From Desulfobacterales bacterium (GTDB taxonomy: Bacteria; Desulfobacterota; Desulfobacteria; Desulfobacterales; SG8-13): 64,000 nt of DNA. This document shows, one piece after another, positions 1 through 64,000 of the stretch. Position 1 is the stretch's first letter. Each line of letters begins with the position of its first letter. The stretch covers positions 13,400 through 77,399 of the forward strand of contig JBAPWQ010000049.1 in assembly GCA_049283795.1 (NCBI GenBank). Direction: 5' to 3'. A model generated the notes under the pieces. It saw only the letters and a program-made list of their open reading frames with translations, was not told the DNA's origin and searched no databases. The translations under genes were made by a program, and so were the position numbers.

Positions 1-85
1 CTGGAGGCCTGAAGGCAAAAACCGCGTGCGGGCAAGAGTCAAAGTCGACGGCCGATCGGGTGCGCTAATCGAGCCGCTGTCGACG

Positions 86-655
86 TTACGCTTTCACGCG
101 CGACATGAAGCGGACCGCCGCGATGTTTACCCGCACGATCTCTCCGGGAGCAAGGTATTCGGGGACCAGCACTGTCACGCCGTTGGAAAGAATCGCCGGC
201 TTGTTGCGATTGGTGGCCGTGGCCCCCCGGATGACCGGTGCGGTTTCGGCGATGGCCAGGTCGGCGGAGGCCGGCAGTTCGATGGCGATGATACTGCCGC
301 CCTGCAGCAGGGCCGTGATGCCCTCGAGCCCTTCGCTCAGCCACTGCGCCTGTTCTCCCAGAAATTCTTCACCCAGGGTGTACTGCTCATAGTTGTCCAC
401 ATCCATGAAGGTGAACAGGTCACGGTCGCGGTAGAGAAAGTTGACCGACCGGCGCTCCAGATCCACCTCCTCCAGGGTGTCGTTGCCCTTGAACGATTGT
501 TCCAGCTTCTGGCCGGACGGGATGGCGGCAAAGCGGACCTTGTAGAGCGTATTGGCCCCGCGGGCGGATGGGGTTTGAACATCGATCTGTTTGGCCTGAC
601 AGAGCTGGCCATTGATCAAAACAATGGCACCCTTTTTCAGGTTGGATGCTTTCAA
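86..655 (-). CDS. yeiP: Elongation factor P paralog (EfpL/YeiP type)
   Basis: Track ORF 86..775(-) trimmed to TTG at 655 (GGAG 7 nt upstream), giving 189 aa. The loop QTPSARGANTLYKVRF and the C-terminal NKPAILSNGVTVLVPEYLAPGE match YeiP/EfpL, not the KPGKG loop of canonical EF-P. Confidence 0.85.
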   Translation of the reverse strand: MKASNLKKGAIVLINGQLCQAKQIDVQTPSARGANTLYKVRFAAIPSGQKLEQSFKGNDTLEEVDLERRSVNFLYRDRDLFTFMDVDNYEQYTLGEEFLGEQAQWLSEGLEGITALLQGGSIIAIELPASADLAIAETAPVIRGATATNRNKPAILSNGVTVLVPEYLAPGEIVRVNIAAVRFMSRVKA

Positions 656-812
656 CAAATGACTCCTCGTGTTAGTGGTGGAACTGACAGGCGCCCCGGG
701 ATCGGCATGACGAGTATCGCTTCTGCCATCGGGAAACTTGTGACTGCACCTATCACGGACGGCGTCGTTCGTCAAAAAGAAAACAGGAGCGCGCGAATCA
801 GGGGCAATTAAT

Positions 813-2534
813 ATGACGAAAGATAACGGGATGGGACGTTATGCGCTGCAACTGGTGAAAACCGATTCCGGAACCGGCTATTTCGCCTGCTTTCCCCGGG
901 GAAATCCTGATTTTGCGGCCGGCCTGCGATATGCGCGGGCGCATCCCAACGATGAATTCATGCGAAAACACCTGCTGCAGTTGATAAACGCCTGGGACAG
1001 GCGCTCGCTGGCGCAGGCCATTTCGGCCTGTAAGGCGACCGATCTTTTTCTTCTGGCCCTGTATTTCGAAGCCTGCCTGCTCAATCCGCAATTCGATTCG
1101 CTGCGCCGTCTTTTCGCGTCCGCTGAGACGCAGCGCCTGGCCGATGTCACGCCGCTCGTTTATATCGGCGCCGCCCTGTTGGCGGACAGGGCAAGCCACG
1201 AAAAATGGATCCGGCTCTTTCGACTGAACATCACGGCGCATAAGGAACTTCCACATCCGGAAGGGGGGACCCCGGCGCCGCCGTTTCCCAACCGGCTCGC
1301 TATCGAGGCCGGAAAGGTGAGGCAGACATTGCAGGAGGCATTCGACCGGCGGCCGGCCGGCGCTGACCGGCAACACACCGCGCCTTTGGAAGCTGCCGGG
1401 ACCACGGCCCTGGCCCTCGACCGGCTGGCGAAAGCCGGCATTGTTCCGGGCCCTGAAATGCGGCACGAATCATCCCTCAGCCCGATCGCCCTGCTGCGGG
1501 GGTGGGAAATGAAGACGCGCGTGCACAATGGACGGCACCGCTTCACATTGGAAGGGCCTCAAACCGCCTACGGCCGCGGGCTCGACCTTGAATCGGCCCG
1601 TGCGGCCTGCGTCATGGAAATCGTCGAGCGATGCTCGGCCTATGCCGCCGTTGTCCCCGGCCGTATCGCAGGGTATCAAAAATCGTATCCCCTGCTGCAC
1701 GGCCGTGCCTCGGAGCTGCGGCAACAGCACATCAACCACCTCGATCCCAACCGGCTGACGCTCGAAGCGCCGTATTTGGATGATCCTTTCTACTGGATTG
1801 AAGGGCAGGAAGCCGCCGGAACCGGATCGCGATCCATCTTCGTGCCGGCGCAGTGCGTCTTTTTGTTCTGCAACCTGGATGAGCGCAAGCTCTTTTCCGC
1901 GCTGGGGTCGACCGGCCTGGCCTCGGGCAGCACCATGGCGGCCGCCAAAGTGAGCGCGCTGCTGGAGGTTATAGAGCGCGACAGCGAAAGCACCATGCCC
2001 TTTACGCCCCGGCAGTGTTTCGAGGCCGAGACCGAGGACCCGATGGTGGGCGCCCTGCTGGAGAGCTACGACCGGCTGGGCATCCGGGTGCAGTTCCAGG
2101 ACATGACCACCCCGCTCGGGGTGCCGTGCTGCAAGTGTTTCGTGGTTTCGGCGGACGGGCATATCGTGAAGGGAACCGGCGCGCACCTCGATGCGCGGCG
2201 GGCACTGCTGGCGGCCATGACGGAGACGCCGTATCCCTATCCCGGCGGTGCGCCGTCAGGTTCGGCCCTGCAGGGGCTCCTGCGCGTGCCATTGGAAAAG
2301 CTGCCGGATTACTCATGCGGTGACGCGGCCCGGGACCTGGAGTTGCTTGAAACCCTGCTGGTTTCCAACGGCTTCAGGCCGATCTATGTCGATTTGACCC
2401 GCCGGGATGTCGGTATGCCGGTCGTACGGGCGATCGTGCCCGGTATGGAGTTATTGGGGGATTTCGACCGTTTTTCACGGGTCAATCCGCGGCTCTATGC
2501 CAATTACGTCGGGATGTTCGGTTCTGCAGGCTGA
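813..2534 (+). CDS. YcaO-domain protein with a ~220-aa N-terminal domain of unknown function
   Basis: 573-aa ORF. YcaO-like motifs lie in the C-terminal two thirds (GRGLDLESARAACVMEIVERCSAY, LGSTGLASGSTMAAAKVSALLEVIERD, KGTGAHLDARRALLAAMTETPYPYP). AGGGG upstream of the ATG. Confidence 0.8.
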   Translation: MTKDNGMGRYALQLVKTDSGTGYFACFPRGNPDFAAGLRYARAHPNDEFMRKHLLQLINAWDRRSLAQAISACKATDLFLLALYFEACLLNPQFDSLRRLFASAETQRLADVTPLVYIGAALLADRASHEKWIRLFRLNITAHKELPHPEGGTPAPPFPNRLAIEAGKVRQTLQEAFDRRPAGADRQHTAPLEAAGTTALALDRLAKAGIVPGPEMRHESSLSPIALLRGWEMKTRVHNGRHRFTLEGPQTAYGRGLDLESARAACVMEIVERCSAYAAVVPGRIAGYQKSYPLLHGRASELRQQHINHLDPNRLTLEAPYLDDPFYWIEGQEAAGTGSRSIFVPAQCVFLFCNLDERKLFSALGSTGLASGSTMAAAKVSALLEVIERDSESTMPFTPRQCFEAETEDPMVGALLESYDRLGIRVQFQDMTTPLGVPCCKCFVVSADGHIVKGTGAHLDARRALLAAMTETPYPYPGGAPSGSALQGLLRVPLEKLPDYSCGDAARDLELLETLLVSNGFRPIYVDLTRRDVGMPVVRAIVPGMELLGDFDRFSRVNPRLYANYVGMFGSAG

Positions 2535-2556
2535 TCGGCCGGCGGCAAGCAGCGGG

Positions 2557-3057
2557 TTATTTGTAGAGGTTCTGGATACAGGTTTCGAAAATCCTGGCAA
2601 TGTTATACAGCGCCAACCGCAAAAACCAGTCATAGCGCGGATGGTCGGTAAATTTCGGAATGGCATATTTTTCCCGGTTTTGGGCCAGGGACCGGAATCC
2701 GAATTCACCGATGTTCCACATCAGGGTTTCATACGCCGCGGCGTCGAGATCGCGCGCCCACACGGTACGCTTGTCCGCCGCCAGGGCCTCGCGATAGTCT
2801 GCCGTAAACACGGGTTCGGCACCTCTTGCGGCTGTATTTTCCAGGGCGAACTCGCAACCATAGACCAATGCGATTCCCAATACGGCCCCGTGCATGCGCA
2901 GCTGCCAGATGGCGTCGATTTCCGTGCGCGGCAGGGGATAGGCCCCGGTTTCGAGATTGATCAGGCTTGAAATGGCCCCGAATTCACCTGCATACCGCAG
3001 CAGCAGGGTCAGGGAATGTTCATCGACCGTCTCGACCCATTTCTTCAATCTGGACAT
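2557..3057 (-). CDS. Hypothetical protein (166 aa)
   Basis: Single long ORF filling the gap between the YcaO and hisHF genes, convergent with ycaO. No family recognised. Confidence 0.5.
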   Translation of the reverse strand: MSRLKKWVETVDEHSLTLLLRYAGEFGAISSLINLETGAYPLPRTEIDAIWQLRMHGAVLGIALVYGCEFALENTAARGAEPVFTADYREALAADKRTVWARDLDAAAYETLMWNIGEFGFRSLAQNREKYAIPKFTDHPRYDWFLRLALYNIARIFETCIQNLYK

Positions 3058-3185
3058 CGATTCCCCTGCACGGTTTTAGACTTCAAGATCGCAAAAATTA
3101 TACGATGACGCGCCTGGTTTGTCAAATTTGCGGAAGGGCCAAAACGGAGAGCCGGAGGAGCGAACGGGACCACCGGCCCGCTTTT

Positions 3186-4757
3186 TCACAGCCGGATTTC
3201 CACCGTGTCGCGCAAAAAATTCTTGACGTCGGCGATCGGTACCTCGCGACGGTGGAAGATGCCGGCCGCCAGGGCCGATTCGGCCGCGGTGGCGGTAAAT
3301 ACCTCCAGGAAGTGGTCTGGCCGACCGGCGCCGCTGGAGGCGATAACCGGAATCGAGACCGATTCCTTGACCGCCTGGATCAACTCGAGGTCGAAACCCA
3401 GCCCCGTGCCGTCCCGGTCGATGCAGTTAAGCAGGATTTCGCCGGCGCCCAGCTTTTCACAGGCCCGCGCCAGGGTCACGGCGTCGAGGTCCCGCCCTTC
3501 GCGGCCGCCTTTTATCGTGCATTGATACCAGCAATACCGCTCTCCGGCCGGGCCGGGAAAACGCGTTTCAATGACACGGTGGCGGACGGCGTCCGGTGAG
3601 GGGACATACACCCTGCGCGGATCGATGGAAATGACCACGGCCTGATTGCCGTAGACGGCGGCGATCTGCTCGATGGCGCTGCCGCCGGATTTTACACCGG
3701 ATGCCAGATACTCTTCCACAATGAGCACCGCATCACTGCCGATCGACACCTTGTCGGCTCCGGACCGGAAATACTCCGCCGCGACCTCGAGCGCCGAATA
3801 CGCGCGATTGTTCTTGTCGGTGTAGTTGCGGATGCCGCCGCCGATTGTCAACGGCACGAAGACCGTGCGGGAGGTTTGTTTCAGTACCTCGAGCATCGGC
3901 ATGTCTTCCAGCGGAAAATCACGGAAGCCGGTGATGTTGAGAAAGGTGATTTCATCGGCGCCCTCCTCATAGTAACGGCCGGCCAATGTGACCGGCCGGC
4001 CGAGATTGCGCACGTCTCCATCTTCCCGCACATCGTAGCGGTCGCCTTTCGTGACCACCAGATCGCCCTGGTCATTCGAGCGCACATCCAGGCAGGCGAT
4101 GATCCGTTTGGCCAGGCAGGTGCGGTTGGGGGTCCGGGGAGGCAGAAAAGGGCGCGAATCGGCGCCCAAAAAATTTTTCAGGAGGCGCAGCCCGGCGCGC
4201 CCGCTCTTTTCGGGGTGGAACTGGGTCGCGATGATGTTATCTTTTTGAATGGCGCTGACAAACCTGTCGCCGTAATCGGTGGTCGTCAGGACCAGCGCCG
4301 GGTCCTTTGGCGAAACGTAATAGGAATGGACGAAATAAAATTTTTCGTCACCGGCGAGCGAATCGAAGATTTTCGAGGGCTGTCGGATGGTGAGGCCGTT
4401 CCAGCCGATGTGCGGAACTGCCAGCGCATGGGTGAACCGTTTCACCACGCCCGGAATGACCCCCAGACCCCGGCAGTCCGGCGCTTCTTCACTGCTTTCG
4501 AAGAGCGCCTGCAAGCCGAGGCAAATGCCCAGAAACGGCCGGTTTGACTCAAGATAGGCCTTTAGCGGCTCCACGAGGCCTTTGTCGTGCAGGATCCGCA
4601 TCATGTTGCCGAAGGCCCCCACCCCCGGAAAAACCAGTTTCTCGGCCGCAAGGATGTCACCGGCCGCCGAAACGGTTTTGACGGTTTCCCCCAGGCTTTC
4701 AATGGCGTTGACAACGCTTCTGACGTTGCCGGCGCCGTAATCGAGCAATGTGATCAT
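3186..4757 (-). CDS. hisHF: Imidazole glycerol phosphate synthase, fused HisH (glutaminase) and HisF (cyclase)
   Basis: 523 aa. The N-terminal GATase has LLDYGAGNVRSV, GICLGLQ and QFHPEKS. The C-terminal HisF barrel has RIIACLDVR, GADEITFLNIT, PLTIGGGIR, YCWYQCTIKGGREGRD and IASSGAG. Confidence 0.9.
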   Translation of the reverse strand: MITLLDYGAGNVRSVVNAIESLGETVKTVSAAGDILAAEKLVFPGVGAFGNMMRILHDKGLVEPLKAYLESNRPFLGICLGLQALFESSEEAPDCRGLGVIPGVVKRFTHALAVPHIGWNGLTIRQPSKIFDSLAGDEKFYFVHSYYVSPKDPALVLTTTDYGDRFVSAIQKDNIIATQFHPEKSGRAGLRLLKNFLGADSRPFLPPRTPNRTCLAKRIIACLDVRSNDQGDLVVTKGDRYDVREDGDVRNLGRPVTLAGRYYEEGADEITFLNITGFRDFPLEDMPMLEVLKQTSRTVFVPLTIGGGIRNYTDKNNRAYSALEVAAEYFRSGADKVSIGSDAVLIVEEYLASGVKSGGSAIEQIAAVYGNQAVVISIDPRRVYVPSPDAVRHRVIETRFPGPAGERYCWYQCTIKGGREGRDLDAVTLARACEKLGAGEILLNCIDRDGTGLGFDLELIQAVKESVSIPVIASSGAGRPDHFLEVFTATAAESALAAGIFHRREVPIADVKNFLRDTVEIRL

Positions 4758-4769
4758 GTGGGTATGCCT

Positions 4770-4818
4770 GTTGGCCGGTTAGCCCGTTAGCCGGTTGAGC
4801 CGGTTGCCCGTTGGCCGG
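4770..4818. repeat. Short-period GCCGGTT-type tandem repeat tract (family copy 1)
   Basis: gttggccggttagcccgttagccggttgagccggttgcccgttggccgg lies directly upstream of the hisHF start. It shares an identical 16-mer, gccggttgagccggtt (4790..4805), with 36724..36739. Confidence 0.6.
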
Positions 4819-5024
4819 ATAAACGATTAGTGTTGGTGATATTCGGCGTTTGATGGTCAACTTTCTCCCGAGAAAGCCTCTCAACCATCTTTCGCCCCCC
4901 TTGTCCGGGTGCGCCCGCCCGCCTGGTAAGTTCCAACCGCTGCCTATGCGATCTTTTAGGGCCCAACCTATTCGATTCCTGGAAACGCGGACGGCGACAG
5001 GCGGCGGCAAGCGGCGGCAAGGGG

Positions 5025-5429
5025 TCAAGAAGTCGGCCCCTTTGTCGACTGCAGGGCTTCGGTCAACTTTTCCAGCAGGTCTTCGAGTTCGTAGGGTTTG
5101 GTGAGGTAATCGAAAGCGCCGCAGGCGAGCCCCTCCCGGGCCGCCTGTTCGGACCCGTGCCCGGTCAGCATGAGTACCGGCAGCTCCGGGTCCATTTTGA
5201 GGAAAATTTTCAGGACCTCTATCCCGTCCATGTCCTCCATCTTGAGATCCAGGATCGCCACATCGAACTCCCGGGCCCGCAGGGACTGGATGGCTTGCGT
5301 GCCGCTGTAGGCCAGGGAGACATCGAACCCCCGCTTGGTCAATCGTTTGGATAAAACGGCGCCAAAGGCCCGTTCGTCATCGACCAGCAGCAGTCTGGGC
5401 CGGTGGCGATCCTCGTTTTCACCGGACAT
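5025..5429 (-). CDS. Stand-alone response regulator receiver (CheY-like)
   Basis: 134 aa. Motifs LLLVDDE, DVAILDLKMEDMDG and LMLTGHG. GGGGGAA RBS. Confidence 0.85.
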   Translation of the reverse strand: MSGENEDRHRPRLLLVDDERAFGAVLSKRLTKRGFDVSLAYSGTQAIQSLRAREFDVAILDLKMEDMDGIEVLKIFLKMDPELPVLMLTGHGSEQAAREGLACGAFDYLTKPYELEDLLEKLTEALQSTKGPTS

Positions 5430-5440
5430 GCGCGTTCCCC

Positions 5441-5872
5441 CTATGGACGACGGGATGTGATCTCCCTGAGCCGGGCGTCGACAATCTTGTTCTCGTGCGA
5501 GCGTTTCCTGGCGGCCGCCTCTTCGACCTTGGCCAGCAGCACATCCATTTCGCAGGGCTTCATAAGGTAATCGAGCGCCCCGAGTTTCATGCCGTCGATG
5601 GCCGTTTCGACCGTGGCATGCCCGGTCAGCATGATCACCTCCACCAGGGGGTGCCTCTTCTTGATTTCCTTAAGGGTTTCGACACCATCCATGCCGGGCA
5701 TCTTGACATCCAGAATGACCACTTCGAGTTTGGGATCCTTGGCGAGCGCCTCCAGCGCAACCTGGCCGTTCAAAGCCGTCGTCACCTCCAGTTTGCGTTT
5801 TGTCAGACGCTTGGTCATGGTCTCCACGAAAGGTGCTTCGTCGTCGACTAAGAGTACGTTGGCTATGGTCAT
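5441..5872 (-). CDS. Stand-alone response regulator receiver (CheY-like)
   Basis: Track ORF trimmed to the ATG at 5872 (AAGGAGA RBS), giving 143 aa. Motifs VLLVDDE, VVILDVKMPGMDG and IMLTGHA. Confidence 0.85.
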   Translation of the reverse strand: MTIANVLLVDDEAPFVETMTKRLTKRKLEVTTALNGQVALEALAKDPKLEVVILDVKMPGMDGVETLKEIKKRHPLVEVIMLTGHATVETAIDGMKLGALDYLMKPCEMDVLLAKVEEAAARKRSHENKIVDARLREITSRRP

Positions 5873-5930
5873 GTCTATTCTCCTTTTGCAGGGGCATCGA
5901 TGACATCGTTGATCGATGCTCAATATTTAT

Positions 5931-7712
5931 TCAGGCGTCGGCGGCCTGAGGGGCGCCAGGAGCCTCCGCCAGAGGCGGCCGCGAGAGGGGAAAATGGAGG
6001 TGAAAGGTCGTGCCCTCGCCCAGAACACTGTCGACGCCGATTTCCCCGCCCATCTTGTTGATGATCCCGTAACAGATGGACAGTCCCAGGCCGGTGCCCT
6101 TGCCCACCGGTTTGGTGGTAAAAAACGGGTCGAAAATTTTGGCCAGATTCGCCTTGGGGATGCCGGGACCGGTGTCGGCGATGTCGACCACCACCCCGTG
6201 GAATTCACGCTCGTCCGCGACCCGGGTGGTGATCGTCAGGGTGCCGCCGGTTTTTTCCATGGCATCCAGAGCGTTGTTGATCAGGTTCAGGAAAACCTGC
6301 TGAAGCTCGATTTCGGAGGCGTAAATCAGCGGCAGGTCGGCCTTGAGGTCGGTCTCGATCGAGACATTGCCGAACTTGGCGCGCTGGCCCGAGAGCCTGA
6401 CCATCTCTTCGATCAGGGCGTTCAGCTGGAGTTTCTTGGCCTTGCCGTCGGTTTTGCGGGCGAAACTGAGCAGGTTATGGGTGATGTCCTTGCACCGGTG
6501 TCCCTGGACCCGGATCTGTTTCAGGGCGCGGTGAAACTCCTCCAGGTTTTTGCCCTGCTTGAGGTCCTCCTCTTCGAGCAGGTCCTCGATCCAGCCGGCC
6601 TCTTCGACCATGATCGCCACCGGGTTGTTGATTTCATGGGCGATCCCCGCCGCCAGCTCCCCGATCGAAGCCAGTTTTCCGGTTTCGATCACCTGCTTGT
6701 CCATCATCTCCTTGTCCCGGTCGGCCTGGGCCATGCGGCTGATCATGCGCCGCGACAGCAGCAGGGCCATGGTCACGATGCCGATGCCGCCGAGCATGAT
6801 GATGACAAAGGCGATGTTCTGGGTGCGCCGCAGGTCCGAGAACGCATCGTAGGCCCGCTGCTGATAGACAAGCAGCCAGTCGCCGTTTTTTAAAAAAGCC
6901 GCAACATAGATGTTCATCTGCCCGGACGCATCGGCTTTTTCAATGATATGAACCGTTTTGGTTCCTTCTTCCTGCCGGATGCCCAGAAAATCGCGGTAGG
7001 GCCCCTTCTGCGGCAGGATCTCGGAGATGGTCTGGGTCTGCAGTTCACCGTTGCGGTTCAGGATGAAGGCAAACCCGGTGGCCCCGATGCGAATCCTTTC
7101 CACCAGGTTGTTGAACGCCACGAAGTCGATGGTCGCCCGGATGATGGTCGGCTTGCCGAACCAGTATTCACGCACGGCGATGATGAAGTGCGGCAGGCCG
7201 CGCAGGCCCAGGAACACATCGCTGATGAAATAGTCGCTGTTGCTGGCTTTTTTGAACCAGTCGGCGTCCGAATACTGGGCCTTGCCCAGCTTGAAGGGCC
7301 CGACGTAGGCGATCTGAACGCCCTGGGCATCGACCACCCCCAGATCCACGAACGCGGGGGAGAACACCTGCTGAAAGGTTTCCAGCCGCTCCTGCAGCAC
7401 GGCGGCATCTGTGGTCCGGTCGTCGAACAAGCTTTTGCCGAGAAAGCGCACGTCGCTGAGCTTTTCGTTCAGGAAGGTCTCGATGTTCTGCCGGTGCTTT
7501 TCGACCATTTCGCCGAGGTGCGCGTAGACCTTTTCCTTGTGCGACCTCTGAAACTCATACAGAATGACGCCGCTGACAAGGAGCATGGGGGTCAGGGACA
7601 CCACCAGGACGAGCGTGATCATTTTGCGGGCCAGCGATCGGTAGTACGGATTCTCCAGGCTGTCCGGCCCGGGGTGACGGATTTTTTGGTTTGCAATGAC
7701 GCTGGTGCTCAA
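5931..7712 (-). CDS. Sensor histidine kinase with a periplasmic Cache-like sensor domain
   Basis: 593 aa with a TTG start. It has an N-terminal TM, an extracytoplasmic domain and a second TM. H-box [11 protein letters not shown]. ATPase boxes [15 protein letters not shown] and GTGLGLSI. Confidence 0.85.
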
Positions 7713-7818
7713 GAATATCGCTCCGTTTTACCGAGTCGATGACCTTTATGGGCAGAAACCGCCCGCAGGGCGGTCGATCTTTCGGCACCCTGCGGTTATG
7801 GTTGCCAATTCGGTGCGA

Positions 7819-9291
7819 CTAACGCGGTATAGTAACCGGCATGCCCATCAGGGGCCAGAGGATGAAGACCGCAAAGCCCACCACGACCATGAGCAGAATG
7901 CTGGCCGGGATACCGTACAGAAAGAACTCTCCCGGGGTAAACTGTTTCGAATCGTAGGCAATCGCATTGGGGGCGGCCCCCACGAGCAGCAAAAAGGGCA
8001 TACCGGCCGTCACCAGCGCGGCAAAAAGGATGACCTCGGCCGCCACTCCGAGATAGGGGGCGATGACGAACGCCACCGGCAGCGAAATGGCGATGGCGGC
8101 CACGTTCATGATGAAATTGGTCATGATCAGGACAAAAAAAGCGATGCTCATGGTGAACACGAACCAGTTGGCCTCCTTGAACATCACCAGCCAGTTGACG
8201 GCCAGCCATTTGGCGGCCCCGGTCTCCCAGAGGCAGAAACCGATGCTCATCGCCCCGGCGAAGAGCAGGATGATGTTCCAGGGGATGGCCTCCAGGTCGT
8301 CGATGTCCAGGATCCCGGTCACGAAGAACATGATGGTCGAAATCAGGATGATGGCCGTCTTGTCGACCGGCTGCAGGGCCGGCACGAAGGAGCGCAGGGC
8401 CATGGTCAGGATGCAGGCGAAGACGATGATGCTGGCCAGGATCTCGTTGCGCGACAGTGGGCCGAGTTCCGAATAGAGCTGCTTGGCCCGGTCTTTCAGG
8501 CCGGGGATGGTTTTCTTTTCCGGTTTGAGGAATATCATGAAAAATCCCCACAGGAGAAAGGTCATCAGCCATCCGATGGGGAACATGTAGTAGGTCAGCT
8601 GGAAAAACGAGACGCTCTTGCCGATGATGTCGGTGTAAAAGCCTAAGGCCACGGCTCCCCGCGCGGCTCCCAAGAGGGTGATGATGCTGCCGGCGCCGGC
8701 CACGTAGGCCATGCCGATGAAGAGCCCCTTGCCGAATTTGGTGGGACGGTCGCCCTCGCCGTACAGGGAATAGATGGCCAGCAGCAGGGGATAAATGGTG
8801 GCCGCCACGGCGGTGTGGGCCATGATGTGGGTCAGGGCGGCGGTGACCACGAAACAGCCCAGGTAAATCATGCTGGTGCGCTCGCCCACGATCGCCAGCA
8901 TCTTGTAGGCCATGCGGCGGGTCAGGCCGGTTTTCGTGAACACCAGGCCGATGACGATCGAGGCGAAGATGAACATCACCGACGGGTCCATGAAGTCCTT
9001 GAAGGCCACTTTGGCGGGCCGGATCAGAAACAGCGCCTGCAGCACGCCGATCGCCAGGCTGGTGACACCGATCGGCACGACTTCGAAAACCCACCAGGTG
9101 CCGGCCAGGAGAAAGACCGCCAGGGCCCCCTTGCCTTCGCGGGTCAGTTCAAAGTGCTTGCCGAGTGGATCGATGGCGTCCGGCCACGGTGGGGAGTAAT
9201 AGGCGAGCGTGAAAAGGCCGATCCCCAAAAAAAGAAAAATAAGTTTTTTCCAATTAATCCGGCTTGATATTCCATTGACCCCATCGCTCAT
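7819..9291 (-). CDS. DASS/SLC13-type (ArsB/NhaD superfamily) anion:sodium symporter
   Basis: 490-aa polytopic membrane ORF with a GGAGGAGGA RBS. The N-terminal WWVFEVVPIGVTSLAIG and the overall architecture resemble DASS permeases. Confidence 0.75.
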   Translation of the reverse strand: MSDGVNGISSRINWKKLIFLFLGIGLFTLAYYSPPWPDAIDPLGKHFELTREGKGALAVFLLAGTWWVFEVVPIGVTSLAIGVLQALFLIRPAKVAFKDFMDPSVMFIFASIVIGLVFTKTGLTRRMAYKMLAIVGERTSMIYLGCFVVTAALTHIMAHTAVAATIYPLLLAIYSLYGEGDRPTKFGKGLFIGMAYVAGAGSIITLLGAARGAVALGFYTDIIGKSVSFFQLTYYMFPIGWLMTFLLWGFFMIFLKPEKKTIPGLKDRAKQLYSELGPLSRNEILASIIVFACILTMALRSFVPALQPVDKTAIILISTIMFFVTGILDIDDLEAIPWNIILLFAGAMSIGFCLWETGAAKWLAVNWLVMFKEANWFVFTMSIAFFVLIMTNFIMNVAAIAISLPVAFVIAPYLGVAAEVILFAALVTAGMPFLLLVGAAPNAIAYDSKQFTPGEFFLYGIPASILLMVVVGFAVFILWPLMGMPVTIPR

Positions 9292-9387
9292 GCTGCAGTC
9301 CTCCTCCGTCTTGCCGCTCGGTGATGTTGTGGTATCGTCCGGTTCGGATCATTCGAGCGGATCGATTCAGTCACTTGTCGCACCCGT

Positions 9388-9945
9388 CTAGCTTCGGCAC
9401 TCCTTCAATTTGTGAAAAACGGCGGCAAAAACGTCGGAGAGCCTCAGGACGCCGAGGATTTCGCCGGCCTTGTTGGTTACCAGCAGCGATTGGTGGTGGC
9501 CGATAATCAGCTGGTGGATGGCCACATCCAGGGAAGCTTCCTCGTGGACGTATTCGCCTTCGGTGGGGGTGTACATGAAATCCTTGACCTTGCGGTCGGC
9601 CGCTTTTCTGCAGATGTCCGTCAAGGGGGTGGCCCACAGCGAAAATTGGTTCAGCATGCCCTGGATGAATTTGGTGCTGAACCCCAGGTGCCGGATGGTG
9701 CCGTCGGTTTGCAGCTCGTTGTATTTCGGCTCGAGGGCCTTTAAAGCATCCAACTGGCTGATTTTACCAACTATTTTGTTATTTTTGTCTAAAATCAAGA
9801 CGGCGCGATGCCGGTAGCGCGTCTGGTCGAATTGTTCCTGGGCCTTCTCAAGGGCCAGGATGGCGTCGCTGAGCGTGGCATCTTCGGAAACCGTGGCGTA
9901 TTCCGAAATCGGGACCATCAGATCTTTGACGATATACGTTTTCAT
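9388..9945 (-). CDS. CBS-domain pair protein
   Basis: Trimmed to the ATG at 9945 (GGAAGGAG upstream), giving 185 aa. Two CBS-like units (VKDLMVPISEYATVSEDATLSDA; VKDFMYT...LLVTNKAGEILGVLRLSDV). Confidence 0.75.
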   Translation of the reverse strand: MKTYIVKDLMVPISEYATVSEDATLSDAILALEKAQEQFDQTRYRHRAVLILDKNNKIVGKISQLDALKALEPKYNELQTDGTIRHLGFSTKFIQGMLNQFSLWATPLTDICRKAADRKVKDFMYTPTEGEYVHEEASLDVAIHQLIIGHHQSLLVTNKAGEILGVLRLSDVFAAVFHKLKECRS

Positions 9946-10240
9946 CTCCCTGCTCCTTCCATGATGGCGCGGTTTTGAGAAAATAGTCAAAACCGGAAAA
10001 GTCCAACGGGGGCCTGTGAAATAAATGCCATCCGTTAGCATTGAGATTTTGAAAGATCAATACTTAATTGGCTTACCGGACGGGGCGCGGGATTGCCGCC
10101 GAGGGCCTCAATTAAATGGCGGCAGCTGCTGCGGCAAACATTTCAAGCGGCTCTGGGCGGCGGTTGCTTCCGGAGGGGGAGCTTCGGCGAAAATGGCAGG
10201 AGAGCTTTCGGCACCATCAAAACAGTGTCGGGGATTCAGG

Positions 10241-10921
10241 TCACGAATCGATTCGGACCCGCACCCGTTTTGCGGTCGTGATGTCGGGAACATCTAAAGC
10301 CGGCAAGGGTTTGCGGAAGTAAGCTGGTTTAAACCGGTTGATATAGGTGGGCAGGTTGATGATCAGCGGCAGAATGCCGAAGGGGGCCCAGCAGCGTTTG
10401 TTGAGGAAGGCGTCCGCTGCGCGGAACAGGTCCACCGCCAGGCTGACGATACCGATGCCGAAGGTCGTGTGGCCGACGATCAGGGCGGGCAATTCCGTAT
10501 AGGAGCCCATCGCCGACAAAAGTTCGAACCCCTCGCCGAGCAGAAAATAACTCAGGGCGGTCGGAATCCCGCAGGCCAGCGCATTTATCCCCGTCAGCCG
10601 ATAGGCACGCTCGTGCATGCCGTTTAGCCGGGCGAAGGTCAGTTGATCCTGCCGCGTGAGCGAGCCCCCCACATAATAGGTATAGAGCAGGTCGGCCAGG
10701 CGGCTGAGACCGACGGACGCCAGAAAATGCCGCAGCTTGTGGTGTCGGAGCCAATACGACCCGGAATTTCTGCTTGTGGTGCCCGCGGCGTTGGTCGGGG
10801 GCTCCTGTTTCATGAACCGGTAGAATTTCAGTATTTGGCGGCCGATGATCCCGCTCTTGGTGATGAGATCCTCGGAACTCAGTTCGGGCTCAGGTTCGGG
10901 GTCAGAAAAAAACGCTGTCAT
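10241..10921 (-). CDS. Hypothetical membrane protein (226 aa)
   Basis: Long ORF with several hydrophobic segments (GINALACGIPTALSYFLLG, LIVGHTTFGIGIVSLAV, FGILPLIINL). No family recognised. Confidence 0.45.
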   Translation of the reverse strand: MTAFFSDPEPEPELSSEDLITKSGIIGRQILKFYRFMKQEPPTNAAGTTSRNSGSYWLRHHKLRHFLASVGLSRLADLLYTYYVGGSLTRQDQLTFARLNGMHERAYRLTGINALACGIPTALSYFLLGEGFELLSAMGSYTELPALIVGHTTFGIGIVSLAVDLFRAADAFLNKRCWAPFGILPLIINLPTYINRFKPAYFRKPLPALDVPDITTAKRVRVRIDS

Positions 10922-10965
10922 CGATGCACGCCGTCCCCGTCTGCAGGGGATATTGGTGGAAATTT

Positions 10966-11120
10966 CGGGTTGCGAGTTACGGGCTTATTGGGTTTTTGAT
11001 GTTCCAGGCCAAAATGATTGACAGCCCGGTATCTCGCTTCATAAGCGGTTGGCGTTCCTTTTTGCGAGTTTCAAGTTTCGAGTATCGAGTTTCCCTTTAT
11101 GGGTTACGGGTTTTCGAGAT
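10966..11120 (+). repeat. Composite intergenic element, copy A (GGGTTGC-type heptads plus a conserved core with GAGTTTC heptads)
   Basis: The core cttcataagcggttggcgttcctttttgcgagtttcaagtttcgagtatcgagtttcc (11037..11094) aligns in the same order and orientation with 45719..45789. It is preceded by cgggttgcgagttacggg, as in copy B. Confidence 0.5.
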
Positions 11121-11258
11121 TGTCGATGTCCTTGACTCGATGGTCATCTGCGGGGCTATGTATCATAATGGCCGGCAGTGTCAATTTCGATTCCGTCTCC
11201 GCCGCCGGTTTAAGCCCCCAACTGAAATTGACGCGAATGGCCGGCACCGGGTGGCGGG

Positions 11259-11693
11259 TCAGTGGGCAAAGCCGGTCAGCTCGACTTCGAAGTGCAGGGT
11301 TTTGCCCGCCAGCGGATGATTGGCATCCAGGGTCACCGTTTCCTCATCCATCCCCGCGATCCAGACCACGAATGACGAGCCGTCTTTTTGCTTGACCTGA
11401 AGCTGCAGCCCGAGCACCGGTTCGACGGAATCCGGCAGGTGGGCGCGACTGATCGTGGTGCAGAGCTTCTCGTCGCTTGGACCGTAGGCCTCCTGCGGGG
11501 AAATGACGAGATGTCGGTTTTCCCCGACTTCCATTCCAATCAACCCGTCTTCGAATCCCTTGATAAGACGGCCCTCACCGATGGTCATCTCCAGGGGAGA
11601 TTTCCCGCGGGAGGTGTCGAAAATCGTCTCGTCAGCAAGCCGCCCGGTGTAGTGAACCGTGACGGTATCGCCGGTTTTGGCCTTGCACATCAT
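11259..11693 (-). CDS. slyD: FKBP-type peptidyl-prolyl cis-trans isomerase (SlyD-like)
   Basis: 144 aa. Motifs VTVHYTGRLADETIFDTS, IKGFEDGLIGMEVGE and DANHPLAGKTLHFEVEL. AGGAGG RBS. Confidence 0.85.
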   Translation of the reverse strand: MMCKAKTGDTVTVHYTGRLADETIFDTSRGKSPLEMTIGEGRLIKGFEDGLIGMEVGENRHLVISPQEAYGPSDEKLCTTISRAHLPDSVEPVLGLQLQVKQKDGSSFVVWIAGMDEETVTLDANHPLAGKTLHFEVELTGFAH

Positions 11694-12294
11694 GCCTCCT
11701 TTCCGTGGATGTGACTGTTTCCATCCGAAAAATCCTTAACGCAAACTTCCGAAGCAGGGGGACATGCCGGATCGCAAAGAGAAGAAATATAGAGGAGCAG
11801 GGGGTGATAAAAAGAGTGTTTTTCGCATGGTAGTCATGTCCAAGAGCTGCCATTATAGGAGTTTATCCTACCACTAATAAAAACAAAGTCAAGTGCGCCG
11901 GACCACAAGCGGGTTGACATGAGCGGTATGCATGGTGTAAGAAAACACAGAGAGATAAGTCGTCTATCCGCATATTTCTCCCTCTTTTCTTTCTGCGGAC
12001 CAGGTGTGGGTGCGGGTCCCGATAATAGGTGTCTTTTTTCTCCACCGGCACGGGCAGTCAGTTTTCAGCTGTTCGACCAGAGTGTGGCCGGCAATGGTTT
12101 CCTCCCGGTTTGTCTTTTCGTCCCGAGACGCTTGGAACAAAACGGAATTGCGCCGGCAGGGCCAAGGCCGGGCGTTCAGCAGGCGTCATCGTCTCGCGCC
12201 GCAGCGCCGCCGCGGCCCCAAACCACAGTTTTCCGGTAGGCACCCGCAGGCGCACGTTCGTTCGAGACGTCACCCCCAACTTCTGGAGGTCATC

Positions 12295-12630
12295 ATGTGG
12301 CAAAAGTACCGGATCACCAAAAACGACACATCTGAAAAACTTCACATTCGGGAGTTCGCCGTATTGGATAATGTTCCGCGAATGAGTGAAATTGCGGATA
12401 TCAACCAGGAAGACTATTCATTGCTTTGCGAAGAAAGCTACGATAGTCAAGAGGTCACATCGGCTATCGTGGAAGGCAAGTCGGCATTGATCGGCGTATT
12501 GAGAACGCCGAACATGTATCCGATCAGCGTTTATGCCGAGGTAATCGCCGAATCGGTGATCGAACTCTACGATTCAGAAGCACCGGAATCGGTCGAACTG
12601 CTGTTCGATGATGCCGACCTGCTTCAATGA
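12295..12630 (+). CDS. Small acidic hypothetical protein (111 aa)
   Basis: ATG at 12295 preceded by GGAGG. It lies in frame inside track ORF 12004..12630. No family recognised. Confidence 0.45.
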   Translation: MWQKYRITKNDTSEKLHIREFAVLDNVPRMSEIADINQEDYSLLCEESYDSQEVTSAIVEGKSALIGVLRTPNMYPISVYAEVIAESVIELYDSEAPESVELLFDDADLLQ

Positions 12631-12925
12631 AGCCTCTTGCCGGTGTCGTGGCATCTCGACGGGTCTCGATGGCCTTGAACGAGGCAGGTGACCGGCGTTG
12701 CGAGGTTCAGGGTTCAGCCCGGCCGCCGGCCGCGAAACGCCTACTTTATTGTTGTCCTTGGCGCCTCTGACCGGTTCGACGTTCCGGCTGCTGGAAGTCG
12801 ACCCGCATCGGGTCAACGCGCCATTCTGGGGGCCGTTGAGCCGTCGCGGCAGGTGTGGTATAGGCGATGCCGATCGACAGTATCCGGAGTCGGTCGGAGC
12901 GCATACCCCTTTTGGAGGACAAGCC

Positions 12926-14395
12926 GTGACGGTTGATGCTTTTACCTGCCGCTGTGTCAGCGATACCCTGGACGGGCTGCGTGATGGCCTGTCCCACTTC
13001 TCGGGCCCCAGCCGGGCCGCCGTGCTGTTCTCGATTGCCCCCGGTGATCCCCTGTTCATCTGCGATCCCCAGAACCTTCTCAAAGGCCATGAGCCCCGCT
13101 TCAGGGAGCTTTACCTGGACAACGAGCAGTGGCGACGCGAACTTCCTGCCGGCTGTGACAAGAACAGGTTCAGCTACATGGTCGCGGAAAAGAACCTTCA
13201 ACTGGCCGGCCTCATCTCCTGCGGCGGACGTTCCAGCGCGGTATTTTTTCAGATGTGGTTCACCGATCACCATCCGGATATGTGTTCCATCGGACCCACC
13301 GAGCGTTGGCTGGAACACGCCGCCTGGCGTTTCTCGCACGATATGGCCAATGACAGGGAACTGTACACGGGCATATCGGGCGGTTTTTTGCGTGAATTCG
13401 CCAGCCACGCCGTGCATGACTACCTCGTCGACCGGATGAATGTTCTCCTGGGGTGGGACAGCCAGTTGCGGATTTACCCCATTCTGGACGCTGTTCTGGG
13501 AATATCGCGGACGCGGGAAGAGCAAATGATGCCCAGGGGCGAACTGGTTTTCCTCGAACGGCCCCTGCTGGGCAGCATCGACTACCTGGCGCGGTTTCCT
13601 GAAATGGAGCAGCCTCTGCTGGACAACTTTAAGCATGTCCGCAAGCTGCTGCAGGCGGTGGAGGATTCCGATCGCCAACTGGTGTCGGATGGGAAGAACA
13701 TCGTCGGCATCAGCACCGCCGGCGGGATGCCGCCCTTTTTTATCACGGCGGACTTCAGGGGCAATTTCGGCTTCCTGAAACTCAACGGCGAGGAGGTGTG
13801 CAGTTTTTCCGACGGCAGCTTTAAATCCACCACCCGCAAGGCCAAGCTAGTCCAGGTGGAGGAGGCCCTGTTCGAAGCCCGGCTCGATCCGGCGGTCGGC
13901 AGTCACCTGTTCAAAATAACGGCGGCACTGGTTCATGCCGCCGAAGAATCGAAATCCGGCTGTACCCTGGTCATCGACCTGAACGATGAACCGGTTGTCA
14001 TCTCTGGTCAGAGGCTGGCCGAGCCGCTCGATCTCCAGCAATCACACCTGCTGGAACTGGCCATCGCCCTGTCCAAAGTGGACGGGGCGCTCCACATCGG
14101 GCGCGACCGGCGTCTGCACGGGTTTGCCTGCCTGCTCGACGGCCTGGCGATACCGGGCGAAGATCGGGCGCGCGGGGCGCGCTTCAATTCGGCCCTGCGG
14201 TTTACGGCCGTGCGGCCGAAAATCCTGGTCGTGGTCGTGTCGGTCGATCGGCCGTATGCCGTCATCCAGGAAGGGGTCGAAATCAGTGCCCAGTGTCAGT
14301 GGGTGCCCCTGACAAGTTGCCTTTTCCGCCCGCTGACGCTGGCGGCCTGGGTCAACGGAAAAAAATCGGGTGTTCTGCTTTCCAGCGCAGCCTGA
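12926..14395 (+). CDS. Protein with a C-terminal DisA_N/DAC (diadenylate cyclase)-fold domain and a ~340-aa N-terminal domain of unknown function
   Basis: GTG at 12926 with GGAGGA 6 nt upstream, giving 489 aa. The C-terminus GCTLVIDL...KVDGALHIGRDRRLHGFACLLDG...GARFNSALRF...VVVVSVDRPYAVIQEG aligns by eye to the CdaA/DisA DAC domain. Confidence 0.7.
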   Translation: MTVDAFTCRCVSDTLDGLRDGLSHFSGPSRAAVLFSIAPGDPLFICDPQNLLKGHEPRFRELYLDNEQWRRELPAGCDKNRFSYMVAEKNLQLAGLISCGGRSSAVFFQMWFTDHHPDMCSIGPTERWLEHAAWRFSHDMANDRELYTGISGGFLREFASHAVHDYLVDRMNVLLGWDSQLRIYPILDAVLGISRTREEQMMPRGELVFLERPLLGSIDYLARFPEMEQPLLDNFKHVRKLLQAVEDSDRQLVSDGKNIVGISTAGGMPPFFITADFRGNFGFLKLNGEEVCSFSDGSFKSTTRKAKLVQVEEALFEARLDPAVGSHLFKITAALVHAAEESKSGCTLVIDLNDEPVVISGQRLAEPLDLQQSHLLELAIALSKVDGALHIGRDRRLHGFACLLDGLAIPGEDRARGARFNSALRFTAVRPKILVVVVSVDRPYAVIQEGVEISAQCQWVPLTSCLFRPLTLAAWVNGKKSGVLLSSAA

Positions 14396-14511
14396 TGCCG
14401 AAATGGCACAAAAGGGTCAGGTACCGTTTCAGAAATGAGCAACTTTGCGCGAGTTCAAGGAAAAAGGAAATCGTTGGAATTGCGCAAAAAGGCCATTTCT
14501 GGATGGGACAC

Positions 14512-15087
14512 TCAATAGTTTTCCGCTAAAAGTTCAAAATAAGCCCGCGGGTGATCGCAGGTCGGACAGATGTCCGGGGCCTCGGCGGCCTCCATGACCC
14601 GGCCGCAGTTGCGGCATTTCCAGAGCACTTTCTGCGGCTTCTTGAAGACGCGATCGGCCTGGACGGCTTCGATCAGTTTGTTGTAGCGACGTTCATGCCA
14701 TTTTTCGACTTCGGCCACCTGTTTGAAGATCCGGGCGGCATCCTTGAAGCCTTCCTGATCGGCCTCATCGGCAAAGCCCGTGTAGAGGGTCGTCCATTCC
14801 ATGCGTTCCCCTTCGGCGGCGGCCTTCAATTGCTCGAGCGTGCCGCCGACCACGCCGGCCGGATACCCGGCCGTGATGGTGGCCTCGCCGCCCTGCAGCT
14901 GGCGGAAAAAAACCTTGGCGTGCTCGAGTTCCTGGTCTGCGGTTTCCATGAAAATCCCGCAGATCTGCTCGAAGCCCTCTTTCTTGGCGATTTTGGCGGC
15001 CATCGAATAGCGGTTGCGCGCCTGGGACTCGCCTGCGAATGCCGCCAGCAGATTGTGTTCGGTTTTCGATCCCTTCAAAGATGCCAT
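14512..15087 (-). CDS. rbr: Rubrerythrin
   Basis: Trimmed to the ATG at 15087, giving 191 aa. Diiron ExxH motifs (DQELEHAKVF, EVEKWHERRY) and a C-terminal rubredoxin-like CRNCG...CPTCD. Confidence 0.9.
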   Translation of the reverse strand: MASLKGSKTEHNLLAAFAGESQARNRYSMAAKIAKKEGFEQICGIFMETADQELEHAKVFFRQLQGGEATITAGYPAGVVGGTLEQLKAAAEGERMEWTTLYTGFADEADQEGFKDAARIFKQVAEVEKWHERRYNKLIEAVQADRVFKKPQKVLWKCRNCGRVMEAAEAPDICPTCDHPRAYFELLAENY

Positions 15088-15247
15088 TTTGATCCCTTTC
15101 CTTCGGTTACGTTTGAACATTGGTGTCGCGTTTTGTAAAAGACGGTGCCGACAGAATGCGGGGATCTTAGACAAACGGGGATTTGATGTCAAGGACGATG
15201 GACACTGGCTGGTTGCTGAAAACGAGCACGGATGGCGGTTATTCATC

Positions 15248-15622
15248 TCACCCGGAAGTCCGTCCCTGAAGCCAGCGGACGGCCTCCACTGCTTCCGAAC
15301 GGTCGAAATAGCCGATATCGATTCCGCCGAACAGGCCGAACAGGCCGACGCTGGTTCTTTCCCAGGCCCTGCTGCCGATGATGGCGATCTTTTCGATGCT
15401 GTCGGCGTGCAGCCGCAGGAACTGCAGATTTTCGAAAAGCATTTCAGGGCTGCGCGCCGGCGCGGGGGTGTCGATGGATAACAGCAGCCGCACCCGGCCG
15501 CCGGCGGCAACAATGCTCTCCTGCAGCATACGGCTTAGCGCCCGGGTCTGCCGGTCGATCATGCGGTCGAAGAGCTTGACCGTGACAATATTGCCCAGGC
15601 GCTGAACCGGATTTTTTCCCAC
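15248..15622 (-). CDS. STAS/SpoIIAA-like (DUF3478-type) protein
   Basis: 124 aa. Its size and the IEKIAIIGSRAWE...FDRSEAVEAVRWL pattern resemble the SpoIIAA-like STAS family. By-eye call. Confidence 0.55.
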   Translation of the reverse strand: MGKNPVQRLGNIVTVKLFDRMIDRQTRALSRMLQESIVAAGGRVRLLLSIDTPAPARSPEMLFENLQFLRLHADSIEKIAIIGSRAWERTSVGLFGLFGGIDIGYFDRSEAVEAVRWLQGRTSG

Positions 15623-15663
15623 GGGAGAGTTTCCTTAGCCGCACCGCTGGCCGCGCAGGGTCA

Positions 15664-15870
15664 TCAGGCGTGCTCGTGTTCATGATCGGTGAAATCGCCC
15701 GGATGATGCGGCTCGGCATGGGGATGCGGATGGTCATGCTCGCGGTCGCCGTGGCGATGTTTGTGGGAATGAACGATAATCTGACCGCTGCCCTCGCACC
15801 GGCTGCAGTTCTGGGCGCTTATTTTCCCGGTGCCGCGACACTCGGGGCAATTTTCGGTGGATTCTGTCAT
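15664..15870 (-). CDS. Small His-rich protein with two DnaJ-type CxxCxGxG zinc-finger motifs
   Basis: 68 aa: CPECRGTG and CSRCEGSG, followed by the tail HSHKHRHGDREHDHPHPHAEPHHPGDFTDHEHEHA. Confidence 0.55.
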   Translation of the reverse strand: MTESTENCPECRGTGKISAQNCSRCEGSGQIIVHSHKHRHGDREHDHPHPHAEPHHPGDFTDHEHEHA

Positions 15871-16116
15871 CTGAGACCTCCCTTGTCGTTTCCTATAAAC
15901 CAGTGTTCCTCATATGGCCGGCGCAGCCGTTTGCGGAGGGATGGGCGCTGCGCCTGCCCGATTATTGAGATGATAGGTCCTTTAATCAATAAGGCAACAG
16001 CGGGCCGTGGGACCTGGTTTCCGACCGGAAAAGGAATGTGAAGTGTCGATAACACGGCTCCCCGAATAAAAATAAACTGTCGCCGGGAGAAAACCGTGCG
16101 GCCAGTGCCGGCGATG

Positions 16117-17307
16117 TCATGCACTCGTCCGGTCCCGCCGGCGTTCCAGCGCCTTTAACACAAACCGACCGGCATTGCGGGCGCCGATGATGTTGCGGGC
16201 GCAGGGACCGAGCTGCAGCTCGGCCAGGGGGCCGGTGACGAAGATGTTGGCCGCCCACCGCAGATCGCTTCCGATGATGGGGTAGCCGCAAGGCCCGCGT
16301 TTCAGCCTGAACTCGCGGATGACCTGGTCGATAAAATCACCTCCCGGTCGATGGGAGCAGAAGCCGGTGGCCAGGACGACGGTGTCGGCCCACAGCGGCT
16401 TGCCGTCGGTGTCGAGGCGAATGCGACCGCCATCGGCCGCCGCCCGGCGAATGCGGGATTTCTGGAATCGCAGGCGCTTTGCGCCGACCGCGGCGTCAAG
16501 CTCGGCGAAGACGTCCGATGGCAGGCTGCCGCCGAGCCGGGCGCGGTCAAGGGTCGCACGACGGCCGGCGACATCTAGCCGATAAAAGCCGCGCAGGCAT
16601 TTCGGGCCGATCCAGCACGGATCGAAATCGTACGGGCTTTGCCTGAGGTCGTGCCGTGAGACGAGCCGGACGGCTCCATCCAGCCGTTCGGACAGCATCA
16701 GGGTCGTCTGAACGGCGGATACCCCCCCGCCGACAACGACCACGCCGTCAGCGGCGGAGGAAATATCGGTCAGCTGGAATTTGCGGTCGAACAGGTGAAA
16801 GATCCGCGCCGTCGGCCGCAACCGGCGTGCCCAGGAAGGCCAGTAGGGTTGTTCGCCCAGTCCGATTGCCAGAAGGACGTTTCGGGCTGTTATCGCACCG
16901 GCCGAGGTTTCGGCGGTTATCGAGCGGCCGTTGTCATGCAGGGTCAAGGCCCGGCCAGCAATCCGCAACTCCTGCAACCGGAACCGCCGGATCACGTGCG
17001 CGCAGTGCTTCCGAAACAGCTCCAGGGAGGGCCGGTTGTACGGCGGGATGAAAGCGGCCGATTTTTCCACCGCCGCCGTCCGGGCGAACCGGTACAGGGA
17101 AAGTATCGGAAGATCGATGTTGTGGGTGGCGGGCGATCGCAAATAGCGCATGCCGCAACGGGTCGTGTTCCGATGCCAGGCCGAGAGCGGCTCCGGGTCG
17201 GGATCGAGGACGCGGACCTCGCCGGGATCTAAACCGGCCTGATTCACCAGCAGGTGCGAGAGATATGTCCCGTGAATGCCGCCGCCGATGATCAACCATG
17301 GTATCAT
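16117..17307 (-). CDS. FAD/NAD(P)-binding oxidoreductase (two-dinucleotide-binding-domain flavoprotein)
   Basis: 396 aa. N-terminal IIGGGIHG and a second Rossmann motif VVVVGGGVSAVQ. It starts 32 nt downstream of the rubredoxin gene on the same strand. Confidence 0.75.
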   Translation of the reverse strand: MIPWLIIGGGIHGTYLSHLLVNQAGLDPGEVRVLDPDPEPLSAWHRNTTRCGMRYLRSPATHNIDLPILSLYRFARTAAVEKSAAFIPPYNRPSLELFRKHCAHVIRRFRLQELRIAGRALTLHDNGRSITAETSAGAITARNVLLAIGLGEQPYWPSWARRLRPTARIFHLFDRKFQLTDISSAADGVVVVGGGVSAVQTTLMLSERLDGAVRLVSRHDLRQSPYDFDPCWIGPKCLRGFYRLDVAGRRATLDRARLGGSLPSDVFAELDAAVGAKRLRFQKSRIRRAAADGGRIRLDTDGKPLWADTVVLATGFCSHRPGGDFIDQVIREFRLKRGPCGYPIIGSDLRWAANIFVTGPLAELQLGPCARNIIGARNAGRFVLKALERRRDRTSA

Positions 17308-17339
17308 GGCCGTATTTCAGTCGAAACGGTCATGGGGAC

Positions 17340-17498
17340 TCAATCGAGTTTTTCGAAAAACTCCTTTTCGGCGCCGCATTTGGGGCAAACCCAGTCATCG
17401 GGCAGATCTTCGAAAGCCGTCCCGGCTTGGATGCTGTTCTCGAAATCGCCTTCTTCGGGATCGTAGATGTAACCACACGGACATTCCCACTTATCCAT
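17340..17498 (-). CDS. rub: Rubredoxin (52 aa, below the ORF-track size cutoff)
   Basis: Hand translation: [67 protein letters not shown]. Strong match to Desulfovibrio-type rubredoxins, except that the first Cys pair is CPC. Confidence 0.8.
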
Positions 17499-17632
17499 TT
17501 CTCCTCCTCCTTTGAACCGATGGGGCGTCCCGGTCCTGCCGACACACTAGACTGCAACAGCCGGGGCGGCATTAAATGCTTTTTGAACTCACAACCGCTA
17601 AGCACTCGAAAGCCGGGCGTCAAGCTGGTTTT

Positions 17633-18994
17633 TCAGGTTTTGAAGAATTTCAAGAGCACCACGGCAATCTGGAAATACAGGGTAATGCCGACGGCATCGA
17701 TGATCGTGGCAATGAAAGGACCGGCCGTCAGGGCCGGATCGAGCCCGATGCGTTTGAGCAGAAGGGGGATGAGCGCGCCGGCGAGATTGGCCGTCAGCAG
17801 TGTGACCAAAAGGGCCAGGGCCACGATACAGCCGAGGATCACGTGGTGATCCTGTAAAAAGACCCGGAAATAGGCCATCAGGCCCAGGGCGATCCCGAGT
17901 GCCAATCCCATCAGAAGTTCCCGATTGAAGACCCGCAGGGCGTCACGCGGGCAGATTTCTCCCAGGGCCAGGGCGCGCACCACCATGGTGGCGGACTGCG
18001 TGCCGGCATTGCCGCAGGTGCCGGTCACCAGGGGAATGAAAAACGCCAGCGCCACCATCTGGTGCAGAATCGCGGAATTCATTTCCATGACGGTGGTCGA
18101 GAGCAGCGAGGTGAACAACAAGATGGCCAGCCAGCAGAACCTGTTCCAGAACAAGCGCGGCAGGGGACGCTTGAAGTACTGTTCATCGAAAGGAATCACG
18201 GCCGAAATGCGCTGGAAATCCTCGGTGCTTTCGGCCTCGATGATGTCGATGACGTCATCGACGGTAATGATTCCCAACAGCCGGCCTTCGCGGTCCACGA
18301 CCGGCAGGGCGAGGAAATCGTATTTCGAGATGAGGGCGGCGACGGCTTCGACCTCCATATCGTGCTTGACCGAGATCACGTGGCCCTGCATGAGGGTATT
18401 CAGTACGGCCGTGGGCTTGGACATGATCAGGTCACGCAGCGACAGCATGCCCAGAAGGTGGCGTCGGTCGTCGGTGATATACACATAATAAATGGTTTCT
18501 TTGTTGGGAGCCTGCAGCCGCAGGCGCTCCAGCGCTGTGGCGACCGTGATGTGCCCCGGCAGAAAAGCATATTCCGTGGTCATCACCGCCCCCGCGGTCC
18601 CTTCGGCATACTGCCACAGGCGCCGGATGTCATTGCGCTCGGCCTGGGCAATCAGCGGCATGATCGCCTCGCTGATATCGGCATCGACTTTTTTCAGCAG
18701 GTCGACCCGGTCGTCCGGGTCCATGTTTTCGATAAACCGCAGCATGGTGACGGTGTTGCCGGTTTCCAGGCACGCCTGCTGCGTTTCGAGCGACAGCTGC
18801 TCGAAAGCTTCCATGGCGATATGATTGCCGACCTGCCGGAGGATTTCGATGATCACCTCGGGCTTGTGGTCGGCATTTTCCAGGATTTCGGCGATATCCG
18901 AGGGGTGCAGGTCGCGCAGGGCATCGATATTGCCGTCGATGGAGCCAAGGGACGGGAGCGTGCCCGTCACTGGGGAACAAAGGGCAGAGGTCAT
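17633..18994 (-). CDS. mgtE: Magnesium transporter MgtE
   Basis: 453 aa. It has the MgtE N-domain, tandem CBS domains and a C-terminal membrane domain with GNAGTQSATMVVRALALGE. AGGAGG RBS. Confidence 0.9.
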   Translation of the reverse strand: MTSALCSPVTGTLPSLGSIDGNIDALRDLHPSDIAEILENADHKPEVIIEILRQVGNHIAMEAFEQLSLETQQACLETGNTVTMLRFIENMDPDDRVDLLKKVDADISEAIMPLIAQAERNDIRRLWQYAEGTAGAVMTTEYAFLPGHITVATALERLRLQAPNKETIYYVYITDDRRHLLGMLSLRDLIMSKPTAVLNTLMQGHVISVKHDMEVEAVAALISKYDFLALPVVDREGRLLGIITVDDVIDIIEAESTEDFQRISAVIPFDEQYFKRPLPRLFWNRFCWLAILLFTSLLSTTVMEMNSAILHQMVALAFFIPLVTGTCGNAGTQSATMVVRALALGEICPRDALRVFNRELLMGLALGIALGLMAYFRVFLQDHHVILGCIVALALLVTLLTANLAGALIPLLLKRIGLDPALTAGPFIATIIDAVGITLYFQIAVVLLKFFKT

Positions 18995-19408
18995 TGCGCC
19001 TCCTTCGCATCCGTGGCCTGCAAACGGGCCAAGACGGGAAGAGGCGCCGGCGCGCGTCAGCGCAGCGAGGCAGGTGAGGGGATCTTCGCGTGTTGAAACC
19101 GGTCGCGGGGCTTCCGGGATATTACAACGTTTCTTCGAGTTGGCTGGCGTTGGTGGTCGGGACTACCGCCAGGCTCCTTGTCGTCCATAAATTTTGCCTG
19201 TCCTTGATCGATGTCCAAAAAGTGGATCGTGAATCACGCCGTGCTTAACTCACCATCCACGGGCCCGCTTCGGGAGTGTTGGGTAAAGTTTAAAGCAGGC
19301 AGTCCAACACCCTAATTCAGATGCCGCCTTTTTTCAAGCTACAATTTGAGTTTGACCTCTCGGGGCCCGCTCAACGTGAAAAAAACTATCCGCGCCCGGC
19401 CGCCTGCA

Positions 19409-21739
19409 TCACACCAATCCGGTGAACTCGAACTCCAGCTTGGTCTGAAACTTTTCGACCCGCTTGAAGATTTCTTTCAGCATCTTCTGTTCGATGTTGG
19501 TCAGTTTTTTGGGATTGATGTAATTGTCGGGGGCGGTTTTTTCATCGACGACCGCCGTGACCTGCCGGACAAACCGCAACTGCATCAGGAAAGTGTAGGC
19601 TTTTTCAACCTCGTCGTGCTCCGGTACCGTAATGACCTTTTTCAACTGCAGGTGAACCAGGCGTTCCAGCGTGTTCGTTTCTTCGATTTTATGTTTGAGG
19701 GCATAAATACGGGCGAAATCGACGATGGGGGTCATGGCACTCTTGATATCCAGGGCGCTGCGGTGCTGGCCCTTGGATTCGACCACGAAGTTGCGAAAAA
19801 AACCGATGGGCGGTTTGAAGTGCAGGGCATTTTCAGTCAGGTGTCGAAAAAAACCGGACCAGCCCTCCAGGGATGCAAAAAGGTGTTTTCGCAGGGCCTC
19901 GATCAGTGACGCCTCTCCATAGCCGTGGCGAAAGTCGAAAAAGATGCTGGCCTGGAGCAAATCTTCCGGTTCGGCCGCATGAATCCAGGCCGAAAAATAG
20001 GCTTTCCAGGTCGAGAGCGACTGGCACCATTTGGGATTTTGAGCCATGACGCCACCGGTGCAGTATTCAAAACCGGCCTGGTCCAGCAGAAAGCAGGCCT
20101 TTTCCCCGAATTTCAAAAAATATTGCCTTACGTCCGGCTCCTCCTGTTTGTCGACGTCCTGGTACACGATGGCATTGTCCTGATCTGTTTTCAGGGTCTG
20201 CTCGTGCCGGCCTTCACTGCCCATGATCATGAAAACGAACGGAATCGGCGGCGGCCCCAACTCCTTTATGGTAAATGCCACGACCTTTTTGAGGATGGCG
20301 TCGGAGACGGCGGTAATGAACCGTGTCAGGTTCTGGGCTCGAGCGCCGCTGGTGATCAGGCTGCGGAGCAGTTGCGGCATCCGGCGGTTGCGCTCGATAA
20401 TCTGGGTTATGCTCTCCGCCTCGGTGATTTCCCGCAGCATAAACAATGGCGACTGCCCTTGAGCCGACAGGAGGTCACGGCTCGACAGAATACCCACCAC
20501 CTCATCGGCGGCGTCCATGACGGCCAGATGGCGGATGTCATCCTTCATCATCAGCATCAGGGCTTCAAAAATCAGCGCCTGGTCCGCAATCGTGCGGACC
20601 GGCGAGGACATGATGTCTTTCACCGGCTGCTGGATGTCCAGCCCCGGGGCGATTACCTTCAGGGCCAGGTCTTTTTCCGTTATGACACCCACGCACCGGC
20701 CGGAGGGTGCTTTGAGAAAGATCGAGCTGATTTTTTTCTGGTTCATCACTTGCGCGGCGTCTTGAATTGTCATGTCGACGCTGCCGAAGACCGGCTGGCG
20801 GGTGTAGATGCTGGCCACCGGTTGATTAAAAAACTGCAGGCCCTCCTGCTGGGGCTGCAGGGCCTTGGCGATGATGCTCGCATACGATTTTTCGAGCATG
20901 CGCCGGCCGAAAATGTCCGTGAAGTGCTCGGTGAAGGCTTCGAAGCGCTTGCAGATCTCCAGAAACGTTTGCTTGGGCAGCAGGTAGAAAAAGGACTTTT
21001 CGATCACCCGCATCGTGCGCACCGAAATGCCGTCGTTCAGCAGAATCGAAATGCCGCCGTAGATGTCGCCTGCGCCCAGCTGCTCGACCATCTTTTTTTT
21101 GTTTTGCTCCTCATAGTAGCGTTCCGCGGACCCCTTCTGAAGAATGTAGAGGTACCCGATGCGCGTGCGGCCCTGCACGAACAAAACGGTGTTCTTGGGA
21201 TAGTGGACCATCGTCAGTTCTGTTACGATGCTGTCGAGTTCCGTGGCCGGTAATACTGAAAAAGGCGGCAGGCGGGACAAAAAGTGCTTGGCCTGCCCGG
21301 ATTCGATGATCGAGGCCAGGGAGGTGTCGAAGATGTTTCGGCTGAAATTTTCCAGAAAATATTCGTAAAAGGCCTTGTAGCGCGTGCAGAGGTCCAGAAA
21401 ATTTTCCTCCGGGACCCTGTATCCGGTGCACTCCTCCTCGACGATGGCGGTCCGCAGGGAAATCCCGGCGTTGAGCAGGATCGTGATCCCGCCGAAAACT
21501 TCACCCTGTTTGATGAAGCCGGTCGGTTTTTGATCGTTTTTTTTCTCGTCGTAAAGCGCCAGGGCGCCTTTTCTCACGATGAAAATGCTGTCGACCTTCG
21601 TTTTTCCCTGCACGGCGTACGATGTGCCCTTGGCATGGCTTTCCTCGACGGCGGAGGCCGCAATTTTTTGGCGCTCTTCCCTGGGCAGGAAAGAAAAATG
21701 GGGCATGCCCGATATATATCGATAAATCTGCTGGTCCAT
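19409..21739 (-). CDS. Signal-transduction protein: 2x cyclic-nucleotide-binding, a CBS pair and a DUF294 putative nucleotidyltransferase
   Basis: Trimmed to the ATG at 21739 (GAGGAG RBS), giving 776 aa. Two cNMP-binding-like units, a CBS pair (ISSIFLKAPSGRCVGVITEKDL; RHLAVMDAADEVVGILSSRDLL) and MGSEGRHEQTLKTDQDNA, typical of DUF294. Confidence 0.85.
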   Translation of the reverse strand: MDQQIYRYISGMPHFSFLPREERQKIAASAVEESHAKGTSYAVQGKTKVDSIFIVRKGALALYDEKKNDQKPTGFIKQGEVFGGITILLNAGISLRTAIVEEECTGYRVPEENFLDLCTRYKAFYEYFLENFSRNIFDTSLASIIESGQAKHFLSRLPPFSVLPATELDSIVTELTMVHYPKNTVLFVQGRTRIGYLYILQKGSAERYYEEQNKKKMVEQLGAGDIYGGISILLNDGISVRTMRVIEKSFFYLLPKQTFLEICKRFEAFTEHFTDIFGRRMLEKSYASIIAKALQPQQEGLQFFNQPVASIYTRQPVFGSVDMTIQDAAQVMNQKKISSIFLKAPSGRCVGVITEKDLALKVIAPGLDIQQPVKDIMSSPVRTIADQALIFEALMLMMKDDIRHLAVMDAADEVVGILSSRDLLSAQGQSPLFMLREITEAESITQIIERNRRMPQLLRSLITSGARAQNLTRFITAVSDAILKKVVAFTIKELGPPPIPFVFMIMGSEGRHEQTLKTDQDNAIVYQDVDKQEEPDVRQYFLKFGEKACFLLDQAGFEYCTGGVMAQNPKWCQSLSTWKAYFSAWIHAAEPEDLLQASIFFDFRHGYGEASLIEALRKHLFASLEGWSGFFRHLTENALHFKPPIGFFRNFVVESKGQHRSALDIKSAMTPIVDFARIYALKHKIEETNTLERLVHLQLKKVITVPEHDEVEKAYTFLMQLRFVRQVTAVVDEKTAPDNYINPKKLTNIEQKMLKEIFKRVEKFQTKLEFEFTGLV

Positions 21740-21996
21740 CGAATCTCCTCGGGGTTGGGGGAAGGGGGAACTCATGCCGGGCCATTATAGGCAAAAATCC
21801 CCCCAACATTCAATGCGGAACCGCCGTGGTGCGCCACCGATCATCCGGGTGCCGGTGCATTAAATTCATGCAGCGGGGCGGTCACAGGTATTGCTAAAGT
21901 GTTCGAAAGTCGATATAAATGGTACGTGATGGCCGGCACGCGCCGTGTGACTTCAAAATTCAGATCGCCTGTAACCAAATGAGGAAAGTATTGATC

Positions 21997-22659
21997 ATGA
22001 TGATGCTGATGAAACGTCTGGTTTTTTTCGGAATTTGCCTGGTGTCGTTTGCCGTTCCGGTTCACGCGACCACGATGTATGTGAACGACGTGGTGGAAAT
22101 AACCCTGCGGACCGGCCAGAGCCTCGATCATAAGATACTGAGTTTCCTCCAGTCCGGTCAACGGCTCGAGGTTCTCCAGATGAATGACCAGTGGGCGCAC
22201 GTGCGCACGGCCAATGGCAAAGACGGGTGGGTCTTGACCCGTTACCTGACGCCCGAGCCGACGAGCAAGATCAAACTGGAAATGTTGGAGGAGAAACAAA
22301 AAAGCGTGATGGAGCAAAATGCCACCCTGCTCCAGGAAAACCAGCAACTCAAAGCCGAGAACAAGAAACTGTCAACCGCGCTCTCGGCGACGGATAAAGG
22401 CCTGAACCAGGTCCGCAACGAATTTGAAACGCTCAAATCGGAATCGGGTGACTTCCTCGCATTGAAATCCAAATACGAGAAAACGGCGACGCATCTCGAT
22501 GCCGAGGCCCGCAAGGCCACCCAGCTCGAAGAGCAGGTGGCGAAACTCGAGCGCAGTTATGCCATCAAATGGTTTCTGGCCGGTTCGGGAGTTCTCCTAT
22601 TCGGCTTTATTGTCGGATTCAGTCTCAAGCGCCAGCGGCGGCGCCCGTCACTGCTCTGA
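21997..22659 (+). CDS. Bacterial SH3-domain protein with a coiled coil and a C-terminal TM anchor (YgiM/TIGR04211-like)
   Basis: Start chosen at the ATG at 21997 (GAGGAAAG 8 nt upstream). It has a signal peptide, an SH3-like WAHVRTANGKDGWVLTRYL, a long coiled coil and a C-terminal WFLAGSGVLLFGFIVGF. Confidence 0.7.
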   Translation: MMMLMKRLVFFGICLVSFAVPVHATTMYVNDVVEITLRTGQSLDHKILSFLQSGQRLEVLQMNDQWAHVRTANGKDGWVLTRYLTPEPTSKIKLEMLEEKQKSVMEQNATLLQENQQLKAENKKLSTALSATDKGLNQVRNEFETLKSESGDFLALKSKYEKTATHLDAEARKATQLEEQVAKLERSYAIKWFLAGSGVLLFGFIVGFSLKRQRRRPSLL

Positions 22660-22768
22660 TGCTGCCGCGGGTCGATATGCGAACGAACGCGGCCCCTGTT
22701 AAGGTGCCGCTGCTCGTACCTGCCACCCATCAGGTTCCGGGGCCCGATCTGGCCGCGACCGGTTTTGT

Positions 22769-23047
22769 TCAGTCGGTGACATCTTCTTCGTTTTCGTCAT
22801 ACGGGGCATAGTCATAAGAAGTAACGCTGAATATTTTCGCTCCAGTTGAATCGAGCGACACACTGCCGGTCGCCTCGATCTCTTCGTCTATCATGTTCAA
22901 CAGCTTTTTCCCCGTCCGGTTCATTTCGACAATATATTCATCCTCATCGGTCGAGATCTTGACACCGGTGTTGTCATCATCGTCGTCCAGCGGATCGACG
23001 AAACCGATGAGTGTGACCTCCGCCCTGGAATCTTTATGGTGTTTCAT
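22769..23047 (-). CDS. Small acidic hypothetical protein (92 aa)
   Basis: ATG at 23047 with an AGAGGA RBS. Asp/Glu-rich sequence. No family recognised. Confidence 0.4.
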   Translation of the reverse strand: MKHHKDSRAEVTLIGFVDPLDDDDDNTGVKISTDEDEYIVEMNRTGKKLLNMIDEEIEATGSVSLDSTGAKIFSVTSYDYAPYDENEEDVTD

Positions 23048-23559
23048 CTGCCGTAATCCTCTTGTTGATGAAGTTGATGATGGCGCCAAGCGCTGGGCGC
23101 CGGGTGCGCTGAAACACGATTTCAAAGAGCAAATCCCATGCCGTGCGCGTAACACCCGGTTATCTTCCCGGTTACATCACGCCGGCCGGCAGACGGGGGA
23201 ACTGACTGTTCCGGTCTGTGGGCCGGCCGGCCGCGGACCACGCTGCAGCTTCCGGAACCTGGCAATACAACCTGCTGAAAAAAAAGATAAAAATAAATTC
23301 AGCGCCCTGCCGTGTCCGGGGCGGAAATTTTGACGTCCGGTATCGAGCCCCGTCGCCACCCTACGCGAACACATAATTCCCCTGGAGGCCAAAAAAGGAA
23401 CCGTGAGTTCTTCACTGTCACCTTGCCGGCGGCGTGTCAACGGGTGCGCCAACGCGCAACCGGTTGAATGAGGCCGCCAAACCGTCTGAAATAAAGGGCT
23501 GGCGTCTTTGGCCGGCGCGTAGCCGGTGACGGCGATTTCTTTGTGGCATTATGAGTTTT

Positions 23560-23575
23560 TGGCACCTGTTTTGCT
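23560..23575 (+). promoter_or_regulatory. Sigma-54 (-24/-12) type promoter upstream of the KamA gene
   Basis: TGGCACctgttTTGCT matches TGGCAC-N5-TTGCW with exact GG-to-GC spacing, about 220 nt upstream of the ATG at 23798. Confidence 0.5.
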
Positions 23576-23797
23576 ATGCGATGGTCAAAAGCCGGACGGA
23601 TCGTATGGCGTTCAGGAGTCAGGTCGACTTCCCCGCGGTCCGGCGATTTTACCGTTACGGGTAAAAAACGAGAAAATGGCCCGCCGTCGATTTGCCGGGC
23701 GGTGCCGCTGGCGCCCCTTGGCCTGGGCGGTGCGGGGCGCCTGATGGTCATCACGACCAGGGTCGAGTTCGACCCCAACAGAAAAGGAGAACCGTTC

Positions 23798-25147
23798 ATG
23801 CATCCTAACCCGTCCATTTTTCAACCGACCGTTGCCAACGGCCCCCAGGACGCCTTGCAGGGGAGGGAAGACGAAGAGCCTCCGGGTAGACAGGCAGCGG
23901 CTTCCGAGCCGACTGCCAGCTGCGGTCTTCGGCGATCCTCTCGCTGCAATGACGCGGCCGTCGTCCTTAGATTCCCCCCCGAGCGTGTTGCCCGCACTTC
24001 CGTAACCACGCGCGCCTTCCGGCGCAAATTTTTCCCCGGCGTACCCGACAAATCCTGGAATGATTGGCAATGGCAGATCCGCAACCGGATCCGGCACTAC
24101 GGGCAGCTCCAGTCGATGCTGAATCTCTCGGATTTGGAAAAAGCCGCCGGCGACCACACCGGCCCCAAGCTGCCTATGGGCATAACGCCGTATTACATGA
24201 GCCTGCTCTCCGCCGATGATGCCGACCAACCTTTGCGGCGCACGGTCGTGCCGACGATTAACGAGTTCGTCAGTTCGGCGGGAGAAGCGGACGATCCGCT
24301 CGGAGAAGAGAACCAGAGCCCGGTGCCGGGCCTCGTTCACCGCTACCCCGACCGGGTCCTTCTGCTGGTGCATGATTTCTGTTCCACATACTGCCGTTAC
24401 TGCACACGGTCGCGGGTGGTGGGTCACGGCGCCATTCTGCCGAGCCGGTCGCGTCTCGAGCAGGCGATCGACTACATTCGTGCGACGCCCGCGGTGCGCG
24501 ACGTGCTGGTGTCCGGCGGCGATCCGTTGACCCTCAACGACGACCGGCTGGAGTGGATCCTGGCGCGCCTGCGGCGGATACCGCATGTGGAGGTCGTGCG
24601 GATCGGGACCAAGATCCCGGCCGTCCTGCCGCAGCGGGTCACCGGGCGCTTGGTGCGGATGCTGCGCAAGTACCATCCGCTCTGGATGAGCCTGCATTTC
24701 ACCCACCCCGACGAGTGCACGCCGGAGACCACGCGCGCCTGTGGCATGCTGGCCGATGCCGGCATACCGTTGGGCTCGCAGACGGTCCTGCTCAAAGGCG
24801 TAAATGATTCGGCGGCGACGATGACCGCGCTGTGTCACGGCCTGCTGCGGATGCGCGTGCGGCCGTACTACCTCTATCAGTGCGACCCGATAACCGGTTC
24901 GGGCCACTTCCGGACCTCGATCGCCCGGGGCCTGGAGATCATCCGGGGGATGAGGGGGTTCACCAGCGGCTACGCCGTGCCGACCTATGTCGTGGATGCG
25001 CCCGGCGGCGGCGGCAAGGTCCCGCTGATGCCCGATTACATGGCCGGCCGGGAGGGAGCCGATCTGCTGCTGCGCAACTACGAAAATCGGCTGTACCGCT
25101 ATCCCGATTGCCGGGCCGCGGATATCGACCCTGGCGCTTCAGTCTGA
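23798..25147 (+). CDS. kamA: KamA-family radical-SAM lysine 2,3-aminomutase
   Basis: Trimmed to the ATG at 23798 (AAAGGAGA RBS), giving 449 aa. Motifs CSTYCRYCTR (CxxxCxxC), YYLYQCD and VVDAPGGGGKVPL (PLP Lys). Both Asp residues tied to epsilon-amino binding in LAM appear conserved. Confidence 0.85.
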   Translation: MHPNPSIFQPTVANGPQDALQGREDEEPPGRQAAASEPTASCGLRRSSRCNDAAVVLRFPPERVARTSVTTRAFRRKFFPGVPDKSWNDWQWQIRNRIRHYGQLQSMLNLSDLEKAAGDHTGPKLPMGITPYYMSLLSADDADQPLRRTVVPTINEFVSSAGEADDPLGEENQSPVPGLVHRYPDRVLLLVHDFCSTYCRYCTRSRVVGHGAILPSRSRLEQAIDYIRATPAVRDVLVSGGDPLTLNDDRLEWILARLRRIPHVEVVRIGTKIPAVLPQRVTGRLVRMLRKYHPLWMSLHFTHPDECTPETTRACGMLADAGIPLGSQTVLLKGVNDSAATMTALCHGLLRMRVRPYYLYQCDPITGSGHFRTSIARGLEIIRGMRGFTSGYAVPTYVVDAPGGGGKVPLMPDYMAGREGADLLLRNYENRLYRYPDCRAADIDPGASV

Positions 25148-25192
25148 CGGCCGGAAACCATTCCATAGATCATATTCCTTTGCCCGCTGAAT

Positions 25193-25260
25193 CGGCCGGG
25201 TTTTAAGAACCGGAAACGGTTTTCGAAACCCGGCCGGGGTTTTCGCTTGCCCGGTTTTCG
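25193..25260 (+). promoter_or_regulatory. Long imperfect hairpin with a GAAA loop, plus three GGTTTTCG direct repeats between kamA and the ATP-grasp genes
   Basis: cggccgggtttt..aaccg-gaaa-cggtt..aaacccggccg (25193..25236) is followed by GGGTTTTCG. GGTTTTCG occurs at 25218, 25238 and 25253. Confidence 0.35.
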
Positions 25261-25312
25261 CCGGTGATGTAGAGGTGGCATTCGCAGCAGAACTTGTTAA
25301 AGGACTTACGCC

Positions 25313-26326
25313 ATGAAAATCGGCCTGACATACGACCTGCGTTCGGAATACCTGGCGGCCGGATTCGGAGAAGAGGAAACCGCTGAATTCGACCGTGACG
25401 ATACCGTGATGGCTATCGAGAATGCGCTGCTGGGCCTGGGACATGCCACCGATCGCATCGGCAATGTTCGCAGCCTGTTCGGGCGCCTGACCGCCGGCGA
25501 CCGCTGGGACCTCGTTTTCAATATCGCCGAGGGGCTCAAGGGCATCGGCCGCGAGGCCCAGGTGCCCTCGGCGCTGGATGTCTACGGCATTCCCTACACC
25601 TTTTCGGATCCCCTGGTCATGGCGCTGACCCTGCACAAGGCGGTGACCAAGCGGGTGGTGCGCGATGCCGGCGTCCCCACGCCGGATTTTGCAGTGGTCC
25701 GGCCGGGCGATGGCGCCGGACCGTTGCCCTTTCCTCCGCCGTACTTCGTCAAGCCGGTGGCGGAAGGCACCGGCAAAGGGATTACGCCGCAATCGATCGT
25801 GCGGCGGCCCGAAGATCTGTCCGCTGCCAGCGACTCTTTGATCGCCGCCTTCCACCAGCCCGTCCTGGTCGAGCGCTTTCTGCCGGGCCGGGAGTTCACG
25901 GTCGGCATCGTGGGAACCGGCGCCCGGGCTCGGGTGCTCGGCACCATCGAAGTGCACCTTCTGGCGGCGGCCGAACCCGAGGTCTACTCCTATGTCAACA
26001 AGGAACGCTGCGAGGAGCTGGTCGAATACCGGCTCGGCCGCCCGGATGACGATCTGGCGGTGAAGGAGGCCGAAGACGTTGCACTGCGGGCCTGGCGGGT
26101 GCTCGAATGCCGGGATGCCGGCCGGATCGATGTGCGCTGCGATGAAAACGGCCGGCCGAATTTCATGGAGGTCAATCCCCTGGCCGGCTTGCACCCCTTC
26201 CATTCGGACTTGCCGATCATCTGCAGCCACATCGGGATGCCTTATGAGGACCTGATCCGGGACATCGTGGCTTCCGCCTCCCGGCGGATCGGCCCCGCGG
26301 CCGACCTCAAAGGAGCCGTGACCTGA
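25313..26326 (+). CDS. ATP-grasp ligase, D-alanine--D-alanine ligase family (paralog 1)
   Basis: 337 aa. Ddl-like layout: KAVTKRVVRDAGVPTPDF, YFVKPVAEGTGKGI, VLVERFLPGREFTVGIVG and GRIDVRCDENGRPNFMEVNPLAG. Confidence 0.8.
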   Translation: MKIGLTYDLRSEYLAAGFGEEETAEFDRDDTVMAIENALLGLGHATDRIGNVRSLFGRLTAGDRWDLVFNIAEGLKGIGREAQVPSALDVYGIPYTFSDPLVMALTLHKAVTKRVVRDAGVPTPDFAVVRPGDGAGPLPFPPPYFVKPVAEGTGKGITPQSIVRRPEDLSAASDSLIAAFHQPVLVERFLPGREFTVGIVGTGARARVLGTIEVHLLAAAEPEVYSYVNKERCEELVEYRLGRPDDDLAVKEAEDVALRAWRVLECRDAGRIDVRCDENGRPNFMEVNPLAGLHPFHSDLPIICSHIGMPYEDLIRDIVASASRRIGPAADLKGAVT

Positions 26327-26327
26327 T

Positions 26328-27386
26328 ATGCGTGTGGCGGTCGTGCACAACGACGTGACCCGGGACAGCGCCCCCGATGCGATAGACGTGCTGGCCCAGG
26401 CGGCAGCCGTCGAAAAAGCGCTGGCCGCGCTCGGCCACGAGGCGCTGACCTTCCCCTGCTCCCTCGATCTGGCCGGCGCCAGGGATCGGCTCAACCAGAT
26501 GCGGCCGGAAATCGTCTTCAACCTGGTGGAGTCGCTCGATGAACACGGGTGCCTGGCGCACCTGTTTCCCGCGCTGCTGGAGGCGATGGCGCTGCACTAC
26601 ACCGGCTCGCCGGCGGTGACGCTGCAGCTGACCACCCACAAGATCATGGCCAAGGAGCTGTTGCTGGCCTCCGGCCTGCGCACGCCGGCCTGGAGGGGGC
26701 CGTTTCCGGCCGAGCCGCTGTCACTGCTGCCCGCCGCAGCCGTGCGCTCCGCAAACACCCCCGGCGATCGCTGGATCGTCAAATCCGTCTGGGAGCACGC
26801 CTCTTTCGGCATGGAAGAAGATGCGTTGGTGTCCGATCTCACCGAAAAGGAGATCGAGAGGGTTTTGCGCGACCGCGCCCCGCACCTCGGCGGGTCCTGT
26901 TTCGCGGAGGGCTATGTGGACGGCCGCGAGTTCAACCTGGCGGTGCTGGCCGGTGAGACCGGGCCCCGTGTCCTGCCGCCGGCCGAGATTGTCTTTGACG
27001 GCTATGACGACCACAAACCGCGGATTGTCGGCTACCGTGCCAAATGGGAGCCGGATTCCTTCGAATACCATCACACCCCGCGACGATTTGATTTTCCGTC
27101 CGCCGACGAAGGGCTGCTGGACCGCCTCAAGGTCGATGCCCTCGCCTGCTGGCGCATCTTCGGGCTGGGCGGCTACGCGCGCGTCGATTTTCGAATAGAT
27201 CCGCACGGCACCCCCTGGATCCTCGAAGTCAATGCCAACCCGTGCCTGTCGCCCGATGCCGGTTTCGCCGCCGCACTGGCCCAAGGCGGCGTGTCGTTTC
27301 CAGATGCCGTTCAAGGAATCCTGGAAGACGCGCATAGGTGCGGCCGACGGCGATTGGCAAAGGGCAACCGCGACCGAGGAGCTTGA
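26328..27386 (+). CDS. ATP-grasp ligase, D-alanine--D-alanine ligase family (paralog 2)
   Basis: 352 aa. The ATG is 1 nt after the stop of paralog 1 (AAAGGAG RBS inside it). Motifs HKIMAKELLLASGLRTPAW, WIVKSVWEHASFGM, EGYVDGREFNLAVLAG and YARVDFRIDPHGTPWILEVNANPCLS. Confidence 0.8.
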   Translation: MRVAVVHNDVTRDSAPDAIDVLAQAAAVEKALAALGHEALTFPCSLDLAGARDRLNQMRPEIVFNLVESLDEHGCLAHLFPALLEAMALHYTGSPAVTLQLTTHKIMAKELLLASGLRTPAWRGPFPAEPLSLLPAAAVRSANTPGDRWIVKSVWEHASFGMEEDALVSDLTEKEIERVLRDRAPHLGGSCFAEGYVDGREFNLAVLAGETGPRVLPPAEIVFDGYDDHKPRIVGYRAKWEPDSFEYHHTPRRFDFPSADEGLLDRLKVDALACWRIFGLGGYARVDFRIDPHGTPWILEVNANPCLSPDAGFAAALAQGGVSFPDAVQGILEDAHRCGRRRLAKGNRDRGA

Positions 27387-27391
27387 CCACA

Positions 27392-29644
27392 ATGCTGCGC
27401 ATCCGCCGTATTTTCGATGACGTTCTGCCGGTCAACAAGGAGACCCTGGAACAGGTCAAGGCCATCCTGCGCGACCGCTTCAGCCAGGTCCCGGAAGAAG
27501 AAATCGACCAAATCGGCGCCAAGCTGCGCAACCCGTTCAAACAGCGGTTCCGCCCCATCCTGTTCGTGGCCAAGACCCTCCGCAGCCGTGTCAAGGGCTT
27601 CGCCATGCTGCTGCACGAGCCCGAAATCGGCTTCTGTTTTCTGGACTGGATCGCAACGGCCAGCGGCAGAACCGGCGGCGGATTGGGCGGCGCCCTGTAT
27701 GACCGGGTGCGCAGGGAATCGGTCGCCCTGGGTGCCGGCGGACTGTTCTTCGAGTGCCTGCCGGACGATGCCGAAGACTGTCCCGATGAAGCCCTGCTGA
27801 AGGAAAACCGGGCGCGCCTGCGATTTTACGAGCGCTACGGTGCCCGGCCGATCGTCCACACCGGCTACGAGCTGCCCGTCAATCCGGGGGACAGCTGCAT
27901 GCCCCATCTGGTCTACGATGCCCTGGATGCCGTCACCCCGCTGCGCCGCGCCTTTGTGCGCAAAGTGGTGCGGGCCATCCTGGAAAGAAAATACAGCGGG
28001 TACTGCCCAGCCGAGTACGTCGAGAAGGTGGTGGCCTCCTTTCGGGAAGACCCGGTGGCGCTGCGCGAGTTCCGGTATGTCAAACCGCAGGCCGTGAAGA
28101 CGGCGGTCGATGACCGCTCCATCGAGCAGATAGCCCTGATCGTCAATGACCGTCACCATATCCATCACGTGCACGAGCGCGGATACGTGGAGTCGCCCGT
28201 CAGGGTGCGCAGCATCCTGGCGGAACTCGACAAGAGCGGCCTGTTTGCCCGGCTCAAACCGCGGGCTTTTCCGGACAAGACCATCCACGCCGTTCACGAT
28301 GCCGATTTCGTCAGCTATCTGCGGCACGCATCCGAAGACGTGCCCGAGGGCAAATCCCTCTATCCTTACGTTTTTCCGGTGCGCAACAAGACCCGCCCCC
28401 CGAAAGAGCCCTCGGTCCTGTCGGGCTACTACTGCATCGACACCTTCACCCCCATCAACCGCAACGCCTATCCGGCGGCGCGGCGCGGGGTGGACTGCGC
28501 GCTGACCGCCGCCCGTGAAATCCTGGACGGCCGGCGCATGGCTTACGCCCTGGTGCGGCCGCCGGGCCATCACGCCGAACGCCGGGTCTTTGGCGGTTTC
28601 TGTTATTTCAACAACAACGCCATTGCGGCCCAGTACCTGTGCGCCTACGGAAAAGTCGCCATCCTCGACATCGACTATCACCACGGCAACGGCCAACAGG
28701 ACATTTTCTACCGCCGCTCCGATGTGCTGACCGTTTCGATCCACGGCAGCCCCCGGTTCGCCTACCCCTATTTCACCGGCTTCGAGGACGAACGCGGCGA
28801 CGGTGAAGGCGAGGGGTTCAACCTGAACTTTCCCCTGCCCGAGCACCTGGACGGTGAAAAATACCGCCGGGCGCTGGTCAAGGCGCTGCAGAGGATAGAA
28901 GAATACGGCCCCCAATTTCTGGTGGTGGCCCTGGGCCTGGACACCGCCAAGGGCGATCCGACCGGCTCCTGGTCGCTGATGGCCAAAGACTTCGAGGAAA
29001 ACGGGCGCCTGATCGGCGCGATGGCGGTGCCGACGGTAGTCGTTCAGGAAGGCGGCTACCGCACCCGGACCCTTGGCCAGAACGCCCGCAACTTCTTCAA
29101 GGGCCTGGCCGAGGCGCACATGAAGGCGGTCGGCCGGCGCCAGGAGCCCAAGGCCCGGCTGCACGGCATCGTCTTTCGGTATGAGCTGCAGCCGCAGGAC
29201 CCCGAAAGGATCTCGCGGTTAACCGACATCACCGGTTTTTTCACCGCCGCCGAAGTGCAGGTGGCGGTCGAGCTTGTCAACGAACGCCTGGCCAAGGGGG
29301 AGGCCAGCGGATACCACTATGTCATGGCCGAGCACTACGGGCGCCTGGCCGGCTACGCCTGCTACGGGCCGATCGCCTGCACGGTGTCGAGCTACGATGT
29401 CTACTGGATAGCGGTCCATCCGGATTATCAGGGCAAGGGGCTCGGACGCAGGATTTTAAGGGAGGTCGAACGGCTGATACGGCAGGGCGGCGGGACGCGC
29501 ATTTACGTCGAAACCTCCCAGCGAGTGCAGTACGCCAGTACGCGGGCGTTTTACGAAAGCGGCGGCTATCGCCTGGAGAGCGTGCTAACGGATTTCTATG
29601 CACCGGGTGACGGCAAGGTGGTTTACTGCAAATCTTTGATTTAG
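27392..29644 (+). CDS. Tri-domain protein: N-terminal GNAT-like, HDAC/acetylpolyamine-amidohydrolase-family deacetylase, and C-terminal GNAT acetyltransferase
   Basis: ATG at 27392 (GAGGAG RBS), 5 nt after the upstream stop, giving 750 aa. Deacetylase motifs RPPGHHA, DIDYHHGNGQQDIF, GLDTAKGDP and QEGGY. C-terminal GNAT WIAVHPDYQGKGLGRRIL. N-terminal GNAT-like WIATASGRTGGGLGGALY. Confidence 0.85.
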   Translation: MLRIRRIFDDVLPVNKETLEQVKAILRDRFSQVPEEEIDQIGAKLRNPFKQRFRPILFVAKTLRSRVKGFAMLLHEPEIGFCFLDWIATASGRTGGGLGGALYDRVRRESVALGAGGLFFECLPDDAEDCPDEALLKENRARLRFYERYGARPIVHTGYELPVNPGDSCMPHLVYDALDAVTPLRRAFVRKVVRAILERKYSGYCPAEYVEKVVASFREDPVALREFRYVKPQAVKTAVDDRSIEQIALIVNDRHHIHHVHERGYVESPVRVRSILAELDKSGLFARLKPRAFPDKTIHAVHDADFVSYLRHASEDVPEGKSLYPYVFPVRNKTRPPKEPSVLSGYYCIDTFTPINRNAYPAARRGVDCALTAAREILDGRRMAYALVRPPGHHAERRVFGGFCYFNNNAIAAQYLCAYGKVAILDIDYHHGNGQQDIFYRRSDVLTVSIHGSPRFAYPYFTGFEDERGDGEGEGFNLNFPLPEHLDGEKYRRALVKALQRIEEYGPQFLVVALGLDTAKGDPTGSWSLMAKDFEENGRLIGAMAVPTVVVQEGGYRTRTLGQNARNFFKGLAEAHMKAVGRRQEPKARLHGIVFRYELQPQDPERISRLTDITGFFTAAEVQVAVELVNERLAKGEASGYHYVMAEHYGRLAGYACYGPIACTVSSYDVYWIAVHPDYQGKGLGRRILREVERLIRQGGGTRIYVETSQRVQYASTRAFYESGGYRLESVLTDFYAPGDGKVVYCKSLI

Positions 29645-29715
29645 TTCGAAACAGAAGCCTTTAACAAAAAATGCCACGTCTGCGGGGTATCGGGCGGCGG
29701 TCGGTCATGCAAACC

Positions 29716-29747
29716 GAAGAAGGCCGACTGGCGGGCCGGCCTTCTTC
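29716..29747. terminator. Perfect 11-12 bp GC-rich hairpin between convergent genes (no clear T-tract)
   Basis: gaagaaggccg-N10-cggccttcttc lies between the stop of the tri-domain gene (29644) and the stop of the 29789..30091(-) gene. Confidence 0.4.
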
Positions 29748-29788
29748 GAGCGCTCATCTCATTCAGCTTTTAAAAAAATCATCGCCAA

Positions 29789-30091
29789 CTATTCCTTTTT
29801 GGCGGCCGAGGTGACATGCAGGACTTTTTTGCCGCCTTCCTCGGTGACGGTGCCCTTGATAGTGACCATTTTGCCCTTCATGCCGGAAAGGTCCTGCCCT
29901 TCAAGTAGATACTGCTTGCCTTCGGACATGATGACAAACCCGCCGGGGGAATTCTGAACCGTACCGAAAATTTCGACCTGTTTTGCTTCCTTGCCACTGG
30001 CCATCGACTGGTTGGCCTGGAACGCCGTGCCGGCAAACAGCAATAGCGCCATCATCACCGCCGTGCAAACCGCTACCTTGAAAAATTTCAT
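29789..30091 (-). CDS. Small secreted protein (100 aa)
   Basis: Trimmed to the ATG at 30091 (AGGAGG RBS). Signal peptide MKFFKVAVCTAVMMALLLFAGTAFQA. No family recognised. Confidence 0.5.
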   Translation of the reverse strand: MKFFKVAVCTAVMMALLLFAGTAFQANQSMASGKEAKQVEIFGTVQNSPGGFVIMSEGKQYLLEGQDLSGMKGKMVTIKGTVTEEGGKKVLHVTSAAKKE

Positions 30092-30574
30092 CGTCGCCTC
30101 CTGATCTGTTCGTTTGATTTGATTTCTCCGGAAGTCACAATGAACTCGATTGGGTCGGTTTTCTCCGGACGGCAAGCGCAAAAAACACTCCTTCCCAACA
30201 AACCTCACGGCCTTCTTCCGAAGTTCCTATGTGAGTCATAAGCTTAGCAAGACCGGTGCCAACAGGATAACCACCTGAGATGAAATGATATACTGATTTC
30301 GTTGACCTGCTCGCCGAACGCTCCATTCTAATATTTGAGCCCTGAATCTGCGGGCGATCGGGCCTGCGCCCCGCTAACAGACTGACCTGGCAGGATAAAA
30401 TCAACAGGGCCGTGACCAGAACTCCCGGGACTCAATTAGGGGGTATCGGAATTCGAAATTCCTTTTTCTCCGCCGGGTGCCAGCCGCGGGCACCGGCAAC
30501 AGGGTGTCATCGGTCGTGACCGAAGCCGTCAGGGCCTCAACGTTACACCGCACATCGACCCGCGCTCGCTCTTC

Positions 30575-30603
30575 TTGACTAACCGGCCCTCTTTTCCTAT
30601 AGT
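30575..30603 (+). promoter_or_regulatory. Near-consensus sigma-70 promoter
   Basis: TTGACT, a 17-nt spacer, then TATAGT. It lies about 175 nt upstream of the ATG at 30779. Confidence 0.45.
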
Positions 30604-30778
30604 GCCGACGAAATCGGGGACGCTTTCGATGGCCAAGGGAAGACGAGGTCGCCCTTTCGGGCATCGGGGCATACGGCCTGCAAGGCCGGATATATCTTTA
30701 ATTTTCGGGATGTGCCGATGTTTTCGCACCGGCGGGGGACGTCAGGCTGTGGGGCGATCGGCGAGAAGGAGGACAAGG

Positions 30779-31444
30779 ATGCTGAAATTGGGAGAAAAAG
30801 GCGCCATTCCCCAACGCGACAACGAAACCTACGCCATTGCGCCGCACATTCCCTGCGGGCTGGTAACGCCGGAACTGCTGCGACGAATCGCGGAAACGGC
30901 CGAGAAATACAATGCGCAGGCCATCAAGATCACCGGGGCGACCCGCATCGCGATAGTCGGCCTGAAGGAAGAGGATATCGACGGGGCCTGGGAGACGCTG
31001 CGCCTCGGTAAGGGAGCCGCCGTGGGCTTGTGCGTCCGCAGCGTCAGAACCTGCCCCGGCAATACCTACTGCAAGCTGGGCCAGCAGGATGCCATTAAAT
31101 TGGGGTTGAAATTGGACGAGGGCTATCACGGCAAGACTTTGCCGGGTAAATTCAAGATGGCCGTCTCCGGGTGCCATTTGAGCTGTTCCGAGTCCTGGGT
31201 GCGCGATATCGGCCTTATCGGCAAAAAAGACGGCTGGACACTGGTCATCGGCGGAAACGTCGGCGCAGATCCGCGGATCGCACAGGAGTGCGCCCATGGC
31301 CTGGATGACGACCGGGCGCTGGCCGTGATAGACAAGGTGGTCGGTTACTATCAGGAGAATGCAAAAAAAGGGGAGCGCCTGGGAAAGATGATCGACCGCC
31401 TCGGCCTGGAGGTATTTCGGCGGGTGGCCGAGAAAGTATCCTGA
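30779..31444 (+). CDS. Small nitrite/sulfite-reductase-family siroheme/[4Fe-4S] protein (low-molecular-weight assimilatory-type sulfite reductase-like)
   Basis: ATG at 30779 (AAGGAGGA RBS), giving 221 aa. Cys clusters CVRSVRTCPGNTYC and SGCHLSCSES. The size matches the ~218-aa Desulfovibrio low-MW sulfite reductase class. Confidence 0.75.
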   Translation: MLKLGEKGAIPQRDNETYAIAPHIPCGLVTPELLRRIAETAEKYNAQAIKITGATRIAIVGLKEEDIDGAWETLRLGKGAAVGLCVRSVRTCPGNTYCKLGQQDAIKLGLKLDEGYHGKTLPGKFKMAVSGCHLSCSESWVRDIGLIGKKDGWTLVIGGNVGADPRIAQECAHGLDDDRALAVIDKVVGYYQENAKKGERLGKMIDRLGLEVFRRVAEKVS

Positions 31445-31478
31445 TGAAGAAGAAGAAGGACCGAAACGCGGGTCAGCC

Positions 31479-31495
31479 TGATATAATGCTTGACA
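31479..31495 (+). promoter_or_regulatory. Extended -10 promoter (TGaTATAAT), overlapped downstream by a TTGACA hexamer
   Basis: TG-a-TATAAT at 31479..31487. TTGACA at 31490..31495 with GATCAT 17 nt downstream. Either could start a leader transcript. Confidence 0.35.
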
Positions 31496-31536
31496 GGCGC
31501 TGACGATTGGCCGATCATCAGGACTTAAAAAAAGAG

Positions 31537-31629
31537 ATGATCATCGTGGACATAACACCAACCAAGGTGAACTTTAACGGCTTCGGGCGCTTCTTTTTAT
31601 GCTTTAGAAGCGTCCATCCGGTTAAATGA
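31537..31629 (+). CDS. Candidate Phe-rich leader peptide (30 aa, or 27 aa from the GTG at 31546)
   Basis: MIIVDITPTKVNFNGFGRFFLCFRSVHPVK has 5 Phe in a 12-residue stretch. AAAGAG lies upstream. It sits immediately 5' of the terminator hairpins and the aro/phe fusion gene. Confidence 0.35.
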   Translation: MIIVDITPTKVNFNGFGRFFLCFRSVHPVK

Positions 31630-31647
31630 CGTAAACAGCTGAAAGCG

Positions 31648-31690
31648 CCCCCGGATGGATCGTGAACCGGTCTATCCGGGGGATTTTTTT
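31648..31690 (+). terminator. Intrinsic terminator 1 (candidate attenuator)
   Basis: cccccggat-N17-atccggggg followed by attttttt. Its 5' arm overlaps ccggatgga (31651..31659), which is perfectly complementary to tccatccgg (31613..31621) at the end of the leader ORF. Confidence 0.6.
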
Positions 31691-31692
31691 AG

Positions 31693-31722
31693 GGCCCCGG
31701 AATTGTTTCCGGGGCCTTTTTT
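31693..31722 (+). terminator. Intrinsic terminator 2
   Basis: ggccccggaa-ttgt-ttccggggcc (perfect 10 bp) followed by tttttt. Confidence 0.7.
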
Positions 31723-31836
31723 GTGTGCCCGCAGCAGGGCCCTCATACTTGGCGGCCTACCCGCACAATGGATGGGATAAAAGGGCCCGGCCGGGACGAC
31801 CATCAGTTTAAATGACCCGTGAAAGGAAAAAGAGCG

Positions 31837-33780
31837 ATGATACTCGAACTGACGCCCCACATCACCACCGCTGAAAAAACCGCGCTGGCAGCGATTCTAC
31901 AGGAACGGCACTGCGATGTGCGAGAGTTGCCGGACACCGATGTCCAGCGCATCGGTGTCATGAACCCGAAACGACACCCCGCGGAGTTTTTCAGGAACCT
32001 GCCCGGGGTGGCCCGAACGGTTGCCGTCGGCACGCCCTACAAACTCGTCGGCCGTCAGATGCACCCGCAGGATACGCTGGTTCGCGTTGGTGACGCGCTG
32101 GTCGGTGGCGACCGCCTGACGGTCATTGCCGGCCCGTGCGCCGTCGAAAGCCGCGCGCAGGCGCTCACGATCGCCCGCTGGGTCAAGAAGGCCGGTGCGG
32201 TCTTGTTCCGCGGCGGGGCTTTCAAACCGCGGACCTCGCCCTATTCATTTCAGGGGTTGGAAGAAGAGGGCTTGAAGATCCTGGCCGAAGTCCGTGACAC
32301 CTGCGGTCTGGGCGTCGTCACCGAGATGACCGCTCCGTCCCAGGCCGAAATCATGCTGAAATACGTGGACGTGGTTCAGGTCGGCGCCCGCAACATGCAG
32401 AACTTCGAGCTGCTCAAGGCGGTCGGCCGCATGGGCCTGCCGGTTCTCCTGAAGCGCGGCCTGTCCGGCACGATCGAAGAATGGCTCATGTCGGCGGAGT
32501 ACATCCTCTCCGAGGGCAATCCGCACGTCATGCTGTGCGAGCGCGGCATCCGCACCTTCGAGCCCTACACGCGCAACACCCTCGATTTGACCGCCATCCC
32601 GGTCCTGAGAAACATAACCCACCTGCCAATCATCATCGATCCGAGTCACGCCACCGGCAGCCGCGAAAAAGTCAGCCCCATGGCGCGGGCCGCCATTGCC
32701 GCCGGTGCCGACGGTCTGATGATCGAGGTTCATCACGACCCCGACCAGGCGCTTTCGGATGGCCCGCAGAGTTTGTATCCCCTGCAGTTCGGCCAACTGA
32801 TGCGAGACCTTTACGTCATCGCCCCGGTGGTCGGCAAGCAGCTCGACTTCGGCTATATTGAAAAGGCCCGGGCCGTCGAGACGCGCAGCCGCCATGCCAA
32901 CGGCGGCCGGCAGCGGGCGGCTTTCATGGGGCGTGTCGGCACCTTCAGCCACAAGGCCTGCCGGCAGTATTTCGGCGGGGAAGTCGCGGCCGTGCCAGTG
33001 CCTTCCTTCAGAGGCGTCTTCGAGGCCGTCAAAACCGATGCGGCCGATTTCGGCGTCATACCGCTGGAGAATTCACTCAGCGGCAGTATTCATGAAAACT
33101 ACGATTTTTTAAGGGAGTACGATGTGAAAATCATCGGAGAGATCGAGCTGCGCATCATGCATCATCTGATGGCGGCGCCCGGCGCGTCCATCGGCGGCAT
33201 CCGGCGCGTCCTGTCGCATCCGCAGGTGTTCGGCCAATGCCGCCAGTTTCTCGAACAGCACGACTGGGAACTGGTAGCGGTCGGCGATACCGCGGCGGCG
33301 GCCCAGCGGGTGGCCGACAGCGACGCGACCGGCGATGCCGCCATCGCTGGCCTGGTGGCCGCCCAGGAATACCATCTAGAAGTACTGGCGGAAAATATCG
33401 AAGCCAATCCGCGCAATTACACCCGTTTTGTCATTATCGGCAAGAGCCCTCTTCACAAGGGCTTCGCCGACAAGACCTCGCTCATCTGTTCGACCAGCAA
33501 CGAGCCCGGCGCCCTCTACGAGACGTTGAAGATTTTTGCCGAAAACCGCATCAACCTGATCAAGCTCGAGTCTCGACCGCTGCCGGGAGAACCCTGGCGC
33601 TGCATGTTTTACATGGACATCGAGGCCGACCTCGGCGCCGATGCTTTGAAACCCGTGCGCGAGCAGCTGGAGCAAAAGACCGACTTCCTGAAAATTCTCG
33701 GCACCTATGGCGAGGTGCCCGAAACCCTGCCGGGTGAAGGGTTAAGAGCACCTCGCGCGGCGGTTGCGTCGGCTGGGTGA
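31837..33780 (+). CDS. Fusion protein: type I-beta DAHP synthase (with an N-terminal ferredoxin-like regulatory domain), prephenate dehydratase and an ACT domain
   Basis: ATG at 31837 (AAAGGAAAAAGAG upstream), giving 647 aa. DAHPS motifs [30 protein letters not shown] and IIDPSHA. PDT/ACT motifs [27 protein letters not shown] and LIKLESRPL. Confidence 0.85.
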
Positions 33781-33796
33781 CAGACCCCGCCTGTTG

Positions 33797-34354
33797 TCAG
33801 TTTGTAACGACGAAGTGGGCACGCCGGTTCGCGGCCCAGGCTTCTTCGCTGTTTGAGCGGACCAGAGGACGTTCTTCTCCGTAGCTGACCGTTTTGATCC
33901 GCGTGGCGGAAACGCCCAGGGCGGTCAGAAACTCGGCGGTCATCTTCGCCCGTTGCTCTCCGAGGGCCAGGTTGTACTCGTTGGTGCCGCGTTCGTCGCA
34001 GTGGCCCTCGATGATGACCTTGGTCGCGGGGCTTTCCTGCATGAAGCGCGCTTTTTCACGCAGTATTTCCTGGGCCTGAGGGGTGAGCAGGGCGCTGTCG
34101 TACTCGAAATGGATGTCCTGGTTTTCGAACGCCTTGCGGGCTTCGGCGGCCTGCCCGGACGCGAGGGTCGCTCCGGCCGTCCCGCCCGCGCCGAGGCTTT
34201 CTTCGGTAATCGCGCCCGACTGCCCCGCGCCGCCAGCCCCGATCGACTGGGCATCGGAACCCGACGGTCCCGACCTGACAATCGGTTTGGAACAGGCGAA
34301 CAGCAACATCACCCCGACACTTGCGGCAATCATGACAACATGAAATTTTCGCAT
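33797..34354 (-). CDS. pal: Peptidoglycan-associated lipoprotein Pal (OmpA family)
   Basis: Trimmed to the ATG at 34354 (GGAGG RBS), giving 185 aa. Lipobox LLFAC. OmpA-like domain IHFEYDSALLTPQAQEIL...EGHCDERGTNEYNLALGEQRA. Confidence 0.85.
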   Translation of the reverse strand: MRKFHVVMIAASVGVMLLFACSKPIVRSGPSGSDAQSIGAGGAGQSGAITEESLGAGGTAGATLASGQAAEARKAFENQDIHFEYDSALLTPQAQEILREKARFMQESPATKVIIEGHCDERGTNEYNLALGEQRAKMTAEFLTALGVSATRIKTVSYGEERPLVRSNSEEAWAANRRAHFVVTN

Positions 34355-34697
34355 GGACGCTACCTCCATCTCGTTTGGTTTAGAACAGAAAAGCACCCGG
34401 GCGGTTTGACCGTCGTTCCGGTTGTGAGCAGCAATTTATAGCACAAGCCGCGGCGGTTTTCAAAAGGTGGTTTGGCCGGGCGGGGTCCGGCCGATGCACA
34501 GAGGGGCGGTAATTAAACGAGCCCCACGATGACAGGGACCCGGGCCCGGCCTCCGGGATTTGGGGACCGGTCGCCGGGCGATCCCTCTTTTCATTTCGGC
34601 CGGCTCGTGACGCCGCCTTGAAAAACGGCGCAAAGAATGTTAAAAATAACCTTTCGTGCTATCCGATCTGGCTGTAAACCCGAGAGTGACATCGACC

Positions 34698-36047
34698 ATG
34701 CGGAAAAATGAGTTCAGGGGATCCGGCTGGCGGACCTATCAGACCAACCTTCAGCGCGAGACGCGCTCCAGGCTCTGGAAGAAAAAACTGGTCCTCATCG
34801 GCGGAGTGATCGGCTGCGTGCTGGCCCTTGTTTTTTCCGGAGCCTGGATGAGCAGCCGGTTAAGCGGACCCGTTGCGGCGCCGCCGCCTTCAAAAAAGCA
34901 GCCGGCCCAGGCCCCGCCCCCGATTCCGACCGCGGAAACCGCCCCGGGCAGTTTTTCACGGCCGATGCTCGCCGCCTTGTTCAATCCCCTTTCGAGCGAC
35001 AGCATCCAGCTGACCGATGAGATGGCCTTTGAAAACAAGGGCGTCCGCTATACGTTTAAGACCACCGTAAATCCCAAACTGCAGTCTTACGTCGCCAAGT
35101 TGCTCGAACGGTCGCACACGCTGCAGGCGGCCGTGGTGGTGCTGGACCCCCGCGACGGACGCGTCCTTGTCATAGCCGGTCATGACAAGAACGGTGCCGA
35201 CCCCGGCATATGCCTCAAGGCCGACTACCCGGCCGCAAGCCTGTTTAAAATCGTGTCGGCCGCGGCCGCCCTGGAGGCGGCGGGCTACACGCCCGAGAAA
35301 ACGCTCTACTTTGACGGCAACCGCCACACCCTCTATAAGAATCAGCTGAAACAGCAGCGGGGGCGCTACACTTCCGAAACCCAGCTCCGGAAGGCTTTCG
35401 CGGTGTCCAACAATTCGATCTTCGGCAAACTCGGCATATACGCCCTCGGTCCGCAGGTCATGGCCGAATATGCGCAGAAGTTCTACTTCAACCGGCCCAT
35501 ACCGTTCGACCTGCCGGTGGAAGTCAGCGCGGCCGAAGTGCCGCAGGATGAATTCGGCCTGGCCGAAATTGCCTCCGGCTTCAACAAGCGCACCCGCGTT
35601 TCCCCGCTGCACGCCGCCTTGCTGGCCTGCACGGTTGTCAACCAGGGCCAGATGGCGGCGCCCTGGCTGATCGAGACCGTTACCGATGCCGGGCACAATG
35701 TCCGCTACCAGGCAAAGCGCCAGGTGCTCGAAGCGCCGGTCAGCAAGCAAACGGCCGCCGACCTGAAATTGATGATGGAGGATGCCGTCGCTTACGGCAC
35801 CGGGCGCAGAACCTTTTACAAGTTGCGCCGCGGCAAAGTGTTCAAGGATTTCGATCTCGGCATCAAAACCGGCACCATCAACGATGTCACCGACCAATTC
35901 AAGTATGACTGGGCCACGGCCTTTGCGCTGGCGCCGAATGGAACCGACGGCATCTGCGTCGGCGTTCTGGCGGTCCACGGCGAAAAGCTCGGCATTCGCG
36001 CCACCGAAATGGCCCGCGCGATAATCGATTTCAATTTCAGGTCGTAG
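34698..36047 (+). CDS. Penicillin-binding protein, transpeptidase domain (class B-like)
   Basis: ATG at 34698, giving 449 aa. N-terminal TM anchor. Motifs SxxK (ASLFK), SxN (SNN) and KTG (KTGT). Confidence 0.8.
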   Translation: MRKNEFRGSGWRTYQTNLQRETRSRLWKKKLVLIGGVIGCVLALVFSGAWMSSRLSGPVAAPPPSKKQPAQAPPPIPTAETAPGSFSRPMLAALFNPLSSDSIQLTDEMAFENKGVRYTFKTTVNPKLQSYVAKLLERSHTLQAAVVVLDPRDGRVLVIAGHDKNGADPGICLKADYPAASLFKIVSAAAALEAAGYTPEKTLYFDGNRHTLYKNQLKQQRGRYTSETQLRKAFAVSNNSIFGKLGIYALGPQVMAEYAQKFYFNRPIPFDLPVEVSAAEVPQDEFGLAEIASGFNKRTRVSPLHAALLACTVVNQGQMAAPWLIETVTDAGHNVRYQAKRQVLEAPVSKQTAADLKLMMEDAVAYGTGRRTFYKLRRGKVFKDFDLGIKTGTINDVTDQFKYDWATAFALAPNGTDGICVGVLAVHGEKLGIRATEMARAIIDFNFRS

Positions 36048-36080
36048 GGGCCACGGTGTAACGCCGGCGCGATAAGCCCG

Positions 36081-36401
36081 TCAACTGCAGGCATAGTTTT
36101 CCTCGTCGCTTTCCGATCGCCAGTCGTTGCAGGACACGTAGTGATGGCACTCCGGGCAATAAAAATAGTTCGGGAAGCAGTTTTCCCCGCACCGCCGGCA
36201 TTTTCGCCCCTCGTCAGGTTTTTGCCTGGCCTTGATTTTCTTCACTCCATTTTGAATTAATCGGTATTTCCGCCTTTCCTGAGCCAGCTGCTTGCGGCGT
36301 CTTTCCTCCTGGCAGGCCTTGCGCTCGCAATAGGCGCGCGTGGCCTGTTTGGGGGGAACGTGAAACTCTTTTCCGCAAACCCGGCAGGTTCGTTTAAGCA
36401 T
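36081..36401 (-). CDS. Cys-rich zinc-ribbon hypothetical protein (106 aa)
   Basis: CRVCG...C..C...CRRCG...CPEC pattern with a basic central region. No family recognised. Confidence 0.45.
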   Translation of the reverse strand: MLKRTCRVCGKEFHVPPKQATRAYCERKACQEERRRKQLAQERRKYRLIQNGVKKIKARQKPDEGRKCRRCGENCFPNYFYCPECHHYVSCNDWRSESDEENYACS

Positions 36402-36614
36402 TTTAGATCACCATACTTGCCTATCAAAAGGTAACATGAAAACGGGACGAGTGGCCGGCTCGACGGGTCGATATCGGTTTCGAAACGGACGCACTACACC
36501 TATTTTAATGCAACGGGGCAAATACAGCTTGCTTGAGGAAGGAAGCTCCGCGGAACATCAGGTCAACCCAAGTAAGCCTGAAAATTGATTACCATGTCAC
36601 CGTATCCTAAGCAC

Positions 36615-36634
36615 ATATTGCACAATTGCAATAT
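36615..36634. promoter_or_regulatory. Perfect 8-bp inverted repeat (operator-like palindrome)
   Basis: ATATTGCA-caat-TGCAATAT sits in the 619-nt intergenic region between divergent genes. Confidence 0.3.
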
Positions 36635-36700
36635 GGACGATTTTCAGCGTGCCTTGACACCGCCATAAGGCCGGTTTAGTATTGGCGGGCTTTGAGGAAT

Positions 36701-36755
36701 GGGTTGAGCCGGTTTGCCCGTTGGCCGGTTGAGCCGGTTAGTCGGTTTGCCCGGT
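36701..36755. repeat. Short-period GCCGGTT-type tandem repeat tract (family copy 2)
   Basis: gggttgagccggtttgcccgttggccggttgagccggttagtcggtttgcccgg. A 24-nt block, gcccgtt[a/g]gccggttgagccggtt, is shared with 4782..4805 with one mismatch. Confidence 0.6.
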
Positions 36756-36823
36756 GAATGGGGATAATCTTCAATTTAAACAGGGGAGCGCTTAAAAACC
36801 GAACTTATTTTGCTTCGCTCACA

Positions 36824-36912
36824 ATTGGAATAATGGAACAATGGAATGATGGAAGATTGAAACCATTGGTGTTCCATTTTCTCATATTCCAATATATTCC
36901 ATCATTCCATTC
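36824..36912. repeat. AT-rich inverted repeat built from 8-nt-period GGAAnnAT units
   Basis: ggaataat|ggaacaat|ggaatgat|ggaagatt on the left. The 15-bp perfect inverted match is aatggaatgatggaa (36840..36854) against ttccatcattccatt (36897..36911). Confidence 0.45.
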
Positions 36913-37020
36913 AGGCGGCATAAAACCAGTGCCGCTAAAACTGTCGATGGTGTTTCGCAGCCATATTTTGTTTTTCCACCGCAGCCAGCGGTGGAATCCT
37001 CAACCAGGAGAGTAAACCCA

Positions 37021-37401
37021 ATGAAAATCGCTTTTCCGACTCAAGTCGATCAAGGGCTGGAGAGCCCGGTTTTTGCCCATTTCGGCTCGGCCGACTACTT
37101 TCTGGTCGTCGACGATGCCGCGGGCTCGGTTGAAACCATCGTCAATGCCGATCGCGATCATCTTCACGGCCACTGCCAGCCGCTGGCGGCCCTGGGGGGT
37201 GTCAAAGTGGATGCTGTGGTGGTCGGCGGCATCGGCGGCGGCGCATTACAGAAACTTTTGTCTTCCGGCATAAAGGTTTACCGCGCGGTCGAGGGGACGC
37301 TAAGCCAGAACCTGGGTCTTATTCGGGACAACCGGCTGCCGGAATTTTCGTTCAACATGACCTGTGCCGGTCACGGGGCTCACGGCGGCTGTGCACATTG
37401 A
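37021..37401 (+). CDS. NifB/NifX-family (dinitrogenase iron-molybdenum cofactor biosynthesis domain) protein
   Basis: ATG at 37021 (AGGAGAG RBS), giving 126 aa. Motifs MKIAFPT...HFGSADYFLVVD and VDAVVVGGIGGGALQKLLSSGIKVY are typical of this small family. Confidence 0.7.
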   Translation: MKIAFPTQVDQGLESPVFAHFGSADYFLVVDDAAGSVETIVNADRDHLHGHCQPLAALGGVKVDAVVVGGIGGGALQKLLSSGIKVYRAVEGTLSQNLGLIRDNRLPEFSFNMTCAGHGAHGGCAH

Positions 37402-37514
37402 CCGGTGACCGTTGCGCTGACGATTTTCTGAAAGGCCGAACGAACGGCAGACCGGACGCAAACTGTTTTTTTCGAACTCAGCGGATGAAATGAAAACGAC
37501 GAAAGGAGCGTGCC

Positions 37515-37775
37515 ATGCCGCTTTTTGACTACCTTTGCCTCGACTGCGGCCAGGTGAGTGAAATTTTTTCATCGAACCAGGCGGAAACTCCGCAGTGCAA
37601 AAGCTGCGCGAGCACCCGGCTTAAAAAGATGCTGTCGGCCTCATCACCTCTCTCCGGCGTCCAGGCCCGCAGCCTTCCCGGCCGCGGCGACACGTCCTGC
37701 TGCGGTTCCACGCCTTCGCATGCCGGTTGCGCCGGTCCCGGTAGCTGTTGCGGCAAGGCGAACACGGTCCGTTGA
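37515..37775 (+). CDS. FmdB-family zinc-ribbon protein
   Basis: 86 aa. N-terminal MPLFDYLCLDCG...CKSC is typical of the FmdB putative regulatory family. Cys/Gly-rich tail. AAAGGAG RBS. Confidence 0.7.
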   Translation: MPLFDYLCLDCGQVSEIFSSNQAETPQCKSCASTRLKKMLSASSPLSGVQARSLPGRGDTSCCGSTPSHAGCAGPGSCCGKANTVR

Positions 37776-37987
37776 CCGGCGCCTCATCACCCCGAAACAC
37801 CAACGTCTTCTTTCGCGAACCGTAAGCTTTGACCTATCCAGGGGGCGCTACTTGGCCGGTATATAGGGGATAGGGATGCCCCACCACTCCTGAGTGGTTG
37901 ATTGCTCAACATCGACCGCCGATGGATTCTTGTACCCCCCATGCCGAAGGCGGCGTGGTCCCAGTTGCGGTACAGGGTGCTGTGTTC

Positions 37988-38068
37988 CTAAAATTCAGAT
38001 TCCCGCGCCATGTGCCCACACCCCGTCAGAAACATCACCACCATACCGATAATGAAAAGTTTTTTCAT
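37988..38068 (-). CDS. Candidate 26-aa lipoprotein
   Basis: Hand translation MKKLFIIGMVVMFLTGCGHMARESEF with lipobox LTGC and AAAGGAGGAAAG directly upstream. It ends at a TAG. Confidence 0.3.
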   Translation of the reverse strand: MKKLFIIGMVVMFLTGCGHMARESEF

Positions 38069-38325
38069 CTTTCCTCCTTTCTGTTGTTGTTTTTTTAACA
38101 TTCCGGCACAAAAAAAAATATTCCCGTTATCGAGTGGGACACTGGCATGTTGACGCCTTGGCAACACTCCCCTTGCAACAGGGATGCCGACGAACGGGCG
38201 TCCGTGTCATTTTTCTTTAATTGCCGAAACCTTACGAACGGGGGTGGGTTTTTCAAGGTAACGCGAAGCCGATTGTCCGATAACGCCTGCTGCCCGCGGC
38301 GACCGCCGCGGCAAGTTCAGCGCGT

Positions 38326-38514
38326 TCAGTTTACATCCGTCGAAAGGCGGCTGAAGGAAGCAATCCCGTCAAACAGGCTCTCGGAGGTTAGCGCAGTTTC
38401 GATGAGTCCGCTGCCACAGTGAGGACAGACCATCTCCGGGGTTTCGTCGCCCTTGAATACCACTCGGCTGAACGTGTGATCGCAGGCTTTGCATATAAGA
38501 TCCACAGACGGCAT
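38326..38514 (-). CDS. Zinc-ribbon protein (FmdB-like, 62 aa)
   Basis: CKAC...CPHCG ribbon. Only 29 nt separate its start from the divergent gene at 38544. Weak RBS. Confidence 0.45.
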   Translation of the reverse strand: MPSVDLICKACDHTFSRVVFKGDETPEMVCPHCGSGLIETALTSESLFDGIASFSRLSTDVN

Positions 38515-38543
38515 AATTTCACATCCGTTTAATTGGGGAGGCC

Positions 38544-39050
38544 ATGAAATTTGAAAGCAAATTGGTTCCGGTTTTAAGAGAGGCCGTTGGAATCGTGAAG
38601 GCCGTGGCGTTCAAGCGTCTCAGGGCCGGCCTGCCGGAAAAATACCCCGAACAGGATTCCGTGTACCACAACCGGCTGGCCGGGGCCGTGGTCAACGAAC
38701 TTTTCGGGACTCCCAACAGCGAGGCGGTATTTGTGGACTTTAACGCCCGCAACCGCGACTGCATCCAGGCCGAGCTGAATGCCGCAGCCCCGGCGTTAAA
38801 TGACCTGCGGGTCCCGTTGACCGACGCGTTGCGGGTGCAGTTTTTGTGCGACACCCTTGAGGGAATCGACAGTGATCCCGTGCTGAAACGCGCCAAGGAT
38901 CTCGGTATTCTCATGGTTAACCGTGAGGTGCCGCTGCCCAGGACGTTCATGGACCTGGTGCGCCGGCTCGGAGTGGCGCACCATCTTCTGCAGCCTTCGG
39001 TGCTGCCGGATGAAAACGAAGATAGCGGCCGGCCGGCAAACCCGGATTAG
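38544..39050 (+). CDS. Hypothetical protein (168 aa)
   Basis: GGGGAGG RBS. No family recognised. Confidence 0.5.
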   Translation: MKFESKLVPVLREAVGIVKAVAFKRLRAGLPEKYPEQDSVYHNRLAGAVVNELFGTPNSEAVFVDFNARNRDCIQAELNAAAPALNDLRVPLTDALRVQFLCDTLEGIDSDPVLKRAKDLGILMVNREVPLPRTFMDLVRRLGVAHHLLQPSVLPDENEDSGRPANPD

Positions 39051-39331
39051 ACCGATCGCGAGAGCGATAAGGTCATAAACCGATGGCAAGCGGAAAAAAA
39101 CCTGCCGAAAATCGGCCCGCAGCGGCCCATTTTTTGGCAGTCGTGCGGGGCAAGAAAAGCGGGCATTGCCTAACATATTAAAATAAAAGAGAATCGGTTA
39201 TTATTATAAGTTAGGCATATTTCTTGCTTAAATTCTCGCAACGACGTCATACTCAAATTCCGTTGCGGTGCCAAAATCTTTTTCTTAAAGCCATAGCATC
39301 GAGTCAATCGACAAACGAAGGGGGATTCCCG

Positions 39332-39535
39332 GTGATCTGTGGACACTGCTACCACCAAAAAGACTGTAAACGGAAGCCTACCGCTGACGGCCGCTGCGAT
39401 GATTACCTCAAAAACGGCCGGATCGATTTAGATGATGAACTCGACATCAACCCGATGGACACCTTTACCGTCGATTACGAAACTCTCAAAAAGCTGTTCA
39501 AGGATTTGCACGAAGAACAGACAAAGCCGGATTGA
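39332..39535 (+). CDS. Small hypothetical protein (67 aa) with an N-terminal CxxC
   Basis: GTG at 39332 with GAAGGGGGA upstream, in frame inside track ORF 39224..39535. Confidence 0.3.
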   Translation: MICGHCYHQKDCKRKPTADGRCDDYLKNGRIDLDDELDINPMDTFTVDYETLKKLFKDLHEEQTKPD

Positions 39536-39777
39536 CGCGCTTGCCATTTTACCTGCCACCTTCAGGCCTCTTCGGTAGTTCTTCGATCTTTACCGCTTGA
39601 TATCCTAAAGGAAATTTCCTAAACATCGCCGGTAAACGGCTTGCGATCCAGCAGCGGCGCCGGGACAAAACGACGCGGCCAAGTGGTCGCCTCGGCCACG
39701 TGACCGGCGTTCACGGGTGGCCCGGTCGCTGTCCGTCTTGTACGGCGCCGTTTCCCGGATCACTCGGTTTTTTAGGC

Positions 39778-41655
39778 TCACTCCAGTTCGTCGAAGCGGC
39801 ATTTCAGATAGACGCCCTCGCCGTCATATGATGTTTTGACTTTGTAGGGCAGGGTCTTAAACAGCCGGATCATCGCCTGGTTGTGCGGGGCGGTGTAGGC
39901 GATCAGGCCCGCGACCCCATTTTCGCGCGCGGCATCCGCCAGTTTGCGCATGATGCGGCGGCTGAGCCCTTTGTTCTGGTATTTTGCGTTCACCGAAAAC
40001 GCCACCTCGGCCATGTTGCTGTCCGCCAGCAGCATGCTCTCGCCCACGGCCACCACCCGGCCGAAGCCGAACTCCCCCACCACCCCGAGGAGCGTCAGGT
40101 CTTTGACGTAGTCGATCTGCGATTTGCTCTCTATATCCTTGCGGTCGAAACTGGTTTTTTCGTGGAAGAAGCGCGAAAAAATGTCGTCCTTGTCGAGATT
40201 GTAATAATGTTCCTGGATGCGGCGCTCGTCCACCGGTTTGGCGGGTCGGATGGTGACTTCTTCACCGTCGATGTCGAGGGTTTCCTCGAGGCGGACGGGG
40301 TAGATCCCCCGCACGGCCTCTCCCAGGGACCTTTCTGGTCCGATCATGCCGGCATGCTTGGCCCGCTCGAAGAGTTCCTTCCTGAAGTCCGGGTGGGCAA
40401 TTCCGATCATGGCGATCACCCGTTCCTGGTAGCTCTTGCCGAACAGGTTGACCACGCCGTATTCCGTGACCACATAGTGGACATCGCCGCGCGGGACCAC
40501 GACCGCCGTTTCGCCGAGCGTCGGAACGATGTTGCTGGACTTCCCATCCTCCGAGGTGGCAAACAGCATCAGGATCGATTTGCCGCCCGGTGCCCGCCGC
40601 GCCCCGCGGACGAAATCGGGGATGCCGGAGACGCCGGCGTAAAACGTCTGGGCCGAGGCCTCGGCCGCCACCTGGCCGGTGAGGTCGATGGCCTTGGCGA
40701 CATTGATCGACACCATCCGGTTGTGGCGCGAGATGACGAACGGATCGTTGACATAGTCCGATGGACGAAAATCGACCGCCGGATTGTCATCGATGAAATC
40801 GTAGAGGCCGCGGGAGCCGATCGCGGCCGACGCGACCAGTTTGCCGTCGTTGAACCCCTTCTTACGGTTGGTGATGACGCCTTTGGCGTAAAGGTGCATG
40901 ATGTCGTCGATCAGGTACTGGGAATGGATCCCCAGGTCGTTTTTATGGGACAGGGCTTGCAGGGTCGCCTGGGAGGCGGCATCCAGACCGATCTGCAGGG
41001 TGGAGCCGTCTTCGATGAGCCGCGCGATATGCTGTCCGATGCGGGCGGCCGCCGGCGATGACGGCCGGGGACCGACGGCCAGCAGATCCTCATCGTGCTC
41101 CACGATGACATCCACGTCATTGACATGGATGAAGCTCTGACCCAGCACGCGCGGCATTTTCGAATTGACCTGCGCGATGACCAGGTCCGCCGAAACGGCC
41201 GCCGCCAGGGTGACATCCACCGAAATGCCCAGGCTCATCCAGCCGAAATCATCCGGGGGAGACACCTGGACCAGGGCGACGTTGATCGGCAGTTTGTGAG
41301 CTTTGAACATCCCGGGGACATCCGACATGTTCATGGGGGTTATAAAGCGCTTGTTGCGCGTGATGACCTCGTCCTCGTGGGCCGAGCCGAGATAGATGGT
41401 GCGAACACTAAGGCTGTGATCCTGGGTCCGGTTGGCGATGGCCGTGAGCGACGAGGTTTCCATGCTCATCAGGCGCACGATCTCCAGGCCCGACGAACGG
41501 GGCGCCAGTTCGGAAAGCGTGCGGACCAACGCCTGCGGCTCCCCGCAGGCCGAGCCGATGAAAACGCGCCGTCCCGGCCGGATCAGGCCGATGGCATCGG
41601 TGAGGCTTTTCTTTTTTTCAATGTAACCATCGGCCCAGTATTGAGAACCTGCCAA
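39778..41655 (-). CDS. Bifunctional acetyl-CoA hydrolase/transferase-family protein fused to a C-terminal GNAT acetyltransferase
   Basis: 625 aa with a TTG start (GAGGAGG RBS). The N-terminal ~480 aa has the acetyl-CoA hydrolase/transferase layout. The C-terminal GNAT motif is YQNKGLSRRIMRKLADAAR. Confidence 0.8.
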   Translation of the reverse strand: MAGSQYWADGYIEKKKSLTDAIGLIRPGRRVFIGSACGEPQALVRTLSELAPRSSGLEIVRLMSMETSSLTAIANRTQDHSLSVRTIYLGSAHEDEVITRNKRFITPMNMSDVPGMFKAHKLPINVALVQVSPPDDFGWMSLGISVDVTLAAAVSADLVIAQVNSKMPRVLGQSFIHVNDVDVIVEHDEDLLAVGPRPSSPAAARIGQHIARLIEDGSTLQIGLDAASQATLQALSHKNDLGIHSQYLIDDIMHLYAKGVITNRKKGFNDGKLVASAAIGSRGLYDFIDDNPAVDFRPSDYVNDPFVISRHNRMVSINVAKAIDLTGQVAAEASAQTFYAGVSGIPDFVRGARRAPGGKSILMLFATSEDGKSSNIVPTLGETAVVVPRGDVHYVVTEYGVVNLFGKSYQERVIAMIGIAHPDFRKELFERAKHAGMIGPERSLGEAVRGIYPVRLEETLDIDGEEVTIRPAKPVDERRIQEHYYNLDKDDIFSRFFHEKTSFDRKDIESKSQIDYVKDLTLLGVVGEFGFGRVVAVGESMLLADSNMAEVAFSVNAKYQNKGLSRRIMRKLADAARENGVAGLIAYTAPHNQAMIRLFKTLPYKVKTSYDGEGVYLKCRFDELE

Positions 41656-42004
41656 GATAGACCTCCTCGCTTCGTTGCAGTGAATTGCCGGCCCCCGGTT
41701 GGAGGCGGCCGGTGGTGTAGTGACGTCCTGCGCCGGAGATGTGCGGCAAGGCGGGCCAAGTGGCGCATCAGCCGGATTATGCTTGAGTGCGTGCCGGAGC
41801 CTGTTGATCGGCTGCGACGGCGGCTTTTCTCGGCCAATATAGGTCAGCGACGGCCCAATCGCAACCTAAACCGTCGCAAGGGGCTTCCTCTGTTTTACGA
41901 GGTGTAAAAAAAATGGACGCAAAAAGATCGCACCGGTCGGCGGACTGAATAAATACACCATTTAAATCCAACCAGTTATCACCGAAGGCCTCTGGCGGAC
42001 GGCG

Positions 42005-42020
42005 TGGCATATCTCTTGCT
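42005..42020 (+). promoter_or_regulatory. Sigma-54 (-24/-12) type promoter upstream of glgP
   Basis: TGGCATatctcTTGCT has exact consensus spacing and lies about 95 nt upstream of the ATG at 42113. Confidence 0.5.
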
Positions 42021-42112
42021 TTTTTCGGCAAAGGGCCTCATCGACGGCTAATTTTTGACCCAAAGGGTGCGGCCGGCGGCGGCCAACGGCCACTGAATCA
42101 GAGGAGGGTGCC

Positions 42113-44662
42113 ATGAAACGGATCCTGACCTACCAGGTCCATCCGACCATCCCGGAATCCCTGTCCTTTCTCGAGGTGCTGTCAAGAAACCTCTGGTGGT
42201 GCTGGAAGCCCGATGCGGTGGACCTGTTCAGGCGCATCGAGCCCACGCTCTGGAAGGAATCGAACAACAATCCGATATTTCTTCTTGCGCATGTCAAGCA
42301 GTCCCGGCTGGAGCAACTGGCGGCCGACGACAGTTTCCTGGCGCACCTGAATCATGTCGCCGAACGGTTCCACGAACGGGTGACCAACAATTTGGATCAG
42401 GAGCGGACGATTTTCTCCCGCGTCGGGCCGATCGCCTATTTCTCGATGGAATTCGGCATTCACGAAAGCATGCCTCTTTTTGCCGGCGGTCTGGGTGTGC
42501 TGGCCGGGGATCACCTGAAAGCGGCGTCCAACATGGCCTTGCCTCTGGTGGGGATCGGCCTGATGTACCGAAAGGGGTATTTTCGGCAGTATCTCGATCA
42601 GGAAGGAATGCAGCAGGAGGCCTATCCGGAGGTCGAGCTGTATTACCTTCCGGTCGAAAGGGCCCGGGACGCGGCCGGCAATGAAATCACCATCGAGCTG
42701 ACCGGGCCCGACGGCGGCATCAAGGCCTTTGTCTGGCGGATCAAGGTGGGACGCACCCATTTGTTCCTGCTCGACACCAATTTGCCCGATAACCCGCCCG
42801 AGGCCCGCGAAATCACCGCCCGCCTCTATGCCGCCGAGCCCAAAATCCGCCTGGCGCAGGAAGTGCTGCTGGGAATCGGCGGAATGCGGGCGCTGTCGGC
42901 CCTGGGTATTTTCCCGTCGGTGTGCCACATGAACGAAGGGCACTCGGCGTTTTCGACCCTCGAAAGACTGGCGGTCGTCATGGACCGCTGTCACATCGAC
43001 CTTCAGACCGCGCTGCAGATCGTGCGGCGCTGCACGGTGTTTACGACCCACACCCCGGTGGCCGCCGGGCATGACGTCTTCGCGGCGGATTCCGTCCGGC
43101 CGTGCCTTCGCCCGCTGTGTGAAAGGCTGGGCGTCGAGGAAAGCGAAATTCTGTCCTGGGGCCAACCGCCCGGGGCCGGACCGAATGCGCCCCTGTCGAT
43201 GTTCATTCTGGGCTCGCGTATGTCGCAGTACCGCAACGGCGTCAGCCGGCTGCACGGCATGACCGCCCGCAAGATGTGGGCCGGCCTGTGGCCGGAGCTG
43301 CCCGAAGACGAGGTTCCCATCGCGCACATCACCAACGGGATTCACGTGTCGACCTTCGTGTCCATGGAGTTCAGCCGGCTTTTCGAGCGGCACCTCGGCC
43401 CCGATTGGTACATGAGTTCGCGTCGGCCTGAAAACATCCCGCGCATCGATGAGATCTACGATGAAGAGCTGTGGCAGGCGCACGAAATGAACCGCACCCG
43501 GCTGATCCGCACCTGCCGCGAAATGTTGAAAAAACAGTACGAAAGGCGCAATGCCCCCCGCAGTGCGCTGGCCCGGCTGGAAACGATCCTGGATCCCGAG
43601 ATTCTGACCATCGCCTTCGCCCGGCGCTTTGCCGGATACAAGAGGGCCGATCTGATCCTCCAGGACCCCGAACGCCTCGCCGCCATTCTGCACTCGGGCA
43701 CGCGGCCCGCGCAATTGATTTTCGCGGGCAAGGCGCACCCGCGGGACACCCAGGGCAAGGAGATGATCAAGCGGCTGCTCGAGTTCGTGAGAAGACCGGA
43801 AATTCGCCAGCGGGTGGTCTTTATCGAGGGCTATGACATGAGCCTGGCACGCTGCCTCGTGCAGGGGGCGGACGTGTGGTTGAACACCCCCCGCAGACCC
43901 AACGAGGCCTGCGGGACCTCGGGCATGAAAGCGGCGATCAACGGCGTTCTGAACCTGAGCATCCTGGATGGCTGGTGGTGTGAAGGCTACGCCGAGGACC
44001 GCGGCTGGTGCATCGGCGGCGGCGAGGAATACCAGGACCCGGCCTACCAGGACGCGGTCGAGAGCCAGGCGCTTTACAATGTGCTCGAAAACGAAGTGGT
44101 GCCCTGTTTCTACGAAGAGCGCAACGGCGAACTGCCGGCGCGCTGGGTCAAAATGATGAAGGCCTCGATGAAGATGGCCATGCGGGACTTTTGCAGCCTG
44201 CGGATGGTGGGCGAATACGAGGAGCGCTACTACCAGCCGATCGTTCGGCGCCTCGAGGCCCTGCTCGAGAAAGGCGGGTTGGAAGCCCGCAATCTGGCGA
44301 TCCAGGAAAAAAGGCTGGTCGGCTCCTGGAAGGACATTGCGATCGGGCTGCCGGTGCAAAGCGGCAAGGGCCCTTTTCGAGTCGGCGAGCAGTTCGACGT
44401 CACGGTGGAAGTCTGCCTCGGCGAGTTGAAGCCCGAAGACGTGGACGTGGAGCTTTACAGCGGCCACATGAAGTCGGTGGATGCGCTGGAAGGCGTCTGG
44501 ACAGCGCCGATGGCGGCCGCGGAGTATCTGGGCAACGGGCGCTACCTTTTTGCGGGCCGGGTTCCCTGCCAGGTTTCCGGCCGATACGGTTTCACGGTTC
44601 GGGTGCGGCCCAGTGGCGATGCGGCCATGAAAAACCTTCCGGGGTTGATCGCCTGGGCCTGA
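42113..44662 (+). CDS. glgP: Alpha-glucan (glycogen/maltodextrin) phosphorylase
   Basis: 849 aa. Motifs FSMEFG, GGLGVLAGDHLKAAS and the PLP-lysine motif EACGTSGMKAAINGVLNLSILDGWW. GAGGAGG RBS. Confidence 0.9.
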   Translation: MKRILTYQVHPTIPESLSFLEVLSRNLWWCWKPDAVDLFRRIEPTLWKESNNNPIFLLAHVKQSRLEQLAADDSFLAHLNHVAERFHERVTNNLDQERTIFSRVGPIAYFSMEFGIHESMPLFAGGLGVLAGDHLKAASNMALPLVGIGLMYRKGYFRQYLDQEGMQQEAYPEVELYYLPVERARDAAGNEITIELTGPDGGIKAFVWRIKVGRTHLFLLDTNLPDNPPEAREITARLYAAEPKIRLAQEVLLGIGGMRALSALGIFPSVCHMNEGHSAFSTLERLAVVMDRCHIDLQTALQIVRRCTVFTTHTPVAAGHDVFAADSVRPCLRPLCERLGVEESEILSWGQPPGAGPNAPLSMFILGSRMSQYRNGVSRLHGMTARKMWAGLWPELPEDEVPIAHITNGIHVSTFVSMEFSRLFERHLGPDWYMSSRRPENIPRIDEIYDEELWQAHEMNRTRLIRTCREMLKKQYERRNAPRSALARLETILDPEILTIAFARRFAGYKRADLILQDPERLAAILHSGTRPAQLIFAGKAHPRDTQGKEMIKRLLEFVRRPEIRQRVVFIEGYDMSLARCLVQGADVWLNTPRRPNEACGTSGMKAAINGVLNLSILDGWWCEGYAEDRGWCIGGGEEYQDPAYQDAVESQALYNVLENEVVPCFYEERNGELPARWVKMMKASMKMAMRDFCSLRMVGEYEERYYQPIVRRLEALLEKGGLEARNLAIQEKRLVGSWKDIAIGLPVQSGKGPFRVGEQFDVTVEVCLGELKPEDVDVELYSGHMKSVDALEGVWTAPMAAAEYLGNGRYLFAGRVPCQVSGRYGFTVRVRPSGDAAMKNLPGLIAWA

Positions 44663-44749
44663 GCCGGTGTCCATCCATAAAGGGTCTTTTTTCCGCCGGG
44701 CGGCCGGTCGCAGCGGGTTTCCGGCTGCGGCGTCCATAAGGTACGCCGG

Positions 44750-45583
44750 TCATGGACCGGCGGCTTCATTCAAGGCCCAATCGTAGCGGTGGTCCGAGAT
44801 GCGGGTGATCCGGTCGAGCCGGGTCCGCAAATCGGCGCGCGCGTATTTCTTCAGGTGATCAATGACCCCGGCATCCGTGCCGCCGAAATCGGACTGGAAC
44901 CAGACGTAGAGGCTCGAAACCGTCAGTTTGCCATTTTCTACCTGGACCCCGCGCGGGCTGTTGACGAATTGCCGGGCGCCCTTTTCCAGCAACTCGTCGG
45001 TGTTATCGGCCGTAAACGCTGCGGGGGGCAGGTTCGGGCACCCGATGGAAGCGCAATTGACGCCGTAATGGATCCGGGCGTCCTGCCAGATCGGGCGCAG
45101 AATGCGGTGTTCGATGTCGTCCAGGCCGACCTCTTCTCCTTCCACCCGCACCAGTTTCTTGCCCCACGGGCCGTTGGAAAAAAGCCCGGGCGAGATGTCG
45201 ATCGCTCGGATGCTCCTGACCGGATAGTGATCGAGGATGACCTTGACCGTGGCGGCGTTGTAAAGATTGAGCCAGAAGGCTTTCTGCTCCTTACGGTCGA
45301 GCCGGCTTACCGGTGTCTGCGCCAACTGCCGCAGGTAGTCATCCAGGGCCGTGCGGTCGGCCGCCGAAACCTGGCCGTACCGCACCAGCGTCGCCCCCTC
45401 GGGACCGTTTGTCAGGTAGATTTTTAAAAACCGGTCCCAGGCCGTGTGGTCCACCCGCACGACGGAACCGGGGTCGTTTGCCGTCCAGCGCTCCCAGAGG
45501 TCCGCTGCGGGTGCCGCCGCCGCCGAAGCGGCCCAAACCAGAAAGATCGCTCCAAACAGAGCCGCCAGTATCCTCTTTTGCAT
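44750..45583 (-). CDS. DUF547-domain protein (secreted)
   Basis: Start chosen at the ATG at 45583 (GGGAG 10 nt upstream; the alternative is 45592). It has a signal peptide. FWLNLYNAATVKVILDHYP and IHYGVNCASIGCP are typical of DUF547. Confidence 0.75.
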   Translation of the reverse strand: MQKRILAALFGAIFLVWAASAAAAPAADLWERWTANDPGSVVRVDHTAWDRFLKIYLTNGPEGATLVRYGQVSAADRTALDDYLRQLAQTPVSRLDRKEQKAFWLNLYNAATVKVILDHYPVRSIRAIDISPGLFSNGPWGKKLVRVEGEEVGLDDIEHRILRPIWQDARIHYGVNCASIGCPNLPPAAFTADNTDELLEKGARQFVNSPRGVQVENGKLTVSSLYVWFQSDFGGTDAGVIDHLKKYARADLRTRLDRITRISDHRYDWALNEAAGP

Positions 45584-45630
45584 GGGTCTCATGCTCCCTT
45601 CTGAAGTTGCCGCCACCGGATGATGGGGTG

Positions 45631-45795
45631 CGGGGTTGCGGGTTGCGGGTTTTATCGTGTGTTCGGTGTTTGGTATTTGGTGTTTCGGGTGGGAAATGAA
45701 CGAAACACGGCATCTATTCCTTCAAGCGGTGTGACCTGGAGCGATTAGCGTTCCTTATTGCGAGGTTCGAGTTTCCAGTATCAAGTCTCTATTTT
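45631..45795 (+). repeat. Composite intergenic element, copy B (T/G-rich heptad tract plus a conserved core)
   Basis: Heptads ggggttg|cgggttg|cgggttt|tatcgtg|tgttcgg|tgtttgg|tatttgg|tgtttcg. The core ccttcaagcggt...gcgttccttattgcgaggttcgagtttccagtatcaagtctc (45719..45789) is homologous to 11037..11094. Confidence 0.5.
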
Positions 45796-45921
45796 AGCTC
45801 CGCCTGCCGGTGCACTTATGGTATGGTGCGTCACCGGTGTTACCGCCGGCATGGCGAAATATAAGGATCTTCTGGGTCCTGTCATTTAGATAAAGACGCC
45901 ATCGTATTAAGGAGGCTTGCG

Positions 45922-48348
45922 ATGAAGGCTTACGAAAAACTGGGGGTATTTTATCTGGGGAAAGTTTTCGACCCGGCCACCCGCGAAAGGCGGGATGAAC
46001 CGCTCCTCTATGATTCCAGGGACCTTCTCACGCACGCCGTCATCATCGGCATGACCGGCAGCGGCAAGACCGGCTTGGGGATCGGCATGCTGGAGGAAGC
46101 GCTGATCGACAACGTCCCGGTGATCGCCATCGACCCCAAAGGCGATCTCGCCAACCTGCTTCTCGGCTTTCCCGATCTGCAGCCGCAGGATTTCCGGCCC
46201 TGGATCCAACCCGGCGACGCGGCGCGTCAGGGAATGGACCCGGAGCAGTTTGCCGAAAAAACCGCCGCCCTGTGGCGCGACGGCCTGGCGGCTTGGGACC
46301 AGGATCCGGCGCGAATTGCCCGGCTGCGCGCCGCCGCCGATTTCGCCGTCTACACGCCGGGCAGCAGTGCCGGTTTGCCGGTCAACGTTCTGCGCAGCTT
46401 CGCCCCGCCGCCGCCGGAAATTCGCGCGGACGGCGACCTGTTCCGGGAGCGGATCCAGACGACGGTCACCGCCCTGTTGACCCTGATGGGCATCGACGCC
46501 GAAGCCATCCACAGCCGCGAGCACATCCTGGTCTCCACCATTTTCGAGCAGGCCTGGAGCGCCGGCCGCGGCCTGGACCTGGCCGGACTCATCCGGCTCA
46601 TTCAGCAACCGCCGCTGGAGCGTGTCGGGGTGATTGATCTGGAGTCGTTCTATCCCGCCAAGGAGCGGTTTCAGCTGGCCCTGCGCTTGAACAACCTGCT
46701 GGCGGCCCCCGGCTTCGATTCCTGGCTTTCCGGAGATCCGCTGGACATCGGCCGCATGCTGTACACCCCTGCCGGCAAGCCCCGGGCCGCGATCTTTTCC
46801 ATCAGCCACCTGTCCGATGCCGAGCGCATGTTCTTTACCGCCCTGCTGCTCAATGAAATTCTCGGCTGGGTGCGGACCCAGCCGGGGACCGCCAGCCTTC
46901 GGGCGATTCTGTACATGGACGAAATCTTCGGGTTTTTCCCGCCGGTGAAAAACCCGCCGTCCAAGCCGCCGCTGCTGACGCTGTTGAAGCAGGCCCGGGC
47001 TTTCGGTCTGGGGGTGGTGCTGTCGACCCAGAACCCGGTCGACCTGGACTACAAGGGCCTGGCCAACACCGGGACCTGGTTTATCGGGCGGCTGCAGACC
47101 GAGAACGACAAGGAGCGCGTGATGGCCGGACTTGAAGGCGCCGCGGCCGGGGCGCGGTTCAACCGGCAGAAGATGGGTGAAATCCTGGCCGGTCTGGGTC
47201 AGCGGGTGTTTCTGATGAACAACGTGCACGACAGTGAACCGGTGGTTTTCGAGACCCGCTGGACGATGTCCTTTCTGGCGGGGCCGATGACCCGGGAGCA
47301 GATCAAGGCGCTTGGCGCGGTCACGGGTCATCCCGCGCCACCGGCGGCGCCGTCGTCCGGCGCGCCGTTGGCGACGGCGCCACTTGCCGGCAGCGGATTG
47401 CCGCCGCTACCGCCGACGGATGTCGCGGTGTATTATCTGCCGGCATCGGGCGCGGGCCAGGGCCTTTTGTATGTCCCGGCCGCCGGCGGCTGGCTGACTG
47501 TCCATTACAGCCATCGCGGTTACGGCGTCGACGTCAGCAAGACCATGGCCCTGGCTGCACCCATCGAAGACAGGCCCCTGCCGGTCGACTGGGACCAGGC
47601 CCTGGAGCTGGCGGGCGCTGCCGGGGACCTGGCCGGGTCTCCGCTGGCCGGGGCCGCGTTCGCGGACCTGCCCGCTGCCGCCAACCGGGCCGGGGATTAC
47701 AAAAAATGGTGCAAGGACATGCTGCGCTGGGTGCGGCAGAACCGTCCCCTGCTTCTCTACCAGTCCAAAAAGTTTAAAATGACCAGTTCCCCCGGCGAGA
47801 CCGAAGGCGCTTTTCGGGCGCGGCTCACTCAGACAGCCCGCGAGCAGCGGGACCTTGCGGTCGAAAACCTGCGCCGCAACTATGCGGAAAAGTTCGCCGC
47901 TCTCCAGGACCGCCGCCTGCGGGCCGAACAAGTTCTGGCGCGCGAGCAGGAGCAGGTCCAGACCAGAAAAATAGAGAGCGTGATCTCCTTTGGCACCGCC
48001 ATCCTGGGGTCGTTTCTGGGCCGCAAGGCCGTCAGCTCGCGCAACGTGACGCGGGTGGGCGCGGCCATGAAGTCGGCCGGGCGGCTGGGCAAGGAGCAGA
48101 TGGATGTTGCCCGCGCCCGGGAAACGATCGCCGCCGTGGACGGGAAAATTTCCGGACTCGAAGAGCGCCTGCAAATGGATATCGACGCGCTGGCGGCTGA
48201 CTACGATCCGTTGAGCGAGCCGCTGGACGAGGTGCGCGTCACCACCCGCAGCACCGACATCGCGCTCGATATTTTCGGTCTGTTGTGGCTGCCCTACCGC
48301 CGGCAGACCGGCGGGCGGTTGGTGCCGGACTGGTCGCAGCGCCCTTAA
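45922..48348 (+). CDS. HerA/DUF853-like P-loop ATPase with a ~330-aa C-terminal extension
   Basis: 808 aa. Walker A GMTGSGKTG and Walker B ILYMDEIF. STQNPVDLDYKGLANTGTWFIGRLQTE is typical of the helicase HerA-like C-terminal region. The tail is coiled-coil-rich. AAGGAGG RBS. Confidence 0.75.
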   Translation: MKAYEKLGVFYLGKVFDPATRERRDEPLLYDSRDLLTHAVIIGMTGSGKTGLGIGMLEEALIDNVPVIAIDPKGDLANLLLGFPDLQPQDFRPWIQPGDAARQGMDPEQFAEKTAALWRDGLAAWDQDPARIARLRAAADFAVYTPGSSAGLPVNVLRSFAPPPPEIRADGDLFRERIQTTVTALLTLMGIDAEAIHSREHILVSTIFEQAWSAGRGLDLAGLIRLIQQPPLERVGVIDLESFYPAKERFQLALRLNNLLAAPGFDSWLSGDPLDIGRMLYTPAGKPRAAIFSISHLSDAERMFFTALLLNEILGWVRTQPGTASLRAILYMDEIFGFFPPVKNPPSKPPLLTLLKQARAFGLGVVLSTQNPVDLDYKGLANTGTWFIGRLQTENDKERVMAGLEGAAAGARFNRQKMGEILAGLGQRVFLMNNVHDSEPVVFETRWTMSFLAGPMTREQIKALGAVTGHPAPPAAPSSGAPLATAPLAGSGLPPLPPTDVAVYYLPASGAGQGLLYVPAAGGWLTVHYSHRGYGVDVSKTMALAAPIEDRPLPVDWDQALELAGAAGDLAGSPLAGAAFADLPAAANRAGDYKKWCKDMLRWVRQNRPLLLYQSKKFKMTSSPGETEGAFRARLTQTAREQRDLAVENLRRNYAEKFAALQDRRLRAEQVLAREQEQVQTRKIESVISFGTAILGSFLGRKAVSSRNVTRVGAAMKSAGRLGKEQMDVARARETIAAVDGKISGLEERLQMDIDALAADYDPLSEPLDEVRVTTRSTDIALDIFGLLWLPYRRQTGGRLVPDWSQRP

Positions 48349-48517
48349 AAAAAAATAAACATAACGATTTCGGGATAGTGAGACCGCAACCGATTTCTTT
48401 TAGATGGCGAGCCTCGAAGAGAATACGCTCTTGATGACTTGGCCGAAATTTGAGATAAAACAGCCCGGATGACAAGGGCTTTCGCGTGAATCCACCGATT
48501 GCAGAAAGGAGTCCGCC

Positions 48518-50164
48518 ATGCCGGCCAAACAGATCCACCGAACTCCGTCAGCCCATTCGTATCAGCTCTTGATCAAGAACATGCTGTCCACGCCCCTGGT
48601 TTACGCCCCGAAACAGGAAATCGTCTACCGCGACCGCATGCGCTATGACTATGAAACGTTTTTCAAGCGCGTGACGCGGTTGGCCGGCATGCTGCAGCGG
48701 CAGGGCGTGCAGCCGGGTGACACCGTGGCGATGATGGACTGGGACAGCCACCGCTACCTGGAGTGTTTTTTTGCGGTGCCGATGATGGGCGCCGTGCTGC
48801 ATACCATCAATGTGCGCCTGTCGGCCGAGCAGCTTATTTACACCATCAACCACGCCGAGGACGACATCATCCTGGTCAACGCCGAATTTTTACCGCTGCT
48901 CGAGGGCATAAAAGAACAGTTCGAAACGGTCAAAAAGATTATCCTCATCAACGATGGCGACGATGCGCCGAATACCTCCCTGGCCGTCGTGGGGGAATAC
49001 GAGGCCCTTCTGGGTGAGAACGACGGGGGCTTCGAGTTTCCCGATTTCGATGAAAACACGATGGCGACCACCTTCTACACCACCGGCACCACCGGCCTGC
49101 CCAAGGGGGTTTACTTCAGCCATCGCCAGCTGGTGCTGCACACCTACGGCGTCATGGCCGGACTGTGCGCCTACAAAGCCCAGGCCAAAATCGATTCGGG
49201 CGACGTCTATATGCCCATGACGCCGATGTTCCACGTCCACGCCTGGGGCATCCCTTACCTGATGACGCTGCTGGGGAGCAAGCAGGTCTATCCGGGCCGC
49301 TACGAACCGGAAATGCTGCTGAAACTGGTCGCCGCGGAAAATGTCACCTTTTCCCACTGCGTGCCGACCATCCTGCACATGCTGGTGACCAGCCCGGCCG
49401 TGAAAAAGGTCGACCTGTCGCGCTGGAAGGTCGTTATCGGCGGCTCCGCACTGCCGAAGGGCCTCTGCCGGGCGGCGCTCGATCTGGGGATCAACGTTTT
49501 CACCGGCTACGGCATGTCCGAGACCTGCCCGATCCTGACCCTGGCGAACCTCAAGCCGCACATGCTCGAATGGGACCGCGACCGGCAGGTCGACCTCCGC
49601 TGCCGGACCGGGTTGCCGATCCCAAACGTCCTGCTCGACATCGTCGATCCGGAAGGAAAATCGCTGCCGCGCGACGGTCAGGCAACCGGGGAGGTGGTGG
49701 CCCGCTCGCCCTGGCTGACCCAGGGCTATCTGAAGGAACCCGGGCGCAGCGAAGAGCTGTGGCGCGGCGGCTGGTTGCACACCGGCGACGTGGGATTCAT
49801 CGACCGTGACGGCTACCTGAAGATCACCGACCGGATCAAGGATGTCATCAAGTCCGGCGGCGAATGGGTGTCCTCGCTGACCCTGGAGGATATCATCAGC
49901 CAGCACGAGGCCGTCAGCGAGGCGGCGGTCATCGCCGTGCCCGACGAAAAATGGGGGGAACGGCCGCTGGCCCTGGTGGTTTTGAAAAAAGAGTTTGCCG
50001 GTAAAGTAAAGGAAGAAGACCTGCTGAACTTTTTCATGAAGTACGTGCAGAACGGGACCATCCCCAAGTTCGGCGTGCCGGGCCAGGTGCTGCTGGTCGA
50101 GAGCATCGCCAAAACAAGCGTCGGCAAACTCAACAAAAGGGCCCTGCGCAAGCAGTTCCGGTAG
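48518..50164 (+). CDS. Acyl-CoA synthetase (AMP-forming; fatty-acid--CoA ligase family)
   Basis: 548 aa. AMP-binding motif YTTGTTGLPKGV, plus GYGMSET, TGDVGFIDRDGYLKITDRIKD and a C-terminal SVGKLNKR. Confidence 0.85.
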   Translation: MPAKQIHRTPSAHSYQLLIKNMLSTPLVYAPKQEIVYRDRMRYDYETFFKRVTRLAGMLQRQGVQPGDTVAMMDWDSHRYLECFFAVPMMGAVLHTINVRLSAEQLIYTINHAEDDIILVNAEFLPLLEGIKEQFETVKKIILINDGDDAPNTSLAVVGEYEALLGENDGGFEFPDFDENTMATTFYTTGTTGLPKGVYFSHRQLVLHTYGVMAGLCAYKAQAKIDSGDVYMPMTPMFHVHAWGIPYLMTLLGSKQVYPGRYEPEMLLKLVAAENVTFSHCVPTILHMLVTSPAVKKVDLSRWKVVIGGSALPKGLCRAALDLGINVFTGYGMSETCPILTLANLKPHMLEWDRDRQVDLRCRTGLPIPNVLLDIVDPEGKSLPRDGQATGEVVARSPWLTQGYLKEPGRSEELWRGGWLHTGDVGFIDRDGYLKITDRIKDVIKSGGEWVSSLTLEDIISQHEAVSEAAVIAVPDEKWGERPLALVVLKKEFAGKVKEEDLLNFFMKYVQNGTIPKFGVPGQVLLVESIAKTSVGKLNKRALRKQFR

Positions 50165-50218
50165 CATCGAAAAAAATCGGCGACACATGACTGGACATAG
50201 ACCGACCCATGGAGGCTC

Positions 50219-51796
50219 ATGATGTTTTTGAAATTTTTTACCTGGCTCCGGCACCGTCAAATTTTCCTTCTTTTTATTCTTCTGGCCGTTTTTGGCGGCT
50301 GTGCCCAGCTCGATCCCTCCGAGGCCGCGGCCAATGCTCCCTTTACTTTCGAAACGGCGGTCGATGAAGCCCACCAACTTTCTCTCGCCCCCTATAAAGA
50401 CCCCACGGGTGAGGTGCCCGAACGGCTCTTGAAGATCGACTATGACGACTGGCGTGACATTCGCTTCAAGCCGCCCAAGGCCCTGTGGCGCGATGAAAAT
50501 CTGCCCTTCACGCTGCAGTTCTTTCACCCGGGCCTTTACTTCGATCGGACGGTGAAGATCAACGTGATCGAACCGTCGGGCACCATCCATCCGGTGCGTT
50601 TTTCGAAAGACCTCTTCGACTACAAGAAAAAAAGGGTTGCGGACCTCGTGCCCAATGATCTGGGCTTTGCGGGCTTTCGCATCCACTATCCCATCAACAA
50701 GCCGGAATATCAGGACGAGGTGGCCGTGTTTTTGGGCGCCAGCTATTTCCGGGCGGTCGGTCGCAACATGAATTACGGTCTTTCGGCCCGCGGGTTGGCG
50801 GTCGACACCTATCTGCCGGGCGGCGAGGAATTTCCGTATTTCCGCAAGTTCTGGATCCAGAAACCGGCGCCCGACGCGACGACGCTCACCCTCTATGCCA
50901 TTCTGGACGGTCCCAGTATTGCCGGTGCCTACCAGTTTGTCATCCATCCCGGAAAAGAGACGGTGATGGACGTCAGAAGCACTCTTTTCCCAAGGCGAAA
51001 AATCGAGCAGCTCGGCATCGCGCCGATGACGAGCATGTTCTTTTACGGTGAAAACACGTATCCGCGGCCGGTAGACGATTTTCGGCCCGAAATTCACGAC
51101 ACCGACGGCTTGATGATGGAGACCGGGTCTGGTGAATGGATCTGGCGACCGCTGGTCAACCCGCCCCGGCTTCTGGTGACCGCCTTTCAGATGACCGAGC
51201 CCAAAGGCTTCGGCCTCCTTCAGCGGGACCAGGCGTATGATCACTACCAGGACATCGAGAGCAACTACGACAATCGGCCCAGTCTCTGGGTGGCGCCGGT
51301 TGGCAACTGGGGCGAGGGGCGGGTGCAGCTGATCATGATCCCGACCGACGAAGAGATCCACGACAATATCGTGGCCTTCTGGGTTCCCGCGACGCCGCCC
51401 GCGGTCGGACGGCCCGTCAGCTTCGACTACCGCATGAGCTGGCACTATTTCGCCGACGGGCATCGCCCGCCGGGCGCCTATGTGGATGCTTCCCGCACGG
51501 CCGAAGGCAAGGCGCCCGGGCTGCGGAAGTTCGTGGTCGATTTCACCGGCGGCGACCTGGCCGCACTTGCCGCCGATCAGCCGCTCGAAGCGATCGTCCA
51601 TGTCAGTCCCAATGCCACCCTGGTCGAACAACAGCTCGCCAAAGTGCCGCAAACCGGTCACTGGCGCCTGGTCTTTCAGATCGACCCTGAAAAGAAGTCG
51701 GACCCCGGACGAGCGGATCCGATCGAAATCCGGGCCTTTTTGAAAAAAGGGGCCGATGTCCTCAGTGAAACCTGGAGCTATGTCTATCTACCCTGA
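50219..51796 (+). CDS. opgG: Periplasmic glucan biosynthesis protein, OpgG/OpgD (MdoG) family
   Basis: 525 aa with a signal peptide (lipobox-like FGGC). The length and motifs FRIHYPIN, FLGASYFRAVG, FFYGEN and RPSLWV resemble MdoG/OpgG. The ATG may be 50219 or 50222. Confidence 0.8.
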   Translation: MMFLKFFTWLRHRQIFLLFILLAVFGGCAQLDPSEAAANAPFTFETAVDEAHQLSLAPYKDPTGEVPERLLKIDYDDWRDIRFKPPKALWRDENLPFTLQFFHPGLYFDRTVKINVIEPSGTIHPVRFSKDLFDYKKKRVADLVPNDLGFAGFRIHYPINKPEYQDEVAVFLGASYFRAVGRNMNYGLSARGLAVDTYLPGGEEFPYFRKFWIQKPAPDATTLTLYAILDGPSIAGAYQFVIHPGKETVMDVRSTLFPRRKIEQLGIAPMTSMFFYGENTYPRPVDDFRPEIHDTDGLMMETGSGEWIWRPLVNPPRLLVTAFQMTEPKGFGLLQRDQAYDHYQDIESNYDNRPSLWVAPVGNWGEGRVQLIMIPTDEEIHDNIVAFWVPATPPAVGRPVSFDYRMSWHYFADGHRPPGAYVDASRTAEGKAPGLRKFVVDFTGGDLAALAADQPLEAIVHVSPNATLVEQQLAKVPQTGHWRLVFQIDPEKKSDPGRADPIEIRAFLKKGADVLSETWSYVYLP

Positions 51797-51929
51797 TGCG
51801 ACCACCGATCACCGGACGAAGCACCGCTTCCTGTTCGGAAGCCGCTTTGTCCGGCGATTGCCCGCCTGCCGGTCTTAAGACCTTCAGTTCCTGTCTCATC
51901 AACACTTTGCGACGGAACCGGGAACGGAC

Positions 51930-54900
51930 ATGCCAGAGAAGGAGCACCAAAACGGCGCTGTTGCAAAAGACGGCCTGATGCGCAGCGTGTCCCTTTTCCT
52001 GTGTGGCATTCTGGCCGCGGCGGCCGCCGTTTATGCCACCGCGCGGGGACAGGGGTGGATGAGCGCCCTGCCGGCGGGTGTTCTCGGACTGCTGGCCGCC
52101 GGGTTCTTCAAGTTGCACTTCACCGGTAAACGGCTCACGCTGCTCGAAGGATTTCAGGACTTTTGCGTGCCGGCCTTTTTTGCGCTCTGCGTTCGGGCCG
52201 GCCTCGACATATGGCAGGTGCCCAGGACGTTAAACGACCCATTCGTTATGACAGGCCTGGCCGCGAGCCTGTTCGCAGTGATCTACATTCTGGCCGTTAT
52301 GCAACATCTGGCGGTTGCCGGCCGGCATCCGCAGCCGCCGCTGGCCGCCACGATTCTGGCGATTCCCCTTCTTTTCAACGGTTTGCTTCTCATCGGATCC
52401 ACGGATCTCGTGCGATGGATCGGACGCATGGTCCTGCCCGGTGAAACCGCAGGTTTCCTCCGGCCGGTATTCCTGGGGCGCAGCGTCATATTGGGGCTGT
52501 TCAACGAGGCGGTCGCCAACCTGATCGGCCTGCTGGTGGTCCGGCGCCTGGTCACGGATGCGAGGGTGCATGCCCTGCTGCTCGCCAGCGCGGTGATGGC
52601 CGCTGTCACGCCGGAATTGGCCGACTGGGGATCGGCCGCCTACCTGGCCGGCCTGCCCTGGATTGCCGCCGTACCGGCGGCACTTTTTTTTGCCATGCTC
52701 TCCCAGGCGGGGCTCTGGAGCCAGACCTTCCTGATTACCGGCCTGATCATGGATGCCTTCCACGGCAAGCAGCCGACCTGGTACTGGGGCTCCGACCACT
52801 TCCGGGCCGGTTTTACCAAAGGGTCGGTCTACAGCCTGGTTTTCATTGCGATTGTCCAGATTATGGCCGGGCTGATGCGCATGGACGCCGTCGTTTCGAT
52901 GGCCAGGGCCGCTCCGGTGATATTCTCTGCCGTTGCGGGAGCCCTGGCCTTTCCGTTTCTGAAGACCATCATCGAAACCTTCGACGGCAGCGACAGGTTT
53001 TTCCAGCGCGCCGGCCACAATTACCGCCAGGGAATCGGATTTCTGCGCGGGGCCGTCCTGGGCGGCTTTTGCGGGGATGCCTTCGCCAACGGCCTGCCGA
53101 TGGTCGGTGGCTACGAACGGTTTTTTTTCGGTCTTCTGGCCGGTGCGACCGGCTACGGCGGCCTTGATTTTCTAAAGAATGCCTTCGAGGTGCTGACCGG
53201 CAGAAGGCAGCGCCTGCAACCCTGGCGCGTCTATGCGCTGGGCATTATTTTGGGCGGCGTTGCCGGCGGCGGCCTGGCCTGGTATGCCGATACGTTGCAG
53301 TTGCGGGTGCTGGCCAGCAAGTTCCACAAATACGCGGCGCTTTACTATCCCGCGGCCGATAAGGCCGTAGCCGATTACGTCATTTACCCGCTTTTCAGCA
53401 AGTGGGGCGCCCTGAACCTGGGCCACACCCCCGGCGGTGTCCGGCTGCTTTACAACGAAGCGCTTTCGGGCGTGATCAACTGGTCGCTGGCGGCACCGCT
53501 TTTCAGCATCAACCTCGTTGTCCTCAATGCCATGCTCCAGCGCAGCACCGCGCCACTGAAAGAGTTGTTTACGCGCCAAGGGGTGGTGGGGCTGGTCGAG
53601 CAGGCCGTGCGCGTTCTGCGGTGGGGGTTGTGGATGGCACCGGTCATCTACTCCTTCCTGCGCATGTCCCCGGACCCGACATGGTACAACCAGGACGGCG
53701 CCATCCGGACGCTTGTGGCCACAGTCAAGAGCTGGACCCTTGACCCTGAAAGTTTTCGCGCCTGGAGCCTGAATGTATTTCTCAACCTGCTGGTCTACGA
53801 CTGGTTCCGCATTCTGATCTGGGTCGACCACATGGGCCTGCGGGTGGCGACGCTTGTCAATCTGTCTTTCGTCGGCGCCGACATTCTGGACGAGAAGGCG
53901 GCCCGGGCCATTGGCTTTTCAGCCCGGACCCGCTGCATGCCCCTGGGCTTGAGGCGGTTTGCCACCTGGGCGCCCTTGCTGATCCCTTTCTACCTGCCGC
54001 GCGGCACGGAATGGAATTATGTCTGGCAAACGTCGGCGGAACGCGCCGCGCGGCTGGCGGCAACCTCCTGGCCGCCGGTCTATTATGTCATGGGCGGATT
54101 TCTGATTGTTGCCGGCGGGCTGGGACTTTTTTTCGCCAGTCAAAAACGCCGGTTTCCGCGGGCGTTCATCCGGCCAATATCGGAAGCACCCCACGGTAGT
54201 CTTTCACCGCCGTGCGGGCACGAAAAATTCGTCTTGTCCAACGGCACGTACACCACCGAGATCACCGGCGACGGAAGGGGGTACAGCCGGGTTTTCAGCA
54301 GCGCAATAAAGGGTTTCGAGATTGACCTCACCCGCCGGCCGGATGACCCGCTTCAGATGCGGGGCAAGTTTTTTTATTTACGGGATCGCAGCAGTTCGCC
54401 GGATGAACCCGACCGGCCCTGGTCCATTGGCTTCTCTCCCGCGCGGAGTCCGGAAGGCGAATACCGGGCCGTGCAAGCCGATCCCCTTTCCATGGAGATG
54501 GCGACGGAACAAGCCGGTATCCGCGCCGCCGTGCATCTGCGCCTCGATGAGACGGAACCGGTGGAAATCCGGCACGTGCGGCTGGAAAACCATGCGTCGA
54601 GACCGCGGGTCATCGAACTGACCAGTTATCAGGAGTTCGGACTGAACAACACCGACGCTTACCGGCGCCACCCTTTTTTCAACCACCTGCACATCGGGAC
54701 GCGCTTCATACGTCCGATGGCGGCGTTGCTGGCCGGCAACCGCCTGCTCAAAAAGCCGCAAAAGGACGCGAGCGGGCGGCAGGCTTCCGCAGAGACGGCC
54801 TTCCACGCGGTGCGGGAGGATTCGATGAACGGGATTTCCCTCATCGGTTACCAGGATTCCCGGGCGCATTTCATCGGCCGCGAAACGCTGGCAACTCCCG

Positions 54901-57401
54901 CGGGGCTTTCGCATGGCAGACGCGACCCGGGGGACGAAGGCCTTTGCTACACCTTCGACCCCATCGCCAGCCTGTGCCTGCGAGTCGAGTTGCCGCCGCA
55001 CGGATCGGCCACGGTGACCTTTGTCGACGGCTATGGTGTCGATGAGCGCCAGGCCCTGGCGCGCATCGCAAAACACCTCGGCAGGCAGACCCCGGAGGAT
55101 GTCCGCCAGTGGCGCGCGTTTACCCGAACGCGCAGTGTGAACCGGCGAACCGCTGCGGGAAAAACCGGCGGCGGCGACCGCGCCGCTCTTCCCTACCGGT
55201 TTTCGCCCGATGGCGGGGAACTGACCGTCGGCTGCGACACCCCCCGCCCCTGGAGCCATGTGATGGCCAATCCCCTCGGCTACGGCTGCATGGTGACGAA
55301 TCACGGCGCCGGCTATTCTTTCATGAAGAATTCACAGCAAAACGGCCTGACGCCCTTTGACTCCGACTCGGTTTCCGCGCAGCTGCCCGGCCAGGTTTTC
55401 TACCTGCTGAACCGCACGACCGGCCAGGCGGAAACGCCCACCTATATTCCCTTGCGAAGAAAAGACCGGTCGTTCGATGTCACCTGGGGCCCGGGGTATG
55501 CGATTTCCAGGAACCGCAGCGCGGCGGTCGAGCTGGAACTGTGCCATTTCGTTTTGACCGACCAACCGGCCGAGATCCGGCTGCTCACGATCCGCAACCG
55601 CACCGCAGAGCCCCAGCCGTATCGCGTGCTGCCGTATTGGCAGGTCGTGTTGGGGGAGACGCCGGTGGACACACGCGGCCGAATCGCAACCGAACACGAC
55701 CCAAGCCTCGCTGCGCTTTTCTTCTCCAATCCTCACAACGACTTCTGGCGCGGCTGGGCTTTTGCCGCCACGAGTCTGCCGGCGACCGCCTGCGAGACGG
55801 TGCGCGCCAGGGTCATCGGCGGCGGCGAGCGGGACCTCACCAATCCCTTCATGTTGCAAAGCGGCGCTTCCGATGCGACCCAGCCGGACGATGGCTTTCG
55901 CTGTGCGGCTTTTGCCGGCGAGGTGCAGGTTCCCCCGGCCGGCGAGGTGACGGTGTGTTTTCTACTCGGCCAGTGCCAAAGCCGGGAACAAGGTGCGGAG
56001 ATCATCCGCAAGTATCGGAATGTCCCCGCCGCGCAAAAGGCTTTGGCTGAAACCAAACAGTGGTGGCGGGAATATCTCGGCGGGCCGCCGGCCCGCTCCG
56101 GCGACGTTGCTGTCGACCGGATGGCCAATTGCTGGCTGCCGTACCAGGTGCTGGTGGCGCGCCTCTGGGGCCGGCTGGGACCGTACCAGCGCAGCGGGGC
56201 CTTCGGTTTCCGCGACCAGCTTCAGGATGTCCTGCCGTTTCTTCATCTCAAACCCGAGCTGGCCCGACGGCAGATTCTGCTTCACTCCGCCCAGCAGTTT
56301 CGCAGGGGGGATGTCTTGCAGTGGTGGCATCGGTCCTGGGAAGATAAGACCGGCCTCGGCGCCCATGGACGGGCTTCGGATCCTCACCTGTGGCTGCCTT
56401 ACATGGTTTACCAATACGTCAACGCTACGGGCGACTGGCAAATTCTGGACGAGAAAACACCCTACCTGGAAGGCGGTCCCCTGGAAAAAATGTCCGTGAC
56501 CCGGGTGGCCGCCCAGCGGCCTTCGCGCGACACGGCAAGTCTCTATGACCATTGTGTCAGGGCAATCGACTTTACCATTCGGAAAAACGGTCCGCACGGA
56601 TTGCCGCTGCTGGGGGCCGGAGACTGGAACGACGGTCTGGATGCGGCCGGCATCCGAAACAGGGGCGAGAGCGTCTGGCTCGGATTTTTCTTCCACGACA
56701 TACTGATCCACTTCGCCGAGCTGGCGGCGGAAAAAGAGGGGCATGACCGGAAGATGGATTTGCTGACGAAAGCCGCGGAGCTGAGAACGCGTCTCGACGC
56801 GGCGTGGCTGGGGGACAGGTATGTCAACTATTACACCGATGACGGGCGGCAGATAACCCGCGCCAACGCCCTGGTGGCCGCCTGGTCGATCCTATCCGGC
56901 GTCGCGGGTCCGGAAAGGGGGCGGCGGGCCATGGCCACGGTCCTGAAGGAACTCGAAAAGAAAACCCTCGTTCAGCTCTTTGCGCCGCCTTTCACGGAAA
57001 ATGACGCCATTTATCCCGGCCGGCTGGCCGATTATCCGCCGGGGGTCCGCGAAAACGGCGGCCAGTATTCGCACGGCGTGTCCTGGTTGGTGGATGCGCT
57101 GCTTTTTCTGGCGGAGGAAGCAAAGGGATCGGGGGAAGAGAAACTCGCCGCCGCTTACCGGTCCAAGGCGCAGAACCTGTGGCGCAAGATTTCACCGCTC
57201 GGCCACGTGTCGCTGGAAAACCTGGCAGTCTACGGACTGCCGCCCCATCAGCAGCCGGCCGATGTTTACTTCGGGCCGGGCTATGAGGGCCGGGGCGGGT
57301 GGAGCTGGTACACCGGCGCGGCGGCCCGCATGCTGTTCACCGCGCAGGCCCTGTCGGGCATCAAGCGGAAGCAAGAAGTTACACCACACCAAGGAACATA
57401 G
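51930..57401 (+). CDS. Giant membrane protein: ~700-aa polytopic N-terminal domain fused to a GH94-type (1,2-beta-oligoglucan/cellobiose phosphorylase, cyclic-glucan-synthase C-terminal-like) domain
   Basis: 1823 aa with many hydrophobic segments in residues 1-720. GH94 motifs lie in the C-terminal ~1100 aa: GAFGFRDQLQD, LLGAGDWNDGLD and ENGGQYSHGVSW. Confidence 0.85.
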   Translation: MPEKEHQNGAVAKDGLMRSVSLFLCGILAAAAAVYATARGQGWMSALPAGVLGLLAAGFFKLHFTGKRLTLLEGFQDFCVPAFFALCVRAGLDIWQVPRTLNDPFVMTGLAASLFAVIYILAVMQHLAVAGRHPQPPLAATILAIPLLFNGLLLIGSTDLVRWIGRMVLPGETAGFLRPVFLGRSVILGLFNEAVANLIGLLVVRRLVTDARVHALLLASAVMAAVTPELADWGSAAYLAGLPWIAAVPAALFFAMLSQAGLWSQTFLITGLIMDAFHGKQPTWYWGSDHFRAGFTKGSVYSLVFIAIVQIMAGLMRMDAVVSMARAAPVIFSAVAGALAFPFLKTIIETFDGSDRFFQRAGHNYRQGIGFLRGAVLGGFCGDAFANGLPMVGGYERFFFGLLAGATGYGGLDFLKNAFEVLTGRRQRLQPWRVYALGIILGGVAGGGLAWYADTLQLRVLASKFHKYAALYYPAADKAVADYVIYPLFSKWGALNLGHTPGGVRLLYNEALSGVINWSLAAPLFSINLVVLNAMLQRSTAPLKELFTRQGVVGLVEQAVRVLRWGLWMAPVIYSFLRMSPDPTWYNQDGAIRTLVATVKSWTLDPESFRAWSLNVFLNLLVYDWFRILIWVDHMGLRVATLVNLSFVGADILDEKAARAIGFSARTRCMPLGLRRFATWAPLLIPFYLPRGTEWNYVWQTSAERAARLAATSWPPVYYVMGGFLIVAGGLGLFFASQKRRFPRAFIRPISEAPHGSLSPPCGHEKFVLSNGTYTTEITGDGRGYSRVFSSAIKGFEIDLTRRPDDPLQMRGKFFYLRDRSSSPDEPDRPWSIGFSPARSPEGEYRAVQADPLSMEMATEQAGIRAAVHLRLDETEPVEIRHVRLENHASRPRVIELTSYQEFGLNNTDAYRRHPFFNHLHIGTRFIRPMAALLAGNRLLKKPQKDASGRQASAETAFHAVREDSMNGISLIGYQDSRAHFIGRETLATPAGLSHGRRDPGDEGLCYTFDPIASLCLRVELPPHGSATVTFVDGYGVDERQALARIAKHLGRQTPEDVRQWRAFTRTRSVNRRTAAGKTGGGDRAALPYRFSPDGGELTVGCDTPRPWSHVMANPLGYGCMVTNHGAGYSFMKNSQQNGLTPFDSDSVSAQLPGQVFYLLNRTTGQAETPTYIPLRRKDRSFDVTWGPGYAISRNRSAAVELELCHFVLTDQPAEIRLLTIRNRTAEPQPYRVLPYWQVVLGETPVDTRGRIATEHDPSLAALFFSNPHNDFWRGWAFAATSLPATACETVRARVIGGGERDLTNPFMLQSGASDATQPDDGFRCAAFAGEVQVPPAGEVTVCFLLGQCQSREQGAEIIRKYRNVPAAQKALAETKQWWREYLGGPPARSGDVAVDRMANCWLPYQVLVARLWGRLGPYQRSGAFGFRDQLQDVLPFLHLKPELARRQILLHSAQQFRRGDVLQWWHRSWEDKTGLGAHGRASDPHLWLPYMVYQYVNATGDWQILDEKTPYLEGGPLEKMSVTRVAAQRPSRDTASLYDHCVRAIDFTIRKNGPHGLPLLGAGDWNDGLDAAGIRNRGESVWLGFFFHDILIHFAELAAEKEGHDRKMDLLTKAAELRTRLDAAWLGDRYVNYYTDDGRQITRANALVAAWSILSGVAGPERGRRAMATVLKELEKKTLVQLFAPPFTENDAIYPGRLADYPPGVRENGGQYSHGVSWLVDALLFLAEEAKGSGEEKLAAAYRSKAQNLWRKISPLGHVSLENLAVYGLPPHQQPADVYFGPGYEGRGGWSWYTGAAARMLFTAQALSGIKRKQEVTPHQGT

Positions 57402-57462
57402 AGGATGTCGGTTCGAAAATAGACTGTGGGGCAAGAGGTGCTGACCGTTTGCTTCCGCAGGA

Positions 57463-59418
57463 TCAACTCTTGGAAATGACTTCCTGAATTTTCAGTGACA
57501 GATCTTCGATCTTGAACGGTTTTTGAATCATGGGGTGGTGTTCGCTGTCCATGATCTCGGCCCCGTCCCTGTCAACCGAATAACCGCTGGCAATCAACAC
57601 CCGGACCTTGGGATTTATCTGTTTCAGGTGCAGGTAGGTCTCCTTGCCGCTCAGGCCGGGCATGATCATGTCCAGGACGACGATATCGATGTCGCCGGCC
57701 ATTTTTTTGTAGATGTCAACGGCGCGTTCGCCGCTTTCGGCCACCACGACCGAATAGCCGAGAAGCTTCAGGCCTTCGCGGCACACCTCGCGGATCTTGT
57801 CTTCATCGTCGACCAGCAGAACGGTTTCGCGGCCCAGGACCCGCTTGGGCGAAGAGGCCTCCGAGGGCATGAGTTTTCTCTCGGTGGCGGGAAGATAAAT
57901 CGTAAATGTGGTGCCGCTTCTTTCCTTGCTGGATACCTGGATATGGCCGCCATGATTCTTGATGATGCCGTAAGCGCTGTACAAACCGAGTCCCGATCCC
58001 TTGCCGAGCTTCTTCGTCGTAAAAAAAGGATCGAAAATCCGTTGCTGGATCGATTCGTCCATGCCGATTCCGGTATCGGAAATTGTGATCTTGACGTAGC
58101 GCCCCGGCTTCAGGTTCGTCGAGCGGGCGAGAAGACTTTTTTCCGTCAGGCGGACGTTCTCGGTTTGAACGTGCAACTCTCCGCCGGCGGGCATGGCATG
58201 CCCGGCGTTGACGTATATATTCAGGAAGACCTGTTCGATTTGCGAAGGGTCGGCCTCGATCATGAGGACCCGGGGGGCCAGGCTCTCGGTGATCCGGATG
58301 GCTTTGCGGGTCCGACCGAACAACTGGTTCTGCTTCCGGAGCAGGGCGTTGACATCGGTGGGCTGGATCTCGAGCGCCCCACCGCGGACGAAGGTCAGCA
58401 GCTGCCGTGTCAGACCGGCGCCGTCCTGGACATACTGCTCGACCATTTGGAGCTGGTGCTTGAAAGGGTTGCCGGCCTCCATTTTAAACATGATCAACGA
58501 GACGATACCCTGAATGCCCATGAGCAGGTTGTTGAAATCGTGGGCGATGCCACCGGCCAGATTGCCGAGCGCCTCGATTTTCTTGGCCTGCAACAGCTGG
58601 GTTTCCAGGATCTTGCGAAAGGTTTTGTCGCGTGCCACGCCGTACGTCCCGATCAGTTCCCGGCGGGTGCCGGTGCGTCGATATACCCCCGTGGCGTTCA
58701 ACTCGACGACGGCGAAGTCACTCAGCCGGCCGGCCCCTGATTCCTTGCGGGGGCCGGGCTTCAGACGCAGTTCGAAGGCGGCGGTCGCCCGTTTTCCGGT
58801 GCGTCTTTCATTGAATTTCCAGCAGGCTTTGTCGATATCGGTTTCGTAGAGCATCGTCTGGTATGATTTTCCCACCAGATCGACGCCACGGTAGCCGAAG
58901 AGTTTCTCGGCGGCGCTGTTGATAAAGGTAAATCGGCCATGCGCATCCAGGGTGTAGATCATGTCCGGAGAATTCTGCACCATGAATCGAAAGCGTTTTT
59001 CAGAGGCGCGCAGTCGATCTTCCATTTCCTGGTTGATCTCCTGGAGCATTTTCTGGCGCAGGGCATTGTCGATCGTTTTGACCAGTTCTTCGGTTTCGAA
59101 CGGTTTTTTCAGGTAGTCATAAGCCCCTTCACGCAAGGCCTTGACGGCGGAGTCAACCGATGCTTCGCCGGTCATCATGATCACCGGCGTGTCGGGCAGC
59201 CGGTTGAGAATGTGCTCCATCAAACTAAACCCGTCATGATCGGGCATGCAGATGTCAAGCAGGAAAAGGTCGAAGTTTTGCCGGCCGACGATCTGAAAGG
59301 CCGCTTCTCCGGAGGTGGCGGTCGTTACGTCGTAGCCCCGCGGCTGCAACAGCGCCTTCAGGCTCTCGCACATCCTCTGCTCGTCATCGACGACGAAAAC
59401 CGACGCTCGTTCGCTCAT
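57463..59418 (-). CDS. Hybrid sensor kinase: REC-PAS-HisKA-HATPase-REC
   Basis: Trimmed to the ATG at 59418 (AAGGAGA RBS), giving 651 aa. N-terminal receiver VFVVDDE..., a PAS region, H-box GIAHDFNNLL, DTGIGM, GSGLGL and a C-terminal receiver VLLVDDE...VVLDMIMPG. Confidence 0.85.
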   Translation of the reverse strand: MSERASVFVVDDEQRMCESLKALLQPRGYDVTTATSGEAAFQIVGRQNFDLFLLDICMPDHDGFSLMEHILNRLPDTPVIMMTGEASVDSAVKALREGAYDYLKKPFETEELVKTIDNALRQKMLQEINQEMEDRLRASEKRFRFMVQNSPDMIYTLDAHGRFTFINSAAEKLFGYRGVDLVGKSYQTMLYETDIDKACWKFNERRTGKRATAAFELRLKPGPRKESGAGRLSDFAVVELNATGVYRRTGTRRELIGTYGVARDKTFRKILETQLLQAKKIEALGNLAGGIAHDFNNLLMGIQGIVSLIMFKMEAGNPFKHQLQMVEQYVQDGAGLTRQLLTFVRGGALEIQPTDVNALLRKQNQLFGRTRKAIRITESLAPRVLMIEADPSQIEQVFLNIYVNAGHAMPAGGELHVQTENVRLTEKSLLARSTNLKPGRYVKITISDTGIGMDESIQQRIFDPFFTTKKLGKGSGLGLYSAYGIIKNHGGHIQVSSKERSGTTFTIYLPATERKLMPSEASSPKRVLGRETVLLVDDEDKIREVCREGLKLLGYSVVVAESGERAVDIYKKMAGDIDIVVLDMIMPGLSGKETYLHLKQINPKVRVLIASGYSVDRDGAEIMDSEHHPMIQKPFKIEDLSLKIQEVISKS

Positions 59419-61571
59419 ATTCTCCTTGCCTCCGGATGCGGGCGGTGACCAACCGAACCCGGCAGGCTGATCCGGAAAGTCGTCCCTTCGCCCGCACGGC
59501 TCCGGCAGCTGATGGTGCCACCGAAGCTGTCGATAAGGTCTTTGCTGATCGCCAGGCCCAGGCCGGCATGGGCGCCGCCCTTGGAACTGCCGCCGGGTTC
59601 GAAGAGCCGCTCCAGGCTTTTCGCCGGCAGGCCGGGGCCATCGTCTTGGATGGTGATGGTGATTTTGTCGGCGTCCGCGCCCTTTCCGCCCGGTTCGCAG
59701 GCGGTCGTCACGGAGATGGTGCCGCCGCAAGGCATGGCTTCCGCGGAATTAATCAGCAGATTGATGAGCACCTGGCTCAGCTGGCTTTTCTTCCCGGGCC
59801 AGGGCGGCAGGTTCGGTCCGGGGGCGAATGTCAATGCGACACGCGCGGGTTCGAGGATGGAAGCGGCCAGTAATCTCGACAGGTCCGCAATGATGCTGTT
59901 GACATCCAGGACCTCATGGCCGGCATCGACCTTGGCGCGGGTCGTCGACAACTGGGCAATCATACCGGGGATTCTTTCGATCTCCTGCTGGATCAGCGCG
60001 ATTTCTTCTTTTACTTCTGTCCGGCCGGCGATTTTCTCCCCGATCACGGCCAGGTAATTTTTGATGATTCCGAGCGGGTTGTTGACTTCGTGGAGGATGC
60101 GACCGATGGCGTCGTCATTCGGGGCGGCACCCGTCTTGCGCGCGGCGGACGGCCGGATGTCATCGGAGAGCGCTTTGTCGAGCAGCGCTGCGGCCTGACC
60201 GGCAAAAGTGTTCAGCAGATTCAGCTGTTCCCACAAGAGCGGGAACCGCGGCTCGTCTATTCCGGCGCAGATAACACCGATCCAGCGCCCGTCATGAACC
60301 AGCGGAAGGCACAGCATGCCCTCAGCGTCCAGCAGGCGAATCACTTGTTCATCAGCGATCGTGATCGCGTCGTTGGTCAGATATCCGAAAGAATCGTAAG
60401 TCTGGCGGCGGACGAGCGCCAGGGCGGGAAGGTTCCGGCCGGTTGCAACCGGCAGGTCAACCCGCGCGACGGGCTGACTACCGGCGGCCGTTTCGGCGGG
60501 CCGGCCCACCAGAACATCGCGGTCCGGATCGTAGAGAAATAGCAGTGCGGCGGCGACATCGAAGAGAATGGCAAATACCTGCAGCAGGTTTTGTTGGGTG
60601 GCGGCCATCCCGCCGCCGCCGGGCGCATGCTCGAAGGTGAGGTGCCGGACGCACAGTTCACGGAACTCGGCGATGATGCCGTGCACGGCGGCGTTGCGGG
60701 TATCGCCCGCCGGGGAAAAACTTTTTTCCAGCTCTTCCGCCCTCAAGCCCACATCTTGCAGCAGCTCCCCGGTCTGTTTCTGGGCCTCCGCGAAAATTCG
60801 ATCGAGACGATCGGCCGTCAGGTCCAGGCCGAGTGCCTGCAGGAGGGGGGCGGGGTCTGCGCGGCGCCCCTGGTTGCAAAAGACATTGGCGCCGAAAACG
60901 ATCCTGACCAGCGGCAGTGCGTCTGCGACCGCGGCAGGGGTGCAGTGATGATACAGCACCGCATCGGCCACGAACGGATGGGTTTTGAGATTTCGAATGA
61001 CACTCCATCCGGCTTCGCAGTGGTTGGTGCCGATATGGTCGTTTTCCGCCGGAAGCGCGCCGTCGTCTTTTCCCGACTTCTTGAAAAGCGGTTCGTAGTC
61101 CTTTTTAAAGTTGGACCAGAGCAGCAGCTTGCCGACATCGTGGAGCAATCCGGCAATGTAGGCCTCGTCTGCAAGCTCGGGGAACAGGTGCGCGCTGATC
61201 GAGCGGGCCAAAACCGCACAGCGCAGCGAGTGCAGCCAGAACTGGTTGAAATTGGCGTCGGTTTTCCACAACAAGGGGTTCGAGAGCGGATTGCTCAGGC
61301 TCATGAGGGCAACGTTTTTGATGGTTGCCGGACCCAGACGGGCCATACGCCGCTCGATCGATTTCAGGCTGGAGGTCACGGCATCGCCGGAGCCCGGCAG
61401 CCGCATGAGTTTGATCGTCAGGGCGGGATCCATGGCCGCGAGGCGGGCCATGTCCCGAAATGACGCCGTACCGCTGTGACACAGGCGGTTGAGTTTAATT
61501 AATACCTGGGGATGGCACGGCAGCGGAATGGCCGTGTTGATCTTGTTGAATATCTTGGGCGGATTCTTCAC
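59415..61571 (-). CDS. HDOD-GAF sensor histidine kinase
   Basis: 718 aa with a GTG start. N-terminal HDOD-like region (LPCHPQVLIKL...DPALTIKLMRL...HDVGKLLL), a central GAF-like region, H-box HEVNNPLGIIKNY, and DDGPGL, GLGLAI. Its stop overlaps the downstream start (ATGA). Confidence 0.8.
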   Translation of the reverse strand: MKNPPKIFNKINTAIPLPCHPQVLIKLNRLCHSGTASFRDMARLAAMDPALTIKLMRLPGSGDAVTSSLKSIERRMARLGPATIKNVALMSLSNPLSNPLLWKTDANFNQFWLHSLRCAVLARSISAHLFPELADEAYIAGLLHDVGKLLLWSNFKKDYEPLFKKSGKDDGALPAENDHIGTNHCEAGWSVIRNLKTHPFVADAVLYHHCTPAAVADALPLVRIVFGANVFCNQGRRADPAPLLQALGLDLTADRLDRIFAEAQKQTGELLQDVGLRAEELEKSFSPAGDTRNAAVHGIIAEFRELCVRHLTFEHAPGGGGMAATQQNLLQVFAILFDVAAALLFLYDPDRDVLVGRPAETAAGSQPVARVDLPVATGRNLPALALVRRQTYDSFGYLTNDAITIADEQVIRLLDAEGMLCLPLVHDGRWIGVICAGIDEPRFPLLWEQLNLLNTFAGQAAALLDKALSDDIRPSAARKTGAAPNDDAIGRILHEVNNPLGIIKNYLAVIGEKIAGRTEVKEEIALIQQEIERIPGMIAQLSTTRAKVDAGHEVLDVNSIIADLSRLLAASILEPARVALTFAPGPNLPPWPGKKSQLSQVLINLLINSAEAMPCGGTISVTTACEPGGKGADADKITITIQDDGPGLPAKSLERLFEPGGSSKGGAHAGLGLAISKDLIDSFGGTISCRSRAGEGTTFRISLPGSVGHRPHPEARRI

Positions 61572-62280
61572 TTATTCAGGTTGTTGGGCAGCCGACGGTA
61601 AAATGTTTCCCAATTAATCTATCCCAATTTCCACAGGAGTGTGCATTTCGTACCACACCGTCCCACCATTTCATTTCTCCGGAAAAGCCAGACCGGTCAA
61701 ACGCCTTGGTCCCGGCGACCGGCAATCTAAGCCAGCTGGCGTTGGTCGTAAAGAGGATCGAGATCATGCCGTTAAGTGAGTATCCTCTTAAACCAATTGC
61801 TGGGCAAAGTCATGCAATAACACTGCCAAAGGTCAACCGTTTTTGGTCGGCCGCCAGTCTGACTGCCAGGCCGTAGCGATCGATGGCCAGCCGCAGGGCT
61901 CGGTTGATCGGCAGCAGTGGTCGCAACCGGACGGGCAGGCCACGCCGGTGGCCCTCCCGAAACGGTCTGTTTCAGCATCGACGCACCGATACAGGGCTTC
62001 GACGCGATCGATTACCCCATCGATGCTTCTGTGGCGTGATTCCGGTGGTAAAACGGGCAAAATACCGCTATTGCTGACACTTGGGTGCATTTGAGGCGAA
62101 GCCGGTTGAAGGTGAATATCCCCGATCTTCAACGGATCATGCCACTTGGCATCGCCGCCGCTTGCTTTCGGTGCCGCTGATAGGATATAACCCGTCACGC
62201 AGCGCTATTGGAAGCCGCGCCGTCGCCGAAGGCTTGACCCCTGTGACCTGTTTTAATAAGAACCTGCCGTAGGAGGGCCA

Positions 62281-63591
62281 ATGAAGACGATTCCCACTGC
62301 CGAGTCCTTGACCGCCCTGCGGGGCAAGGTTATGGCCAAAGGGTTTTCGAGCGCCACCGATTGCTATGTCGCCCGGGCCAGCGGCGCCTCGATCTATGAC
62401 GTGACGGGACGGGAATACATCGATTTTACCGGCGGCATCGCCGTGATGAACGTCGGGCACTCGCATCCGCGCGTCGTGGCGGCCATCAAGGACCAGGCCG
62501 AAAAATTCACTCACACCTGCTTCATGGTTCTGCCGTATGAACCGGCGGTACGGTTGGCGCAAAGACTCTGCGAACTGGTTCCCGGTAATTTCGAAAAATC
62601 GGTCATGCTCAGCAACAGCGGTGCCGAGGCTGTTGAAAATGCGGTCAAGATCGCCCGCTATCATTCCGGGCGGCAGGCCGTCATCACCTTCGAAAACGCG
62701 TTTCACGGGCGCACCTATCTGGGGATGAGCTTGACAAGCAAAGTCAAGCCCTACAAGTATGGCTTCGGGCCTTTCGTGCCCGAGATTTACCGCATGCCCT
62801 TTGCCTATTGCTACCGCTGCCCCTTCACCCTGGCGTATCCGGGCTGCGGGGTCGCCTGTGCCGATCACCTGAAGGATTTTTTCGTTTCCCACGTTGCTTC
62901 CGAGGCCACCGCGGCCGTTATCGTCGAGCCGATCCAGGGCGAAGGCGGCTTTATCACGCCCCCGCCGGAATACTTCCCCAAATTGAAAAAAATCTGCGAA
63001 GACGCCGGCATCCTGTTTATCGCCGACGAAATTCAGACCGGCATCGGCCGCACTGGAACCATGTTCGCCATGGAACACTGGGGCGTCACGGCCGATATCA
63101 CCACGGTGGCCAAAAGCCTGGCGGCGGGCATGCCCCTGAGCGCCGTTGTCGGCCGCAAGGACATCATGGACTCGGTACATGCCGGCGGCATCGGGGGCAC
63201 CTACGGCGGCAACCCCGTCTCCTGCAGCGCGGCCCTGGCCGTTCTGGACGTCTTCGAAACCGACCATCTCCTGGAAAAAGCCACGGCATTAGGGCGTAAA
63301 CTCCGCAGCCGACTGGATGCGCTCAAGGACGGCTGCGAGCTGATCGGGGACGTTCGGGGCATGGGCCCGATGCTGGCCATGGAACTGGTCAAAGACCGCG
63401 AATCCAAACAGCCGGCGGCCGAGGAGACCAAGACCCTGGTAGGCGCCTGCCGCGAGAAAGGACTGCTGCTGCTCTCCTGCGGCACGTTCGGCAACGTCGT
63501 TCGACTGCTGATGCCCCTTGTCATCACCGATGCGCAACTGGAGCGTGGTCTCACCATCCTGGAAGAGGCGCTGGGCGGCCTGTCGACATGA
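62281..63591 (+). CDS. gabT: Class-III aminotransferase (4-aminobutyrate aminotransferase-like)
   Basis: 436 aa. Motifs GGIAVMNVGHSHP, DEIQTGIGRTGTMFA and TVAKSLAAGMPLSAV (PLP Lys). AGGAGGG RBS. Confidence 0.8.
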   Translation: MKTIPTAESLTALRGKVMAKGFSSATDCYVARASGASIYDVTGREYIDFTGGIAVMNVGHSHPRVVAAIKDQAEKFTHTCFMVLPYEPAVRLAQRLCELVPGNFEKSVMLSNSGAEAVENAVKIARYHSGRQAVITFENAFHGRTYLGMSLTSKVKPYKYGFGPFVPEIYRMPFAYCYRCPFTLAYPGCGVACADHLKDFFVSHVASEATAAVIVEPIQGEGGFITPPPEYFPKLKKICEDAGILFIADEIQTGIGRTGTMFAMEHWGVTADITTVAKSLAAGMPLSAVVGRKDIMDSVHAGGIGGTYGGNPVSCSAALAVLDVFETDHLLEKATALGRKLRSRLDALKDGCELIGDVRGMGPMLAMELVKDRESKQPAAEETKTLVGACREKGLLLLSCGTFGNVVRLLMPLVITDAQLERGLTILEEALGGLST

Positions 63592-63746
63592 GATGCCGGC
63601 CGAAGGGCGCGGGGCGGAAGTGACGGGCGTCCATTACTGATTGAATATCGGTTCCCGCAGCCCGCAACCCGTCGCTGTGATTCCTAATTTGTGTCGTGTC
63701 CGGCTATAAGCCATAAGCGTTCATATTCACAAAAGGAGGCTTTCCC

Positions 63747-64000
63747 ATGAACAGAAATCAATACGTGTCACCCCATGCATGCCTGTGGTTGACGGTGGTC
63801 GCCGTCGCCGTGCTGCTGCTCGGGGGCGGAACCGGCCTGCAGGCCGCGGAGACAGTGGTCCGGATCGGCAATATCATCCCGCTTTCCGGTCCCTCGGCAT
63901 CGGTGGGGCAGCAGGGGAAAAACGCGCGCGACATGGCGGTCGAGGAAATCAATGCGGCCGGCGGCATCAAGTCCCTGGGCGGGGCCAAGCTGGAGATGCT
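63747..64000 (+). CDS. ABC transporter substrate-binding protein (LivK/branched-chain amino-acid type), 5' partial at the window edge
   Basis: ATG at 63747 (AAAGGAGG RBS). Signal peptide, then VRIGNIIPLSGPSASVGQQGKNARDMAVEEINAAGGI, typical of type-1 periplasmic binding proteins. The ORF runs off the window. Confidence 0.7.
   Translation, partial: MNRNQYVSPHACLWLTVVAVAVLLLGGGTGLQAAETVVRIGNIIPLSGPSASVGQQGKNARDMAVEEINAAGGIKSLGGAKLEM

Follow-up and report, generated by a model that had tools for sequence, protein, structure and literature searches.

A Cgs-type GH94 phosphorylase fused to a membrane domain without known fold and paired with an OpgG paralogue: a possible module for periplasmic glucan turnover

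Downstream of an opgG paralogue (here opgG') in a Desulfobacterales contig lies a gene for an 1823-aa protein that joins a Cgs-type GH94 module to an N-terminal membrane domain, about 745 aa long and with some 18 passes. The protein represents an undescribed, widespread family. We propose, at a rough probability of 40%, that it acts as a turnover and recovery module for periplasmic beta-1,2-glucan (OPG), coexisting with OpgH. Among the readings that an earlier note on this DNA had put forward for the gene pair, turnover and salvage is the one that we favor and infer here.

Periplasmic beta-1,2-glucans have roles in osmoadaptation, virulence and symbiosis. The machinery known to handle them consists either of OpgH, OpgG and OpgD or of Cgs together with an exporter, and we know of no enzyme for lowering or rebuilding the periplasmic glucan pool. 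Should the fusion protein turn out to recycle or export glucan, it would reveal how cells do so. It would also provide a new membrane fold that moves polysaccharide without ATP or nucleotide sugars and, whether as importer or exporter, the first phosphorylase-coupled polysaccharide translocase and a third core OPG component. The fusion gene usually has a dedicated OpgG paralogue as its partner, or a GH144-like glucanase in some lineages; its recurrence next to opgG suggests that periplasmic glucan metabolism has a third part, so far unrecognised.

Results

The window, that is, the whole 64-kb stretch of DNA analysed here, contains the following features.

48518-50164, + strand: long-chain acyl-CoA synthetase (NCBIfam NF004837, 653 bits; AMP-binding domains in Pfam)
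50219-51796, + strand: opgG', an opgG paralogue of the GH186/MdoG family (Pfam PF04349, E 1e-195)
51797-51929, + strand: spacer of 133 nt between opgG' and the fusion gene
51930-57401, + strand: fusion gene, an ORF of 1823 aa (GH94 supersandwich and catalytic domain in Pfam)
51930-54164, + strand: N-terminal membrane domain, aa 1-745, all-helical, without known family or fold
53367-54029, + strand: core of highest conservation within the membrane domain, aa 480-700 (invariant columns of a 14-sequence alignment)
54078-54152, + strand: last transmembrane helix, aa 717-741, with KRRFPRAFIR after it (from hydropathy and the AlphaFold helices)
54219-55022, + strand: GP1 subdomain of the GH94 module, aa 764-1031 (aligns to 1539-1784 of A. 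tumefaciens Cgs, 8rf9; i-Evalue 4.5e-9)
55242-55970, + strand: GH94 beta-supersandwich domain, aa 1105-1347 as the best stretch (Pfam PF06165, E 2.4e-79)
56064-57341, + strand: GH94 (alpha/alpha)6 catalytic domain, aa 1379-1804 (Pfam PF17167, E 5e-69)
56619-56633, + strand: GDWND motif with the catalytic Asp, aa 1564-1568 (aligns to LGGDWNDG of Cgs)

The reading frames and spacings are as described earlier, with 54 nt between the acyl-CoA synthetase gene and opgG' (which starts at 50219), 133 nt between opgG' and the fusion gene, and a product of 1823 aa. The spacer has no promoter-like or terminator-like site, the regional counts being no higher than in shuffled controls, and its sequence is compatible with co-transcription of the two genes. 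Regulatory RNAs, tRNAs, promoters and terminators around the genes did not exceed background. The earlier note had speculated that the acyl-CoA synthetase could supply acyl substituents. Its adjacency is confined to the closest relatives (loci L004-L008, L010 and L011), at about 80% identity or above, and is lost at 51-61% identity although opgG is kept. We therefore reject this role; the adjacency is lineage-specific synteny only, and the synthetase is probably outside the system. An alpha-glucan phosphorylase gene lies 5.5 kb upstream in the window, and is also present in three of the closest relatives.

The membrane domain belongs to no known family or fold. As a single sequence, aa 1-740 gave no match in Pfam or NCBIfam at E<=0.1 and none among PDB sequences at E<=10. 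A profile of 14 sequences, each 35-48% identical to the window protein, had no significant match in the PDB, the only one returned being an unrelated enoyl-CoA hydratase at E 0.37, and Pfam scans of each of the 14 aligned members at E<=5 gave no consistent match. In the AlphaFold2 model (pLDDT 81, pTM 0.81), the domain has about 25 helices and one hairpin (481-500); the membrane passes number about 18, are all helical and come with no Rossmann-like sheet. When this model was compared with the PDB by Foldseek, the best E was 0.19, TM was at most 0.14 among the 50 matches listed, and no GT-C entry was among those 50; pyrophosphatases, ABCB1 and MATE were returned only at E 0.3-2 with an rmsd above 20 A. 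Known transporter superfamilies (MFS, ABC, RND, MOP and others) gave neither a Pfam match nor a recognisable fold, and aligning sub-alignments of the domain against each other with hhalign revealed no internal duplication or repeat.

The N-terminal region had been described as having no recognisable glycosyltransferase module, and sequence, profile and predicted fold all agree. Neither Pfam nor NCBIfam contains a GT family that matches the fusion protein, D-x-D and QxxRW are both absent from aa 1-745, hhalign of the domain with E. coli OpgH gave a probability of 1.4%, and PDB sequence searches that included 8rf9 found no alignment to Cgs residues before 1539. The description of the first ~720 aa as almost entirely hydrophobic holds for aa 15-350, which are occupied by strongly hydrophobic helices, but not for aa 350-715, where we find glycine-rich amphipathic helices, the beta hairpin and those polar and aromatic motifs that are best conserved. 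In the 14-sequence alignment, the conserved core carries YPLFSKWG, RWGLWMAP, WYNQDG, DHMGLRVATLVNLSF and RRFATWAPLLIPFYLPRG. Upstream of the core, E349 and D352 (in TIIETFDGS) are also invariant, and further invariant acidic residues are D454, D589, D633 (with H634) and D651, accompanied by many Trp. We worked out the topology manually, using the predicted helices and counts of charged residues. The positively charged cluster that follows the last helix would, by the positive-inside rule, place the GH94 module in the cytoplasm, and the invariant Trp, Tyr, Asp, Glu, Arg, Asn and His residues then cluster in the membrane and the presumed periplasmic parts.

Such invariance of acidic residues, of the D633-H634 pair and of many Trp in loops and membrane helices is seen more typically in catalytic proteins than in passive pores. 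The domain might thus be a new membrane-embedded glycosyltransferase or transglycosylase whose active site would lie, as in GT-C enzymes, at the membrane or on its periplasmic face, possibly using a lipid-linked glucose donor, so that the protein would be an analogue of Cgs made from different parts. One related locus, L002, has the fusion gene beside a 1544-aa GH144/DUF3131 protein and an ABC exporter and resembles a split Cgs plus exporter. Nevertheless, we regard such an enzyme as improbable, given that Foldseek found no similarity to GT-A, GT-B, GT-C or Cgs, that DxD and QxxRW are missing, that OpgH is present in some loci, and that a polyprenyl-phosphate-glucose synthase does not recur in the neighbourhoods.

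The GH94 module is complete. PF06165 and PF17167 both score above their curated cut-offs, and RDQLQD (1428-1433), GDWND (1564-1568) and GGQYSH (1710-1715) align with the corresponding motifs of Cgs and are conserved across the family, DW[ND]D being kept in all complete members examined. The catalytic residues noted earlier are thus retained on alignment. We assign roles to the catalytic Asp of DWND and to the Arg and His of RDxxQD and GQYxH, taken as the phosphate/sugar site, by reference to structures of cellobiose and chitobiose phosphorylases and to D2528 of Cgs as named in PMC11842490. Among PDB sequences, the best match of the module is Cgs at E 1.8e-134, versus 2.7e-43 for the best cellobiose phosphorylase; aa 1098-1812 align to Cgs 2045-2750 (i-Evalue 9e-124), and no structure of 1,2-beta-oligoglucan phosphorylase (SOGP) was among the matches at E<=0.01. 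This closest similarity to the Cgs GP, together with the linkage to OpgG and GH144-like genes, suggests that the module carries out phosphorolysis with beta-1,2 specificity.

The similarity to Cgs extends to the overall plan, in that both proteins are membrane-bound and end in a GH94 module with GP1, GP2 and GP3, the phosphorylase being probably cytoplasmic. All soluble domains of Cgs work in the cytoplasm, and its subdomain limits and 6 membrane passes have been defined (PMC10901819). In contrast, the window protein has about 18 passes of unmatched fold and is shorter (1823 aa, compared with 2799 and 2818 aa for the Cgs chains in the PDB). It lacks the GT84/GT2 domain, the N-terminal scaffold and the GH189/GH144-like cyclase of Cgs. 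There is no cyclase or transglycosylase domain between the last helix, which ends at 741, and GP1, which begins at 764, a distance of only about 22 residues, and PF10091 has no match. The Rossmann-like insert (RFL) of Cgs, residues 1847-2012, is absent as well, only 66 aa lying between the two aligned blocks. The absence of a glycosyltransferase fold and of any PDB structural neighbor for the AlphaFold model, together with the missing GT84/GT2, cyclase and RFL parts, led us to reject the idea that the protein is a short Cgs.

The product of opgG' is a member of the GH186/MdoG family. PF04349 covers 477 of 478 positions, and identity to E. coli OpgG is 42%. D294, R353, E379 and D382 correspond to EcOpgG D273, R332, E358 and D361, so the Asp that acts as general acid and the Asp/Arg residues of the proton relay (roles from PMC10514313) are all present. 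The segment equivalent to EcOpgG 409-425 is deleted. This is the Loop A region, which sets activity in EcOpgD and EcOpgG, and clades without Loop A have been noted as possibly differing in function (PMC10514313). The N-terminus, MMFLKFFTWLRHRQIFLLFILLAVFGGC, reads as a lipoprotein-type signal, and OpgG' is probably a periplasmic lipoprotein. It groups in a clade of GH94-linked OpgG copies, a paralogue clade set apart from E. coli OpgG.

The fusion family is found in at least 570 species genomes of GTDB r232, from several phyla, and its membrane domain forms 437 clusters at 50% identity among 1.84 billion proteins. GH94 comes after the membrane domain in 79 of 84 loci (the window and 83 related ones), the others being cut by contig ends, and all long representatives have the same architecture. 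The fusion is therefore obligate, which points to direct hand-over of substrate between the two parts. Neighbours within 10 kb on either side of each locus were identified by tblastn with defined queries and by six-frame ORF clustering. The adjacency of opgG seen in the window turns out to be conserved across phyla, with opgG directly next to the fusion gene, on the same strand and either upstream or downstream of it, in 17 of the 49 complete loci; these belong to Thermodesulfobacteriota, Myxococcota, Gammaproteobacteria and Burkholderiales. Since the fusion recurs in all sufficiently long loci and opgG adjoins it in this many, the pairing is not due to chance. About two thirds of the complete loci have no adjacent glucan gene, and about two thirds have neither opgH nor opgG within 10 kb. 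Where conserved neighbours of Geminicoccaceae loci were checked, they proved to be housekeeping genes.

Other members of the family have GH144/DUF3131-type proteins beside the fusion gene, GH144 being a family of endo-beta-1,2-glucanases. In L002, the 1544-aa protein of this type and the ABC exporter are joined by an outer-membrane efflux protein (OEP). In addition, members of one sub-family have a signal peptide and, on the periplasmic side, 1-4 repeats of a CBM fold (AlphaFold pLDDT 92; best Foldseek match CBM11, E 3.6e-8), indicating that the outer face of the protein handles glycan.

These repeats bear on whether the membrane domain translocates anything. OPG synthesis in E. coli is osmoregulated at the enzyme level. 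The domain could accordingly serve to anchor the protein or to sense, for example, osmolarity or membrane tension, and would then position or regulate the phosphorylase on cytoplasmic glucan, such as chains released from OpgH on the cytoplasmic side, with nothing being translocated. The lack of a detectable transporter-like fold or repeat and the cytoplasmic location of all soluble Cgs domains (PMC10901819) are in keeping with such a role. We find it hard to credit all the same, as some 18 passes and dozens of invariant polar and aromatic residues far exceed the needs of anchoring, and an extracytoplasmic substrate is indicated both by the periplasmic CBM-like repeats and by the association of the gene with exported OpgG' or GH144-like enzymes.

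The earlier note had taken the fusion gene to stand in the place of opgH. The window itself contains no match to E. coli OpgH by tblastn across its 64 kb and no canonical operon of opgG followed by opgH; glycosyltransferase families are absent among the best 25 of 43 Pfam families for 26 upstream ORFs, and among the nearer neighbours of the fusion gene. In four related loci (L014, L016, L037 and L049), however, an OpgH homologue is encoded within 10 kb of the fusion gene, which rules out replacement of OpgH as a general statement. The gene order is fusion, opgG, opgH in L037 and opgH, fusion, opgG in L049, while L014 and L016 have, besides a canonical opgG-opgH operon, a second copy of opgG that is the partner of the fusion gene. 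With this operon present, no second synthase is needed in L014 and L016, and the fusion gene there accompanies the OpgGH system rather than replacing its synthase. Thus, the system resembles OpgG-OpgH of E. coli in having a GH186 gene with conserved catalytic residues as a recurrent neighbor, and opgH in the loci of some relatives, but differs from it in that the neighbor of opgG here is not a GT2 synthase.

Discussion

The arrangement can be understood as a three-step pathway. Periplasmic OpgG' would first cut beta-1,2-glucan (OPG) to yield free chain ends. The conserved periplasmic face of the membrane domain would then take up the chain and conduct it across the inner membrane. Finally, the cytoplasmic GH94 module, using phosphate, would remove glucose from the non-reducing end as glucose-1-phosphate (Glc1P). 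The net effect would be that periplasmic glucan is recovered without ATP, for instance following an osmotic upshift. What the sequences show is how the protein is built from domains, that its catalytic motifs are intact and a glycosyltransferase fold is missing, how broad the family is, and that it is linked to opgG, opgH and GH144-like genes. The beta-1,2 specificity, the topology, the inward direction and the role of the membrane domain as conduit are the parts that we infer.

Precedent for such a pathway may be found in SOGP loci. In Listeria innocua, lin1838-1843 form a proposed beta-1,2-glucan utilisation cluster with an ABC transporter, SOGP and GH3 (PMC3960220), and in other known SOGP loci an extracytoplasmic endo-glucanase acts first (PMC12102758). 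The combination of a glucanase, a route across the membrane and a cytoplasmic GH94 phosphorylase mirrors the proposed Listeria cluster, with passage across the membrane followed by conversion of beta-1,2-oligoglucans to Glc1P. The two differ in that SOGP loci use a separate ABC transporter and binding protein, whereas the membrane part of the protein described here is covalently attached, of a new fold and without an ATPase, and in that the GH94 module here is Cgs-like. Several observations nonetheless speak against turnover. The membrane domain resembles no transporter fold and has no internal repeat of the kind seen in many transporters; about two thirds of the complete loci are without an adjacent glucan gene; the ABC exporter and efflux protein of L002 fit export as well as import; and the nearest relative of the module, the Cgs GP, works inside a biosynthetic enzyme. 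Moreover, to our knowledge OPG turnover is not an established process, and OPG is not degraded in E. coli.

The same components could in principle run outward. GH94 reactions are reversible, and BcsA extrudes cellulose reducing end first. In a phosphorylase-driven synthase-exporter, GH94 would elongate beta-1,2-glucan from Glc1P at the non-reducing end, the membrane domain would extrude the chain reducing end first, and OpgG' would process it in the periplasm; in a milder form, GH94 would trim or control the length of outgoing glucan, as the Cgs GP does. A precedent is provided by SOGP, whose in vitro products from Glc1P include long beta-1,2-glucan (PMC3960220). The location of the closest GH94 relative in a synthase, the ABC exporter and OEP that adjoin the gene in L002, and the two thirds of complete loci without opgH or opgG within 10 kb would all be consistent with export. 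The CBM-like repeats would suit guidance of a nascent chain too, and the alpha-glucan phosphorylase upstream is a possible source of Glc1P, although this linkage occurs only in the closest relatives. We consider a synthase-exporter unlikely. Phosphate is normally in large excess over Glc1P in the cytoplasm, so that net synthesis would need a strong pull; the fusion protein has no primer-forming or nucleotide-sugar domain; and four loci have opgH next to the gene, including two with the full canonical opgGH operon.

Turnover and the synthase-exporter both imply that the membrane domain conducts glycan. We tentatively suggest, with more doubt than confidence, that it represents a new class of glycan-conducting machine that is powered or gated by a phosphorylase, either as an importer working by "vectorial phosphorolysis", which would draw periplasmic beta-1,2-glucan into the cytoplasm as it is cleaved to Glc1P, or as a synthase-exporter run on Glc1P without UDP-glucose. 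Comparison with BcsA-type GT2 enzymes is instructive here. The module of the fusion protein is a phosphorylase and not a nucleotide-sugar transferase, and QxxRW and the GT-A fold are absent. Nevertheless, in both cases a single polypeptide combines a cytoplasmic glucan-active module with a multi-pass domain rich in conserved aromatic residues. Names under which these fusion proteins appear in databases, among them "cyclic beta-1,2-glucan synthetase" and "glycosyl transferase family 36", are misleading for them.

Results

The 1823-aa protein is a Cgs-type GH94 phosphorylase fused to a large membrane domain (aa 1-745) whose fold is new; it is not a short version of Cgs, the A. tumefaciens synthase of cyclic beta-1,2-glucan. 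The fusion gene shows genetic linkage to those of exported beta-1,2-glucan enzymes and, in lineages that allow this to be seen, occurs together with OpgH. The earlier note had described an opgG followed by a membrane-embedded GH94 phosphorylase, and that observation as a whole is confirmed, including the positions and spacings of three ORFs on one strand:

48518-50164, plus strand: acyl-CoA synthetase with AMP-binding domains (Pfam), 54 nt before the next gene
50219-51796, plus strand: OpgG-family gene, opgG (MdoG, Pfam E 1e-195), 133 nt before the next gene
51930-57401, plus strand: fusion gene, 1823 aa, with GH94 supersandwich and GH94 catalytic domain (Pfam)

No NCBIfam model exists for either glucan protein. 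The nearest genomes are Desulfobacterales MAGs (87% amino-acid identity), and the acyl-CoA synthetase adjoins the opgG/fusion pair in the closest relatives only. Sensor kinases lie on the opposite strand downstream of the fusion gene; upstream are a HerA-like ATPase, a DUF547 gene and an alpha-glucan phosphorylase. The latter (DUF3417 and Phosphorylase; 42113-44662, plus strand), 5.5 kb 5' of opgG, is retained in three among the closest relatives (L004, L005 and L007), and its proximity possibly reflects a link through glucose-1-phosphate, or else plain synteny. The HerA-like gene (808 aa; 45922-48348, plus strand), with a weak HerA/DUF87 P-loop match only, adjoins the acyl-CoA synthetase in the close relatives L004, L005, L007, L009 and L011, and is a fragment in L010. 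A YcaO-domain protein at the window start (813-2534, plus strand) bears no relation to the opgG/fusion pair. An antisense 923-aa ORF (48890-51661, minus strand) overlying the acyl-CoA synthetase and opgG has no family match and in relatives is seen only shadowing real genes; it is an artefact, one that leads gene calling by longest ORF astray.

In the fusion protein, Pfam finds two GH94 domains and nothing else, and the expected motifs are present:

aa 1105-1347: GH94 supersandwich (best stretch)
aa 1379-1804: GH94 catalytic domain
aa 1428-1433: RDQLQD
aa 1564-1568: GDWND
aa 1710-1715: GGQYSH

All complete family members examined, including those of the divergent sub-family, retain the catalytic DW[ND]D, RDQLQD and the His motif. 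Among PDB sequences Cgs matches this part best (8rf9; E 1.8e-134), ahead of the best cellobiose phosphorylase (E 2.7e-43). The phosphorylase part of Cgs, whose soluble domains are all cytoplasmic, begins at residue 1536 and comprises GP1 and GP2-3, with a Rossmann-like insert between them at 1847-2012 (PMC10901819). Residues 764-1031 and 1098-1812 of the fusion protein align to Cgs 1539-1784 and 2045-2750, respectively. Thus, both proteins have the full GP1-GP2-GP3 module, whereas the fusion protein lacks the insert, since only 66 residues separate its two aligned blocks. Similarity to Cgs, together with the gene neighbours, suggests a beta-1,2 specificity.

The earlier note had recognised no glycosyltransferase module in the N-terminal part, and searches by sequence, by profile and by fold with AlphaFold2 and Foldseek uncovered no hidden one. 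Neither D-x-D nor QxxRW occurs in residues 1-745. No significant relative was found in a single-sequence search against PDB sequences (E<=10) or in Pfam scans of each of 14 membrane-domain members (E<=5); a 14-sequence profile against PDB sequences matched only an unrelated enoyl-CoA hydratase (E 0.37), and hhalign showed no significant likeness to E. coli OpgH. The AlphaFold2 model from the 14-sequence alignment is confident (pLDDT 81, pTM 0.81) and predicts approximately 25 helices, a single beta hairpin (481-500) and no Rossmann-type sheet. In a Foldseek search of the PDB the lowest E was 0.19; the 50 matches listed had TM-scores <=0.14 and rmsd >18 A, and none to Cgs, a GT-C enzyme or a transporter was convincing. 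The search for an internal repeat was negative. That the domain is itself a new glycosyltransferase is, in light of these searches, unlikely.

By hydropathy, aa 15-350 form very hydrophobic helices, followed by glycine-rich amphipathic helices, a last clear transmembrane helix (717-738) and KRRFPRAFIR. A hand-derived topology, based on the positive-inside rule and the helix predictions, would give approximately 18 passes with both ends cytoplasmic, placing ETFDGS (349-354) at the cytoplasmic edge and the hairpin, WYNQDG (585-590) and RRFATWAPLLIPFYLPRG (675-692) on the periplasmic side. Among sequences only 35-48% identical to the window protein, the domain has many invariant Trp, Tyr, Asp, Glu, Arg, Asn and His residues, and entire motifs, among them RWGLWM.P, WYNQDG and DHMGLRVATLVN.S, do not vary either. 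We consider it improbable that so conserved a domain is an anchor or sensor only.

Searched exhaustively with HMMER, 1.84 billion representative proteins yielded 437 clusters with the domain (E<=0.001), the long representatives (~1780-2250 aa) sharing the layout of the window protein. When one genome per species was scanned, at least 570 genomes proved to encode it. Carriers include Desulfobacterales and other Thermodesulfobacteriota, Desulfovibrionaceae, Myxococcota, Geminicoccaceae and other Alphaproteobacteria, several Gammaproteobacteria, Burkholderiales and Omnitrophota; two of them, Benzoatithermus flavus and Sinimarinibacterium sp. CAU 1509, have been cultured. Across 84 loci (83 related loci and the window), an in-frame GH94 module follows the domain in 79, the remainder being truncated by contig ends. 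Frameshift splits account for the proteins that seem to stand alone in metagenomes. Public databases name members only as "glycosyl transferase family 36" or "cyclic beta-1,2-glucan synthetase", and full-text literature searches found no paper describing the family.

Discussion

The fusion gene lies within 10 kb of opgG in 26 of the 84 loci. Where the gene is complete with at least 2.5 kb on both sides (49 loci), opgG directly adjoins it on the same strand in 17. The opgG copy is upstream in the window's clade and Anaeromyxobacter, and downstream in other Thermodesulfobacteriota, Gammaproteobacteria and Burkholderiales. Six-frame ORF clustering of the neighbourhoods revealed no other widely recurrent partner, and the conserved neighbours checked in Geminicoccaceae loci are housekeeping genes. 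The window OpgG carries a lipoprotein-type signal at its N-terminus, retains counterparts of the E. coli OpgG catalytic residues D361, D273, R332 and E358, and lacks the loop corresponding to 409-425.

Within the 64-kb window, tblastn with E. coli OpgH found no opgH, and the listed Pfam families of the other ORFs include no GT2 family. With the same query, OpgH homologues were found in four related loci:

L037: MFS, fusion gene, opgG, opgH
L049: opgH, fusion gene, opgG
L014 (326-9754) and L016 (504-9956): canonical opgG-opgH operon on one strand; second opgG, then fusion gene, divergent

The L037 MFS gene (ATG22-like; 569-1825) ends 4 nt inside the fusion start. In L014 and L016 a sigma-54 response regulator lies between the two units, and the arrangement as a whole suggests synthesis and processing modules under separate regulation. 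Neighbour joining puts the GH94-linked OpgG copies from the window's relatives in one cluster and the OpgH-linked ones of L014 and L016 on a branch of their own.

We favour, at a probability of roughly 40%, a turnover module for periplasmic glucan. In the periplasm, the window's OpgG paralogue would generate chain ends; the membrane domain would conduct the chain inward, and the cytoplasmic phosphorylase would turn it into glucose-1-phosphate. The logic is like that of known beta-1,2-glucan utilisation loci (PMC3960220), and such a module would, if real, save energy for anaerobes. The earlier note's interpretation, turnover and salvage or a synthase acting by reverse phosphorolysis, is supported in part. 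What is new is a variant within beta-1,2-glucan metabolism, with a membrane domain new as a fold.

Three divergent loci (L002, L003 and L080) have GH144/DUF3131-type genes adjoining the fusion gene, and L002 additionally has an ABC exporter and an outer-membrane efflux protein. The main rival runs in reverse: glucan would be elongated from glucose-1-phosphate and exported in a coupled process, or its length would be controlled on export. This reading draws support from the GH94 module's biosynthetic kinship and from the exporter genes of L002; however, OpgH is present and the phosphate to glucose-1-phosphate ratio is unfavourable, and we hold it to be possible but doubtful. The genes flanking the L002 fusion (725-8146 and 17390-18943), namely an ABC exporter with a DUF1854 tail, a 1544-aa DUF3131/Glycoamylase protein and the efflux protein, resemble a split Cgs-like export system. 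Directly 3' of the GH94 gene, L002 (15234-17276) and L003 (16277-18463) encode a 680-728-aa protein with no Pfam match, 53% identical between the two.

A sub-family, including the proteins P0003, P0020, P0022, P0030 and P0035 and the Omnitrophota locus L069, begins with a signal peptide, followed by one to four tandem repeats of ~155 aa, an extra membrane helix and the conserved domain. The extra helix fits a topology placing the N-terminus of the core domain in the cytoplasm. The repeat occurs as follows:

P0003: aa 39-205
P0020, P0022, P0030 (four copies), P0035
L003: 10001-10864
L069: 116-949

It has no Pfam match, and its predicted fold is a beta sandwich (pLDDT 92) whose best PDB neighbours are carbohydrate-binding modules, CBM11 (E 3.6e-8, TM 0.58) and then CBM4, 22, 6 and 16; G16, E91, K93, G94, W118, G122, E126 and F150 are invariant. 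The repeat may represent a new carbohydrate-binding module family, and its predicted fold indicates that the outer face of the members bearing it meets glycan.
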